DNA of 64,000 nt from Thalia democratica. Taxonomy: Eukaryota. Location of the stretch: positions 21,390,001 to 21,454,000 of the forward strand of contig OZ241826.1 in assembly GCA_965202585.1 (NCBI GenBank), written 5' to 3'. Positions 1 through 64,000 of this stretch are shown here, piece after piece (the stretch's first letter is position 1; each line of letters begins with the position of its first letter). The translations under genes were made by a program, and so were the position numbers. Below the pieces are notes generated by a model. The model worked only from the letters and a program-made list of their open reading frames with translations. It was not told the origin of the DNA and made no database searches.

Positions 1-698
1 TTAGGACAATAATTATCGACTATTATCTCTAGGGAATGATTGTGCTTCGGTGGTACAGTATAGTCAGGTTTCTTAGTAATTTCTGGAAATTTAGCAAGTA
101 AGGCCTTACATCTTTCTTCTAAAGAATTTTTGCCTGAGTTTATCAGTTCGACACTGTTGATTGATGCAACTACAGGGCTGGAAAAGTCTGAAGCCACAAG
201 GAGTTTTGTCTTACGGCCTGAAATTGCTGAGCGTAATTGTGACTTGGCTGGCAGTATTTCTAATTCATTCGCTTTTAGAAAATCAAGTTCAATGATACCA
301 TAACCCCTTGACTCTGGAGTTATCCAAAAGGTATGTGTGAAATTACCTAGTTCACTAACATTAACTTCTATATCTGCACTCCCAACTGGGTGAATTACTG
401 AGTCGCCTATTCCTTGGATACTTTTGCTATTAGGGAGAAAATATTTGTTAATACCATTAGTTAAAGATTTCGGTAAAAGTGATATCTCACTTCCAGAATC
501 GATTAAAAATAACACATTTGTATTCAAATCTGAAACAAACTGAAGATTTTGTGGCAAATTATTAGGGTCAACAAAAGAGTTTTTGACCAATTTGAAAGTC
601 CAGCGCAATGGACGTTCGGGAGACTGTTTAGCAGTCTCTGTAAGAGGACTTTTAATCCCGCCATCTGATCCTCTCACTGCGACGAAGACGGGAAGTCG
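1..698 (-). CDS. pol: Ty3/gypsy pol, N-terminal part (aspartic protease), partial at window edge
   Basis: My manual translation of the -1 frame relative to gag is open from 698 to the edge (about 232 codons): ...FVSDLNTNVLFLIDSGSEISLLP...GYGIIELDFL...ALLAKFPEIT. The DSG catalytic motif is at 492-500. Confidence 0.9.
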
Positions 699-2647
699 TT
701 TTTTGTTGGACGTTGAGTTCTGATACCTGCCATTTCACACGTCCCCGGGGCAGCGCATTCATAGGCGTTATTCCCAAACTTTCTATGTCTGTGACAGAGA
801 GTACTTGAAGTCCCGTTGTTGCCTGTATTGTTGTGATTGCTATTATTTTGTCTGCCTTGATACCCATTGACAACAGGGGTATTGTTTTGGTGTGTCCGAC
901 CCTGGAAATTATCTCTAGGGTGGCCAATGACTCTAGAATCAGGAATAAAATTACAATCTTGATGGCCAAAATAGTTGTTTGCATTATTTTGGTAGCCAGA
1001 GTTTCGGTCTATATGTCTATAGCTATTCATGTGATAGTTAGATTTACTCTTTCTTTGACTTGGTCTATTAACATTGTAATTAATATTCCTTGAAGCCTCT
1101 ATACTACGTTGGTGATTGGCATCACAAATATCCCTGCAACGACGCTTAAAATTTTCTATATCTAAGCTTAAGACTTCTCTCATTTTACCTTTTAAGTGTT
1201 CAGGAGCTAGGTGAATGTATAAAAACTTTCTTAAAGTGTTAGAGTCTTTCATTTCTGCCTCCCACTTCGTGACTTCTAGTTCCAAAGCTTGGCCGTTTAG
1301 ATTGTTGAAATCAGGTCTAGGCAGAAGAACTCTACCAAGCTGACCATCCCTATTTGACAAGTAATCAATAAGACTCTTGTAACAACGTCTCCCATACTCG
1401 ACAGTAGTGTAGAAATTTCTTATATCTTTATGTGGCCAGACTGAAGTCAAAATTTGGTAGCGCAATTGAGAGTCAAAAATTTCAAGACTTCGGCACATAT
1501 CTTCAAAATAGCTTATTTCATCTCTAGGGTTAGCGGTAATATCTATCTTAATAATAGATTTAAGTTCAGAGATCCTATTGCTTAAATTGAATCCCCTATA
1601 ACCACCCCCTGGCAAGTTAAAGTCAACAATGTTATTGAAATTTGAGTCAGGCTTGGAAGTTGTCCTCATTGAGTTATTATCAATATGATTATATTCACCC
1701 CTGGCATTCACTAACCCATTGATTATTTTAGTTCTACTAGGACAGGTCTGCTGTAGAGGATCTCTGCAACTGGCTTGCATGTCAAGCTCAAGGTCATGTG
1801 CTTCTTTGTTTATTGACAACAAAGTTTTTTTTCTTTTTTGTAACTTTAACTCTTTGAGACGTTTAGCTTGACGCTCAATTTCTAACTCAACCATCTGTAA
1901 TTCTTGTTCAGTTGTTGCAGATGCTAAGTTGTCTGAGTTTATGGCTTGACTAATGTCTCGTACCTCACTGGACACTTGGTAGGGTAAACAGACCTTAGTA
2001 CCTAAGTGGGTAGAATTAGTTGTGTTGTGATACCCACCTATATTATGTATGCTTGAATTAACCTTGATGTCAGGCTGAAACTGGCCCACTATGGCTTGTT
2101 GACTGTAATTTTGAATGTGATTTATTTTAGTATTACTATTAATGGTATATGGTATATAATCATTATGGGTATCATGCATAAAGCTAGCCATGGTATGATC
2201 TGTGTGAAAATGTTGAGGGTCTTTACAACTTGTGTTAGGGTTTGGTAGGTTTTCTTTTAGTGTCAGATGTGACTTACTTTCCCCTACTATTGTTTGTACA
2301 TTGTTAATATCATTTTTAGTAAATAACAAATTGTTCTGAGTTGTGATGGCCAAATCTGAATTTGGTGAAAAACATGGATCAATTTGACTGGTATGGTAAG
2401 ACCCACTTAAACTTATGTTAGGTTGATGTGTATGACTGACCGAAAGGTCGATATTCTTGTTCTCGAGGACGCCAATGAAACCAGAGGAGGTTGGCATGCC
2501 AACTTCCAAGGGTTTGTTTAGGAGGGTAGGAGGGTCAATGGTGGACTCATGGCTAAGAGGTCTTTGGCTCTGAATGCGAGCACTCTTAGCCCGAGTTTGA
2601 ATCCTAGTGTCTGGAAGACACTCTGGGTTTGGACTGACCCGTGACAT
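674..2647 (-). CDS. gag: Ty3/gypsy Gag (657 aa)
   Basis: Long ORF with a helical capsid-like middle region and a C-terminal Cys/His knuckle (LCHRHRKFGNNAYECAAPGTC). It lies directly upstream of a protease frame and downstream of an LTR candidate. Confidence 0.85.
   Translation of the reverse strand: MSRVSPNPECLPDTRIQTRAKSARIQSQRPLSHESTIDPPTLLNKPLEVGMPTSSGFIGVLENKNIDLSVSHTHQPNISLSGSYHTSQIDPCFSPNSDLAITTQNNLLFTKNDINNVQTIVGESKSHLTLKENLPNPNTSCKDPQHFHTDHTMASFMHDTHNDYIPYTINSNTKINHIQNYSQQAIVGQFQPDIKVNSSIHNIGGYHNTTNSTHLGTKVCLPYQVSSEVRDISQAINSDNLASATTEQELQMVELEIERQAKRLKELKLQKRKKTLLSINKEAHDLELDMQASCRDPLQQTCPSRTKIINGLVNARGEYNHIDNNSMRTTSKPDSNFNNIVDFNLPGGGYRGFNLSNRISELKSIIKIDITANPRDEISYFEDMCRSLEIFDSQLRYQILTSVWPHKDIRNFYTTVEYGRRCYKSLIDYLSNRDGQLGRVLLPRPDFNNLNGQALELEVTKWEAEMKDSNTLRKFLYIHLAPEHLKGKMREVLSLDIENFKRRCRDICDANHQRSIEASRNINYNVNRPSQRKSKSNYHMNSYRHIDRNSGYQNNANNYFGHQDCNFIPDSRVIGHPRDNFQGRTHQNNTPVVNGYQGRQNNSNHNNTGNNGTSSTLCHRHRKFGNNAYECAAPGTCEMAGIRTQRPTKNDFPSSSQ
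698..704 (-). promoter_or_regulatory. -1 ribosomal frameshift slippery heptamer A AAA AAC
   Basis: The heptamer is in the correct X XXY YYZ phase of gag, 7 codons before the gag stop. A -1 slip enters the open pol frame. CCCGTC/GGCGGG downstream could form a stem. Confidence 0.75.
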
Positions 2648-2742
2648 AGTTTAATTTTACTTTAATAAAAATTATTTAATAATATAAAACACAAAATAGT
2701 TGGGATAAATTTATATACTAAAAACTTAATAGTAAACCAATT

Positions 2743-3170
2743 TGTAACAAAATATAAAAAACTTAAAATGAATAATGTAGTTAAAATTAGACAAAAATTA
2801 CAATAAAAACTCAGCTATGAAAAAAATCAATAAAATTTTATAAACTGTTATAAAATTTTATACAATGTTAACAGAATTCAAGAAAATACTTAAATTTGTC
2901 TAAAAACAATTTAAGTATCTTGCTTATAAAAAAGTCAATAAAATTAGTCACTAGCACTCAGGGAAAGGTGATTCTGCTGGAAGACAATAAACTTCACTCC
3001 AATTCTTTCCTCAGAACTCAGCCTGCTCACTCTAACAATGTCCAAGCTTACAATACTCCTTTACTTGACTGAACTATTGTTATAGCAACAATTTCAAATT
3101 TAGCTTTCCGAACAACAAAGTGTTTCCAATTAAAAAATAGAAAATTGGAATAAAATAACGTATCGTTACA
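2743..3170 (-). mobile_element. Candidate 5' LTR (428 bp)
   Basis: Termini TGTAAC...GTTACA are perfect 6-bp inverted ends. On the minus strand it is followed by AATTGGT and then gag 95 bp later. No second LTR is in the window and no PBS tRNA was identified. Confidence 0.6.
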
Positions 3171-3660
3171 AATCAACATAGTAACATCTGCAAATAAACG
3201 CTTTCAAGTTATACACTTTAATTATTAACCTGTAAATTTTTATTATAAAAAGGAAATATTAAAGCTCACTAATATTTTATTATTTTTTGCCCCATTTGAA
3301 TGAATTCTATAGTTTATTAAACTTCTATATAAATTACTTTACTATCATGCGTAAGGAATGTTCTAAGAACTTACGTGCTTTTATCAGTTTTTACTATCCT
3401 AAAATTCTTAAAACGTAGTAAAGAGCTTTGAGTTATAAACTTTAAAATGTATCAAACATAATCATTTTTAGGTAGAGCTTCGAAAAATTAAAACGCTTTT
3501 GTTTAAAAATTTTATAAGAAAGTTATTCAGCTTGTAAGTGTCAATAGTAGATTAAGTATTTCATTTTGTAATGATTAAAGTAAAATAAGAGGGAAAGTAC
3601 GTTGGTAAAATCATAAACAAAAAAACATATTTTATATGATGATTTTATTACTTCAGCTCT

Positions 3661-5100
3661 TCATTTATTCAAGTACTGGCTCTTCAGCCTCTTTGTGAGC
3701 ACTTTCTGCATCAGCCTGCTCTGCGCTCTTTCCATTCTGAGACTGTTCTTCATCTCGTTCGCCATCATCTCCCTCCTGATGCTGTTCTCCAGCAGCTTCA
3801 TCTTGTACTGCTTGCCCTTCGACATTTCCGACTGGTCGTAGCTGCCCCTCCTCTTCCTTATCTTCAGAGCGAGCAGCTTGGCCTTCTTGGCCCTGAGCTC
3901 CCCTCTCAGACTCGACACCGACTGCGACCTCGGGCCCCGGTACACCCTGCGCCTCTTCTCCGGCGCCACCTGCGGGCTGACGTTGTACCTCGGGCTCATC
4001 GGCTTCTTGGGCGGCGTCTTGAACATCCGCCTCATCCTGATCGCCTTTGCCCTTTCCAGCTTCCTCCTCTGCGCCATCTCCTTGCCCACAAGGTCGTGCA
4101 TCTTGAGCCGGTGCTCCTCGTACGCCTGCCGGTCGCCCGCCGACCTCGCCAGCCTCTTGTTTATCCGCTGCCGGTACTCCGCCTCGCTCGCGTCCATGTT
4201 GGCCTTCAGCCTGAAAGACCTCAACCCGATTGTGAACTTCCTGAGCTGCTGCCTGTTCTCCTTTAGGTGCCACCCGACCCACTCTTCCAGCAGGTTGAAC
4301 GTCTGCGTCACGAACGAGTCCTGCCTTATCGAGCTCGCTGCCTCCACCTTGACCCACACCCTCTCCATGAGCGTGTTCCAGTAGTGCTGCCACCGCCACG
4401 CCTTCTGGTACACCTCCCTGTACTCCTTCGTCCTCAGCCTGCCCCGCTCCCACAAAAAGTCGGTCACCTCCTCCATCATCAGCTGGACGTCCCGCAGCGC
4501 GTCTCGCACGTCCTGGATCGTCACGTTGAAGAACACCTTCCTGCGGTCCCTGTCCGTGGCCGACGCGAACAGCTCCATTATGTCCTGGCTGAATCCCTGC
4601 TCGTCCTCCAGCGTCAACTCGGGCCGCTTGCTCCGCGCCCTCAGCTGATCCAGATCCTGCAAGCGGAGCTGCAGCTTCCCGTTGATGCACCCGATCAGCA
4701 GTCGCTGCTCGCGGCTCCACTTCAGGTTGAACTCGGGGAGCTTGTAAACGACCCTTTTCTTCGGCGATTGCTTCTTCTCGGGAGTATTCTTCTTGGGGGT
4801 CTTCTTCTTGGGCGTCTTCTTCTTGGGCGTCTTCTTTACGGGCGCCTTCTTGGCGGGCGCCTTCTTGGCGGGCGCCTTCTTCTTCTTCTCGGGGAACAGC
4901 GGTTCGCTATGCGCTTCCCTTTGGCTCAGAAACTTGATCCACCTGTAGTTCTTGCCCTTGGACGCCATCGTCGCCTCGACCATCTCGTTCCACAGTTTCT
5001 CTCCCGGGAAATACCCGCTCTGCTCGCACAAGTCCTCGTTGGGAATCACGAGCCGCTGCTCCGGCCGCTGGTGCCTCTTGGATCCCGGTGTCAATGACAT
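3661..5100 (-). CDS. Intronless K/R-rich protein of unknown function (479 aa from first ATG), H1-like repeats
   Basis: Long ORF with strong GC3 bias in AT-rich DNA. The ORF-track start at 5118 is TTG; the first ATG (5100, context AAAAAC-ATG) is preferred. AATAAA lies 11 nt after the stop. Paralogous to 12617-13468. Confidence 0.85.
   Translation of the reverse strand: MSLTPGSKRHQRPEQRLVIPNEDLCEQSGYFPGEKLWNEMVEATMASKGKNYRWIKFLSQREAHSEPLFPEKKKKAPAKKAPAKKAPVKKTPKKKTPKKKTPKKNTPEKKQSPKKRVVYKLPEFNLKWSREQRLLIGCINGKLQLRLQDLDQLRARSKRPELTLEDEQGFSQDIMELFASATDRDRRKVFFNVTIQDVRDALRDVQLMMEEVTDFLWERGRLRTKEYREVYQKAWRWQHYWNTLMERVWVKVEAASSIRQDSFVTQTFNLLEEWVGWHLKENRQQLRKFTIGLRSFRLKANMDASEAEYRQRINKRLARSAGDRQAYEEHRLKMHDLVGKEMAQRRKLERAKAIRMRRMFKTPPKKPMSPRYNVSPQVAPEKRRRVYRGPRSQSVSSLRGELRAKKAKLLALKIRKRRGSYDQSEMSKGKQYKMKLLENSIRREMMANEMKNSLRMERAQSRLMQKVLTKRLKSQYLNK
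4772..4890 (-). repeat. 15-nt coding tandem repeat (KKAPA/KKTPK units)
   Basis: Encodes KKKKAPAKKAPAKKAPVKKTPKKKTPKKKTPKKNTPEK. Confidence 0.95.
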
Positions 5101-5161
5101 GTTTTTTGTTTTGTCCAAACTCGTCTCCTTGCACTCTTTGGCTACTTGTAGAAACAGTTTC

Positions 5162-5190
5162 TGCCTCTGCGAATTTCAAAAAACGTCACA
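5162..5190 (-). promoter_or_regulatory. Upstream module shared by the two paralogs (copy 1)
   Basis: Plus strand reads TGCCTCTGCGAA-N9-ACGTCACA, 62-90 nt upstream of the ATG. Matches 13562-13592. Confidence 0.6.
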
Positions 5191-7884
5191 GTCGTTGGGA
5201 AATGTTTTGAACACGGAAAGGAAAAAAATTGCGCCATTATCCGTAGACTGATGCATTTTGAGCACGGTTGTCAGTTCGTGCTTTTTCAAAGGGTTTTAGT
5301 TTTTGAAACATTGTAAAAGGTTTCAAGTTAATAAAGTCTCTGGTAAACACTACTTAGAGTGTTATGTTTTTGAAATTATCTTCAAAGTAAATTGTTGCTT
5401 GTCGTTTGAGTTTTTTTTTCTAATGTTTGGAAACAGTCCCCACTGTAACTTTTTGTGCGTACAACCCTTTTCAACTGTTAACACCTCGTTTTAAAACAGT
5501 CTTCACGTTTACGCTTTCATACAAGTTTGTTTATTTTTTAACTAGTCTGTTTATTTTTCTACTTTGCCTAGTTATGTTGCTTACAAGGCTGTAAGTGATT
5601 TTAAACGTTACTTTATTGATTCCTTTTGTTACTTGGTTTAGTTTTTTAGCTTAAAACTATATACTTTATGTTTAATTTCTTTACTTTGATAAGAAACAGT
5701 GAAACTAATAATTAAGCATGTAACTTTAGCGGTTTGAAAATCTAACTTTTAGAATAACCTAAACGAGCAAACCAATAAACAATGCATACAATATTTAAGA
5801 TTGATCTTAAATTATTTCATAAATTAATCACCAGTGAGAGTTAAACTAAACTGAAAACGCGAGAAAATTATTCGGAAAAAAAATCGCTATGTGAGAATTA
5901 AAACAATAATTTTAAGGTATAATAGACTTGTTTGGTATAATAAATTAAACAAGAATTATTATAAATACAAATGATAAATGTTAATGGGTTTTTAAAACCT
6001 TTTTTAAAGTGATAAGAGAAAACTGGAGAAAGTATATTATGAGTATTTAATTAAAGGTAAATTCTAATTGGTATTATTAAAAAGTTGGTAGTTAAATATA
6101 ATTTACCATTATGAAAAGAAAAGTCAATCGAAAATTACAATATATGTAAACTTATGATTGATATAACAAAAAAGCTGGGCATTTAGGTGTAACTTTTAAG
6201 CTAGTTACACCATGCATTGTAATTTAACTTAAACCTAAAATGAAAATATTTAGAAGAGGAATTTACTATCAGCTTATGTTGTCAAAAATGAACAAAAAGG
6301 TAATATAGATTTACAGAATTAAAAAAGCTTAAACTAAATTTGTTTGTGTAAAAGTTTACAATGATTCATATCAAGTAAACTTTAATAACTAAGTAATAAA
6401 GGTAAAGTATTAGAAAAAATAACTACTTATAATCTTTATACTAAATTACTGATAAAGAAAAGAAGAAAATTAAAGACTTTAACACGAAAAAAATTAAAGT
6501 AATATATTTCAAATTTGAAACAACTATTTCAGTATATTTAGAAATTTGAGACAAGTATTGTAAAATGTGCAAAACTAAAAATCTTTTATTTACAAAGACT
6601 AAAAACTAAGTACAATTTCAGCTAATAAAGTACAATTTAGTCAAATTTAGTGCTGCCTCTTCGAAATTTATAAAAACGTCATAATTATAAACTGTTAGAA
6701 AAATTGAAAATCTTATGAAAAAAAAATCCGTTATTTTTTATAAACTAGCACAATTTCTGCTCCAACTATTCTCTTACTCTATATAGAATATAAAATTAGA
6801 GTTTTATTCTCTGTTATATAAGTGCGACCATCTTGACAATTAAACAAGCTAATGTTGACTGTAAAACAATTCGACAATCATATAATTTTTTCATGAAGCT
6901 TCTAGCTTCGTTTACATTATAAATTAAATTGAAAAGCGGGAAATGCAGAAATAAACTTAAAAAAAATAAAAAATTTCCTACCAATATTTTCACACAACTT
7001 TATGGGGAAGAAAATAAGTTTCGGGAAAATTATTAAAACGCCTGGCTGTGAAAAGGGACTCGAAGAACAACTAGTCAAACGGGTTGAAGAAGGATTTTGA
7101 AGTTACCATAAAAAATATTTCGTTTCGAAAGCAGCAGAATCTTTAGCTGTTTACAAAACTGAGAAATGGAAAAAATAAGAATATACATAAGTAGAACAAA
7201 TCTGTTCTTAGAACATACTTGTATCGTGTGCGGAAAAGTCAAATCTAATACAAAGCTGAGTATATAACAATGTCACTAAAGTGGGAAACATTTTAAAATG
7301 ATAAAATCCGTTAGTGCCTGCAAATTAGTTAAAATACTTTTTGCCATCAAAGCACTTGTTTTTTGAATACAAGTTGATTAACAATTCTAATCCTTAAGTT
7401 ACACTTTACAAATAGTTAACATTAAATTTTTTTGTACTTATAAAGTAATATGCCGTGCTTATAAAACATTTAACTGTATTTATAATTAGCTTTAACTGTC
7501 ATTAATACTTAAGAACAAGTAATTTTTTTGTTTAGTTATAAATAGATAAAGATTTATAAGACTAAACTAATTCATTTAGATGTTTTAACTTTATTAAAAA
7601 TGCAATCAAAAACTTTAAAAGTAAAAACAGTTTTTAACACAGAATTATTCAGTCAACATATAACAATTCCCTACTAAGCATATCTAAACAAGTGCATAAA
7701 AATGTAACGACAGTACAGTGCAATAAGTAAAGAAATTTAACTTTTTGAATATGAGCTATATAGCTACAGGTAACTAAAAAGTATAAATATTTTGCTAAAA
7801 ACTAGGAATACATCACAAATAAAATCAATTTTAAGTATGTTTTCAAACTTCTGTAGTAAGTTTTCTAATCTAAAGTACTTAAGT

Positions 7885-8059
7885 CAGTGCTTCTGAACCT
7901 TTTTCTAGTGGCGGAACCCTTTTTCAAAGTTCAAATTTTCCGAGGAACCCCTTATTTTAATTTTACATAAAATGTTTAATGAAATAATTGTTCTTTTTTA
8001 AATTTTGAAAGGCTTCGCGGAACCCTAGGGTTCCGCGGAACCCCATTTCAGAAGCACTG
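7885..8059. mobile_element. hAT (Charlie-like) MITE, 175 bp
   Basis: 13-bp TIR CAGTGCTTCTGAA/TTCAGAAGCACTG, perfect 8-bp TSD ACTTAAGT (7877-7884, 8060-8067), and an internal 22-bp palindrome at 8016-8037. Confidence 0.92.
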
Positions 8060-8719
8060 ACTTAAGTGATACAATGCTGAGTAGAGAGACATTATTTTTA
8101 GGATGTTTCTGAGTTTCATTTGTAAATTAAAAATACTTCTAATAAAAAAGTTTTAAGTTTTAGTCTAAAATTAAAATAAAAGTAAAGATTAAAAATTATT
8201 GAACAAAAGCTACTTATATGCTCTAGTTGACTGAAATTGAAGTTAGTATTTTTTATGTACAAAAGAATTTAAATAAAGTAAAACGAAGGGTATGGTTTGT
8301 TTACATTAAGTTTAGATATTTTCAGCGACTAGCAACAAACCTTATCATAAAAATTAACTATTCGCAAAGTATAGACAAAGAGTTGAAAGTATTGCATGTA
8401 AGAAACAAATTACTTCAAAAGAGTTAAGTAAAATGGCTAACATAAGTACGAGATATTGTCTTATGCTTTTAGGAACAAAGTATATCAGTTTTACTTAAAT
8501 AATAATAGAAACTGTTTTACTTGTAGTGAACTAACTATTATAAACTTAAAATACATAAAACAAAGTAGTACTGATGCTGGGTTTATTTTTGATTGAAACC
8601 GTTCTTTACAAAAAAAATAATTTATCTCGACTGACCTAATCAATGAGTTATTAGCTTATAATGAAATTTAAAAGAAAAATATTTAGATTTAACATTGTCA
8701 ACGACTCTTTCTATAAATT

Positions 8720-9205
8720 CTTCTCTTTTTGCTTCATTACTTTTGCCCTGCCTGTCCACCTGAATCTTGCTTTTCCTGCCAGTAGTCCTGCTTGTCGTAC
8801 ACTTGTCGCCTTGATATTTTCCTGAAGCAGCTGACTTGATTACTATCTGATTGTCATAATAGTTGTAGATTAGCTTTCTAAAGTAAAACTTGTTTTTTTA
8901 TTTTTTATAAGAAATAGAAACTATTTGGTTTTATTAATATTAACAAACCAATAGTAAACATTATAATTTGTAACAAACAAAGAAAGTCGTTTAATTTGCA
9001 GTTTTGGCTTCTCTTAGACAATATTCACTTTAGTTTCTTTGACTTTGCACCTGCATTCTGTACAACTGCCTCTCTTGAAACCTCCTCCTATGCTCCTGCT
9101 ACGGTAATCTCCAACTTACTGTACTTTTGTCGCGCAGATATTTTCCTGAAGCGCTTTTACTGACTTCTATCTGATTATCATTAATCGGCATTGATTAGCT
9201 TTTTC
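8720..9205. repeat. Diverged direct duplication, period about 324 bp
   Basis: Shared core GATATTTTCCTGAAGC...CTATCTGATT.TCAT...GATTAGCTTT at 8813 and 9137. Confidence 0.75.
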
Positions 9206-10392
9206 ACTGTCGGCTGCTTTAAAGTCACACAAAATGTTTATGAGTTTATTTTAAATATTACAATTAGTCCAAAAAAATTAATACTGTATGTTGAAAGACT
9301 AATAATATAAATAAAAATAAAGCCAAGTTAAAAAATTGTAGTAATTAAGTTTTAGTTAGTTTAAATAGTAACCAGTATAATGAATTGCATTAAGTATGTA
9401 TAATCACAATATAAACTAATGTAAGCAAACTTTTAACGAACTCCAGAGATGTTAAGTAATGAATGACAAAACGTTTATAAATGTTTCATTTACATAAACA
9501 TAATGTATTGTCAATTAAGACATTAAATTTAAAAGTGAAGACGAATTTTAACCATTTTATTGCCAAAGCTGTATTGATCTTTAACTTACTTATCTATGAC
9601 TTGCACGGTATTTTATTTGCTATTTTCATATATTTAGCTGAAAAAACACAGTTTCTTTTGTCAAGTTAAAGTTAAGTACCAACTGATCGAAATATTTCTG
9701 TGTTGGCAAGATGACGTTTACAAAACTGATAAAAAAACATAATTTATTTAGATAAGCAAACTTACTTTTCTATACAACTTTATGGCTCCGTTGTTACCAA
9801 TGATTTTTTCAATTCGATATTTTTTTTCAAATCTGCCACAACCACAACTTTTTCATTTAATTTTTGCAGTTTTATTAATTTGAAAATACTTGAATAACTT
9901 ATCAAATACAGCTTCGATTTTTTTATGAACTTTCTTTAAAAAGTTTTGTAGAAATTGTTTTGAAACTTTGATTAATACTTGCTTATTCATTACAACAAGT
10001 TTTGTCCATTGAATGCTGTATGAAGTTTAATGAAGGACAAAAAAGACGATCAAAATATTAGGTCATAGGATCTGGTGCACGAAGAACCTTTTGGTTATCG
10101 ATTCGTTCACCAAAGATAGTTTTAATGTGTTGTCGAGGACCAGGGTTACTAAATTAATACAATAGCGGTAACCGATTTAAGTTTTAAAAGTAATTAAAAC
10201 CATTTAAAGGACTTCATATAAAGAAAACTATTAAAAAAAAAGTATAGAATTACAAGTGAATTTATATATGATATATTATAAAAAATACAACTTTTGAGTT
10301 TTAAAGTAAGACAAACGTAATTTTTTCTAACTTGAGCACATAGGCTAAAATCAGAAATTTTAACTAAACAGGCAATTAAAAAAGCACACAAG

Positions 10393-11472
10393 ACTCAGTA
10401 CGAAGACGACGGAGATAAAGTCAGGCCAGATGCATAACAACCGTCAGAAAAGGTAGATGGTCGTAGAAGAAGCTGGAAAAGATGAAGGCCAACAAAGAAA
10501 ACCGAAGAAAGTATTGGATCTAGAGCACTATTCACTTAGAAGGAGCAGCTTGCAAAAAAAAAAATATTTAATCTAAATTTAAATTGGAGGTAACGTAAGA
10601 TATCTAATAGAGTGAAACATTGTTTCATGATAAAAATCTTTGAGTATAACATTTGTAAACTTAGTTTGATCAAGACAATTCGTCAATAAAAAAACTTTAC
10701 CAAAAAAAAACTGAATCAAGCTTTATAATTTATTATCAAAACTATCAAACAAGTCAAAAAATGTGTTAATAAACTTTATTATTGTAATTTTTAGTTTTTG
10801 ATGCTTTTATTAAAATTTGAATGCTGTAATAAATAGAGGTTACTAGATTAAATATTAGAAGTAACAGAAAAAGTCAATTTAGAAAACTTTATTTAAGGTA
10901 GACTATAAACAGTAAAGATTTAAAGTTTAAGTTATGTTCTGTAAGGGATATTTTGTAAAAAACACAGTTTCTGCATTTTCAGTTTGATAAAATAAGTTTT
11001 TTTAAGTTGAGCACTTAGCTTAAATTACAGTTTTTAGTAAAAACATGTAATTAAAAAGAAGACGAAGTTCAGTTAGAAGATGACAGCAAAAGAGTTAGGC
11101 CAGGTGTAGAACAATCGGGCGAAAAGGTATCTAAAAAACCGATGAAGGCCAACAAAGAAAACTTAAGAAAGTGTTGGATCTAAAGCACTATTCACTTTAA
11201 GGAAGCTGCTAGCAAAAAAAAAGTAAAGTTTTAATCTAAACTTAAGTTGAGGTAGCGTAAGATTTTTAATAGAGTGAAACATTGTTTCATAATAAAACTT
11301 TTTGAAACACAATATTTGTAAACATAATCTGGATCAAGTTAATTAGTTAATTAGCAATTTTTACAAAAATAACTAAATCAGGGTTTATAACTCATTATCA
11401 AAACTACCGAATAAAGTCAAAATATGTTAGTAAACTTTATTTTTGTCTTTTTGATTTTTCAAGCTCTTATTT
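10393..11472 (+). pseudogene. Two tandem decayed copies (period about 670 bp), probably relics of the 479-aa gene family in inverted orientation
   Basis: The duplication is clear (e.g. GATGAAGGCCAACAAAGAAAAC and TAATAGAGTGAAACATTGTTTCAT occur in both copies). Homology to the gene rests on short, ordered peptide matches only. Confidence 0.45.
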
Positions 11473-12616
11473 ATTATCAAAATTATAAAGTAAAGCATAA
11501 AAATTTTAAAAATACTTTGTTATAGTCTAATTTAGATTTTTAAGTTTACTAATGTAAATGTAAATAGTGCTGCAAATCAGGTCCGTAAAGATTTACTTTT
11601 AGCAAATTGGTCAGTACCAGTTAAGACTTCTTTTTTAGCTATATTATTATATATAGTCTTTTTTTAAGTAACTAACAAAACTTTGATAATTAATAACGAA
11701 AATATAAAGAGGATAAATAAATTTAAAACAAAAACTAAAATTCACAAAAACATTATATTAAGTTATATTAAGGTAATTTAACTTTTTTTAATTATTACAT
11801 TATTTGTTATATATATATTTTTTTTTTGGTTTTTAGGAGTTTTATAATTGTAACCATAACAACATTGTTCTATTACTACTACTATATAAAATTGTTAGTA
11901 TTAAAATAACTATAATATGATAATAATATTATAGCCTGTTTTAATATATGCTGATGTCATATTAATGTTAGATTTTTTTTAAGCTCTTTCTGTTTTTATT
12001 ACCTCTAATAGTTTAATTTTTATAGTCTTTAAAGACGGTTTTAGTATGTTTAAAATGTTAATACAAACTTTGTTTCATTAAATTAGTTAATATAAAGTAT
12101 GATTAAACTTACATTTTAAAGAATATTGTTATTAAAACGTTAGAAAATTAGTTTTTATTGATAGACTAATAAAAGTTATGTTTATTATTTCCAGACAAAG
12201 TTTATTTTTAGCATATTAATATAGATTTTCTATATACTAATACAGATTTTTAAAGCTTCTTGAACTTAAAAAAAGACATAATGAAGGTCATATGTAAAAG
12301 TTAATTTAAAGTCATAAAAAGTCATGTAAAGTAATTTCAAAAATTATTTTTCAGCTTAGGTAGGTATAATTTATTAAATGGTCAAACTTTGTAAAAATAA
12401 TTAAGATTGAATATAAAGTAATATATTAGTAGTATTACGTTAAAAATTTTAAGTTAAGTATAAATTATAAAACTAATTTAAAAAACAATTTGGAAAATTT
12501 CTACTAAATCAACGCAAGATTAACAGGCAACTAAAAGATTAAGAATTTAGAAAAAAAGAACAACGAATTTATGGCTGTTTTTGCGCGTTCAGCACGCTTT
12601 TATTATTTTGCGCTTT

Positions 12617-13468
12617 CTAATACTCGTACTCTGGGTACTCCTCGTGGCGCCTCCTCTTGCTCGAGCGCCTCCTGCTGGCCGACCTCCTCCTCCTGCCCTG
12701 GCTGGGCGACGGGATCTGCTCGTAGTAGGTCTCAAAGTCGGGCCCGAACTGCTTCACGTCCTGGTACCTCCGCTGCAGGTTGATGTGGGCCGCCCACTCC
12801 CGCCTCCACGGCCTGATGTTGCCCTCGAGGTACTCCTCGATGAAGCCGAACGTCTGGCACACAAAGTTCCTCTGGTCCTCGTCCTCCGGCTCCTCCTCCG
12901 GGATGTCGTGCCAGATCCTCTTCCTGGCCTCCACCCACGTGTCGGTGATCCTGTTGGCGGTGCGCCTCAGCCCCTTCAGCTCCTCGGTGCTGCCCTCGTT
13001 CTCCGGGTAGGTCGCGGCGAACATCCACGCCTCGTTGAAGTAGCTGTCCAGGATGCCGATCTCGTCTCTGATCTCGGCGATCGTCTTCCTCAACACGGGC
13101 ACTTCCTGGCCGGCCGGCGCCACGTCCCTGCCGGTCACCTTCAGGTACAGCTGGAAGACGGCCTGGCTGAACTCGGGCAGGTGCTCCAGGTTCCACTCCT
13201 CGCCGGTGGTGGCCAATATGTCGGCCTGCTTGGCGCGGTACTGGTCCATGTCGTCGCGGAGGGTGGCGATCCGCCTCTGCACCTCGCCCTGCTCCTGCCC
13301 GCTGTAGATGTACGCGTTGTTGCGGATCTGGCAGCCGACGAACGCCTGGTTGGCCTGCGCGAAGTTGATCCACCGCTGGTCGTTGTCGATGGTCTCGGAC
13401 CGGTACATCATGCGCTTCCACGGTCCCTCGCGGATCCTGATCTGCTCGACCGGGTTGATTTGCGGCAT
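12617..13468 (-). CDS. Intronless protein of unknown function (283 aa) with Arg/Ser-rich C-terminal tail
   Basis: Extreme GC3 bias, ATG context CAAAG-ATG, AATAAA 12 nt after the stop. Paralogous to 3661-5100. Confidence 0.88.
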   Translation of the reverse strand: MPQINPVEQIRIREGPWKRMMYRSETIDNDQRWINFAQANQAFVGCQIRNNAYIYSGQEQGEVQRRIATLRDDMDQYRAKQADILATTGEEWNLEHLPEFSQAVFQLYLKVTGRDVAPAGQEVPVLRKTIAEIRDEIGILDSYFNEAWMFAATYPENEGSTEELKGLRRTANRITDTWVEARKRIWHDIPEEEPEDEDQRNFVCQTFGFIEEYLEGNIRPWRREWAAHINLQRRYQDVKQFGPDFETYYEQIPSPSQGRRRRSASRRRSSKRRRHEEYPEYEY

Positions 13469-13561
13469 CTTTGCTGTTTTTTTTTGTTTGCTTTTCGGCT
13501 TGCAAGCTAGCGAACTGCTGGCTGTTTTCCGCTTCCCGCCGCGTTTTGAAGCGAAATTTGA

Positions 13562-13592
13562 TGCCTCTTCGAAACGGTGGACCTACGTCACA
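13562..13592 (-). promoter_or_regulatory. Upstream module shared by the two paralogs (copy 2)
   Basis: Plus strand reads TGCCTCTTCGAA-N11-ACGTCACA. The first block matches 5162-5173 at 11/12 positions. Confidence 0.6.
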
Positions 13593-16500
13593 ATAGTCTG
13601 AAATTTTGAAAATTTAGTGATTTTGTGATTTTTGTGCCAAAATTTTGTCAGCTATTGCAATTCCATACATTAAAAATTTAAGAGATTTGTTTTAATAATA
13701 AGATTTGTTTTGTATTTTTTATGTTGAACTTTTATCTTTATTTTGTTGTTAGCGTTTTATTAAAACAGCTGTGATTGAGATGCACTACTTTATTAATTTA
13801 TCTGCTCGAAAAGAATAATGAAAAGTAAAATCGGCAATTTATGTTTAAATTTGAGGACGATTTTGAGTTTGCTTTGTTCAACCACAAGTTCAAAAAAACT
13901 CAAAAGTGGCTCATACAGCTTAAACTCAAAGATTACATTTTCAATGATATACCACTAAACAAAAGTAAATGAATACAAGTATATGTTTTTAGCACTAAAC
14001 TGTTATCTAAACAGATTTAAACATGTTTGTAGAAAAAAGTTTATATAACTTATCACTTAGGAAAGTTAATTAATTAATGTTTATAAACAAGCAAATCTAG
14101 ACTTGATTGCAAAGACTAATTAACTCAACTTAAGTTTGTTCAAACTCTTATTAGTTAGTAAATTCAAACTTAAACAACGCAACTAAGTTACTAAGTATAA
14201 CATATATTGTAAGTTAAAAACAAAAGTTATTTCTTTTACAACAAACATTTTAGAAAATTAAAAAATAAGCTTTACACCCAGTTATATGGATTATTTTCAA
14301 ATAGGTATATTTGATACATAATGTATTAAATGTAGAGTATAGTTTTCTTATACTTATCAAACCTCATTTGTTACTTAACATATAATACTTAAGCGAGATA
14401 GGAAATAATTTTAAAGAAAAACTTTCATTTTTAGTGCTTTAAAATGAAAAAAGAAAAATCAAATCGTTTCGCTAAGTGTTTCAGAATATTATGTTTAGTC
14501 TTAACAATTTCTCAATCTAAAAACTTAGATCTCAAATATAAAAAAAGTTTTAATTCATAGCTCCTTATAATACTAACAGTAATAAATAAACCAAAAAAAA
14601 AGTTTAATTAAACTCCATTTTTACTTTAAACCAAAAGTTTTTTGTTTATCATGCTTTTATATTTTCAACATTCTGCAGAGTATCTATGATCTTGTTATCA
14701 TTCAACACTTTTTATCTATCGGCAATCAAATTCCTAACATATTTGACTTAAGACACGTGCTAAACTCTAGTTAAGTTTCTAAAGTAAAGTTTTATAGCCC
14801 GCAATCTCTTAAATAAATTAATAATTTTGTGTTTCTTGTCTGTCATTTTTGTGAAATAGTGTAATAATTTGCCACATTTTTACAATATATAGTTTCAACT
14901 GGTATTTTTTATAAATTGATCTTATTGAAAGCTGTAACTCTTGATAATGCTGCAACGAAACTTAATTTGTTTTCAGAAAGCATTTAGTTTGTCTTGGGAA
15001 CATGAGTCTTGGAACAGACTGAAATATCTAGAAAAATTTTGCCACTAGTTTGAGTGTTTTATATCATTTACTTGGTTTATGTATGGTTTTGTTTCAGTTC
15101 TAAAGTACTTTAAAGCATTTTGAAGTATTTTTTGCCTGAAACTTTATACACTTACCAAACATTTCAATTAAATACAGTTTTAATGGTCTTTTATAAGATA
15201 TTCAACTAAATCTAACGAGTTTTATATGTCGGCTACAGAGCCGAGGAGGTGAAGGAGTAAGAAGGTGAAAGAGAAGCAAACTGTTGAGTTATAACAACAT
15301 TAATGCGAGAAACCAAGAAAATTAACAAGAGCAGCTGTCAAGAGGTAACAGAAGGTAGTGGCGAAGCGCTGAGAGCTCCCTAAGAGGCAGAATATGTTTT
15401 GAGGAACAAGGTACAAGGACAATATATATACTACTATGGAGCTAAGGAAGTTTGTCAAGTACAAAGCTTTGGAAGTTTCTGTAAAAGCAACAAGCAATCC
15501 AAGCAAACTTTTTACAGTGATAATAATGCACGACCGAGCAATACATAACTTTTAACTGATTAAAAACGATGTAAAAATATTTTTTTTTTAAGTTGTTTTC
15601 AATTTAGTACTCAAACGTTAGTAAAGTTTGAAATTGACTTATAAAAACAGTAGTGCACAGAAATATAAAAGTTCAATTTTTATCTTAAACCAAACAATTC
15701 ATATCCGGTGTTAGGTTTGAATACTAATTATGAAACTTTTATTTACAAACATTCACGCTAGTTTAAAAGACTTGGAAAAGAATAATAAAAACTCATTAAT
15801 TTCAAAGGGTAGTAAAAGTTTGTGTTAAAAAACGAAACATTTCACAATTTGTCAACCAAAAGTTTGGTAAAAAAAGTTTAGATGCATTATAACAAACTTT
15901 TTTTGAAAATTTAAAAAAAATTTAGTTGTAAGTCATTTGTTTTAAATTAGTTCTATGTAAATTTAACAAAATAACACAAACAAACATAATTATGTTAAAA
16001 TATTTAGTCGTTTTAACTTCAAAAATTAGAAACTAGTCAAAACACACACTTTTGATTCAATTAAAGAAGTTTAATACTTTTGTTTAGAAAAAAATTTATA
16101 AAAAATAGTAATACATTAAAAATAATTCAATAAGTCCTTGACCTAATAACTATTTGTGAGATTGTATTAGTAGGAACATAGAAATAAAATTAATACTAAA
16201 TATTAAGAGGTAATTAAAAATTTGCAACTTATTTCAATTTAATTTTAGAAAGCTACATATAAAAGTATCAATGAATCATATTAGTCTTAAACTTAGCTTT
16301 TTTTATTCCATAACATTAAGCAGATTTTTTTTTATTCTAGTTTTATAGATTAAATTGTTTTACATGTAGAATTTAACAATTATTCACAAACGGTACAAAT
16401 TGACCTTGCTTGGAAAACTTTAAGCAAATTTTGCAAAATACAGAACATAAAAAAATGCTTCATATAGCGTGTGTGATTTTTTTATGTGATGAGATATAAG

Positions 16501-19184
16501 TGTTACTTATTTGATAATGAAACTAAACACAAAGCATAAGCAGTTTTAAAGAAAAATATAGTTGATGCCGTTAAAGTATTTAGACTGGTTTAAACTCGTA
16601 CGGTGTGATTTGAAATAAATTTATATAAAAAACTTACAGTTTGAATCGATCAAAATGTACTTCAAAAGTTTACTTCATATATTTTACTTTAAGCTTAAAA
16701 AGGTTATTTTTTGACTCAATTTCTATTATTAAAGTAAAAAATAAAGAAAAAAGGCTAGACACTGTTTTATTTACACAAAACCACAGTCAGAGATTATAAG
16801 TTAGTTTTATTTTAGACAGCTTAAGTGATGTGGAATTACATCATTACAAAAAGATTAGCTTTAAATTCTAATTGGTTCGAACTGGGAAAAGTTAAAAGTT
16901 CAAGGTGGCAAGATTTAAGTGAGAAAAGGTCAAATAAAGAGTAGACAGTCACATTATCGAGTATTTGATCGAAAAACTTTTGTTTCAATTTTGCAAATCA
17001 ACTTTTACGTAATAAATGCTTTTTTTTATCTTCATTTAAACTTTAGTTATTTGTAGTATTTATTAGATTTTCGAGACAAGTCACGCTTATCATTAATCAC
17101 AATAATTTTCAATATGATACAGTGCATTTTGAAGTTTTAGGCATGTTTTTATTATGTCATTTCCTGAAAAAGATTAAAAACAAAGTAAACATATTAGTTT
17201 GTTTTTTATCAAAATCAAGGCAAACTCAATAAAGCTTTTGTATTGGTTTTATACAATATGCAGCAATGTTAACCGCACCATTAATGCGTTTAAAATTACA
17301 TTTGTAAATTTCACAGCTGAGTTGCAACAACTTGTATCGATTGTAGCGAGTCATCGCTTCTCTCGCATTGAGTTCTCTCGTTTAAAAGTTGGCGGGAAAA
17401 AAGAGTACAAAACGCGTAAACAAAAATTACGCTGAAATGTCGTCGCTTCGAGTTGTGCAATGGTCTGTGTTGTTTAGCTGTTTTGTTAAATGTGAAGTTT
17501 GTTTTGTGCTTTTTGCTACATTTATTTTTGAAATGTTTAGATCTTGGCTTTTTAAAAAGTTTTTAATTTAATTTGCATAAAATATTACCGTTTGATAGTG
17601 ACTTTAAATTTATAAACAGTTTAATCAGAGTATTTAGATAAAAAAATCAATTTAAGTTTTCGTTATTTATTTATCTAGAATTAACTTTTTTTTAAGACAG
17701 ACTTATTTCATTTGACAAAAAACTTAATGTGCTACTGATAAAAGTAAATCAAGTAACAGAAAGCTAATAAGTGCGTAAAATGATGAAAAATAATTATACC
17801 ACAAGGCAAATTAAACTAAATTAGTTATTCATTTTCGGAAAATATAACTAAAATTTCAAAGATAACTTTCCTAATTACTATTAAAAAAAAAGTACACTTT
17901 GTTTGAAACATTTTAAGTTGTTTTTCAACACTCAAAAGAGAAAAAAAAAATCAGGAGCTAATCAAAACAATAAAGCTTTTCTTGATGATAATCTAAACAC
18001 CATAAACGAAACAGTTCTGATTAACTTTCTTTCTAAAATTAACACAATTTTTGTTATTTATAAACTTAAACAATTTATATTTATAAATTGCAGCTTTTAT
18101 AACTTCAAAGACTAGTACACTACTATCGTTGTTATCACAATATTAAGTTAGTTGTAATTTAAGCTATTTTATAAGAAGTATTTTATTTTAGTAGAATCCT
18201 GAAGTTATAATCTATGGCTTAGAGTACATTGCATAAAATATATTATGTGCTAACATATACTACTTATTATAATTTAAGGTGCTTGAGTCACGCAGTTTAA
18301 TCCGAGAGATTATATACTTTTATTGCGATTTGATAAACTGTACAACTTCGATTTAACATAAAAACGTTTCTTGGAAATGCTGATGGTGAAGTAAGAGTCA
18401 TAAAACCTCCAACTTGTCAATACTTTATTTACTAGCACTTAAATGAAGTATACAATGTCGTAAGGCAGCTGTCTTTCTTGAATTATTAATTATTCAAGTG
18501 CTCTAAACTAAACTGAAATAAATATTTACAAAAACCACGTTTTTTAACATAAGTTTAAAATGTAAAGTTTTCAGTAAAACTTTTATTCTATTTATTTTTA
18601 TGTTTAAAAAAAAGCACGATTGTTTTTAGGACAAATGTGAAGTAACTGTAAAAGCCAAAAATTTTTTATCATATAACTGATAGACTAATGAGTACGGTGT
18701 TAAATTACTCTGATCTTAAACTTTTAAAGCTTTAACTTAACATACAAGCTAAGAAGTGTTTTATTTATCAGTAAGAAATAAGTGATTTAAAGTAAAAGAT
18801 AAAAATTTTTACTTTTTTTTATCGTAAAAGATTTTATTTTTGGTTTTGTCTCTGTAGAGTTCTAAACAACGTTTAAACTGAATCAAAATTTCCAAATTTT
18901 CCAGAAGCACAACACAGAATATTGACTGCTGAAATATATACAGCCGATAACTGACCTTGGTTTCAAATGACTATAAAAAGCAAAAATTAAGTCGACTAGT
19001 CCGCGCTCAAAACCAGCGTTCAGCCGTTTAAACAAAAAAAACAAAATCCAAGTTCAGCAATAAAAACTAGAGTAGAAAAAAAATCGATTTTATTTATTTG
19101 AACGATCGAATCTAAGCTCGTACCAGCAAAACGGATTAAGACTGCTTCTAAACTCGGGGTTTTTTTTTCTTCAAAACAAATATC

Positions 19185-19320
19185 GTGACGTCACCATCTG
19201 TGTCGTAATCTCGGCATTGACCTTGCGTGACGTCACAGTAACGGAAAGCGTCCACGCGGGGGCGGTGTTGTTCGGTTTTGAAGTATAAATAGATGGTTCG
19301 CCGACCGAGAGACTTTTCTT
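19185..19320 (+). promoter_or_regulatory. Pol II promoter, probably of the NCKX gene
   Basis: CpG-rich island with two GTGACGTCAC CRE palindromes (19185-19194, 19227-19236), a GC box GGGGCGG (about 19258-19265) and TATAAATA (19284-19291). Confidence 0.65.
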
Positions 19321-21063
19321 GCAGAGTCGCTGGTGAAGCGAGCTGGTGGAAAATTTTAGCTTAATTTGTTTTGTTAATTTTCCGGACAGATATGTTTTAT
19401 TTCATTTTATTTAAAACTTGATACACATATATATATAGACAAATTTAAAGGTTGTGTATTAGTTTGAAGTTTAAGTTTAGATTTATACTAACAAAAAATG
19501 TTAAAATAGAGTAATAAAAAAAGTAAAGTTACACACTTTGAATATTTTATAAAATCAATTATGTACAGCTGTACTAGTGTTTTGCGTTTTAAATTTAAAA
19601 GATTATTTACTAATGTATGTTTTAATATTTTGCGTTAGAAAAAAAATTGTTTAAATACCTAGTTCGTTAGAAATTTAGTACAAAACTTAAGTTGTATTAA
19701 AAAAAATGTTAAATATCTTTCAGTACTTAAAGTAAATAATTTTAAGTCTTTTATGGGTGTGGTTTCTTGTTCAATGCTATAGATATATTTTTCATTCAAA
19801 TTTTATATTACTAACCAAACTGAATATTCAACATACTTCAAAAACCTTTTTCTGTAAGTCATTGTAAAAAAGAACATTATAGTTTTTTGTGTGATGTTTA
19901 AACATAAACTGTTTTGTGGGTTAATTGTAATACTTTTCAAATTTTATCTAATTGTTTTATTAAGCAAAGTTTTATACCAATTATCATCGTTTTATATATA
20001 AAATAAATTATTACAGAATTATGAACTTTTGGTTTAAAAAAATTAAAGTTATTTTCTATACAGAAGTACGTAAACTTGTATAAATTTTCTATTAAAGCTT
20101 TGTACGAAACTTTGAAAGCAACTTATGCTTACTGTAAAGGATAAAAACTAAGCTGATTACGGACGTTTGAATTTAAGATACAAAAGTTACTGGCAGGATC
20201 AAATCAACATAATCAATAAGTTCAAAACACTATTGATAATATCCAAAAATAAACCTTCTTATATTCTAATTTTATCACAAAGGACAAAGGTCGTTCTCAA
20301 TACTTTGACTCTTTAAAAGTTAAACTAATCAATCACTCACAATAAACAAAAGTGCTTCTCTTTCATACGCTTCGACCTTTAAAGCGAATGCGCATTGCTT
20401 CAAGAATCTAAATTAAGTTCTTAGACAATTTTCGAGCTTTGATTTTGTATTAATTTCATTAAAAACCCTGTCGCGAGGTGCCATCTCGTTTGGAAGGCAA
20501 TAAAAAAATGAAACAATGAAAGTGCTAATTATGTGTGTGTGAAGCGCAGAGAGTTTTGCTAATTGTTTAATTTATTGAATTAAAATTGACATTTGTGCAG
20601 TCTGGGTTTGATTTAAATTAATTTTATTTTAAACTGCTTGAAGTGATGTTGTTTAATCAGTGAATGAAAACTTTAGTTATTTATTGGAAAAAAAAAAATC
20701 ATAGTTTAGATAATTGTTTTGTTTGTATTACAAACTTGTATTGTTCAAAACGTAGTTTAATTTAAATTATTAAAAGCAAACGGTTTACTAATAATAACTT
20801 TAGTAATTAATTTTAGATACATATCACGCTTATTTTAGTGTAAAACTAACTACTTTATTTTAACTTTATCTAACTTAAATCAAACTTAAAACTATTTTTT
20901 AACACTATAAAATTAGATTGCTTTCAGCTAACCTACCTTTTTTTTACAGAAACACATATTTCGTTAATTTTTACTAATATGGTAGAGAAATTGAAGCTTA
21001 TACGATTCTCAAGTAAACGGAACACAGCCTAGTACATTAATTACGTCATCAAAGTTTTTCAAA

Positions 21064-21199
21064 ATGCAGAACAACACCGAAATGACAGAAGTTGTAAGCA
21101 ATATGTCCACCGTAACTGTTGCAACTTCTTTTAACAAAACCACCACTGAGGGCGGGGTTTACCCACACGATATTTTTGACCTTGAAGCGAGAAAGAATG
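21064..21199 (+). CDS. NCKX exon 1
   Basis: MQNNTEM...[17 protein letters not shown]; donor GTCAGT. The start codon is uncertain. Confidence 0.8.
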
Positions 21200-24100
21200 G
21201 TCAGTTTGAATCTAAAGTGTTTATCTAGTTATGTTAGAAACTGTTGGCTAACAAGTACAAAAAAAATGGAAAAAATATCAGTTATTTATCTTTGAGTCAT
21301 ATATTAAAATGATTGAAAAGCTTTGTAGATAATTTCATTATATAAAACACAATGATACAAAATTTTCAATAGTTTAGATAATATGGCAAATTGTTCTTTA
21401 TTGTTTATATTTAAAAAAAATTGATCAATTGTACTGGCGCTAATGATAAACAAAAAAAAATTGTTGAAAAATGAGCTATGTTTTTAACAAGCAGTTAAAA
21501 AGTGTCGTTGAATAATTCAAGCGGCATTAATAATTCAGATTGTGTGGAACGATGCAAGTACGTTTGTAACATGCAGGTATGCATGAAGAATACCACACTT
21601 ATATATATGTATATATACATAATTATATGTGTGTGACTGACATAAACATTTACTGCAATCTATGCACAGGTGTTGCTACTGACATTGTTTTGATATATTT
21701 TCAATATTCTAGCGGACAAATACAATTTATTTGTGTATTTACTAAAAAAAACTTTTAAAATTAAGCAAGTATTTCAGTATGAAATTTGATTGTCAATTTC
21801 TAATCTTCGGTTCCTTTTGTATGGGTCGGCAAGCAGTTTCTGTGTTGCTACTTGCAACTTTCCAATCTTACAAACTTTGTACAACTATTTTTTCATTTTA
21901 GTTTATGAAATTAACTCGCGTTTTTAGCTAATTTACTGTTTTTTATTAGCTTAAAAGTTTAAAACTTCTTAAACAATTTAAATAATAATTATTAAACAAA
22001 TCACTACCGAATTAACCTTTGAATTTTAGTTTCAACTGTAGTTAGATTAGTATTAAACGTTTCCTCTATTAAACAATACAAAATTTAAACAAAAACCAGC
22101 ATTTCATAGAATTTTATTTTACGGTAAATAAGCTTATGTTATACATCTATGCACAAAATAAAGCAGGTAGTTTTAAGCAAACTTTAAAAAAATCAATTTG
22201 TAAAAAAGTTTAAATCTCTTCTTGCCTTATCTAAAAGTTTCCCTCTTTTCTTAAATTTCTAACTGACAGGCATTCTATTTTTAAAGTAGACGCTACGTCA
22301 TATAAAAGACGAAGTTTTAACAAGTTAATTAGGTTCACTTTAAAATAGGTCAGGCCAAATTAGTTTATATTCATTAAGCTGACAGTGTTATTTTCATCTA
22401 AAGTTATTTTATGTTAAGTCGTGTAATACTCCGTCTAAAAGACCAATTTCAAAAACTTAGTTATGCTAAAAAATTTGCACTAAAACTTTAGAAGCATGTA
22501 TTAAGTTCGATTAAAACTTAATTTTAAAGAGTGTCGAGTCCTTTATAAGTGAAAAGAAAAAACTTCATTCGTGTTTAAACTTCATTACTGTACGTAAAAA
22601 AACTTACATATAAATAACCTAAAAATTGAATAACTTATATAATTTCAGGTGCCGTTATTCTGCACATGTTAGGAATTTTATAATTATATTTCAATATTAA
22701 GTATAAATAAGTTGCATGTTTAGTTTAAATTTGATATTTAAACATAAAAATGTTCTTAATATATACGAATAAGAATATTTTTTTTTAGGTGCCGTTATTC
22801 TTCACATGATCGGAGTTTTGTACATGTTCATCGCTCTTGCTATCATATGTGACGAGTTCTTCGTTCCTGCTTTGGAGGTGAGTTTGTTCAGAAAGCTTTA
22901 TAAGTCACTTTTTTTTTCGTAGGTAGATTTTGTTGTTATTTCAAATCTTATTGGAGTATACTTTTTTTACTATACCAAAGCATCTTTAAAAAATCGCTAT
23001 GTTTTACGTTTGTTTGTTTTTGTTTTAAACCTAAAATATACAAATAAATGTAGTTAGAAAAAATTAAATATAAAATATTTTTTTTGAATTTAGAATTCAA
23101 TGTTAAATTGTTGTACTTTATAACTTTACCTTTTTGTTTATATTTTAAGAAGGAATGTTGCGCTAGGTAAAATAAAAACTGTTTCATTCAAAACGTTGAA
23201 GCTTCTTTTATTGTGTCCAAAAATAACCATTGGTTCATTAACAAGCTGTTTTGAACTTTCCCAAAATTAAATAAACATAAAAAACAAAAAAAAACTTTTT
23301 CGACCTCACGCATTCGCATGGTATTTCAGATAAAAGTAAAATTTAAACATTAAAAGATAATTTGGTGTGCAAACGAACAAAACTTCCTACGTCATTCGAA
23401 CTAATAATTTTACTTCTCAAGCAACCACTTTCTCCACCGCCGTCCAATTTTCACTTTTTCATCAAATTTGTTTATTTTTAAACATTTGGCCCATTTCGAC
23501 TTGAAAAGTTTCCAGCGCGGCCGAAAGAGACGATTCGCACTTTCTGGCAAACACTTTGTTAATTTCAACGGTTCAAGTAACAATGAAAGTTTTGTTTCCC
23601 AAATGTCGGAGTAAAATTTTATTTTCGGAAAGCTTACTTATGCTGAAAATTTGTGTTTGAGTTGTGTTGAATTTTAGAGGAAAATTGTTTTAAGTAGTGG
23701 TTTTTGTTCCGAAATACTTTTGATTTTCTTTGTTATACTTATTAATGTTGTTTTGAAACATTTAAATTACAGTTAAGAGACTTTTGAAAAATTTGTTGGT
23801 ATGACTAGCTGGATTTGCATTCAAGTTAAAGAAAAGCATTTTAATTACTTAGACATAATAAAAATCTCTTTGTAGAGTCGTAAATTACAATTGTTAGTCC
23901 AATATTAAAATAAAATAGAATGAATAACAAGTAAACGATGTCATTTATTACATTCAAAAAAGAAAACTTTTCAGCAAGATATAGAATAAAATCTATATAT
24001 TTAATAAACTTAACCTTCGAAGTTAGGAACAGGTTTTTTTTTCATTTTTTATAATCTTATTATTTTTACAAATCGTGTACTGTAACAAATGAAAATTCTT

Positions 24101-27100
24101 TATAATAAAATTAATTTATAACACAAGACATTTATGAGATGACAACTAGTTTCAGAAAAAAAAACCAGATACACTATGGTATAAAGCATACACAGTTTTA
24201 AACTATGATGTTTCTTATATGTCATGTAAAACTAGCAACTTCCTCCGATTTTATTCAGTTGAAAACAAGCAGACTAAACATATCCATTGATATAGAGTTA
24301 TGATATTATATACACAGTACCCATACATATTGTACACGCATTTAATATTAAAAAATATTCTAGTCAGGTAATAACAAGCAAGCTTTAGAATGACTTGATA
24401 TTTTACACTATGACATTATATTCACACATATATATTATATATTGTATTATAAGTTCTCCATAAAAAAAAATTAATCAGGTTATAACAAGCAGACTGAAGA
24501 GATCACTAGATTTTAACGATAATATACACTATCATACACCCCTAACATATTCCACACATATTTACGCACATATACATTGGTTATCATTACAAACTGTTTT
24601 GTTTAGGTGATTACGAGCAGGCTGAAGATATCACTTGATGTCGCCGATAATATTTACCATCATACACCCCTAATATATTCCACACATATTTACACACATA
24701 TACACTGGTTATTTTTACAAATTAATTTCATTCAGGTGATTACGAGCAGGCTGAAGATATCACTTGATGTCGCCGGCGCAACTTTCATGGCGGCGGGAGG
24801 ATCGGCTCCAGAATTGTTTACTTCAGTTGTCGGAGTTTTCTTCGCCAAGAGTGACGTTGGTGTGGGTAAGTAGAACACTTTTGTGTAATTTTTTACCTAA
24901 ATCAACTATTGGAGTTTTTTTTTGCTAAGAGTGATTTTGGTGTAGGTTAGTAAAAAAAGCTTATGTATATTTACAATTGTAGTTGTAGTTATTTTGCAAA
25001 AAGTGAATTCGAAGTAGGTGTGTTAGAGGGAAATGTGGTACAAAAATAATTAACACAGTATGTTGGTTATAAAATCCAAGTCTATTTTAAGACTAAAATA
25101 TTTTTCACACAACAATTGACTCTTACTTTATTTTATATATTATCGTTTATCATGGTTTATTTGTTTATATAAGCCTAATAAAACTCATAATTATTAATTA
25201 TATAAACTTGTAGACAAATTTTAAGTCAAATAACACTTAGGCTCTTTTTACGAGTAGTTATTTGAATTTTAACAAAAACAAACCAAAACACAAAGATATT
25301 TTTATTACTAAGCAAAGCTGTTTTGGGACAATTAGATATTTTTTATTATGAAAATTTTAGCCATAAAACTTTGAAATTTAAAGTTAAATATCAAGAATCT
25401 TTATTACTTACTTAATAAAGGACTGTGTTTTTGATAATAAGCAATACTATACTAAATATTGAATTTACTAAATACGATTTGAATTAAAATTTACAAAACC
25501 GTATTGAAAGCAAACTTAGTTCATTGAAACATTTAATTTAGTTGATAACTATTTTTATATCTGATAATATTTGTATCAAGTGTCTTAATTAGTATATCTC
25601 TAACCGTATAAAGTTTTACAACGTTATTGAGATTGTAGTCTTAAAAGTATATGATCCATTCAAAAAGAAATTCAGGCCGAGGATTAAACAAGGTAAAACT
25701 TCAAAAACAAAAACTGCAATTCCGTTTAACCCAGAAACCTAAAACTTTCATAATTTTTTATATGAAGTATGCAGAGTCGTGTTGCATAACGCAATGTGGC
25801 TTTGAAATCGATAACTGGCACTATGACGTCATTTGCTAATGAACCGTGCGAGTTAATTCTTGAAATCCAAGTAATAAGCCGCATAAATCTTTGTCATGCT
25901 AACCAGATTATTTCAGTACTGACAGTGGATTATGCTGCTTGAAAAAGTAATACCAGCACAGTATTATTTTTAAAATTTTAAACTAAGCTGATATCTAGGT
26001 TCTAGGTAATAGCTCGAATTTTAAGTTTTTTGCTTGTACTTACCATGTGTTTGTTATGAACTTGTTAAACTAAGTTTTTATATTTAACTAAGAGTTATTA
26101 AATATTATACTTCATTATTTAGTATATTCTACTAGACATAACGAGTTATTGTTTGTTTGAAAAAACAAACGTTTTTTATGTATTTTAGTACGCTTAATAC
26201 ACTTACAAACTGTAAATCTAGCTGAGAATAATAAACAAAAAGTCAATAATAATAACTTTATCAAATACCCATTGCATAATATTTCTGACTTAATGTAATC
26301 ACTTTATGTACAAAACTAAATCGAGCTGTGAACTAAAGGCAGGTTTACAGAAACACTACACAAAAATAAATAAGTCAGTGCATAAAGTTCATGCTTTTTT
26401 GTAACAATACTTTATAAAAAGAATGTTGCAAACTTTACTCTACATTTTCACAACTCTGACCACAATTTTTATCAAAGTTTGATAAAAGGAAGTGTAACAA
26501 AGTTCAAAAACTGTGAAAACCCTTTTGTCTATCACTGTATTAAAACTAGGGTTTCAAAGCTATATCACAAAAAAAATATTTTAATCTCTTTTAACGACTT
26601 TAATAGAAGTTTAATAAATATTTTAAATACAAGTGAATAATGTAAAGTAATAAACAACCACTAGTGAAAAAACAAATTAGTAATTATATATATACGAAAC
26701 TTAGTGTTAGAAAACAGAAACATTTTCTTCACATAAGTTTTTCCTAACCTCAACACCTTTCAGGCACAATACTCTGGTCTAAGGTGAGTTATTCGAAGCA
26801 ATTAAATAAGTTTTTTTCAAATTCAAACCAACCAACAACTTTAACTAATAAACATTTACTCCAGGAACAACCTCAAATTTATATAGTAAAACAGCAAACA
26901 CTAAAAAAGAAAACTACTAGTTCTCCATATAATTTTTATCACACCTCAACATTTCCAGGCACAATAGTTGGCAGTACAGTGCCACAGTAGACTAATATGC
27001 GTCGATTTACCAAATAGTTTTAAGTACTAACACTAGTGCTGTATATTACAACTAAACTTCTAAGAACTGAAACACTTAAAACAAAAAACAAGTATTGTGC

Positions 27101-30100
27101 ATCTACAATAGTTGGCAGTGCAATTCTCTACATTTTTTTCATACATAACTTTAAAAACACAACTAATTTACTTAGTTAAATTTCATTTCCAGGCACGATA
27201 GTCGGATCTGCGGTGTTCAACATTCTGTTCATGCATACTATATAAAGCACAACTAATTTAAGTTGAACTTCATTTCCAGGCACAGTAATAGGATCTTAAG
27301 TTATTCTTAGAACATTACAATAGAACTATACACTACAACTAGATTTAAAAACGACTTTAAACGACACATTAACTAATAAATATTTATTTTCCAGGCACGA
27401 TAGTGGGATCTGCGGTGTTCAACATTCTGTTCGTCATCGGGGCGTGCGCCCTGGTAAGCAAAAAACCGCTAGAACTAACGTGGTGGCCGCTCTTCAGGGA
27501 CTGCGTCTTCTACCTGATATGCCTAACCGCATTGATAATAACCTTCACCGACTACCAAGTCACCGTTAGTTTGTTTAAATTGTTAAAAAAACAGCCTAAG
27601 TCAAACAATGCTCAAAAGTTTAGATTTGTAAACTTTTGATGGTAATTTGCCTATTTCTAGTTTGATGATATAAACTGTGTTACTACATTTATCTAAACAT
27701 AGATTAACTGTAAATTACTACTTTTAACTTATTGATTAGATACAATTCAAATGTGTCTCTAAGATTATGTTGGAATTTGTGGAAGAAGAAAGTTTAAACA
27801 TGTAACACGGTTTAATTTTCAAAACATACATTTTATAATAAGATATTTAATTTACGTAGCTATTTAAATAATATATAAAATGTCTAAAACAAAAACAAGA
27901 CTTATAAGTTGTGTAACAGCCAAAATAGTTACTTTTAACTAAAAATTTTAAACTTAAAATTTCGTCACGACCGCGCTTTTTCTCTGAACAACACGTCACA
28001 ACATGCAAATCAGCGTTTTCGCAACAAACATTTCTCGGAAACAAAGATAATTAAATCAACCGCCTTCTGTTTTACCGAAAAAATTCTAACATTTTCCGCG
28101 CTTATCTTCCCATTTAAAATCTCTCCTCCCTCAATTATTCACGACTCGCAATGTGACGTCATAAAGAAACAGCAGCGCGTTCCAGTGCTCGTGACGTCAC
28201 AGCGAGATAGCAGAGCGGCCTGACGTGATTGAAAATAAGCTAATTGACCCTCAGCTAGCCAGTGGCACGTTGCGCAATTGACTTTTGTGGCGCTTTCGGC
28301 TTTTGGCATTTGCAAGGTGGCAGGGCAAAAGTTTACTCTGATAAGTTTGCAGTTTTTGTAATAAGACGCAAATACACTTAACCGTCGTGATATTAAAATT
28401 ATCCTTTTGTATAACGAAATAAAATCAACAATATATTTCTAAACTGAAGCTCGAAAGTTACAAAAATATTATTTTATATAATGATCGTGTTTAATAAAAG
28501 AAAGCAAGCAATATGTTTATTTGAAACAAAACGCTGTCTCAGAGTAATTTTGGCGCCAAAAAATAGAATTTAATGATTGCAAAAAGTGTAATAAAATTTA
28601 TAACATCAGCCAAGTTTCTTTGCGGTGGTTTAAGTTTTGAGAAATTTAATATTATTTATACGAGATGTTCGGTAAAGTTGCAATAATCTATACATATGGA
28701 AATAAAATGCGAACTTTTTATTCTTGTATTGCAAAAACAGCTATAAAAATCTGCCGGATAATCTAAAATGTATCCGCCAAAAAAATACAAAGAGATTATA
28801 TCTACTTTTTGCCAACTTATAGCGAATTTAAACCTCCCTAAAACAAAAGTCTTGTTCAGCTCAATTTGTTCAGTAATGTAGTTAATCGGCTTAGTGGTAA
28901 AAATTTAACGATTTAATTTTTTATTTTGTTGTTTTGATTTTTTTCCTCTGATTGCATTTTTACATAAATCATTTACATTTTAATCGTTTTTTTTTAATCT
29001 TTAAAGCTTGTTTGTTAAACTGTAGGGAAACAAAATTAAGCAAATTTCAAATACTGATGCACAACCATTATAAAATAACTTGTTTTAAATCCTTCAAAAC
29101 CAATTAGTTCTTTTTCGTAGTGCAAAAAAAATTAGATCAGAAAAAAAATGACAAAAATTTCTTTAATATATTATTAGTAGTTCTAAAAAGCTTGGTTTTG
29201 CATTCCTGGCTGCTTAAAAACAAAAATGAGTTTACTTCATTTTGGCAGGCGGGCTACTAATTATTTTTAAAAATTCATGCGATCTTTAGAAAGAGGTTCA
29301 TGAAAATAATTGTTTTCTTTTCCCTCGTACAATGTCACCTTTGAGAATGCTGAAGCTTTTGCAAAGTGCTTTGCGCCGGTCATTTGAGAGTTGCAAAGTC
29401 AATTTGTCGAGTAAATCAATCAAAAGGAGAGTTTTTATTGAAAACAGAAATTAATTGAGTTTGCATCGGATGTCAGCTTAAGTTTATAAGTTGGTTTCAT
29501 AAAACAAAAACTCAATGGTTGTCTAATTTACTTATGTAAAACTCACAGTATACTTGTTAATAAAACCTGTTCGAAAATAATTAAGTAGATTTTTAAACAA
29601 CTTAATTTTTGATTTTGATTAGTGTTTTCTTTTTGTTTTTAATCAAAATGCAGCTTTTTATTTTTAATGTTTCGAAAACTTTAATAATACTACCTAGGCA
29701 AATGTTTTTGTGCATTATAAAAGATCAACTTAAAATAAATCGGCTTTAATTAAACACGATAATACCTTTTTAGTTATCATATAAAATTTTCTATTAATTT
29801 TATTAAAACCCTACATTTTTGATATAAAAGTTTGTTATACTAACTTAATAATACTTTTACTTAAAACTGTACGTTCACTGTTACAAAAACACAAATCATG
29901 CTGTTCTATTTTCGAGTATAGGTGAGAAAATTCAGTTTAGATTGAAGTGGAAAATGTTTTTCTTTATTGTTTTCTCGTGTGACATTTTATTTTGGAGCCG
30001 TGCACGTAGGCATTATGAAACGACTTTTTTATTTGTTTTTGCACATTCGGCCAACATATCGATTTGCGAGCTAGCTATAAAAAGTTTCAAAACTTTTTTC

Positions 30101-33100
30101 TCCTCAGCAGAACAACTTTGTGTTAAGGTTTTAAAATCAATGTTACACTTTTTTAGTTTTGTTAAAACGACAAATTAAGATTATAATTCTAAGATATTAA
30201 CACTTAATTTTGTATATTCCGTTTTTAAAATGTATTTGAGTTAAATAAAAAAGTTTAACAGCTACCCTTGAGTATTTAAAATGGTTTGGATGATATAGTT
30301 TCATTTGAAAGCTATATTTAGACTAAATCTAATGCTAAAACGAACATAAAAATGTAAATAAAAACTTTTTTGCGTTCAAAATTTTTGTAAAACACCTGTC
30401 TTTAAAAACAACATACACATATTTCAATTTATTGCTAAGGAGAGTAATATAAACTCTAGTATTCTAAGATTTTGTTTACAAAACGATTAAAACTTTATTT
30501 ATAAATAGACTGTGGTTTAATTTCATAAACTGAACAAAAGTTAATACTGTTGAAATAATTTAAACAATAGTTATGTTATCTAAATTAAGTAATACGCTGA
30601 CTACTGAATGTACATGAGTTAAGTGTACAAATGACCCATTTTTAAATAGATCAAAAATTAATAGCGTTTTATTGAAAATCTAAGTAGTCATGTAAAAGGA
30701 AACTCAAACACCAAAAAATTATAATACAAATTAAAAAAAAAGTGTTTACCTATTAGGTAACTTAGCTAAATATTTTAATGATTCAGTAGCCTACTAACTA
30801 CATTTTGTATTTATTCTTTTGTTATAACAAACTAAAACACTCTTTAACAGCTGTGTGAATCCCTTATACTGATAAGTTTGTACGTGTTATACGTCATAAT
30901 CATGGCGAACAACAAGAAAATTGAAGCAAAAGTTAAAGGTATGCTCAACAAGTCTTCAAATAACAACAATGTTGTCACGAACGGAAAAATATCGCCTATG
31001 AAAGTAAGTTTGTTATTAAGATTGCTCAATTGTATTGAACTTAAATTGTATTATACGTTAAATAGATTATTTGATTTATCTAAAATAATATGAAAAAATC
31101 TCTACTTCTAAAGGAGATTAATACTGTTTATAATTAGAACAAGACTTTAATTAGTAAACTAAGTTTCTGTCAAAGACCTCATCAGTGCTTGTATAAGTCT
31201 TGTTCAAATGGAATCTAAATTGTTATTGACTGAAAAGTTTTAAAACTTTGTTTGTTGTATATAATTTTAATCATTTTTCCCATTAAAAAAAATTCGAAAA
31301 TTAGCCAATTCTACATCATAAAGCATTAAAATGATTGCATTATAATGTTTTTATCTGCTACTAATTATTACTTGTTTGAACTTGATCTGATACATCATAA
31401 AGTAGTCTATAACATTTTATTTCAAATTGTTAGGTCTTTAACGTTTACTTGTTTTGTGTTTATTTTTAATTAGTAGTTCTAACCACTTTTATCACATAGG
31501 ACACTGAAGTTTCAAAAAGCGTGCAGGCGGTTGTGAAAACTCTGAACAACCAGGATAAAGAGAAGAAGAAAAATAAAAATTCGTTCAGCATGGGAATGAT
31601 TCATCTGATCATGCACACACTGGATCCCATGACTGAAGGTAAAAATAACTTGATAAAAATAATGTTGTAACTTTAAAGGCTCTTTAAATAAAACGAACAA
31701 AAATCATGCTTTTTTACACATTATTGTATACGGGTGCATGACAATTCAAATTCATAAAAAAAATTGAAAGGGCCACTACTAAAAAAGTAATGTATATTTG
31801 TCTAATGTAAAAAATACATATGTAGGTGCTATTAATAACTGTAAGCCATTTTTTTCTTTTTGCAAAACATTAAGTATTTTTTGAGATATTGCTTAGATAA
31901 AGTTAAAAACATAGTTATTTTTAGTAGATTTAAAATATCTTAAATTATATTCAAGACTTTACAAAAAAGAAAAAAATAGCTTGTAGATATTAATAAGATA
32001 TACATATGTATTTTTAATTGTTTTCATATTTATATTATGTATTGAAATATAGATTTTTAAATATTTTTTAAGAATTTTAATTGTCGGAATTTCAGTTGTC
32101 CGAAAATGAACTGTCATGTAACCAGTGTATACATAAAGTAATAAGAAAATTAGGCTACGAAGAAAAATTTTTAAAAGAGATGTTAATGAACTATTGAGTT
32201 AGTTTAATGTTGAAGTATAGATGAACTTAATGAACAGAGCTACGTATTTTTCACATAGCAGTTTGTACGAAATGACAGCTAAATGAACCTAATAAAAATT
32301 TGCATAATTTTCGTTTTTCAACTATTTGGTAAATGTTGTCAAACAAACAGATGCCAATGGCAAGCAAGTAGCAAAGTTGTACTCGAACACAAATGGAAAA
32401 CTTTCAAACGAAACTAGTGAAACGAACAACTCTTTCAGGAATGACTTACAGTTAGTATTATTACAATTGTTAACTTAAATAGTATACTTAAAAGTTAAAA
32501 TACAAACAAAGTACTACAGTTTTTCAGTAAAATAAGATATTTTTACGGTACAATTTTTTGTTTTATATGATATATTTTATATGTATACAAAACACAGATA
32601 AAGTACTAAAACTTATTAGGCAAAAATTATTTTTCGATTGCAATTATTTCTTTTATAAGAAACAAACTACAAACTTATAGCATTAGTACAAGTTTGTTTT
32701 ACTGAAATGTGTTTGTAATTAAAGATTAGTAACAAAAACCTTGAAGTTTTTAAATGATGTATATACATAGAGCTCATTCCAAAAATTTAGAAATTAGGTA
32801 AGAGCTAGCTATTCAGATTCAATAAAATTTTTTAAGTTAAGTTTAAATCAAAATTAGACTACCAACTTTTACTTTTTTCTATTTGCAGTGGAAACGACAA
32901 TGCTTTAAGAATTCAAGAACAAAAAAAAGTCACAGCAGTCGTATGCATAGACCAAGGTTTGTTTAATTTGTTTAACCAAAAAATTGTAACAGCAAAAAAA
33001 AAAAAATTAATCTTCGTAAGCTTCAATGAATATTTATTTATTTTTACAAAAAATAAAAATTGTGAACGCTGAAATCTATTTTCATATAAATTGTCTGTTT

Positions 33101-36100
33101 AAATGCTGATGTATATAATAGCTTTGTTTTCAGAAAATGTTATTTTAGTAGTAACAGCAAGATTATTTAATAATCAAGTAAACTTAGCTGGTTTAAACAT
33201 ACATTGACAGTTTTGACTAAAAAGTTAAGTTGCTTGTATTGTTTAATTTTACAAAACAAAATAAAGTTTAAAACATTTTTATAAAATGTACAACAAAAAA
33301 TGAAGTTTATTGTCAGTATAAAAAAACTAATCTAAGATGTACGTACATTCTGATGGTAAATAATAAAAAATGCTACAAATGGGCGTCAGAAAATTACGTT
33401 ACTTTTTGCATTTCCTAAGATGTTCACGTGCTGATATTTCAACATTAATTTGTTTCAAACGTTTATTTTTGCAAACTTGCGTATGTAAAGAATTTATTTA
33501 CGATGTTTAAAAATAACAATTCAATAAAAACATTTTTATCAATTTAAAACTATAAACATACGCATGAGTAATGCTTTTAGCATGTGAAAAAATGATTATA
33601 CACGTTAACAAAGACAAATTTTAAATTGTTTATAGGTGGTATTAATTATCCTTTAAACTTGTTCTATGACATTTAAACAACTTTTTTTTGAAATAAAAAT
33701 GATTAAAAAGAATTGAAAGTTTATAATGTAAAACTTATAACTTTTATCAAAAAAATTGTAAGATAAACTCTAGGCAAACAGCAAGTTGATACACAGAACC
33801 AATTTGATTGTTTTATAAATAGAAATTTACATATTTTTTATATAATTATCAAATTATTTTAAAAAGAAGTTTAAATAAGTTATTGCCTTTACTTTGTAAC
33901 ACTTTGTCTTCAAAAACTAACAATTCAGTGTGAACTCAATTTTAAAAATTTGTACTCGCTTGGTTAAGCACTAAGTTTTTAATTTTTTTTAGTGGGAACA
34001 ATAATCAGCATTTTTTTTTAAGCTAAATACTCTACTTTATTTAAAATTATAATACATATAAACAGTATAGCAGTAAAATGACTTATGTAATGCAGTAACT
34101 AAGTTTAAAATATAAAACTTAGTTACTGCAGACTAAAGAAGTAAAATGTACAGAAAATAAAAATAAAAACAATAAATAATTTATTCTGCTATGTGTAAAC
34201 TAATATTGAAAAAAAAAGTTTTGAAATGCTACAGTTTGACAAAGTTGTTCAGTGCTTGCGCAGTTTCTTACAAAATATAAAATTTATGATACTTAAAGAA
34301 TAGTAAAAGAGCAACATTTTATAGTTTAAAAAACAATAAATACAATAAAATAATTATAAATATACTTATCATCAAAATATTAGAAACAACTTATTCGGTT
34401 TGTAAAAAAAATTGTTAACGAAACTTTTCACAATCAATTAAGTTAAAAAATTATATTAAAAAGACCAAAACGAACCAACTTAAACAACTAAATGAAACAA
34501 AACAGATGCAGAGGTGTCAGCCAATCAACAAACTTTAAACCACACTACATTGACTCTACAGGATAGACATGAAGTTAGTTATTTTTAAAACTATTCACTT
34601 TTCTAAGTTAATTAATACCAATATTTTTGTTTAATATATGCAACTAACTTTATTTTGTACTTTTGACATTTTTTTTTCTAGTTTAAACGGTAGTAAACGT
34701 AAAAGTTTCAACGGTACAAAAACAATTTTACAACTGCAACTTTGTAAACTTTACTTACAAAAAACCAAACAAATGTCATTTGTGCAGCATAAAAGCAAAC
34801 AAACGAAATCCCCCGCAAAAGAAGCAAACGCACAAACTTTTGAAATGTATTCGCTGTTGACTCCTAGAATTTTTTTTATTTATTGGCTTCGTGAATGACG
34901 CAAAACCATCGGATCAACCGGGGCCGAGCTTCGCTGAAAAACTCTAAACATTTGCTTTCCATCGCGCAAACTGCTTTCTCTTTGTATTGATTTTATCCGC
35001 GATACATCCTTTTCCACAGCAGATTATTCAAACTTTGCAAAGACGACCCTACGGTTTAAAAGACCTTTAATTCACATGTTAATTGATTCTAAAAATGTCT
35101 AATGCGAGCGCTTTAAGTAGCAGTTTAACGTCTTTTGAGGTTTTGTCGCGGTGTTTTCGTGCATGTTGGTCGACGTTAAAACTTTAAGCTTTGCGCCGGG
35201 AAAGTTTGAAAGTCTGCCGCGCACTGTGTGTAATTCTAAACATAGAACGGATTACGCTCTAATTGCATTAAAGTGGAGTTGCATTTGGAGAATCGATAAA
35301 ACGGGGGGTTGGATTTTACTTAAGTCTGTTTCGAAGAAGTTATGTGTTGTTGTTATAAACAAAGTGAATTTAGATTTATAGTTGGAAGAAAATACAAAAC
35401 ATTTCACGAAAGAATAGATAATTAATTTTCAACACAAAGTTATAATTGAAACTTTACGAAGCTTTAATTTCTTTTTTGCTTTTGAATCTTATTGAAATAA
35501 CATGCATCTGAAAAACTTCAAATTCAACTTGAAATCATGCTGCAATTTTTATTCAGTTTTGTCTGCAATGCTAGGTCTACAGCTGTTTTGACTTTAAACA
35601 GTTTTACAACATTAAAAGTTTTCAACAGTCTGTTGACGTGCTTTAGAACAATTGTTTTGTTTATTCTATTTTAATAATTAATACTATGTTTGTTAAAGGT
35701 ATTTTTTTTTAAACCTCGTAAAGTTAAAAACTATTTTGTTAACTTTTTTTTTTCTAATAGTTGACAAAAATATAGTGGAGGTTAAAAACTTTTTACAATT
35801 TTTTTTCTTAATAACAAATATTTTAAAACATGCTTAAACTATTGTTATATTAATTAACTTATTCTTCAAACAATACTTTTGTAAAACTTTAAAAATTGAA
35901 TTACTTTCTTTATTGATACAAATTTTCGAAATTGTATTCTCAAGTATTAATAATATATTAACCACGGTATCTTTTATACAGAACGGTCACACGAAACCAG
36001 ACATAAAACATCAAAACGGCATTGCAAACGGCAAAGGTAACTTTTAAAACACAACTACACTTAAACGTTATACTTGACTTAAACATCTTATAAAAAAGTC

Positions 36101-39100
36101 TTACAACGTTTAACATTATAAAAAAACTTGTGTTACATTAAGTTTGTTTAAAAATTTTCCTGATATTTTTAAACAGTTATTAAAAGTCTCAAAGTCATCA
36201 TTTTTTTAGACCACCGGCTCAGCGTTGATATCGAACTGGAGTCCAGAGTTAGTATTTTTAAGTGTTATTTTTTTTTGCAATGCTTATTGTCTGTTTATTT
36301 TGTTTATATGTTTTATATATTTACATTATTTGAGTTAAATCGTTAGTCAATTATACTTTTATTGCTATTCTAAGGGTAACAAAATACTATACATATAATT
36401 ACAGATTTTTTTTTCTTTTTAAATTGACCAACAAAAACTTTTTATAAAACTTAGTTGTTTTTAAAAACAATTTATATGTAAGTATTCACAAGTAAAACTT
36501 AGTATCTCCAATTAATTTATGAAGCTAGCAAAAATTATAAACATTTATTCTGATTTCAACGTATTAAAATCCAGTGACTATCAAAAAGTCAGATGGCTAG
36601 TTCAATCTAATTTTTTCAACCTACTAAAAAAACACGATTACCCAATCACTTTATCAAAATAATATTAATCAACCAATCAGATGGCTAGCGACTCGTCAGA
36701 GGAGGAGGAGTCGGTTCCGTTCGACATGTCCTGGCCGCAGTCCAACAAGAAGAGGTGCTTGTACTTGTTCATATTGCCGATAACGCTGCCACTGAGCCTC
36801 ACTCTCCCGGATGTGAGGAAACCCGTGAGTTTTACTTTTTGTCGAATTGTCAAATCGGACTTTATAAATACTTTTAAATATCTTTGAAATTATCAAAAAG
36901 TTTAATGTCAAAAGTTAAGGTAATTTGTCTAATTTAAATGGAAGTGAACTACAGTTATAAAGCTTTTATAGACATCGAATTTTTTTTTCCTTCGAAGTTC
37001 TATTTTAAAATATTTTTCTTCATTTAGCTTAAAACTTGCATTAAAATGAGATAAAGTCTAATTAAAACTTTTTTGTGAAAACAAAAATTCTTCCAAGATA
37101 AGTTTTACTTTTTAAAATACAAATGCATTAAATTTATCAACAGTAACACTTTTACCTCCGAATTTTTCATTTTAGTTGCTTAAAATGATTTTATCTCATC
37201 TCTTTAGTGTTAAGAATGTAATATAGAGATAAAAAGCTTTTAAGTTCGTATTTTTTTTTACTCAGTTCATTGATACTACTTACATGTAGAGTTTACTTTT
37301 TGAAGTTTTAAAGGTAATTAAAATCATCAGATAAAGTTTTTTTTTCTCAAATAGAACAAAAGTTTAAGCTAACCACTAAATACGTTCAAAGTATAAATAA
37401 AACACTTCAACATGTTTTTTGTTACTGTCCAACGCAGTCAAAGCTTATTTTTCCTTAAAAATTTTGTAAAAGGCCAAAAATTAGTAGTTATAGCTCACAT
37501 AAGTAACGCATTTTGATTTAAAGATGATTATATACTTTAAAACGTTTTGAACCTTTTAAGTTTTTTCAAGGTATTTAAAAGGAAGTTATTTAGTTTGTTA
37601 GTTTTTAAATTATTTTCAGAAGCTTAAGGAAGAAAAATAATTTTTAATGCAAGTTGATAAAACTAATTAAATGCAAAATGTTTAAAAAACTATCTAAAGT
37701 TTTGTTCAAGTATGAAATTTAAAATAAAAACACAATCCACCCACAGCTGACATAGAAAACATTCAAGTTAATGAAAACCTTGATTTTTTTCATTACACAA
37801 ACTTGACATGCAAATTCCCAAGTGCATCTGTCAAAAACACAAAACACAGGTTTTCACGCAAAAATGCAGATATTCGTTTCTACGCTGAAATTGTTTTTAC
37901 GTCAAAACAACGAGACAGCTTGTGTCAGGCTCACGTAGCCAATTTGTCAGGGGACTCCCCTCGCCTATGAATAATTCACCAGTTTGTTGTTCGGCCATAT
38001 TGTCAACGGGGCTCACGCGCATCTGAGTTGTACCTGACCGCGTATCAGGAGAGATATGTATCTTGACTTTTGATTTACGTAGCTTTCTTCTGAAAGTTAT
38101 TCCGTACTTTTAAGTATAAGTCTTCAGTCTGTTTTCGCTTTATTCATTTCTTTTCAGTTTATGTTAACTACAATGATAAAGCTTTTATTACTTTATTATT
38201 ATACTTTTTCGACAGCTAAAACCTTTGTTATCTTTGCTAATTATATTAAAAAACATTTACTTCTACTAATAACTGTAATAACATAACTGTTGAGGTTTGT
38301 GACACTTTTAAGACGAATCAACTTGTTTTAACAGAACAGAGAAAAGTATTTCTTGATAACTTTTGCAATGAGCATACTTTGGATTGGATTTTTCACTTAC
38401 TTAATGGTCTGGTGGGCTCATCAGGTTAAACTTAATTGTTTTATATTTCAAGGTTAATTTTAAAATTTTTTAGAGTGTTTTTTTAATTCACCGTTAAATG
38501 TACACGAATTACAAAAAAAAACTTGTCTAAAAACAAGGTATAAAAACATTTTTTGTCAATAGCAACTTCTTGTGTGTATATTTTATATGTAAGCAGTCAC
38601 AATGATTATATTTTATTTTGTATTTTATAATACTCACGTTTCAGCGCAACAAATACACCACTTCTACAAAACATTTAAACAACTTTTTTCTTCACAGGAA
38701 ATCACTTTAAATAAAGTTATTTTTTGTCCACTGGTAGCTTCTTCAATGAAACCTGTATATTTTTTCAAACAGGTGGTAGAAACAACCGGCATGTCGGAAA
38801 CCGTGATGGGTCTGACCTTTCTGGCGGCGGGAACTTCCGTGCCGGACCTCATCACTTCCGTCATCGTCGCCAGGAAGGGAAGAGGCGACATGGCCGTCAG
38901 CAGCTCGGTGGGCAGCAACATATTCGACGTCACCATCGGGTTAGTGTGACGTCATAAAAGGAAAAATTATGTTGATTAATACGCCGTCCTTGTACGTCGT
39001 AAGTCTATTTAACATCTAGTTCGGTGAACAACAACATATTTAACGTAAATATTTCATTAGTGTTACGTCAAAATCAGAAATGATGATAAAGAAAGATTTG

Positions 39101-42100
39101 TTGCGTTTATGTACATATTTGACGTCACTGTAAAGTGACAATGACGTATGAATAGAACACACGGTTTTGTTTGTTTTCGTAGTTATGAGGGCTTTTATGA
39201 CGTCAAATCGTTTAGAGGGTTAAAGTGTGAACCATTATCTGTGAAGTAGTAAAAAATAGTTTGGTAATACAATTTGCATATTTGACGTCAATGTAGGGTG
39301 AGAATGACCCTGCAAAACTTAAATTTTATGTAAACTCACAACAATACAGACACACGTAAACCTAAAACTTTAAGTTCAAAAATGAAAAGAAGTTATAAAA
39401 TAATATTTGTAAAAGCATATGGTTTAGTTAAACAAATACCTCGGTTTTACAAAGGTTTAAAATCAGATCACTTTTTTAAACTTAAAGTTTTAAGAATTGC
39501 TAGTTATGTCAAAAACATATTTTTAATTTATTTAAAATTCTTTACCGATCAAAATTATTTTTAACTTCGTTCGACCAAATATAGTATATAATTAACTTAA
39601 AACATTATTCTAACAAAAGTTATAAATAAAGAAAAATAATTTTATAGTCGTAAAAGATTCATAACTTTTAACAAATCCCAGAGAATTAAAATAATTAACC
39701 TCTGTTTACAACAAAATTCAAAAAATAAAAAAATTACTAGATTAATTGTTTGTAATCGTTTAGCTAATCTTTTTGAAGGTTTATTTACAGAGTTATAAAG
39801 TTACTTAAGCTTTACTATATTAAACTAAAGTATTTAACAAAACTACGATAGGCTCAAATATAATATCATTAATTCGTGTTAGCAAGGTTAAAATGATGCG
39901 TTTAGTCTTAAAAGCTCTTTTTATGAACTGATAAGATTGTTTTATAAAAGTACTACTAGTAAAAATGTATTGAAATAAATTAAGTAACAACTTACATAAA
40001 GTTTGATAAACATATATACACGTTGTAAATGAAATACAAACTTCCTATGCTAAGTTTTAAGGTGAACATGCAACCAAAGTCAACATACAGTTATACAAAG
40101 AAAAGTAAATAAACAGTTTAAAACGGTTGCACTGTTCTAAACGGTTACGCAAATTAATCAATAATTTTAACGCCGCTTCTGCATACTTACTGTTTAAATC
40201 AAATACAATTGTCTACTAATCTTGTAACGAGATTAAGCTTAAGTTAAACAAGTAACAGCTAAAAAGGGGATTTTTGTTTTCCACTTTAATTATTGATTTA
40301 TTTTCATGGTAGCAATTCCAACTGCTTCTAGCTTATTATAATCTCTTTGTGAAAGTTTTTGAAACGAGTATTTTTGTTATATTTCGTTCTTTATGGTATA
40401 CTATATAAATATTATAGTATATAATTTTTAATGTTTTCCGTTAATACTTTTACTTAAGATAAAGTGTTATGCTAAGATATGGGAAGATAAAAGAAGTTCA
40501 TTAGATCTATATTTTTGACATATTATATATTTCTTCGATATATAGTTTTCTTTTCTACCAAAATAATATAATGACTGTTTATATAAAGCTACATAAATTC
40601 TTACATATATTTTACATAAGCAAAATATTTACTTGTAAGTAACTGTAAAACATAATTAATTTAGAAAACGTCAACATCACCAAGCTAATTAATCTTCATC
40701 TTGTGTTAAAAATGTCCAACTAACGCCAATGCAAAATGACATTAATGAACAGTATTATTAGTTTTACCTGCTGTCTAGACTTTAAATTGTACATTAGGCT
40801 GTCATTCAAAATCATCTGAATATTGAAACAAATCGAACTTTTTGAAGTAAAAACGAAAAAAAAAGTATATTTAAACAAACTTATACCAGATAGAAATCTC
40901 AAACTTAAACTTTTAAGCTAAATTTTTGGAATTCACAATTTGACACTTTGGTAAGAACTTATAAAAAATAAATAAAGTTCAAAGAATTGATTTAATATTA
41001 ATTTAATTAGAAAGTAAACTGATAACAGTAGCTTTTTCATAATTTTTCTCCTTGTTAGCTGTTTTGGCTATCTAAAGGCAACGAGCATAAAGAAAACGGA
41101 AACTAAAAGTATATGGGTAATTAACTATAAAAATAAAAAAAATAATAAACGAAGGCGATTATATTTTACAATTTTGCAAATTTCATAAAAGTTAAAATGA
41201 GTTAAGGAAACTCTGCTTTGTTTTTGTGCTACATATTTAGTAAATGCTGAAAAACATTTTTAACTATTAATTTATTTTATAAGACGATAATGTTTGAAAT
41301 AAAAGTAAATTTTCACTTGATGGATAAAAATTTAAATCAAAGAAAGTTTTAGTAAACTGTATTTTTAAAGTGTACTTTATACAAAGTGTGTATTAAAACT
41401 GATAAATTATGATAAAAAGGCTAAAATCAAGAAACAATATTTTGATTAACTTTTAGTTTTTTACTGATGTATTTTATTAAAACAGATTACCACTGCCATG
41501 GGCAATGGCTACTTTGATAAGACTTGGAGACACAGTTAAGGTTAGCAAAATAGTTTTTATAAGTTTAAGTTAAATGTAATGTTAATGAGTAAAGTGCATT
41601 TACTTTTGTTTTAAGTTATATAAATATACTTTTTATACAGTAAAATGTGGTGTACTTGACTAAAACCACTTGCCTATACTATTTAACTACAGTTTTCTAT
41701 ACAACTTAGAAATACTCGGAACTTGATAAAAAATCAATTCTTATTCCTAAAATTAGGTTAATTTCATTAGCAAATGTAGTTAGTTTTAATAAAAGCAGTT
41801 TCAAAACAAAAATACACGTAAACGGCTCTGACTGACCAGATGAGCAAACTAACATACAATAAAGAAGTTTAATGATGCATACATTTTTCAAAATAGGTAG
41901 AAATTAAGGTAGACTAATATCAATCTAGTACATTATGTTTAATCTTTATTTTTTAGTTTACAACAGAGCACAACCTTTCATATTTCAAAAAGTCCTCACT
42001 AAATTTAACAAAACAGATTATAATATTTAAACAAAGCTAACTAACAGCATAAACAAACCAACATGTATTCAGAGAGTTATGACACACATTTCTTTAATAA

Positions 42101-42599
42101 CAATATAGCAAATAACAAATCAGAATGAATCAAACGGGTTTTTCTGAAATATTAAAATACTTTAAGTACTTAAAGTTAACTAACATCACCTAACTAGACC
42201 TAAAAATTCAAGATTCTCTTTTTATTAATGATAATCAAAAACTAGTACTTGACAACGAAAAATTTATAACAATTAAATACTTTTTTATTCCTATGAGGTG
42301 GAGTCGAAATTATTACATAACATAAACCTAACTAACAGCATGAAAAAACTTTCATATAATCAGAAAAATTTATGACACACATTTCTTTAACAACTTTAAT
42401 CTAGGTGGAATCAAACGGGTTGTTCTGCAGCGTGCTCCTCCTGGCAATAATGCTGTTCATGGTGGTCACCTCCATCGCGTGCAACTCCTGGAAGATGACC
42501 GCCAAGCTGGGAGTCGGTCTCTTCCTCCTCTACCTCCTCTTCCTCGTCTCCTCCCTCCTTCTCGAGCTCGGCTACGTCGCGTGCCCCGTGCAGAGTTGA
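21064..42599 (+). CDS. slc24a2-like: K+-dependent Na+/Ca2+ exchanger (SLC24/NCKX, NCKX1/2-like), 16 coding exons, 598 aa
   Basis: join(21064-21199,22789-22877,24736-24865,27395-27564,30851-31003,31500-31638,32351-32450,32889-32956,34506-34573,35982-36036,36210-36247,36681-36824,38335-38424,38773-38939,41486-41540,42405-42599) = 1797 nt. All introns are GT-AG, phases are consistent and there is no internal stop. Motifs: alpha-1 [12 protein letters not shown], alpha-2 [18 protein letters not shown] (the Asp corresponds to the K+-dependence residue of NCKX2) and HTLDP. Exons 7-11 are supported only by splice signals and frame continuity. Confidence 0.93.
22789..22877 (+). CDS. NCKX exon 2
   Basis: [30 protein letters not shown]. 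Confidence 0.95.
24250..25020 (+). repeat. Splice-junction tandem repeats around NCKX exon 3
   Basis: Acceptor plus exon-start copies begin at 24259, 24368, 24479 and 24607. Exon-end plus donor copies end at 24945 and 25017. Confidence 0.92.
24736..24865 (+). CDS. NCKX exon 3 (alpha-1)
   Basis: [44 protein letters not shown]. Confidence 0.95.
26740..27394 (+). repeat. Splice-junction tandem repeats upstream of NCKX exon 4
   Basis: Copies of (TTTCCAG)|GCAC.ATAGT.GG at 26764, 26865, 26959, 27103, 27193 and 27280. Confidence 0.9.
27395..27564 (+). CDS. NCKX exon 4
   Basis: [40 protein letters not shown]... Confidence 0.95.
28100..28330. promoter_or_regulatory. Intronic CpG-rich regulatory island
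   Basis: TGACGTCA at 28154 and 28192, a half site at about 28220, and C/EBP-type TTGCGCAA at 28270-28277. Confidence 0.5.
30851..31003 (+). CDS. NCKX exon 5
   Basis: [23 protein letters not shown]...ISPMK. Confidence 0.9.
31500..31638 (+). CDS. NCKX exon 6
   Basis: DTEVSKS...[19 protein letters not shown]. Confidence 0.9.
32351..36247 (+). CDS. NCKX cytosolic-loop exons 7-11 (32351-32450, 32889-32956, 34506-34573, 35982-36036, 36210-36247)
   Basis: Short open exons with AG/GT signals and phases 1-2, 2-1, 1-0, 0-1, 1-0 that bridge exon 6 to exon 12. No motif support. Confidence 0.65.
36681..36824 (+). CDS. NCKX exon 12
   Basis: [19 protein letters not shown]...[12 protein letters not shown]. 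Confidence 0.93.
38335..38424 (+). CDS. NCKX exon 13
   Basis: [30 protein letters not shown]. Confidence 0.93.
38773..38939 (+). CDS. NCKX exon 14 (alpha-2)
   Basis: [56 protein letters not shown]. Confidence 0.96.
38940..39305 (+). repeat. Splice-junction repeats downstream of NCKX exon 14
   Basis: Exon-end plus donor-region copies end at 39055, 39134 and 39297. Confidence 0.8.
41486..41540 (+). CDS. NCKX exon 15
   Basis: [19 protein letters not shown]. Confidence 0.9.
42040..42404 (+). repeat. Splice-junction repeats upstream of NCKX exon 16
   Basis: CTAACTAACAGCAT...TTATGACACACATTTCTTTAA...AG|..GAATCAAACGGGTT is duplicated at a period of about 281 bp. A further copy AG|GTGGAGTCG is at 42298. 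Confidence 0.85.
42405..42599 (+). CDS. NCKX exon 16 (terminal)
   Basis: [13 protein letters not shown]...[12 protein letters not shown]; AATAAA at 42902. Confidence 0.95.
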   Translation: MESNGLFCSVLLLAIMLFMVVTSIACNSWKMTAKLGVGLFLLYLLFLVSSLLLELGYVACPVQS

Positions 42600-42949
42600 T
42601 CGTGACGTCGTTGGTGATTAAATGACGTCGTGTTTACAAAACGGGTTCACATTTTTGTCCATGTAACGAACATTGACGTCATTACATAAAGTTACACGGT
42701 TGAAGTGAAAAAAATTCGACAGTGTACGTAAGTTTTTCTTGTGAAGCTGTTCAAAACGTTTTAATCAAGGAAAAAAAAGAAAGCCGTCTTCATAAAGTAT
42801 TTGTCATCATATGTTAAGTTGTTTATAACTTTGAAAAAAGAATACATATTTTCTAATTAACACAGAAAAAATATGTAAAAGTAAGTTTTTGTTTGTCCAG
42901 CAATAAAAGCACTAAAATATTCTTTTTAAGTTTAATTACAATACAAATG

Positions 42950-42973
42950 TATATATATATATATATATATATA
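42950..42973. repeat. (TA)12 microsatellite
   Basis: Read directly. Confidence 0.95.
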
Positions 42974-45900
42974 ACAAATAGACAACACCATTTTATACTC
43001 AAAACATAAATAAATACAATTACTGTATCAACATAAAATTTTGTAACTAAATATTTTTTTTCACCATGTTGTTTTTTAACTCATAACTTTACATATGTTA
43101 ATGGTTTTAAATCTTTGTTTAAATTTTGCAGCAAAATTAGTTTTACTACTTTAACTAAATCTTATTGTATATATATTCTGTGTTAAAAGAACTAATTTGT
43201 TAGTTTTTTAAAAAAGTTGTGGGCTAGTTTTATTAAAAGCATGTAATGATTTACTAAATACTCGCGCTAGTATATAATTATTTTTGTTGTTAATAGCTTT
43301 ATTATTTTACCTCTTACTTTATATTGCGCTTAGTTTTTTAATAAAACACTTCATACGTACAGTTTTTTCCGTAAAAATAAGGAACCTATCTTTTAATGTT
43401 GCCTTTATGGTTGGTCGCGCTTTATATTTAAAATATATATACCACAAGTAAGTTTTGTTTTTGTAATTCAAAACTTTTTTTTACTGTTTAGTTTTTATAC
43501 TTGTTTAACTCACTAAAGGTCATTTAATGGTCTTTTATTATTTTCTATTGAAATTTCGCAAACAAAAGTAGCGTTTTATGTCATATTTATTTTAGTATTT
43601 TTTTGTTTTAACAACCTCAAATTTTTTGAACACCAACCGTTACAAAAATGTTGAAACAAAATGTTCTAAAAAATTATTGTAGCATACTTTCACAATTCTT
43701 GTAATATCTACTTCTGATGTAAATTTGTAAGCACTTTTGAACATTTGCACAAATATGTAATTTTGGTAGCTTTTTGACCTTTTCAAATGTTTTATCTATC
43801 GTTTTTATGCAAAAATATTATTTTAGGAAATTTTTATATTTTACGTTCAACAACTTTTGATTCATTTTGTTTTCACTGTTATAAATGAAATGTTTATACT
43901 ATCACTTTATTAAACCGTAGATTTACTTTCATAGATATTCAATTATCTGATAAAACAAATAACTTTTATATATACATACTTAATATTTGGATGTTGTTAA
44001 AAATTTTTTGATACATTTTGACGCTTGTAATTTTTTTACTGTTTAATAAATAACTACTCAAAAGACTTAATTGTAAAAAAAAATATTTTAATAAGTAAGT
44101 TAATTAAAGTAATAAATGCGTACATTTGAAAAAAAAACAAATTAGTATAAGCTTAATAACGATAAATTTAAGGTTTTTTTAACATAATTTTCATTGAAGC
44201 TTTCTAATGCTATTACAATAACTAAAACAATTTAGTAGTTACAAAAAATCAAAAAAAAAAATTTTTTGTTTCATTTTCGTTACTCAACATATGACATAAA
44301 AATAGTTAAAAACAGTTTTTAAACGATGAATTTTTTTTTAACATGTTATTTTATATTAATATAAACAAAAACTAATAGTATAAGAATTTAAAAAAACCTT
44401 TGAATAACAAAAACATTGTTTTACTAATTAAGCTTAAGAGTTATTAGAAACTAAATAAAATAACTTTAGTTATTTTGTTATACTTTGCCGAAATAGTATG
44501 TTTAGTCATAATAAATGCTACGTTTCAGATAAATTTCGTATTTAGATAAGTAATAAATATCTCAGCTATAACTTAATTGATATATATTAATTAGCAGTCT
44601 CGTATCAACTAATACCTTGTTTTCAAATGTTAAAAATCAGTTTTATGTTATATATTTGTATGTATATATATCTACTGTTATTAATAACAGGTACAATAAC
44701 TTAGAACGCAGTTAAACATAATTTATTATTAACTTTTTGTAGATTATGTAAAGAATCTTCAGACGTTATTCTTAAAACTAACAATACATATTAAAATTTA
44801 TTTTTCGATAACGTTAAAAACACAAAGTAAAAACAACACTTTGCAAATTTAAATGTTGAAGGGTATTTTGCATTCTAAGTGATTGTATACAAATAATATG
44901 AATTAGTTATTTAGTAAGATTTATAGTTTTACACATAAGCAAGGTTTTTATTATTTCAATGTACTTAATAAATTAATCATTTAATTAGTTTTTTAATTAA
45001 GTATTAATATTTAAACACACAAGTGCAAAAATTTATTTTACTAAGTAAGAAACAGAAAGGAATTCACAAAACAAATCATATATACTAAATTTGTTAACAT
45101 ATGTAAAAACTTAAACTAAAAACAGAGAAGTTGGTAGAAAAATATAAATCTAGGTTAGTAAGTTATTAAGCTAATAATTATGATTAACCACATTTAATGA
45201 ATTTTTACAAAAGTTCTGTTGATATGTTCATGTTATAGTTGACAGATCCTAGTAAGACTTATATAATCTTTACGATGTTGAAATAGGGTAATTGCTAACT
45301 GCAACCCGTAAGGAATTAATTTGTAGTCCGTAAGGTAACATTCTAGCTGATTATTTAACTTTTAAAAACAATCAATGAAAAATTATTTGTGATAAAAATA
45401 TTTTATTGGGCTTTTAATCTTATATTTAGTAAAGAATAATGCATATTGATGCCTAAACTAATTGGGCTAGCGGAAGACCTTTTTTTTTAAAATGCAGTCC
45501 ACAGGTAACTTAATCTAGAAAATCTAGCCGCATCGTGTCAAAGAATTTCGACCTCTTGTCTAAATGGCCATATGCATAATTTTACATTTATATTTTTCTT
45601 TTATTCCTGAACTTTAACACGTTTTCTATAAAAATGCTGTTATTTTATCTAAAACCAATTTGTAATGTACCGTGTTTTTTTAAGGATTTTTTTTATTTTA
45701 TAGGCTCAAGTTTATTCAATTATTCACTCGTTTATTTTTTAAGTCACTTGTATTTGTAATTTTTGTTGATCTAAACTTGTTAGATGTCTCTTAGCCGGGT
45801 TAACCGATGTCAAAAACAGCTCAAAAATCTTTGGACAATAAACGAATGAGACAATTGCATTTCTCTTAGTTTATCATTCCCACGTCATCAAATAAAAGTT

Positions 45901-48900
45901 CATTATCAATTCTATTTTGTTTCTTTTCTAGCTCGTTGGTCCTTGTGAAATACGTAAAGTAAATACTGCGGAAGTCAGTATATTCATTATCTTAAATACT
46001 TCAGTTGATTTGTTAGTGGATACTGCTTTTATATAAATTCTTACTAAACTATGATGCATGAATCAAAACTAATAATATATTTCTCGCTTTAAACCATAGA
46101 TATGGGTACTCTTTGTATAAATTTTATGTTTTCTAAGTTATTCAAGTTTAATATTCCTACTAAAATACTAACTAAACTTTCAGGTCTTGATTTACTGGCA
46201 ACGCTGTTTTAAAACAATAATCTGAGAATGATAGTGGACATCTGCATTTTAAAACTATGTTTATAGTTGCGTTAATTTTTCATTTCTATATAATCACAAA
46301 TAGGTTCTTTGAAAAAATGGAACAACCCAGATTTTGGTCCATTTTCCTTTTAGAGTTATTATCTCGTAGATATATTGTATAAATAAATATTTAAATTAGA
46401 GTTAAGTTAAAGTCAATAGTATCTTGACATAAAATAATAATCTGAGTATTTCATACTAGCCTTTTATGCAATAAAGAGTTTAGGATTGCGTTCCCATACC
46501 TTCCGCTAAATCTATCATGTCCTTAAAGTAGAATAAAGGCTGAAATGAATCTTCTTTTTATTATAAATGTAAGTATTTAGCAAACTCAAGCCATAAACCT
46601 ACTTGATAACTATGGAAGGTGTATAAATGTACTTTTTCAATGGTTCGTGGCATAGCTTTGTAATTTTTTAGATAAATCTTTCTTTATTTAGAAAACTAAT
46701 TTTCAACGGACCTTGCAAATCTCTTTTTTAATTCATCAAACCTTAAAAACGCATTATTTGTTCTTGGCTTTTTTAATTGAAAAATTTCAAAATAACATAG
46801 AACTAGTTCTACCAAGTATTCTTCTTCAAAATGGCTTTCTTCAAATATCGTGATTTAATAAAAAAAAGTATTAACTCGGTTGTTTTTTTAAAGGTAATAC
46901 TTCACTTTTTTTAGGTGTACTTTTTTTTATTTATATTATTTTATTATACTTTATATTTCCGGTGGGACTACATTTATCCTTAAGCTCAAAACAACAAAAT
47001 GAAATGGGTCAAATTAAAATGAACATAATATAATAAAGTTGTAAAAACTGTTGCCCAAAAATTATATCAAAAATAAAAGAAAACTTATGTTGTTTAAATA
47101 AAGCCTTGTTATGTTTATGATGCAATTTAAATAAAATAACCAATAATAAATGTAATACTGTTTATTACTAGTAAATATATTTAGTAAACACATTGGGTTC
47201 AAATCGCAATTATAAGTAAATAAGAAGTAATTATATCTATATTATTATATACATATAGTTTATTACAAACTGTACATTTAAAAAACAGTACAATTGTTCC
47301 ATATGTGCTATGCATTTAATCATCAGTTGTTTAAACTCGAAATTAGTGGAGTGTACAAAATTATATATGAAACAATTGTTCTGCTTTCTTAAATGGAACA
47401 TTTTGTAATAAATTGTTTGAAATTCTTTGAGTGGGCTCATTGAAAGTTGAACATGTTAACCTAGACTCTTTATACATATGTAAATTATAATTTATATCCT
47501 AAATTAATCTCAAAGTACCAATTTTTTAAATTTTCAATTCATTTTTAAAAGTTTATAAAGTTAACTAGAAAAACAAGCAAGCCTTAGCTCCAAAAATGTT
47601 TGTTGCTTTTTTTGTCGGAAAATGTTAAAATTATTTTGTAGAAATATCTAATACGACTTATTGAAAATCCGTTGAAAGTAATTTTAAAAGCTATGCAAAC
47701 AATAATTAAGTGTTTTTATGTAAAAATACTGTTTAACTGTGTTTATTTGGCTGGTTATTTTCCAACCTTACAAAATCTGATTACAGAAAACATTTGAATC
47801 ACTTTACTCTATACTTTTTATTTAATTTCATCTCTAAATGCTTTAGAATATTAGCTTTATGTCCTCAAATTTGTGTCCTTAATCTGACAAGGCATGATGG
47901 CAAAGCGGTCCAAATGATAGCTTTGAATTTTTTTTCATCTGAACGTTGTAAGATCGATAACTCAGTGGTCGACAATATTGAAAAATAAAACTTACATCAA
48001 AAAAATTTTTTCTACATACTACAGCAAACCCGCTGTCATAAACAAATTCTGTTAGAAAAACAAATGCTGTAGTACTCTTCATAATCATTATTTAGAAAGT
48101 GTTAAAATTTGATATAAACACATAGACAAACTTAAAAAGGTTAACTATATATTACTTTTAGTTAAGGTGTTTTGTGATTTATAATATTTTTTCGGCAATA
48201 TATGTTTTCTTTATACTCAATTGATACAAACAAGTAATACTAAAAACTAATCCTCTTAAAAGGTATTTCTTCATAACTTTTTCTATTCACTTAAAATTTT
48301 AAGAACATAGATTTAAAACTAATCAACACAAAATTACAAAACTTATATTTGTAATGCATTCTAATATATAATGCTAGTTTGAAAGAAAATCAAATATAAA
48401 CTTTTGCAAACCAAACTTTAACCAGATAACAGAAACATGTTGTTGTACAATTATTTAAATAAAACTATTAGTGCTTTTTTAATTATTTAAATAGACTTTT
48501 TTTTAGCTAAATTTCTAAACATTTGAAATTTAGTTATTATGTATAAAATATTAAATATTTATTAAAAATTTAAAGTTTTGAATACTATTGTTATGGATTA
48601 AATTTTTTTAGGTAGAGCTTTAAGCTCTTCTTTTAAAGAATTAATAATTTTAATTTTTCTATACATAGTAAGTTTAGTAACAGTTAATCTACTTTTATAA
48701 AGGTTGTTATGTTTTGTTAAAGATAAAACGTGTAACCATATAAATAAAACTTAAATAGACTTTATTCATCTAAATTAAATGAAAATATAACTTTAAAAGA
48801 CTATAAATTAAAAAAAATTAATCACAAAGAAAATATAAGTATACATTTGAAAAATAATTTTTCTGAAAATAATTACACAAACAAAAAGTACAGTTGAATT

Positions 48901-49174
48901 ATAAAAGAATAGTTTTTAGTTTAAATTCAAACACATGTTCTTAAGATATTTTGATATACTATTTTTATAAAGTATTACACAAAACTACATTGTATAGAAA
49001 ATTTATTGAGAAAATTTGTATCAATTAGTTATAAAAGCTAATCTAGTTTATGTATAAGCTTAAAACATGAAATATTTATTTAAACTTATTTTAGATAATA
49101 ATGTATTTATATATTCACATAAAAAGTATTTTCGACAAAGGTATTTTTCTATATTTAAGCTTTTTGTGTTAAAA

Positions 49175-50505
49175 GAGTGACTTTTTAGCACGAAATGACA
49201 ATTTAGCACAAAAAAAAATTTTGCACAGAGTGTCTCTTTTAGCGCTGTGTAACTTTTGCATGGGTTGACACTTTCGTACAGAAGCTATTTTGTACGACTC
49301 CTTTCTTAAGCATATATAAAATTTGAACTTTAAACTTTAAAATATAAAAACAAACAAAGCAGTGTGCAAACTGAAATTTAACAAGCTTTGAATGTGTTAC
49401 AAGTTCAAGCTTCAACTAAAACTTCATGCTTGAATGGTTTTACTAGTTGTTTTAAAATAAACCTTACTTTTTTACTGATAATTTAAAAGAAAAAAGAAAA
49501 ATTTTGATAACTTATTTTACTTATGAATGTCAACGGAGATATTTTGATGTTTCTAGCTTTTTTAAATCAAACTATTTTTATAAAACTATCTATAAACATG
49601 AGCTCTAGATTTCCTAGACTTTTTTTAATAAGCTCAAATCATTTTTAGTTATGCAAAACTTTAAGCATAATTCTTTTTAAATGTTAAAAAAACTAAAAAA
49701 TAAATATTAATAAGCTAATTACGCTTGTTTTTGAAAACTCTGAAAATTTGACAATCTTTAAATGTTTACTTAATTTATTTTTGAGTTTATAATTTTTGAA
49801 ATATAATTTTTCAAAAGGATTTTAAGTTCCTAATAGTTTTATTATGTTTAAGTTTCGTAATTTTTTTGGTACTTATCTATGTGCTTTATAATTTATATAC
49901 AGCTATATACTACAAGGGTAAATATATTTGATTTAATAATTTTTCCTTTTGTTTAGTTTTTTTGCTATTTTTAGTATTTTAAAACTTTAAGACACTGCTT
50001 AGTTTAAAGTCCTACTTGTAAAAACTTTAATTTAAATCGTTTAAAGTGAACTCTTTCAAAACTCATTTTGTTATCCATAAGATAGTACTGATTTTTAGCT
50101 TGTTGCAACAGCTTTTTAGTTGTTGACTAATTAAAAACAATTTACATGTGCAATTTAAATTTTTTTATTTTACTGTATTATAATTTGTATACTTATAATA
50201 TACTTATAAGTGTGTAGGGATAAAGAAGTTTGCTTAACTCAAAAAGTTTGCGTACTCACAAGGATGTTGACTGTATTAAGTTAAGTTTTAAACATGATTT
50301 TTTTTAATAAAGTCGGAATTACTTAAAAAAAGTATTGATTGCGCTTAAGTAAAGCTTCATGTAAAGGTTGCGCTCCATGCTTAAGTGTCTATACTGCGTG
50401 CAAAACTTACACTATGTGCAAAAGTGTCTCTGTGCAAAAGTGGAGCTGTGCAAAATCGACACTCCGTGCTTAAATGTCGCTCCGTGCTAAAGTGATGCTG
50501 TACTT
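49175..50505. mobile_element. Degenerate foldback/MITE-like element with subterminal tandem motifs
   Basis: The left end has TTTAGCAC/TTTTGCAC repeats and the right end has their complements (GTGCAAAA/GTGCTAAA), at about 17-20 bp spacing. No TSD was found. Confidence 0.5.
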
Positions 50506-53435
50506 TTCAAACCAGCATTTAGCAATAGTTTATAACAAGTAATTAAAAAAAAATCCTTAATTTTTCTGCCCACTAAAATTAAACTTGTGTCAGCAGACCT
50601 TTTCTCCAAACCTGGTTTTTATAACCCTGTTATGAGTTTTTGTAAATTTAATTAAAAACCATTTTGTACCGCCAGTTGGCGTTAAGCCTTAATTTTTCAA
50701 TAATTTTTTTTTTGGAATTCAATATAAAATTGAGGTTAGAGTTTTATTATAAAAATTTGAAATTAAACTTGTACACTAAATTTTATTGCTAAACACAGTT
50801 GTAATATTTTTAAGAATAGTTTATTCATTTAATTTGTAGTTATCTAGGTATAAGAATTGAAACCTATATTCAGTATTAATATATTTTTAAGTTTATATTA
50901 GTTAAAAAGTATATTATTTTTAAAAGTCTTAAAATAAAACATGTAAGGTTGACATTAGTCAATATAAGACGCTATAGCTATAAATTTAATAAACAAATAT
51001 ATACATCTGAAAATTCTTGCTGGTTTACCTGCAGAGAACAGAGTATCTAATACAGTTTTGATTGAATAATTATATACTGGTTTTTAAAGAAACCATGTTA
51101 AAAATTATGAATACTTCACAATTTTTCATAGTACAGATATTTAAATATAGTAGAACTATTTTTTTAAAGAAATACTATCTGCTTTTTCTACATTTTTATC
51201 CCTTTCTTCTAATTGACATGGTTTGTAAATATAAATTATTAAAAATATAGAGTACTACAACTTTTTTTAAATTAAATGAAGAGTGTACCATACCATTTGA
51301 TCAGTAAATAATAAACATTTACTGCTTTTTTCATTGGATACAAAGTAATTTTTTTAGTTAAAAAAATAGTGTTATATCTAATTTTAATTGGTATATATCA
51401 CTTATACTTTAAAAAAATTTGAGTTTTATTTATTAGTCAAATTATATATTATACTTTTTTTTTAGTAAAAAAAAATTGTACTAACACTTATATGCATTTT
51501 ATTATATTGTAAAATTTATAATCAATAACAAAATTTTAAAAAAAGTATTTGTATAAAAAACCAAGTTAATTATGTTTAACTAGATTTAATTTTATTATTA
51601 AGTATCAAAGTTAATTTATTAAATACTACAATTTTGGTTATTACCACTCTGGAATTTTTTTTTAATAATTACTAAAATGTGGATGCAAAAAGTTTAGGTG
51701 TTTTAATAGCTTACTATCTATTCTAATTATTCAAGGTTTTGTACTGTATATAAAAGTTAAAAATAAGACTAACAATATTAAGTATTAAGAGCACAGAATA
51801 CTGCAGTCTGGAAACAGATAAATATACAAACTAAAAACATGAAGAAGTTTTGTATCTTTTAAACAAATTCAAGTTTTTTTAACTAAATCATTGTTTTAAA
51901 AATGTTGAACAACAATTTAAAGATTAATAAAAAGATTAGGCTCCCCATTTCAACAAACAAAAACAAGATGTAGAAATTGATACTCATAGTTTAGTAGATC
52001 AGTTTGAAATGTTAATTAATTTATTCAAATTCACCAAATTTATTCATTAACTAATCTTCACCTGCAATTATACTTTTAGCATCAAAAAAATTGTTGTTTG
52101 AAAATAATTTTAATTATTTATACTTGTGCTGGCTTGATAGAGTCTGGTTGTAGTTCGAAGGATTATAAATACTTTTGAAGTCAAAATCTAAAAAAATAAT
52201 ATGTAAATAAGCGATATATTTCATTTAAAAAGTTCTGTAAATTAAAAAAAATAACTATTTTATAACAATTTTTTCTTATTTTTTTGCAAACTTTAGAACA
52301 TGATTTGCAAAATACTTATTCCAGCAACAAAAAGTATTTTTTTAATCAAAAATAATGTATATTTAAAATAAAAACTCATACATAAGCATTTCATCTGTAA
52401 CCTAAGTTGACTATACTATCTAGTTTCAAAAAGAAATATTTTATCTATTACCCTGCATATTGGAATCAACTTGAATGGCTATAATACAACTTAAAATCTA
52501 ATTTCTAATGTAGTTTGAAGTATTTTAAGAAAAAAACTAGGGCTGTTTGATAGTTAAGTTATGTAGAAATTTAAACCATTGTTGTTTTGGTTGATTCTCG
52601 TTCAGAATATATTAGTTTGTAAGACTTAATGATGGCATTCTTCAAATTAGTAAATTTATTTAACTTTATTCAACTTAATAAAAAAATACAGTAGAGTATT
52701 TTTCGATTATTAATTATATAGTGCTTTAAAAGATATCCACACACTATGGCTTCTATAAAAACACAGACTATGGTCACATTAAACTTAAAACAACTCAGGT
52801 CAGTTTTTATGTTTCACATATATTACTAAATATGATTTTTTTTTTATACTAACCTTTTTATAAGTCAATAATCTATTTGTAATAGATTTTTCAGCTTTTA
52901 AGCTTAATTTAAAGTTATCTAAAAAATTCTTAGATCAGTTGAACTATATTTTTTATCTAACTCAGATTTAATAACTTATGTATCTTACTTACTAGCCAGT
53001 TATTTTTTCATCTTCATAAAATACATGGACACTTTTTTATATGTAATAAAAGTTATCTTGATGAGATATTTATGATTTTTTTGAATAGGTAAAGGGTTTA
53101 CTTTATTATTATTATAATTACAATACACACAAAAATGAGGGAGTGTGCCTAAATGTAAATTTTTTTTGATACTTTTCCTGAATTTTTTTTTCACATTCAA
53201 AAGAAATTCATAAGAACTTAAAATGATAAACTACCTTAAAAAAAAAATTAAAATCTATCGAAAATTCAGGCTCAAATCTACAAAAACTGTTTTTTTGTCT
53301 TTTTGTGGTTAAAAAAATAATGATGCTGTCTCGATCTTTCAAAACTTGAAAGAAAAAACTCAAGTATAACTGAACATTTTAAATAACTTGTTTAAGCAAA
53401 AGAGCCATAGAGCTGCGGTAAAGATGGGTGTTCGC

Positions 53436-53499
53436 GAAAATGGCGTTTAACAAAAATGGCGTATAACATAAATGGCGTTTAACAAAAATGGCGTTTTCG
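53436..53499. repeat. 4 x 16-bp tandem repeat AAAAATGGCGTTTAAC
   Basis: Read directly; probably the subterminal array of a non-autonomous element. Confidence 0.9.
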
Positions 53500-54378
53500 A
53501 ACATTGCATATACGCATTTAACGGGTATTAAAAGTGGTTTTTAAGAACTTTCATTATTATATTATCGTGTTTTTATTATATCAATAGTTTTAAAAAACAA
53601 AATTGTTTTAATAGTTTGTATCTTAAAGAAAAATTTTTTTTTTGAATCTCTTTTTTTTTTAAGAAACAAATTTTTTAACCTAGAGTTTGAGAAATTTTCA
53701 AAAAAAGCTAAATTTTCGAAGAAAAATCTAAAAATCCTTAATATTTAACCTGTTTTTGCATTCATAGTAATGAAAGTTGATTAGATACTAACAATTTCTG
53801 AAAATAAAATAATACCGTGTATCATTAAATACGTTTAATTAAAGAATACATTTTTAGTAGCTTTATAGTCTAGATTTCCATCACATTAACAAAAGGACTT
53901 TGTTTTTTTTGTGTCGGCTGCAGTTAAATTTTTTTGGAAATATTTTCTTACACAACATTATGCAAACTGATGCAATGTAGATAAATTGATAGCACAGCAG
54001 AACATTAAAAAAAAAACTTATTTCTTTTTCCTTAGCCCACCTCACCTAAATTTTTCAATCTTTATCCTTGACCCTGACCCATCTTACCCAAATATATAAA
54101 ATTAAACCAAAAAAAAGGTTTATAAGTCAAAACTTAAAATCAAAATAAGTAAAATTATGGCCAAATATATGAGACTTTTGAAATGATCGCTTTTTTAATC
54201 GTTTATCTTGATAAAAATTATATCCACGTTATTATAAGTGTCCGCTTTTCTATAATTTTTAATCACAAGTTATTTAGAATCATTTAAAAGTTATAAATTC
54301 GTCCCAGGCAGAAATTCACAAATTCATTTCCACAATCGCACCTTGTCAAATCAAAAAAAGATATATTTACGCTATATT

Positions 54379-54843
54379 CAGGGTTGCCACACACTCGGGG
54401 AACTCAGGGAATTCAGGGAAACTGAGCGAATTTTAGAGTTATAAAAAATCTCAGGGAAACTCAGGGAATTTTGATTCTTTTTTTTAAACTCAGGTAAACT
54501 CAGGGTAATATCTTTTTTTCTAAAAATTTTAGGGAAATTATAAGATTTTTTTTTTAAAATCTCAGGGAAGATTTTTTCTAGATCTAAAATGACATTAAGT
54601 TAATCCAGTTTCAAAGTTTTGTTCAAAACAGTCAATTTTATTAATTTTAAGTGCTTATTTAGAAATTTTTAAGCCTTGCGGCTAGTTCTTCAATATTCTT
54701 AGAATTAACATTGTAATTTTTTGATAAGTAATAATTTTTTTAAGGATTTAAAAAATTCAGGGAAACTCATTGAAGTTTAAGGTTACTCAGGGAAGTTTCT
54801 AGTCACTCCGGAAACATTTTTGACCCAAAGAGTGGCAACCCTG
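54379..54843. mobile_element. hAT-like MITE, 465 bp, with 6-bp target duplication
   Basis: 12-bp TIR CAGGGTTGCCAC/GTGGCAACCCTG, TATATT on both flanks, and about 10 internal (C/T)TCAGGG(AA) motifs. Confidence 0.85.
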
Positions 54844-56033
54844 TATATTACCTAAAATATCTGATAAGGATTTCAAATTTCTCGTCACCTATCCCTCATA
54901 ATCTCTGAACTACTTTTTATTATGGGACCAAAATTTTATATAAAGCTAGTTGTTGCCGCCTTAATATCAATCATCAACTTGCTAAATATCTCTTCTCAAT
55001 CGCTACAAAACTTCAAAACCGCCCTCTTCCGCCCTTTTTATACCCCTTGCGACAAATTAAATAAAAAACTTCTCGAAAGAGCGGTATCGTCTTATTTGGA
55101 AAACATTGTTTGAGGTGACGATGTTCAGTTAAAGGTACTCTATACTAACCATGTAAGTGAAGTAAATAATAAAATTCAACAACAAAATCTAATCAGTTAC
55201 ACAATAAGTAATGAAATACTAAATAAGAGTAATGAAGTTATGATTTATTTCGTAAACTAGTATATAAATATGTTTAATAATTTATTACTTTTGAGAAAAA
55301 AAACTAATAAGTTTCACGCAGAGCGGATTTTTAAATTGTAGGTCTGTAGTTTAATAATAATGGTAAAACTGACTACTAATTAGAAATTGGTTTGATTTAA
55401 GTTTTTTTACAAAATTAAAATTAAATAAAACATTAATAATAATAGTAACTTAAGAATCATGTTGATGCTAAACAACCTTTAGTTTAAAAACTATTAAATT
55501 ATAGTCCATAAACAAATACATTTAAACCATGGTATACAGTGGGGAATTGTATATAATGGATTTAAAACAAAAAAAAAACACTTTACAGAGTTAGAAATTA
55601 TAAAATTGTAAATTAATGTTATTAAGCACATTGTACTAAAATTAATTAATAATGTAATAATGTTTAAAATAAAACATGTGGGTAACACTAGAAAATTTTT
55701 AAAAGCAATGTTGTTGTTGTTAACTTAGTTATATTATGATGACACAGAATGAAAAGGTCTCTTTGTGAAATATATTTGTTAAGCGAAAGATAATATGAGG
55801 GTTAGACCTAAGATGTTAAACTGAAAATATATATATTCAGTTGAGAAATAATGAAAGAGAGTATAATCTACTAATAATCTAAAAAAAATTATAATAATTT
55901 AACTTTTTTAAATAATGGTTTAAAACTAGAAATGGGTATGTTATAAAACACTCACAAATTATCAAATATCTTAATAAAATATAGTTCACTAATAAACTGA
56001 CTTAAAAAAATATATACATATAATAATTTAAAG

Positions 56034-57135
56034 TTAATGAAATAAAACTACTAAAAATAAAAATAGTACTAAAGTACATGCACAAATAATCAAATATGTA
56101 AAAAAATATACTTTGTGAAATATGATATATAAATATTCGTTTAAGTGATATGGGCATTGGGTTATCAGTTCGTTCCTTTTGTTTAAGGTTTTTCTTTTGT
56201 CTGCTAGGGCTATATAAAGTCTTTCTAGGTTACATAAAGTGCATGTTATTATGTACATGCACATGTCAGTATGGTTTATGCTATATGTTACTGATTCTAC
56301 TATTTTCCATTCAATTTAGTATTTTATATGGTTACTGTTTAGATCGCATAGGTTATTTGCAAGTCTGTTAGAATTGTTGGGTTTGCTTTTAAAAGGTTTT
56401 GGGAAAGAGGTTTTGTATTCATCATAGCTAAACTTGAATGTTCTTTTGGTTGAACCAATGTAAATTGTGTGGTCGTTTACGGATGTAGAAACTTAAGCTC
56501 GATATATGACGTTATTTAGGCAACACTTGTTATCTAGGGTGCAGTCTATTGTTGATCTACAACAACAAAGTTTTTCGTTTTTATCTAATTTTTTAATAAT
56601 TTTTTGTTGTGTGAATTTATAAGGGCCATAACATTTGGTGTGCAGCAGTATGATGTTTTTATACTATTTCAGTTAATAATTTTTTGTGGTGAATGCTGTC
56701 TTTGTTAAAATGATTATCTATTAATTCCAGGAAAAGCTTGTTAATCTTGGTCTGTACAGATTTACACAAAAGTGGGTTGTAATAAATTCAATTTCCTTTT
56801 CTATTTTTAATAATATTTGTACTATTAAATTGTTTGTAGGTTAAATTATATTTAAAAATACTTCTGTTAAATGCATTTTGGTATAAGCCATCGAAGTTAT
56901 TTAAAGCTTCTTCATTTTTAAATTGTTTGAATAATCTTTATGAATAATTTTAGGTATATTGTTACATATACTTTTAGAATTGTTGGAATTGTTGTTGATA
57001 AAGTTATTTTTGGAGTTAGGTTTACGGTAGGGATAGTAGGTGTTTAGCGATAGGTCCAGAGAGACGTCAAGAAATTTTGTTCTAGTGTTAATAATGTCAA
57101 TTGTGATTTTAAAGCCTATTGAAGACATTTTTTGT
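56034..57135 (-). mobile_element. Decayed, 5'-truncated Penelope-like retroelement (RT C-terminus plus GIY-YIG)
   Basis: GFKITIDI..TKFLDVSLDL..YYPYRKPN, then CCCR..CTLDNKCCLNNVIYRA*V...IYIGSTKRTFK...W.I...CTLCNLER...LNKRNELITQCPYH, with stops. Confidence 0.88.
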
Positions 57136-58967
57136 TCATTATAAGGTCACCAAAAATAAGTTTTATATTTTTTATTAAGTACGGCAAATAATTGATACAT
57201 ACAGTAACCTCTCACATCTTTACGCACTTATTACGTTACGCACTTTCGTTTTGTTACGCAGTTTAAAGTTCTAAAAAATTCAAAAACAAAACTTTAATTT
57301 TTTAATATTGCACAAATTAGGTTTATTGTATACTTTTAATTTATAATATGTTTTTAAATGGATATTTTTGCGGAAACAATGTGCGTAAATAAACGAGAGG
57401 TTACTTTACGTGATTTTTTTTTGTGTTAATGTACATCATAAACTTGAATTTTTTCTATATAAGTTTAAAATTTCATTTTTAATTATGAAGCATGTTTTTA
57501 ACTATATCCAATAAAAATAGATGTATATTCAAACAAATAATGTTCGTTCAAAAGTTCGTTTTAGACTATAGTCAGTAACTATTATAGTTTATTTAGAACG
57601 ATGATTTATAGATAAAAATTTGCGCAGTTGGTTTAAAGGTTAATATTTTAAATATAATAAAAGTATTTTAGTCCTAAATTTTCAATTTTTTATTTGTTTA
57701 TAAAATTAAACTTATATGTTTCCATTTAGCATTGCCAAAGGTTGAAAACTGGAAAGAGTATCTGCTTAACATTGTGTATTTTTCTACAAGTTTAGGATGA
57801 CTCATACTACTTTCTGATCACACATGCTCCAATTTTCGTTTGAAGAGTGTTCTCTGTTACTGTAAACAAAAAACGTTTATACAGACATGTCAGTCACTCT
57901 GATACTCACCATATTTCAATCTTACTTAAACTTTTCGTATCTCCTCGGACTAAATCACTATTTTTACCTGTAAACTTTACAAATATTTAATAACCCTTCT
58001 ATAAAAGCTTAGGTTGACTAAAGCTAGTAAAATTTGTAATTAAAAACTAACGTAATTTATATATTTTTAAAAGAAACAAAAATGCTTAGATGTTGAGATA
58101 ACTTATCTACATCAAAAGCACACGATCTGAATCATAACATTTAACGTTAAATTTCCTGTAAATTAAAAAATAGTCTTAAAAATATACTTTCTCTTAAACA
58201 ACTAAATAAGTATATTAAGGTAAAAACGTTTGCAATATATGAAAAAAAAAACTATTGTGAAGCGATAAAAACAATTAACAGTTATTCTTTTTATAGCAAA
58301 TTTTATTTTTTCAGTTTAAAATGTTTTTATTTGATATTTTTAAAAAGTCAAACATAACGTTTTTTTTGTCAAAGTTAAATTTATACTAAAAATAAAACGA
58401 TTGTTGTAACAAAAGGCTTTTAAATAATCAGTTTGCATTTCGAATTGACCTTTTCATTATAAGCTTAGTAAGCTTTCCGAACCTTTCTAATAAATCTTAT
58501 TACAAATAATAAATTATAACGGTGAAGTTAGACTATTGGATCTTGAAAGTTATATTAACGCCTAAATCTTTTGCTCATTTAAGCCTTTTCTATTAATCAT
58601 TTAATTATTGTTAAAATTAATAGTGAAGAATTTATTTTTACAACCCATGGTTTTATTAGTTTCAAAGTCTTATTTTGGTAAATCAGACTAATAAAACCAT
58701 ATAATTATCAAATATAAAGCAGGATTTTAATAATTGTACTTAGTGTTTTCCATTCAATATTAATTTGAATGGTTGCATTTAAAAACCACAGTAGAAAAAA
58801 ATATTCTAAAACTAATTTAAAAATAAATTTTACAAAAGTTCTTTGTATAACTTCGTTTAAGTCTGACAGTTTTAGTTGCAGGAATGTCTTATAGTAAATA
58901 ATATAAATTAAGTTTATAATTAATACCTTTAATTATTTTTACAGAAGTTTATTAAAGTTTTTCTAAA

Positions 58968-61900
58968 ATGGCTCCTTCTCAAAAATCCAGAAAAAAGATA
59001 ACGGAAAAGAATATTAAGCAAAGGAAGAATAGCATTGTAAGTTTTTATTAATTAGTTTTATTAACCAGTTCTATTTTTTTTATCAATTTAAAAGCTTATA
59101 GGAAAATTTTTTTTTTCGGCTGTAAACTTTGACTTATAATTTAATTAAGTTTTATAAAGTTTCTGAAATTTTTTCTTTGTTAATCACGTTTTAAGCATTA
59201 ATAGTAATTTAAAACCGTATTATTTTATGTTATTAAGTGTTAGATTTGATTTTTTTTCATAATATCAACAATTTGATAAAATAATGCTATTATTAACTAT
59301 ATTTTATCATTTTCTTGTGTTCCGTTTGTAAAAACCAAATTTTTCATTGTAAATTAAATTTTTGTAATTTTTTTCTATACTTGATTTTATAAAATCGAAA
59401 TATAATTTTCTACAAAGGTAATTTAGCATAGACTAACTAGTTATCAATTATTTGCAAACTATGAATAATTTAATTTAAATTAAGAACCGGTTAGGACTTC
59501 ATTTTAAATCAAGCTAGAATTAGTCAAAAAATTTCATACATTAAAACTTTAAACACTTAAAAAATGTAATACAATTTTAATATATATTTAATTTATTATT
59601 ATCAAAATAGGTTTGTTAAGGCTTTTTATCAATTTCATGCCTAAAAATAATTTAAGTTTAATAGTTAACATAAACTTATTATACAAATTTTACATTTAAA
59701 AAATCATTACAAAATGATTAATTGTATTTAAACAAGCGACATTAAATAGATAAATTATTGATAAAACCCAAACTTTAAAAAATAAGTTTTAATAGATATT
59801 AAAGTTTATAATCTGATAATTTAAAAACCTTTTGCTTTTTGTGCAATAAACTTTTTTTTCTTTAAGTTGAAAATCATTTATAAATTCTTAAGTAACTAAT
59901 AAAGAATAAAATAAAAAAAGAGAACATTAAAGTGTTATTAGTAAAATAGTCACTGATTTATATTACACATTTTTAGTTCTACTTTAAATTTGTTTCTACA
60001 TGTTGATGTTTACGTTATTTTATTAATTGAAATGATTTTAATACTTGTAGACTTTACGGCTACTAAAATTTTTAAATATTTAAATCTTAAATTAAATTTT
60101 AAAATATTTAAGATGTTTGTAATTCAACTAAAAAATTAAAAGCATAAAAACTCAAGTATATGGAAGCTTGTTAAGAAATAAATAAGCAACATTAAGATAG
60201 AGTTAATTACAAATAATTGGTCATGTTATAATAATGTAAACATTTAAAAGTTAATTAAGTTTTATTGTTAATAAAAGTTTAGTAAAGGACTATTAAAAGA
60301 GTTTAATTTTTTTAATTATTTTCCTTCTAACTTCTCGAAAATAAATACAAAATTGATTTTGTTTTGCTTTATGAAACTTTTAATAGCTTAAATTTTCATT
60401 AATATCATAATAAATAAAATGAAGAGAGTGAAAAATTTAAAACTCATTTTTGTTTGTTGAAATTAAATTAATTTATTAAGACTTTAAAAAAGTTATGTTT
60501 TAATTTGTTATACGTTTTGATTTATTATTAGATTATTTTCGTGTTTTTATACCATATGAATGTTAAACTCTTATACTTAAATTTCTATACTTGCAAATAG
60601 ATGTGTACCTAAGCTTTAATTTTTACAATTATAAAAAAAAATTGTAGATTTTTAATTTTTGTAATTATAAACTTGGCAATAGTTTAAAAAGATCCTCCAC
60701 TTTAATTAGTTTTGCCCTTTACTCTTTGACTACTGTTTTACTTATTCTGCCCTCACTAATTATTACCCCTTATAACTAACACCTCTACCAAGGTGCCTTG
60801 TCGTCCACTCTGGAAAATCAAGATTCATATACCTAAGATAAAAATTATATGAAGTTGATTTTAAAATACCATTGATTGTTTTTGAAAACTTTCTAAACTT
60901 GTTGACAAAATATTTAAAATAAATTTATTAAAAACTAAAACTTTTCATAATTTTCCATAAAAAACGCTTTATATATACTTTTAAATACATTTTAGGATTG
61001 GATTCCGATCTCCCAAGACTTAGTTGATGCCGCCTTCGGAACAAGCAATGGATTCTGGCTCGCCCACAAACATCGCAGGACTGACAAGTGGAATAACTGG
61101 CAATACAAATACACGAGTCCTGCAGGCAAGAAACTCAGGTTTGTTGAACTTCCTTATTAAAATTTTTGTTTATAGTTTTCTAGAAAAAAACTTTTAAGAT
61201 GAGAATTAAATAAAAACTAAAATATATAACAACGAGACCAGTATGTCTAGGGACATTTTATTTTATTTTTTTCATACACATATAGTGTTAGAAGTTGAGC
61301 TTTAAAGGTAGAGATGTTGATTACATTTTTCTTCTTAAGTCTACGCTTTCTATTTTATATGAAGTAAAATAATTAAATTTTTCAGATTATAAACTTTTGG
61401 ACTAAAAAATTTTGGTTAATTATTTATCTTACTGTCAATTAACTGAAATCCTGTTAGTTATAGTCGTATGCGCCTATACGCTAATGAAATTTGTTTTTTT
61501 TTATTCTAGGTATTAAAAAAAAGGTAATTAATACGTTGGTTACGGTCATGTTCAACTTTATCAGATATTCAGATTGTCTATTTAAATAAAATCCTACAAC
61601 ATTACGTTAGTCAACAGAATGACTACCCTGAATAATTTTTTTCTATGAAAAACCCAACAAGCATAAAATTTTTACTGAAGAGTTGTAATATTAATTATTA
61701 AACCAAACAGTTTTCCTATTTATGGTAGCATTTTTTTTGGGTCGGTATCAGTTATAAGGTTTTGGAAATTTTTGTTTATAACATCATGCAAGTTAAGTAA
61801 AGTGATGATTCAGCATTGTGTTAAATACATAACACTTATTCCTAACCAGACTTAATCAAATATATAAAAAAAACCAAAAAACATAATTAAACCTTAAACT

Positions 61901-63294
61901 TTGAAAGTGTAAGAAATTATCCAATCAGAATAGCCATTGATTTGCAGCTGACGCGTTTTTTTTTTACGTCACTTATGTTTTTATAGTAAATACTTGTATC
62001 CATTGTAATTTAGTTTTAAAGTCCCACTTTTGAAATTCGTCTTGAGATACGTTTGTGTTTGTCAAGTAACTTATTCATTTATTTACTTATTTTATAATTA
62101 ATTTTTTTATTACAACTAATTTCTGATACATTGATCCACAAACAAAAATTTTGGTAAGTTTAATGCAAACGGTGTAACTCTTGAGCCCACCTTTTTTCCA
62201 AAAATTAAATCGTTCAATGTCAAATCCTGTGATGCACTTCAATAAAAACTGACAACGCTTGAGCGACTTAACCTACCATATAAACATTTATATCAAGATT
62301 CCACTTCCCACCAAAGAAAAAGTTCGTAGTAAATAAATATTAAATATTAGCCGAATTGATTATTTACTCATACCCTATAGTTCTAAATCACAACAAAGTA
62401 CCAATTCAATTTTTTTTCTTTTACGACATAAACTTAGTGTATCAAGTGTTAATACAAGTGTTTTATCTGTTTACGTGTAGACCATGTAAATTAATTGAAA
62501 GATATTGCATGTCTGAAATTAATTTATATCAGAAATTGTTTAGTTTCAATTGTTTGCTTGATCATAAATATCTACTTTTAAACGATTTATAAAAAACATT
62601 CGAAGTTTACTTTTATGTACTATAAGTACGAACGTACTATAAACTTTTAACAAGCATATTTAATCACAGGTCCTTGAAAAAAGTGAAAAAGGATGTTCAT
62701 CTTGCACAAATTTATAAAGACAACCTGAAGTGTTACAATAATGATTTAACCATGAAACCAAATGCAGTGAAAAGATCAGGTCTGATCAACGAGACAGGAA
62801 ACGGTGTCGAACAAAACGGTGTTACTAGACGCAACCAAAACCAAATTAACGATTTAGTTGTTCAAGAAGGCATGGAAGTTGAAAATCTAACTGCAGAAGG
62901 TCTAACTGCAGATCAGGTTGCTAACAATGATGGCAATGATGATCATCAAGATTCTGACATCTCATCAGTTGCTACCGTCAGTGAGGCTGGTTTAGTAGCT
63001 AACAGGAAAAGAAAACCAATCGTGTTGAAGCTTAGGCCTATAAAGAATAGAAAGAAGTCATCTTATGAAGTTGTTTCTGCTTCGGACGACGAAAAAATTG
63101 CGGACGATGGAGTTGAAGAAGCTCAACAATACCTTCATCGACAAGCTGGGAACGGGCATGACTCAGGTTTAGAAGGTCACAATGAGCCAGGAAGGCGTGG
63201 AGTCATCGATCAGCAAATAGCTGAACAGCAGAACAGTAGCGCTGGAAGAAGCAGAAGAAAGAAAAGACGAACAAAGTTTTTTGGGTTAGTTTAA
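58968..63294 (+). CDS. MBD-like domain protein, 3 coding exons, 278 aa
   Basis: join(58968-59036,60996-61138,62670-63294); GT-AG introns, phases 0 and 2, open frame. Spliced sequence GFWLAHKHRRTDKWNNWQYKYTSPAGKKLRSLKKV resembles the MBD signature YxSPxGKKFRS. Acidic low-complexity tail with basic clusters. Confidence 0.75.
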
Positions 63295-63606
63295 GTTGCG
63301 CTAAAACTAAAAGTTTGTACTTGTTTTTTCTTTTAGACCCTTTTAAAGTCTAAGTGAAGTAAAAACCTTAGTTAGTTTACTTATTTTAAAAGGTTTAGTC
63401 TTATTAAAGAGTAAATGCTTTAAGAGTAACTTTGTATAAATCACCGTATTAATGTGCAACATATTAGAGATTACTTAAATAAATAATATTACTAAGCAAC
63501 AACCAAAATGCTGCGGCAATCAATGCAATGCAAGCGGAATTTAATGATTCAAATGTAAATGAGTTGGTAGGAAATGATCTGGAACGCGTTAAAAATGCTA
63601 ATACAA

Positions 63607-63740
63607 TAGGGATGGTCAACGTACGGCCCGCAGAGTGAAAATGACCGGCCTCCAACCGTTTTTTAAACTTTAATGGGAAACGGGCCGCAAATGAAAATGA
63701 TCGGCCCGCAAGCGAGTGATAAACCCGCAAAGGGTCAATA
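63607..63740. mobile_element. hAT-type MITE end
   Basis: TAGGGATGGTCAACGTACGGCCCGC followed by repeated (CGG)CCCGC subterminal motifs. A matching right end and TSD were not established. Confidence 0.5.
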
Positions 63741-64000
63741 TTACAAAGTTTTTTAAAACTTTGCGTCATATTTATACAAATCAAAACTGTAAGAATTTGA
63801 CTTTAAAAACATGCTAAAAATGACTTTGTAAAATAATGTGTACTAATAAATATACCATTTTTGCCTAATATTTTGTGTTGTTCTAACTTAGTTGGAATAT
63901 CGTTTTGTCAAATTACCCCTAGCAAAGTGTTTTTAAGTACGATATTTTACATACGTACCTTTGTCAACTACAATGTCAATTGTATTTATAGACATTGCTT

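What the first reader, a model, noticed from the sequence alone, without database searches (positions are those of the whole stretch)
3661..13468. Two intronless genes form an unrecognised paralog family: shared helical domain with different basic modules
By-eye alignment of the 479-aa and 283-aa proteins gives collinear blocks: LWNEMV/PWKRMM, YRWIKF/QRWINF, LIGC/FVGC, LQDLDQLRAR/RDDMDQYRAK, ELTLEDEQGFSQDIMELFASATDRD/EWNLEHLPEFSQAVFQLYLKVTGRD, TIQDVRDAL/TIAEIRDEI, WNTLMERVW/WVEARKRIW, and QDSFVTQTFNLLEEW/QRNFVCQTFGFIEEY. Both genes are on the same strand, intronless and extremely GC3-rich, with AATAAA 11-12 nt after the stop. I do not recognise the domain. A helical core plus Lys- or Arg-rich segments suggests nucleic-acid packaging. 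Candidates are a novel sperm/germline chromatin protein family or a domesticated viral nucleocapsid-like protein (inference).
Basis: partly seen in the sequence, partly recalled or inferred. Interest (0 to 1): 0.8.

Follow-up and report, generated by a model that had tools for sequence, protein, structure and literature searches.

The report
New helical protein family, marine animal
Two neighbouring intronless genes in a very AT-rich marine animal genome (possibly a salp) are true distant paralogs of a small protein family that matches nothing known; what the family does is not shown.

Summary
Gene A (3664-5100, minus strand, 479 aa) and gene B (12620-13468, minus strand, 283 aa) share a domain of about 230 aa. 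BLASTP gives E = 6e-8, and Smith-Waterman scores 119 against 35-40 for shuffles (z = 12-15).

A third protein, P0005, matches both genes. A profile of B-type proteins aligns collinearly to A once A's Lys-rich insertion is removed.

The family matches nothing in Pfam, PDB sequences, Foldseek (PDB or viral) or IMG/VR. A profile search of 1.84 billion proteins found only five true relatives, all from ocean plankton metagenomes or metatranscriptomes.

The genes look like host genes, not recent viral imports:
- Their extreme GC3 (0.90 and 0.97) exaggerates the codon bias of the neighbouring host NCKX gene (GC3 0.75; RSCU r about 0.69).
- All family members share a promoter module, with a third, orphan copy at 6651-6690.

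Each basic module is a local tandem repeat: (A/T)PKKK x7.6 in A and an SRRRS-type unit x2.9 in B. Gene B is net acidic overall (pI 5.5), which weakens a simple DNA-packaging reading.

My best guess, by inference only, is nuclear, chromatin- or nucleic-acid-associated helical scaffold proteins. The sperm and viral-capsid ideas remain untested or unsupported. The organism may be the salp Thalia democratica, on composition alone.

The parts
3661..5100 (-). Gene A coding sequence: 479 aa plus stop, intronless ORF, GC3 0.90, pI 10.6
   Evidence: ortholog P0002 (68% identity, Tara metagenome contig L002)
4900..5001 (-). Gene A residues 34-67: N-terminal piece of the shared domain (W..M...RWIKF motif)
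   Evidence: B-type profile HMM hit, i-Evalue 1.5e-3; joins the main hit when the K-rich insert is deleted
4771..4884 (-). Gene A Lys-rich module: 15-nt tandem repeat x7.6 encoding (A/T)P(A/K)KK pentapeptides. Together with the residues just downstream (to residue 115) it carries five S/TPxK motifs. It is an insertion inside the shared domain, and the ortholog has fewer units.
   Evidence: repeat; motifs at residues 91-115; insertion; 15-aa length difference in P0002
4147..4752 (-). Gene A residues 117-318: main body of the shared all-helical domain
   Evidence: profile hit 150-318, 2e-14; AF2 helices in the same order as B
3664..4146 (-). Gene A residues 319-479: basic C-terminal extension specific to A-type proteins (KRRR and RKRR clusters)
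5162..5190 (-). Gene A promoter module: TGTGACGT, then 9 nt, then TTCGCAGAGGCA
3644..3649 (-). Gene A AATAAA, 11 nt after the stop
12617..13468 (-). Gene B coding sequence: 283 aa plus stop, intronless, GC3 0.97, pI 5.5. The shared helical domain covers about residues 16-250.
   Evidence: ortholog P0001 (78% identity) on a cDNA-like contig L001
12647..12697 (-). Gene B Arg-rich tail: 18-nt tandem repeat x2.9 (RRRRSASRRRSSKRRR), followed by an acidic and aromatic C-terminus (EEYPEYEY)
13562..13592 (-). Gene B promoter module: TGTGACGT, then 11 nt, then TTCGAAGAGGCA
12599..12604 (-). Gene B AATAAA, 12 nt after the stop
6651..6690 (-). Orphan third copy of the family promoter module (TGACGT, 10 nt, TTCGAAGAGGCAGCA) with no ORF downstream

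Best explanation
Shown: A and B are genuine host genes. The B lineage is transcribed; no transcript of A or its ortholog was seen. They belong to a small, lineage-restricted, previously undescribed protein family. The family is built on an all-helical domain of about 230 aa (five main helices) and driven by a family-specific promoter module.

Inferred mechanism:
- The helical domain is a self- or hetero-associating scaffold. It has no conserved catalytic-type residues.
- The repeat-born basic modules take the proteins to the nucleus and onto nucleic acid.
- In A, the (A/T)PKKK array (S/TPKK-type, like linker-histone and sperm-histone tails) and the basic C-terminal extension bind DNA or chromatin directly. 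This may be tuned by CDK-type phosphorylation.
- In B and the other B-type proteins, the short Arg cluster acts mainly as a nuclear or nucleolar targeting and phospho-regulated tail on an otherwise acidic domain. B-type proteins are therefore more likely partners, chaperones or competitors of basic proteins than DNA condensers.
- The extreme but host-type codon bias points to very high expression in some cell type. Which cell type is unknown; germline is only a guess.
- The B-type architecture is probably ancestral. The A-type arose by duplication, repeat insertion and C-terminal extension.
For: Paralogy.

Transcription: relatives lie on mRNA-sized contigs. L001 is 929 nt. L007 is 900 nt and carries a template-switch oligo remnant at its 5' end. 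P0004 comes from a Tara metatranscriptome run.

Coding constraint: GC3 far exceeds GC1 and GC2 in the called frame only. All indels against the orthologs are in frame. dN/dS for B is 0.44.

Host origin: the host NCKX exons have GC3 0.75. RSCU correlation is A/B versus NCKX 0.68-0.69, and versus the retrotransposon gag -0.42 to -0.55.

Shared promoter: the module is present in all six available upstream regions. TCGMASAGGC occurs 3 times in the window against 0.06 expected.

Structure: AF2 predicts all-helical domains with the same helix order in A and B.

Basic modules: they are tandem repeats. A has five S/TPxK motifs and B has RRRR and KRRR clusters. SPKK/SPKR repeats are linked to dense sperm DNA packaging in sea urchin and Hydractinia histones (PMC5011920).

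Conserved positions are T, E, F, W, R, Q, F, R only, with no catalytic-looking set.
Against: - There is no direct evidence for nuclear localisation, nucleic-acid binding, oligomerisation or tissue of expression.
- The AF2 models are low confidence (pLDDT 54 and 59), so the fold is not established.
- Gene B is net acidic.
- Gene A against its ortholog gives dN/dS 0.86-1.1. That could mean weak constraint rather than rapid adaptive change, although dS is probably depressed by codon selection.
- No transcript evidence was found for A-type genes; P0002 comes from a metagenome.
- The TGACGT element is not family-specific: full CRE palindromes also sit in two other promoter-like regions of the window.
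Confidence: 0.45

Rival explanations
1. Sperm nuclear basic proteins: a lineage-specific replacement or companion of histones and protamines that condenses sperm chromatin.
For: - Intronless, tandemly placed, with repeat-born Lys and Arg modules.
- S/TPKK repeats as in sperm-specific histones.
- Fast protein evolution (dN/dS 0.44-0.86), as reported for sperm nuclear basic proteins in Drosophila (abstract of PMC9917458).
- Very strong codon bias, implying high expression.
Against: - B is acidic overall, with only about 15% K+R; A has about 25% K+R. Both are far below protamine-like composition.
- Both proteins are large with a folded acidic or neutral domain.
- No tissue data exist.
- The relatives were found in bulk plankton metatranscriptomes, which says nothing about testis.
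Confidence: 0.15
2. Domesticated viral or retroelement capsid/nucleocapsid-like protein: a helical assembly domain plus an Arg-rich nucleic-acid-binding tail, as in hepadnavirus core proteins.
For: - The architecture of B-type proteins (helical domain plus a C-terminal RS/Arg cluster) resembles the hepatitis B virus core protein. This is my own knowledge, not tested here.
- The genes are intronless.
- A BEL/Pao-like element lies 1 kb away.
Against: - No Pfam capsid, Gag or core match in any of seven members.
- No IMG/VR relative.
- No BFVD or PDB fold match at E<=0.001.
- No zinc knuckle.
- Codon usage is host-like and opposite to the neighbouring retroelement gag.
- The family has its own conserved cellular-type promoter and AATAAA signals.
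Confidence: 0.07
3. Cytoplasmic or cytoskeletal proteins. For example, microtubule-associated proteins in which Lys-rich repeats bind tubulin, and the acidic-aromatic C-terminus (EEY-like: EEYEY, VDYYY) is a ligand for CAP-Gly-type domains.
For: All five B-type proteins end in an acidic residue followed by tyrosines directly after the Arg cluster. Lys/Pro-rich repeats also occur in microtubule-associated proteins (own knowledge).
Against: The resemblance is at motif level only. The Arg clusters fit a classical nuclear localisation signal. A-type proteins lack the tyrosine C-terminus.
Confidence: 0.1
4. Chance ORFs in GC-rich islands: not real genes.
For: The GC-rich islands carry long ORFs in several frames.
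Against: - Only the called frames have GC3 of 0.90-0.97.
- The orthologs keep the frame through several indels.
- Relatives occur on cDNA-like contigs.
- A profile built from the pair and their two orthologs retrieves distant relatives with the same architecture.
Confidence: 0.01

Closest known systems
Linker histone H1 and sperm-specific histone tails with S/TPKK repeats
   Same: Gene A carries a tandem array of (A/T)PKKK units with five S/TPxK motifs. The composition is close enough that a bacterial protein with an HC2 histone-like repeat scored weakly against it (P0003). SPKK/SPKR repeats are associated with dense DNA packaging (PMC5011920).
   Different: There is no winged-helix globular domain and no histone fold, and no Pfam hit at all. 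The repeat is inserted in an unrelated helical domain. Only the A-type proteins have it.
Protamines and protamine-like sperm nuclear basic proteins
   Same: The Arg/Ser clusters (RRRRSASRRRSSKRRR) arose by repeat expansion. The genes are intronless and the proteins evolve fast.
   Different: The Arg cluster is only about 16-25 residues of a 283-aa, net acidic protein. Sperm expression is unknown.
Hepadnavirus core protein (helical assembly domain plus Arg-rich C-terminal domain)
   Same: The order of parts in B-type proteins is the same: an all-helical domain followed by an Arg/Ser-rich tail. The comparison itself comes from my own knowledge.
   Different: There is no sequence, profile or fold similarity to any viral protein. 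The promoter and codon usage are those of the host.
Generic antiparallel helical bundles (spectrin repeat, three-helix coiled coils)
   Same: These are the best, non-significant Foldseek matches of the A-core model.
   Different: E-values are 0.5 or worse, TM-scores are 0.3 or lower on the query, and the models are low confidence. This is not evidence of relationship.

Membership tests
Linker histone H1/H5 | Winged-helix globular domain (Pfam Linker_histone) | tested here: not met
   No Pfam hit for A, B or any of seven family members, even at E<=5
Linker histone H1/H5 | Lys/Ala/Pro-rich tail with S/TPxK motifs | tested here: met
   Gene A residues about 70-116: 15-nt repeat x7.6 and five S/TPxK motifs. 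Absent from B.
Protamine / protamine-like sperm nuclear basic protein | Small protein dominated by Arg/Lys (roughly half of the residues or more) | tested here: not met
   A has 118 K+R of 479 residues (25%). B has 42 of 283 (15%) and is net acidic.
Protamine / protamine-like sperm nuclear basic protein | Presence in the sperm nucleus or spermatid-specific expression | not testable with these tools
   No tissue-resolved expression or proteomic data are available. Only bulk plankton metatranscriptome contigs were found.
Retroviral/LTR-retroelement Gag (capsid and nucleocapsid) | Capsid-domain profile match and/or a CCHC zinc knuckle | tested here: not met
   No Pfam match. A and B each have only two Cys and no CCHC pattern.
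Viral core or nucleocapsid proteins in general | Sequence or fold similarity to a viral protein | tested here: inconclusive
   No IMG/VR relative and no BFVD match at E<=0.001. The query model has pLDDT 54, so a fold-level negative is weak.
New family defined here (B-type architecture) | Shared helical domain with the motifs FSQ, TGR[DE], T[IL]xx[VIM][RK]xE and QxxFVxxTFxLxEE, followed by an Arg cluster and a C-terminus of acidic residue plus Tyr | tested here: met
   Seen in window B, P0001, P0005, P0006 and P0008. Gene A and P0002 keep the domain but not the tail.
New family defined here | Upstream module: (T)(G/T)ACGT, 9-14 nt, TTCG(A/C)A(G/C)AGGC | tested here: met
   TCG(A/C)A(G/C)AGGC is in all six upstream regions available, from the window and from the environmental contigs; the ACGT part is visible in four, because contigs L002 and L005 begin too close to the gene to show it. 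TCGMASAGGC occurs 3 times in the window against 0.06 expected.

The most novel reading that the evidence does not exclude
The family is a new class of chromatin architectural proteins, restricted to thaliaceans or at least to one lineage. The A-type would be a linker-histone-like DNA binder built on a novel helical oligomerisation domain, and the B-type its acidic, nucleus-targeted partner. Both would be expressed at very high level in the germline from a dedicated core-promoter element that takes the place of a TATA box. That would make it an independent invention of sperm or germline genome packaging in an animal whose genome is 75% A+T.
Probability: 0.12. Interest if true: 0.7.

Novelty: categorically new. 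Interest (0 to 1): 0.45.

Why it matters
If the family is what it appears to be, it is a protein domain with no detectable relative in Pfam, the PDB or 1.84 billion clustered proteins outside a few ocean-plankton sequences. It also shows two kinds of basic module arising by tandem-repeat expansion on the same scaffold.

It offers a clean example of how lineage-restricted genes gain charge modules, and how codon selection can push GC3 to 0.97 in a 25% GC genome.

It also provides a short, testable promoter element shared by a gene family in an ecologically important but molecularly unstudied group of animals.

The functional claim (chromatin or nucleic-acid binding) is unproven, so the present value is mainly descriptive.

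Tried and rejected
- Pfam on A and B, and on all seven aligned members: only noise, every hit below its cut-off.
- Profile searches against PDB sequences: nothing below E = 0.2.
- Foldseek of both AF2 models against PDB, and of the B model against BFVD: no match at E<=0.001. The top hits are generic helical bundles.
- IMG/VR scan with the family profile: no relative.
- JGI metagenome contig scan: alignment A3 was too divergent to give a pattern. A4 gave 59 pattern matches but no relatives.
- P0007, a repeat-rich hypothetical protein of the mirid bug Apolygus lucorum, scored E = 4e-5 in the profile search. hhalign gives probability 0.2%, so I rejected it as a relative.
- P0003, a bacterial sigma factor with Lys-rich repeats, is a low-complexity match only.
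- A small hairpin just after AAUAAA in B-type 3' UTRs looked conserved by eye. Folding energies are not better than shuffles (z from +1.3 to -2.1), so I dropped it.
- TGTGACGT as a spermatid CREM-type signal: rejected as specific evidence, because full CRE palindromes also occur in two unrelated promoter-like regions of the window.
- Foreign origin inferred from GC content: rejected, because the host NCKX exons are also GC3-rich and share the codon preferences.
- More family copies in the window: tblastn found none.
- Naming the organism through the retrotransposon gag: all relatives are unnamed metagenome proteins.
Full report
**What is in the sequence**

The window is very AT-rich, about 25% GC outside genes, and contains no N. 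Two sharp GC-rich islands of about 61% GC sit at 3.6-5.3 kb and 12.5-13.6 kb. Each holds one long minus-strand ORF:
- Gene A, 3664-5100, 479 aa from the ATG at 5100.
- Gene B, 12620-13468, 283 aa.

**Is the similarity real?**

Yes.
- BLASTP gives E = 6e-8 (23% identity over 213 aa).
- The Smith-Waterman score is 119. A thousand whole-sequence shuffles give mean 39-40 and maximum 75. Shuffles within 20-aa windows, which keep local composition, give mean 35 and maximum 66. That is z = 12-15.
- The environmental protein P0005 matches both genes by tblastn (2e-7 to B, 5e-5 to A).
- A profile built only from B-type proteins hits gene A in two pieces: residues 34-67 (i-Evalue 1.5e-3) and 150-318 (2e-14).
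- Deleting A's Lys-rich stretch (residues 67-116) turns these into a single collinear alignment, A 34-268 at 47.4 bits.

The Lys-rich segment is an insertion inside the domain.

**Relatives**

Word-indexed searches of 5.8 billion proteins found one close relative of each gene. P0001 is 78% identical to B, and P0002 is 68% identical to A.

An exhaustive HMMER profile search of 1.84 billion cluster representatives returned six proteins with E<=1e-3:
- P0002.
- The fragment P0004.
- P0005 (312 aa, 1.3e-12).
- P0006 (198 aa).
- P0008 (270 aa).
- P0007, from the bug Apolygus lucorum, which hhalign rejects at probability 0.2%.

All true relatives come from Tara Oceans or other marine metagenome and metatranscriptome assemblies. 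None has a name or a Pfam domain.

L001 (929 nt) and L007 (900 nt) are mRNA-sized. L007 starts with what I recognise, from my own knowledge, as the end of a template-switch cDNA oligo (ACATGGGG). So at least the B-type genes are transcribed.

L008 is a P0005-like copy with a frameshift.

**Family architecture**

B, P0001, P0005, P0006 and P0008 share three parts in order: the helical domain, an Arg cluster, and a C-terminus of an acidic residue followed by tyrosines (EEYEY or VDYYY).

A and P0002 keep the domain. They add the Lys-rich insertion and a basic C-terminal extension of about 160 aa, and they lack the tyrosine end.

Positions conserved in all seven sequences are T129, E146, F150, W178, R184, Q199, F207 and R222 in B numbering. 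Nothing suggests an active site.

Both basic modules are tandem repeats at the DNA level:
- A 15-nt unit x7.6 at 4771-4884, encoding (A/T)P(A/K)KK. The ortholog has fewer units.
- An 18-nt unit x2.9 at 12647-12697, encoding the SRRRS-type tail.

A has five S/TPxK motifs and is very basic (pI 10.6, net +63). B is net acidic (pI 5.5, net -6) apart from its tail.

**Known families**

None matches.
- Pfam finds nothing above threshold for any member.
- Profile searches of PDB sequences give E>=0.2.
- AlphaFold2 with the seven-sequence alignment predicts all-helical domains with the same helix order. In B the helices are 57-88, 98-111, 130-153, 161-185 and 197-241. In the A core they are 30-57, 68-81, 95-119, 124-148 and 164-216.
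- Confidence is low (pLDDT 54 and 59).
- Foldseek against PDB and BFVD gives nothing at E<=0.001.
- An IMG/VR scan found no relative.

**Host or foreign?**

The contrast between 61% GC genes and a 25% GC background first suggests an import, but the evidence points to host genes.
- Exons of a sodium/calcium-potassium exchanger (NCKX/SLC24-like) gene on the plus strand (24.7-42.6 kb) have GC3 0.75, and up to 0.87.
- Relative synonymous codon usage of A and B correlates with those exons (r = 0.68-0.69). It anticorrelates with the neighbouring retrotransposon gag (r = -0.42 to -0.55).
- The GC-richness stops at the ends of the coding sequence and is concentrated at third positions. That fits selection on codons (high expression) better than regional biased gene conversion. 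This step is inference.

**Shared promoter module**

All six available upstream regions (A, B, L002-L005) share TCG(A/C)A(G/C)AGGC. An ACGT-containing element lies 9-14 nt upstream of it in the four contigs that reach that far. TCGMASAGGC occurs three times in the window against 0.06 expected.

The third copy, at 6651-6690 on the minus strand, is a near-perfect module with no ORF downstream. It may be a relic of a lost copy or a distal promoter.

In L005 and L007 the transcript 5' end lies 31 nt downstream of the element, which is where a TATA box would normally sit. This rests on one data point and is inference.

The TGACGT part is not family-specific. Two other promoter-like regions of the window carry full TGACGTCA palindromes.

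**Selection**

The Nei-Gojobori method gives these values:
- B against L001: dN 0.148, dS 0.333, ratio 0.44.
- A against L002: dN 0.107, dS 0.125, ratio 0.86, and about 1.1 in the core.

Strong codon selection depresses dS, so these ratios are upper bounds. All indels are in frame. The proteins evolve fast, A especially.

**Source organism**

No relative carries a taxon name. A comparative study of 38 tunicate genomes reports that the salp Thalia democratica has the lowest genomic GC (25.3%, 790.7 Mb), with coding GC almost 17 points higher (PMC13746493). That matches this window and fits the plankton origin of every relative. It is a lead based on composition only.

**Interpretation**

Shown:
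- The two genes are real and form a paralogous, host-encoded family; transcript evidence exists for B-type genes only.
- The family is lineage-restricted and has a novel helical domain.
- The basic modules arose from tandem repeats.
- The family shares a promoter module.

Inferred:
- The proteins are nuclear. The Arg clusters and KRRR motifs look like localisation signals.
- A binds DNA or chromatin through its S/TPKK-type array. Such repeats are linked to dense DNA packaging in sperm histones (PMC5011920).
- The helical domain mediates self- or hetero-association.
- B-type proteins, being acidic, are more likely partners or regulators than condensers.

The sperm-chromatin reading remains possible; I put it at about 0.15. 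The viral-capsid reading has no positive evidence; I put it at about 0.07.

**Verdict**

Function is unknown, and I see no sign yet of an unusual mechanism. Lineage-restricted orphan families are common.

Noticed in passing
window 3-2650 (-): A BEL/Pao-like LTR retroelement. It has a 657-aa Gag-like ORF (677-2647) that is Asn-rich, has a C-terminal Cys/His knuckle-like motif and no Pfam hit. The start of an aspartic protease (FLIDSGSE) follows in the next ORF (3-734). A 97% identical Gag (P0009) and several 51-70% relatives occur in ENA marine metagenomes, so the element is multicopy in plankton DNA.
   Followed up: partly
window 24736-42596 (+): Exons of a sodium/calcium-potassium exchanger (NCKX/SLC24-like) gene with introns of 3-10 kb. 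I recognised it by eye from the alpha-repeat motifs ([19 protein letters not shown]). Exon GC3 is 0.75 against about 25% GC in the introns.
   Followed up: partly
window 6651-6690 (-): An orphan copy of the family promoter module (TGACGT, 10 nt, TTCGAAGAGGCAGCA), 1.5 kb upstream of gene A. The downstream sequence is AT-rich and has no ORF of 45 aa or more.
   Followed up: yes
window 19170-19300 (+) and 28150-28230: Promoter-like regions with two full CRE palindromes (TGACGTCA) each. The first also has a GC box and TATAAATA, and may be the NCKX promoter. CRE sites therefore look like a common promoter element in this genome.
   Followed up: no
window 10481-11547: A tandem duplication of about 660 bp of AT-rich non-coding sequence; the copies are 71-88% identical.
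   Followed up: no
L008 416-1386: An environmental P0005-like family member whose N-terminal and C-terminal halves are in different frames. This is either a frameshift (pseudogene) or an assembly error.
   Followed up: partly
P0004 (Tara metatranscriptome run ERR1719477): A 128-aa fragment nearly identical to P0001 but lacking 30 internal residues between two GAGGAG-type repeats. This is more likely a reverse-transcription or assembly artefact than splicing.
   Followed up: no
window 62626-63291 (+): An ORF of 206-222 aa, 40% GC, with no Pfam match. It was not examined further.
   Followed up: no
whole window: The composition (about 25% GC with much GC-richer coding sequence) matches what PMC13746493 reports for the salp Thalia democratica (25.3% GC, 790.7 Mb). 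This is a lead to the source species, not a demonstration.
   Followed up: partly

Follow-up and report, generated by a model that had tools for sequence, protein, structure and literature searches.

Partial copies of splice junctions in the introns of a Thalia democratica NCKX gene as probable relics of local duplications

Repeat arrays that start at a splice junction have a described precedent in intron 7 of human F7, where the first unit of a 37-bp VNTR spans the boundary between exon 7 and intron 7 (PMC1557585). The initial annotation of the locus studied here, an NCKX (sodium/calcium-potassium exchanger) gene on the forward strand of a 64,000-nucleotide stretch of the Thalia democratica genome (hereafter the window), had reported short copies of exon edges in the flanking introns and named no known feature class for them. 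As in F7, the arrays are direct and seeded at a splice junction, the copies lie in the adjacent intron only, and a genuine donor is followed by repeated pseudo-donors that carry the exon edge. In contrast to F7, copies are found at acceptors as well as at donors and at several junctions of one gene, and the units, at 80-300 nt, exceed those of F7 in length and are irregular and strongly decayed, whereas the F7 VNTR is homogeneous. Our best reading is that they would be junction-spanning local duplications in the manner of the F7 minisatellite.

Other systems share parts of this pattern. Duplications inside genes and the gain of introns through tandem genomic duplication have been described (reviewed in PMC3443670; Hellsten et al. 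2011, PMC3265369). They resemble the NCKX case in that small intragenic duplications copy splice-site-like sequence and the outcome depends on which copy the spliceosome chooses. They differ in that NCKX has neither a new intron nor a coding change; instead, an existing junction is spanned and an existing intron lengthened. Both processes were reportedly also treated by Gao and Lynch in 2009. In recursive splice sites, which occur in long introns, a 3' splice site directly adjoins a 5' splice site. The acceptor copies of NCKX exons that start with GT likewise recreate AG/GT, but the introns are only 2-3 kb long, and the motif is a by-product of copying such exons. Mutually exclusive tandem exons also arise by local direct duplication of exon sequence together with a splice site, whereas the NCKX copies hold 18-51 nt of exon, a single splice site and a broken frame.

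Inventory and topology of the junction copies

The exon limits of the gene were set by tblastn with the metatranscriptome cDNA of a relative (L001) and by reading-frame continuity. Each junction was represented by 40 nt of intron and 60 nt of exon, which were aligned as one query to the adjacent intron, and 200 draws from non-adjacent introns served as null, with best null scores of 12-16 at the copy-bearing junctions. Direct partial copies, each consisting of a splice signal and 20-50 nt of exon edge, were found at 6 of the 20 testable junctions (Table 1). With 17-19 copies counted and scores well above the null, this agrees with the initial annotation, which had listed six exons and about 19 copies. 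Every copy is located 80-630 nt from its junction inside the adjacent intron. The alignments cross the cag or gt signal into the exon, and the boundary between exon and intron lies within one unit that passes without a break into the functional exon. The same alignment to adjacent introns revealed no copy at the donors of E1, E2 and E4, at the acceptor of E14 or at either junction of E5, E6, E13 and E15.

Table 1. Positions in the window of the copy-bearing NCKX exons and of their intronic junction copies.
Feature	Position	Strand	Details
Exon E2 (exon 2 of the initial annotation)	22789..22877	+	tblastn and frame continuity
Exon E3 (alpha-1 repeat)	24736..24865	+	
Exon E4	27395..27564	+	
Exon E12	36681-36824		
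Exon E14 (alpha-2 repeat)	38773..38939	+	
Exon E16, last exon	42405..42599	+	
E2 acceptor copy, n=1	22628..22682	+	140 nt upstream; score 30, null maximum 14
E3 acceptor array, n=4	24248..24646	+	exon parts start at about 24259, 24369, 24479, 24607; scores 60, 26, 24, 24
E3 donor copies, n=2	24902..25019	+	at +80 and +152; scores 28, ~12
E4 acceptor array, n=5-6	26758..27296	+	exon parts start at about 26764, 26866, 26959, 27103, 27193, 27281; scores 48, 19, 18, 16, 16, 13
E12 acceptor copy, n=1, weak	36580..36600	+	21 nt; score 15, null maximum 14
E14 donor copies, n=3	39018..39331	+	39018-39080 robust; 39113-39157 and 39277-39331 weaker
E16 acceptor copy	42017..42146	+	291 nt upstream; ~96 nt intron end and 22 nt exon start; score 23+18 as one unit
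Second E16 acceptor copy, short	42296-42308		score 9

The nearest E3 acceptor copy is identical to the exon over its entire exon part (40/40), and the E4 copy at 27193 matches at 37 of 38 positions. The E2 copy consists of cag and 34 nt of exon start with five mismatches. At the E3 acceptor, a 128-nt unit forms a true tandem (85% in TRF) with intron tails that are about 88% alike, and it is the sole long-period tandem repeat reported by TRF in the 64 kb. Only the youngest array is picked up by TRF. The E14 donor copies have scores of 27, 17 and 16, of which the last is non-significant by itself (p_null 0.21); the two weaker ones are 84% alike and both centred on a TGACGTCA motif.

When the NCKX gene and its paralogue are taken together, direct copies with a score of at least 20 on the expected side occur at 11 of 40 junctions, compared to none of 36 on the wrong side and none of 40 in inverted orientation in the same-gene and paralogue control (Fisher 1e-7). 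This exclusively direct topology on one side fits head-to-tail duplication. Whole-genome searches with the E3 and E4 acceptors returned the junction, its local copy and the paralogue exon and no dispersed copies, and a transposable element or an introner-type dispersed repeat was rejected on this basis.

Codon structure and age of the copies

The mismatches between copies and exons depend strongly on codon position, with 31/226 (14%), 20/230 (9%) and 82/223 (37%) at positions 1, 2 and 3. Codons with a single difference are synonymous in 60 cases and replacements in 23 (72% synonymous), and the eight youngest copies differ from their exons at 0/68, 1/70 and 12/67 sites of the three positions. 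The bias towards position 3 that had been noted at first is therefore borne out, and it persists after correction for base composition and CpG content. Within CpGs, the third-position member differs in 30 of 56 cases versus 8 of 55 for its partner, so that CpG decay can be rejected as its cause.

The ratio of mismatches at position 3 to those at positions 1 and 2 is 3.29 (cluster bootstrap 2.53-5.04). AT-biased decay, one of the explanations considered in the initial annotation, predicts a ratio of 1.13, explains little of the pattern and is rejected as the only cause. If synonymous change in the exon at equal rates is added, the prediction rises to 2.03, but none of 5,000 cluster bootstraps was that low, and a neutral copy beside a constrained exon evolving at the same rate is thus insufficient alone. 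Adding standing synonymous diversity of 0.08-0.16, a rough estimate from a few exon differences, lifts the predicted ratio to 2.7-3.3. In all listed cases, namely 5 differences over the 130 nt of E3 and 3 of the 4 over 75 nt of E14, the allelic variation behind it is synonymous or falls on third positions. The earlier argument that neutral decay should not spare positions 1 and 2 is flawed, since these positions are not spared: they differ at 11%, about half of the 23% in the aligned intron parts, as expected if one freely decaying copy is set against a constrained exon.

In most arrays (those of the E3 acceptor, the E3 donor and E4 of the paralogue), copies are less similar to the exon the farther away they lie. 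The trend is not strict, as the E4 copy at 27281, although closest to the exon, is more decayed than its neighbour at 27193. Older copies retain earlier exon states, such as the switch of a serine codon in exon 4 from AGT to TCT. TCT is present in the exon of the window and in the two nearest copies, AGT in two older copies (27103 and 26959), and the exon of the paralogue has AGC, which is of the same type as AGT. The proposal that recurrent duplication left a record of earlier exon states is supported to this extent by the AGT codons and the mostly distance-graded identity, whereas the general shift to GC3 that was part of it is not demonstrable, since the third positions of the relative are saturated. 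Their identity to the window is 25% whether or not the copy differs, and L001 was rejected as an outgroup for this reason.

With the paralogue as outgroup, 60 of the 82 third-position differences fall on the lineage of the copy and 10 are opposed. This polarisation is not taken at face value because standing polymorphism or parallel change mimics the signal. The suggested closeness of some copies to vertebrate NCKX2 is not borne out: E14 copies 2 and 3 have Val in place of the Ile that is shared by the exon, the paralogue and the distant relative. This is best read as one chance two-step change, as copies 2 and 3 are duplicates of each other.

Origin of the copies

The copies probably descend from small local duplications. 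The duplicated units measured about 80-300 bp and would, by chance, have had one end on each side of a splice junction. Once this had happened, the copy still joined to the remaining exon would stay the working junction, and the other would be stranded in the adjacent intron as a truncated pseudo-junction decaying by AT-biased substitution and indels. Some duplications would have been repeated, giving rise to arrays in which older units lie farther from the exon. Local duplications of this type are presumably common throughout this AT-rich and very heterozygous genome, and those at junctions would be conspicuous because the GC-rich exon copy is held constant by purifying selection. The divergence may then have three sources, namely free decay of the presumably neutral copy irrespective of codon position, changes in the exon that are restricted to synonymous ones, and standing synonymous differences between the source exon allele and the allele that has since recombined beside the copy. 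In this way, the codon-like differences can be accounted for without any function.

This explanation makes several demands. The polymorphism term covers the 60-versus-10 skew towards the copy lineage only if the estimate of synonymous diversity, based on very few sites, is approximately right. The exon parts, all between 18 and 51 nt, are narrower than uniform breakpoints would produce, which calls for filtering by selection or for a mechanism that favours a certain length. Some copies are patches of about 50 nt with unrelated, unalignable spacers (the E14 and E4 copies of the paralogue and the E16 unit), and under a duplication origin these require subsequent indels, short-patch copying or gene conversion. 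For E16, similarity over the whole unit including its intron-derived part holds partly.

An alternative, unlikely but with an appreciable chance of being correct, is that some junctions, perhaps those of genes with GC-rich third positions, are hotspots of recurrent breakage or unequal exchange. An exon-seeded polar minisatellite would then grow at its exon-proximal end, and the selected exon would renew it through exchange or gene conversion. Meiotic double cutting followed by end joining between chromatids is a known route to small tandem duplications (bioRxiv 10.1101/2020.06.23.168138). The succession of four to six copies at the E3 and E4 acceptors, with none at most junctions, and the fresher state of the E4 copy at 27193 compared to the nearer one point in this direction. 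Both paralogues have arrays at the E4 acceptor and the E3 donor, including one pair at similar distances (-202 and -208), which hints at site preference or concerted evolution. The exon parts of the nearest copies are kept far better than their intron parts (40/40 identical against 12% divergence and 37/38 against about 35%). However, this preservation is also expected from one-sided constraint in combination with intron polymorphism and indels, and 40 nt of homology is short for gene conversion. Similarly, copy-bearing exons tend to have a higher GC3 (one-sided p = 0.06), and the sole copy found in myosin genes sits in one with a GC3 of 0.63, but the association is confounded with detectability.

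The background rates argue against such hotspots as a general property of junctions. Local direct repeats, defined by a score of at least 24 and a copy within 1.5 kb, occur in 3.4% of 100-nt windows (52/1532) in 160 kb of arbitrarily placed sequence and in 12 of 228 windows in introns of the paralogue. In genes chosen beforehand, 4 of 80 junction sides have a copy, 3 of 20 in the paralogue and 1 of 60 in five myosin genes, for which weak copies may be missed as the exon limits were approximated from HMM hits. This is no enrichment, neither against the random windows (p = 0.36) nor against the paralogue introns (p = 1.0), and the idea of junctions as a special substrate is therefore not supported at a background of 3-5%. 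The contrast between the paralogue and the myosins suggests differences between genes. Within this window alone, copies are concentrated at junctions (5/20 versus 2/174), but the window was selected for those copies.

In a more far-reaching version, some junctions would be recurrent duplication sites at which the selected exon acts as a master copy that buds and refreshes intron copies, with the AG/GT or pseudo-donor arrays additionally serving as recursive or decoy splice sites. This combination is considered doubtful, with a small chance of being correct. Possible routes to a master copy are polar unequal exchange, short-patch gene conversion or GC3-linked meiotic breaks close to the junction.

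It is improbable that the copies are kept for RNA processing, whether as decoy or recursive splice sites or as splicing-regulatory elements. An AG with a pyrimidine tract is kept in nearly all acceptor copies and GT in several donor copies, although this retention is partly forced by the anchoring of the alignments. In addition, cag/GT or gag/GT is found in the E2 copy, in three of four E3 copies and in one of two E16 copies, one E3 copy reads cag/GTAATA, GTGAGT follows 20 nt after the oldest E4 copy, and the 10 intron-side nucleotides match at 65%. Against such a role stand the shortness of the introns, the steady decay with distance, the loss of splice signals, as in E14 copy 1 without GT, and the codon periodicity, which is not expected from a function at the RNA level.

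Present or former translation, as alternative exon ends or as relics of mutually exclusive exons, was rejected and is highly implausible. The ranking of mismatches (position 3 > 1 > 2), the prevalence of synonymous differences and weak tblastn matches of several copies to the protein of the relative would agree with it. However, the similarity ends abruptly after 20-50 nt, stops are present in the E2 copy, an E16 copy and the E4 copy at 27281, and one E3 copy contains an in-frame TAG and a 1-nt deletion. Moreover, the offsets are mostly not multiples of three, and no copy has full exon length or both splice sites. The stops, the frameshifts and the missing partner splice site contradict the translation part of the initial hypotheses.

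The copies are real in independent data. Contigs from two runs of the sample used for the assembly cover the E3, E4 and E14 donor copies without differences. Contigs of a second organism, diverged by about 10-12%, cover the E3 acceptor and E3 donor copies and, with one contig, part of the E4 array (26787-27072); of the three E14 donor copies, they contain the first two with hardly any change and the third with about 14% difference. An assembly artefact or chance similarity in low-complexity sequence, which could be suspected because the introns are AT-rich and long queries give chance matches scoring 16-20, is thereby refuted for the main copies, whose scores far exceed the nulls from non-adjacent introns, the wrong side and inverted orientation; it has a negligible probability overall and is conceivable just for the weakest ones (E12, the short second E16 copy, 26838-26868 and 26758-26786). 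In one contig of the second organism, 38957 is directly followed by 39091, which would skip E14 copy 1. As its shorter flank measures only 30 nt, this join was not counted as a presence/absence polymorphism.

Implications for introns and coding inference

As explained here, the NCKX copies would be by-products of ordinary mutation and not a new functional class. Each copy would represent a dated, unselected snapshot of an exon edge, and its comparison with the living exon would separate free decay from synonymous change and bring former codon states to light. The copies also provide natural material for asking how the spliceosome passes over near-perfect pseudo-sites close by. Furthermore, translation is not required for codon periodicity to arise in the non-coding DNA of a very polymorphic species, which calls for caution in coding inference. 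If recurrent exchange or gene conversion at hotspots were true, it would constitute a new way for introns to grow from their edges, and if exons did act as master copies, a genome-wide class of exon-seeded minisatellites with a built-in fossil record of codon states would result.

Exon map and copies at NCKX splice junctions

The plus-strand gene in the window was identified as an NCKX-type Na/Ca-K exchanger by PDB and protein-library matches to the alpha-2 repeat. Eleven exons were placed by tblastn, the queries being library homologues and L001, a 2.3-kb cDNA of a relative from a metatranscriptome, with a check of frame continuity; the map leaves out the small loop exons of the 31.6-36.7 kb interval, and its labels E12-E16 keep the numbering of the initial annotation. 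In L001, an in-frame stop and about 60 nt separate two open frames in the cytoplasmic-loop region (879-942), a pattern resembling a small retained intron or an alternative exon. The host genome comprises 802 Mb, and the window has a GC content of about 27 %, with GC-richer exons. The assembly's own sample contains two haplotypes, each covered about 43x, with an intron divergence of roughly 10-12 % and many indels. A second organism with independent contigs (organism B) diverges from this sample about as much as the two haplotypes diverge from each other.

Junction queries of 40 nt of intron and up to 60 nt of exon were aligned to the adjacent intron; non-adjacent introns, sampled 200 times, served as the null. 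The splice-junction echoes described in the initial annotation are real, with strong copies at six junctions, and the alignments yield 17-19 copies at 80-630 nt from the junction, in line with the roughly 19 reported. By the same procedure, 13 NCKX junctions showed no copy. The exon part of the nearest E3 copy is identical at 40/40 positions, and that of the nearest good E4 copy at 37/38. Contigs bear the echoes out as well: in those from the sample's runs the E3, E4 and E14-donor arrays recur unchanged, and those of organism B contain the E3 copies at both acceptor and donor as well as the E14 donor copies, one contig spanning part of the E4 array. The main arrays are therefore not an assembly artefact, the contig comparison having taken in the E3, E4 and E14 arrays, with the E16 copies outside its coverage.

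Table. Exons of the window's NCKX gene (tblastn and frame continuity) with their junction copies (alignment to the adjacent intron against the non-adjacent-intron null), copies in the NCKX paralogue, and members of a minisatellite-like repeat family
Feature	Position	Strand	Copies
Exon E1	end 21199	+	
Exon E2	22789-22877	+	acceptor, strong copy
Exon E3	24736-24865	+	acceptor, four, strong; donor, two, strong
Exon E4	27395-27564	+	acceptor, five to six, strong
Exon E5	30851-31003	+	
Exon E6	31500-31638	+	
Exon E12	36681-36824	+	single weak copy
Exon E13	38335-38424	+	
Exon E14	38773-38939	+	donor, three, strong
Exon E15	41486-41540	+	
Exon E16	42405-42599	+	acceptor, two, strong
Paralogue E3 donor	+220		copy
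Paralogue E4 acceptor	-208 and -360		copies
Paralogue E14 acceptor	-170		copy
Paralogue E2 donor and E5 acceptor			weaker copies
Minisatellite-like repeat, locus L010	5910-6229		
Minisatellite-like repeat, locus L018	2515-2710		
Minisatellite-like repeat, locus L014	about 8199-8350		

In a junction-anchored profile, the recognisable core of each copy consists of about 10 nt of splice signal and 20-50 nt of exon, and similarity on the intron side fades fast with distance from the junction. The youngest E3 units still have intron tails that are about 88 % alike; some other copies are patches of roughly 50 nt with unrelated spacers between them. Across all 64 kb, the sole long-period repeat reported by TRF is a 128-nt unit at the E3 acceptor.

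A second NCKX gene, a close paralogue, lies on the same chromosome, 68 Mb away (C1:89.78 Mb; G000:C1:89776001-89806000, loci L003-L005). Its exon structure is identical to that of the window's gene, its exons are 80-86 % identical and its introns are unalignable. In both genes together, direct copies on the junction's own intron side (score of at least 20) were found at 11/40 junctions (Fisher 1e-7), compared with 0/36 in the intron across the exon and 0/40 for inverted copies. Whole-genome searches with the E4 and E3 acceptor queries matched nothing beyond the junction, the copy close to it and the paralogue's exon. These own-side direct copies and local-only matches are the signature of a local head-to-tail duplication across the junction, and they do not fit a mobile element or a templated insertion in either orientation.

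The AG is kept in most acceptor copies, and since exons E2, E3 and E16 start with GT, most of their copies read AG|GT, the form of a recursive splice site. Judged from sequence, this form could make accidental splice use harmless. The proposal that the echoes are or were translated is excluded, because similarity ends abruptly and is followed by stops and a frameshift, most offsets are not divisible by three and every copy lacks at least one of the two splice sites.

Other repeats lie nearby. The palindrome TGACGTCA, the core of the cAMP-response element, is present 10 times where 0.28 occurrences are expected (19186-19235, 25824, 28154-28199, 38947-39290 and 42674). Pairs of it lie in GC-rich islands upstream of the NCKX gene and within intron 4, and four sites fall within 340 nt just past the E14 donor, two of them inside weaker E14 copies. 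The intron 4 island (28101-28350; up to 52 % GC, two sites) could be an internal promoter or enhancer, or part of another gene. Upstream of the NCKX gene, a 671-bp tandem duplication of about 73 % identity (10161-10811 and 10832-11471) holds stretches that resemble exons and are richer in GC; it could represent the duplication of a whole exon of another transcript. A direct repeat of 72 % identity at an offset of 324 nt (8786-8877 and 9110-9202) coincides with two GC-richer segments and may be a duplicated exon or exon-edge copy of a neighbouring minus-strand gene.

Codon-structured divergence and earlier exon states

Mismatches between copy and exon were counted by codon position in 23 copies from 11 arrays, giving 31/226, 20/230 and 82/223 for positions 1, 2 and 3; codons with a single difference comprised 60 synonymous and 23 non-synonymous cases. 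The excess at position 3 persists at G/C sites (19 %, 19 % and 44 %), at A/T sites (9 %, 2 % and 22 %) and among CpG members (6/35, 2/20 and 30/56). The bias is thus neither a composition nor a methylation effect. For this reason, AT-biased mutation, which had been suggested as its source, fails as an explanation. With a substitution spectrum built from differences to organism B, free decay of the copy alone predicts a ratio of position 3 to positions 1 and 2 of only 1.13, compared with 3.29 observed (bootstrap over arrays 2.53-5.04). Adding synonymous change of the exon at the same neutral rate raises the prediction to 2.03, which is not a full account either, as 0/5,000 bootstrap resamples were at or below this value.

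Positions 1 and 2 are not spared, contrary to the earlier reading: with 11 % of sites differing, their divergence is about half that of the aligned intron parts (23 %), as expected if only one of the two sequences can change freely. The residual excess over the model is purely third-position and most extreme in the youngest copies (0/68, 1/70 and 12/67). We infer that it represents standing synonymous polymorphism between exon alleles. A copy would derive from the exon allele present on its chromosome when the duplication occurred, and over the long coalescent of a hyperdiverse population, recombination within 100-300 bp would place it beside other exon alleles. These would differ from the source allele only synonymously, adding a baseline of about the synonymous diversity at position 3 and nothing at positions 1 and 2. 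Allelic differences number 5 in 130 nt of E3, all synonymous or third-position, and 4 in 75 nt of E14, where the 3 listed are likewise synonymous or third-position. A synonymous diversity of 0.08-0.16 in the model gives an expected ratio of 2.7-3.3, this diversity estimate coming from few sites and being the weakest link of the argument.

The suggestion that the copies record earlier exon states holds. The two older E4 copies (27103 and 26959) read GGC AGT, the window's exon and its two nearest copies GGA TCT, and the paralogue's E4 exon and copies GGA AGC. Given AGT in the older copies and AGC in the paralogue, the older copies predate a serine codon switch in the window's E4. Similarly, the paralogue's E4 copies retain ATA, as in the window's exon, while the paralogue's own exon now has ATC. 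For the arrays at the E3 acceptor, the E3 donor and the paralogue's E4, identity to the exon drops with distance; it is roughly flat past the first copy in the E14 donor array, and in the E4 array of the window the second copy is better preserved than the nearest one. As regards a possible general drift of exons towards GC-rich third positions, the relative (L001) is saturated at these positions against the window, although its coding GC3 of 0.33 is far below the 0.51-0.86 of the copy-bearing exons.

Frequency of copies at junctions and elsewhere

In the window, which was itself flagged for junction copies and is thus selected material, 5/20 junction queries score at least 24, compared with 2/174 intron windows, both of which are copy-to-copy matches. 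The paralogue gave 3/20 junctions against 12/228 intron windows (p = 0.11). In five myosin genes located by PF00063, 60 junction sides yielded one clear copy, which lies at +124 from a donor of the gene at C2:53.88 Mb. Across four arbitrary 40-kb blocks, 3.4 % of windows contain a local direct repeat with a score of at least 24. Pooled, the pre-chosen junctions (4/80) match both random windows (52/1532; p = 0.36) and paralogue intron windows (12/228; p = 1.0). Echoes are therefore no commoner at junctions than elsewhere in the pre-chosen genes, and the supposed junction specificity is lost, which leaves the observation of the copies intact. The genome is rich in small local duplications, of which junctions receive a roughly proportional share. 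Local inverted repeats are common too, with direct repeats outnumbering them by about 2.4 to 1. A minisatellite-like repeat family with units of about 50-105 nt recurs in several arbitrary chromosome 1 blocks.

Genes differ, whether by a real effect or by differing detectability of the copies, one sign being the 3/20 junctions of the paralogue against 1/60 in the myosins. Copies also occur in genes with GC-rich third positions. Among the five myosin genes (L022-L034), GC3 is bimodal, at 0.63 in two and 0.26-0.27 in three, and the sequence between exon matches has 22-27 % GC in all.

Origin and significance of the junction copies

The junction copies are a real and cleanly demonstrable feature, and their mechanism is most likely ordinary: DNA is duplicated locally, selection constrains only one of the two sequences, and polymorphism is high. 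A rival reading, in which the copies would arise by polar unequal exchange or short-tract conversion with the exon or by breaks close to the junction, is kept alive by four features that ordinary duplication leaves unexplained: the narrow length range of the exon parts (18-51 nt), the patch-like build of several copies, the E4 copy at 27193 being fresher than the closer-in copy at 27281, and the fact that the two paralogues share two array-bearing junctions, with one pair of copies at similar distances. In mouse, small tandem duplications are known to result from meiotic double cuts (bioRxiv 10.1101/2020.06.23.168138).

The closest published parallel is the minisatellite in intron 7 of human F7, in which the first unit straddles the edge of exon 7 and the pseudo-donors stay silent (PMC1557585). 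In a wider sense, the copies fall among the tandem duplications inside genes, which have been considered chiefly for the new introns they can give rise to (PMC3443670, PMC3265369); full-text literature searches returned no genome-wide description of exon-edge junction copies. The copies provide a natural fossil record of exon edges. They also call for caution, as codon periodicity in non-coding DNA is not by itself evidence of coding.
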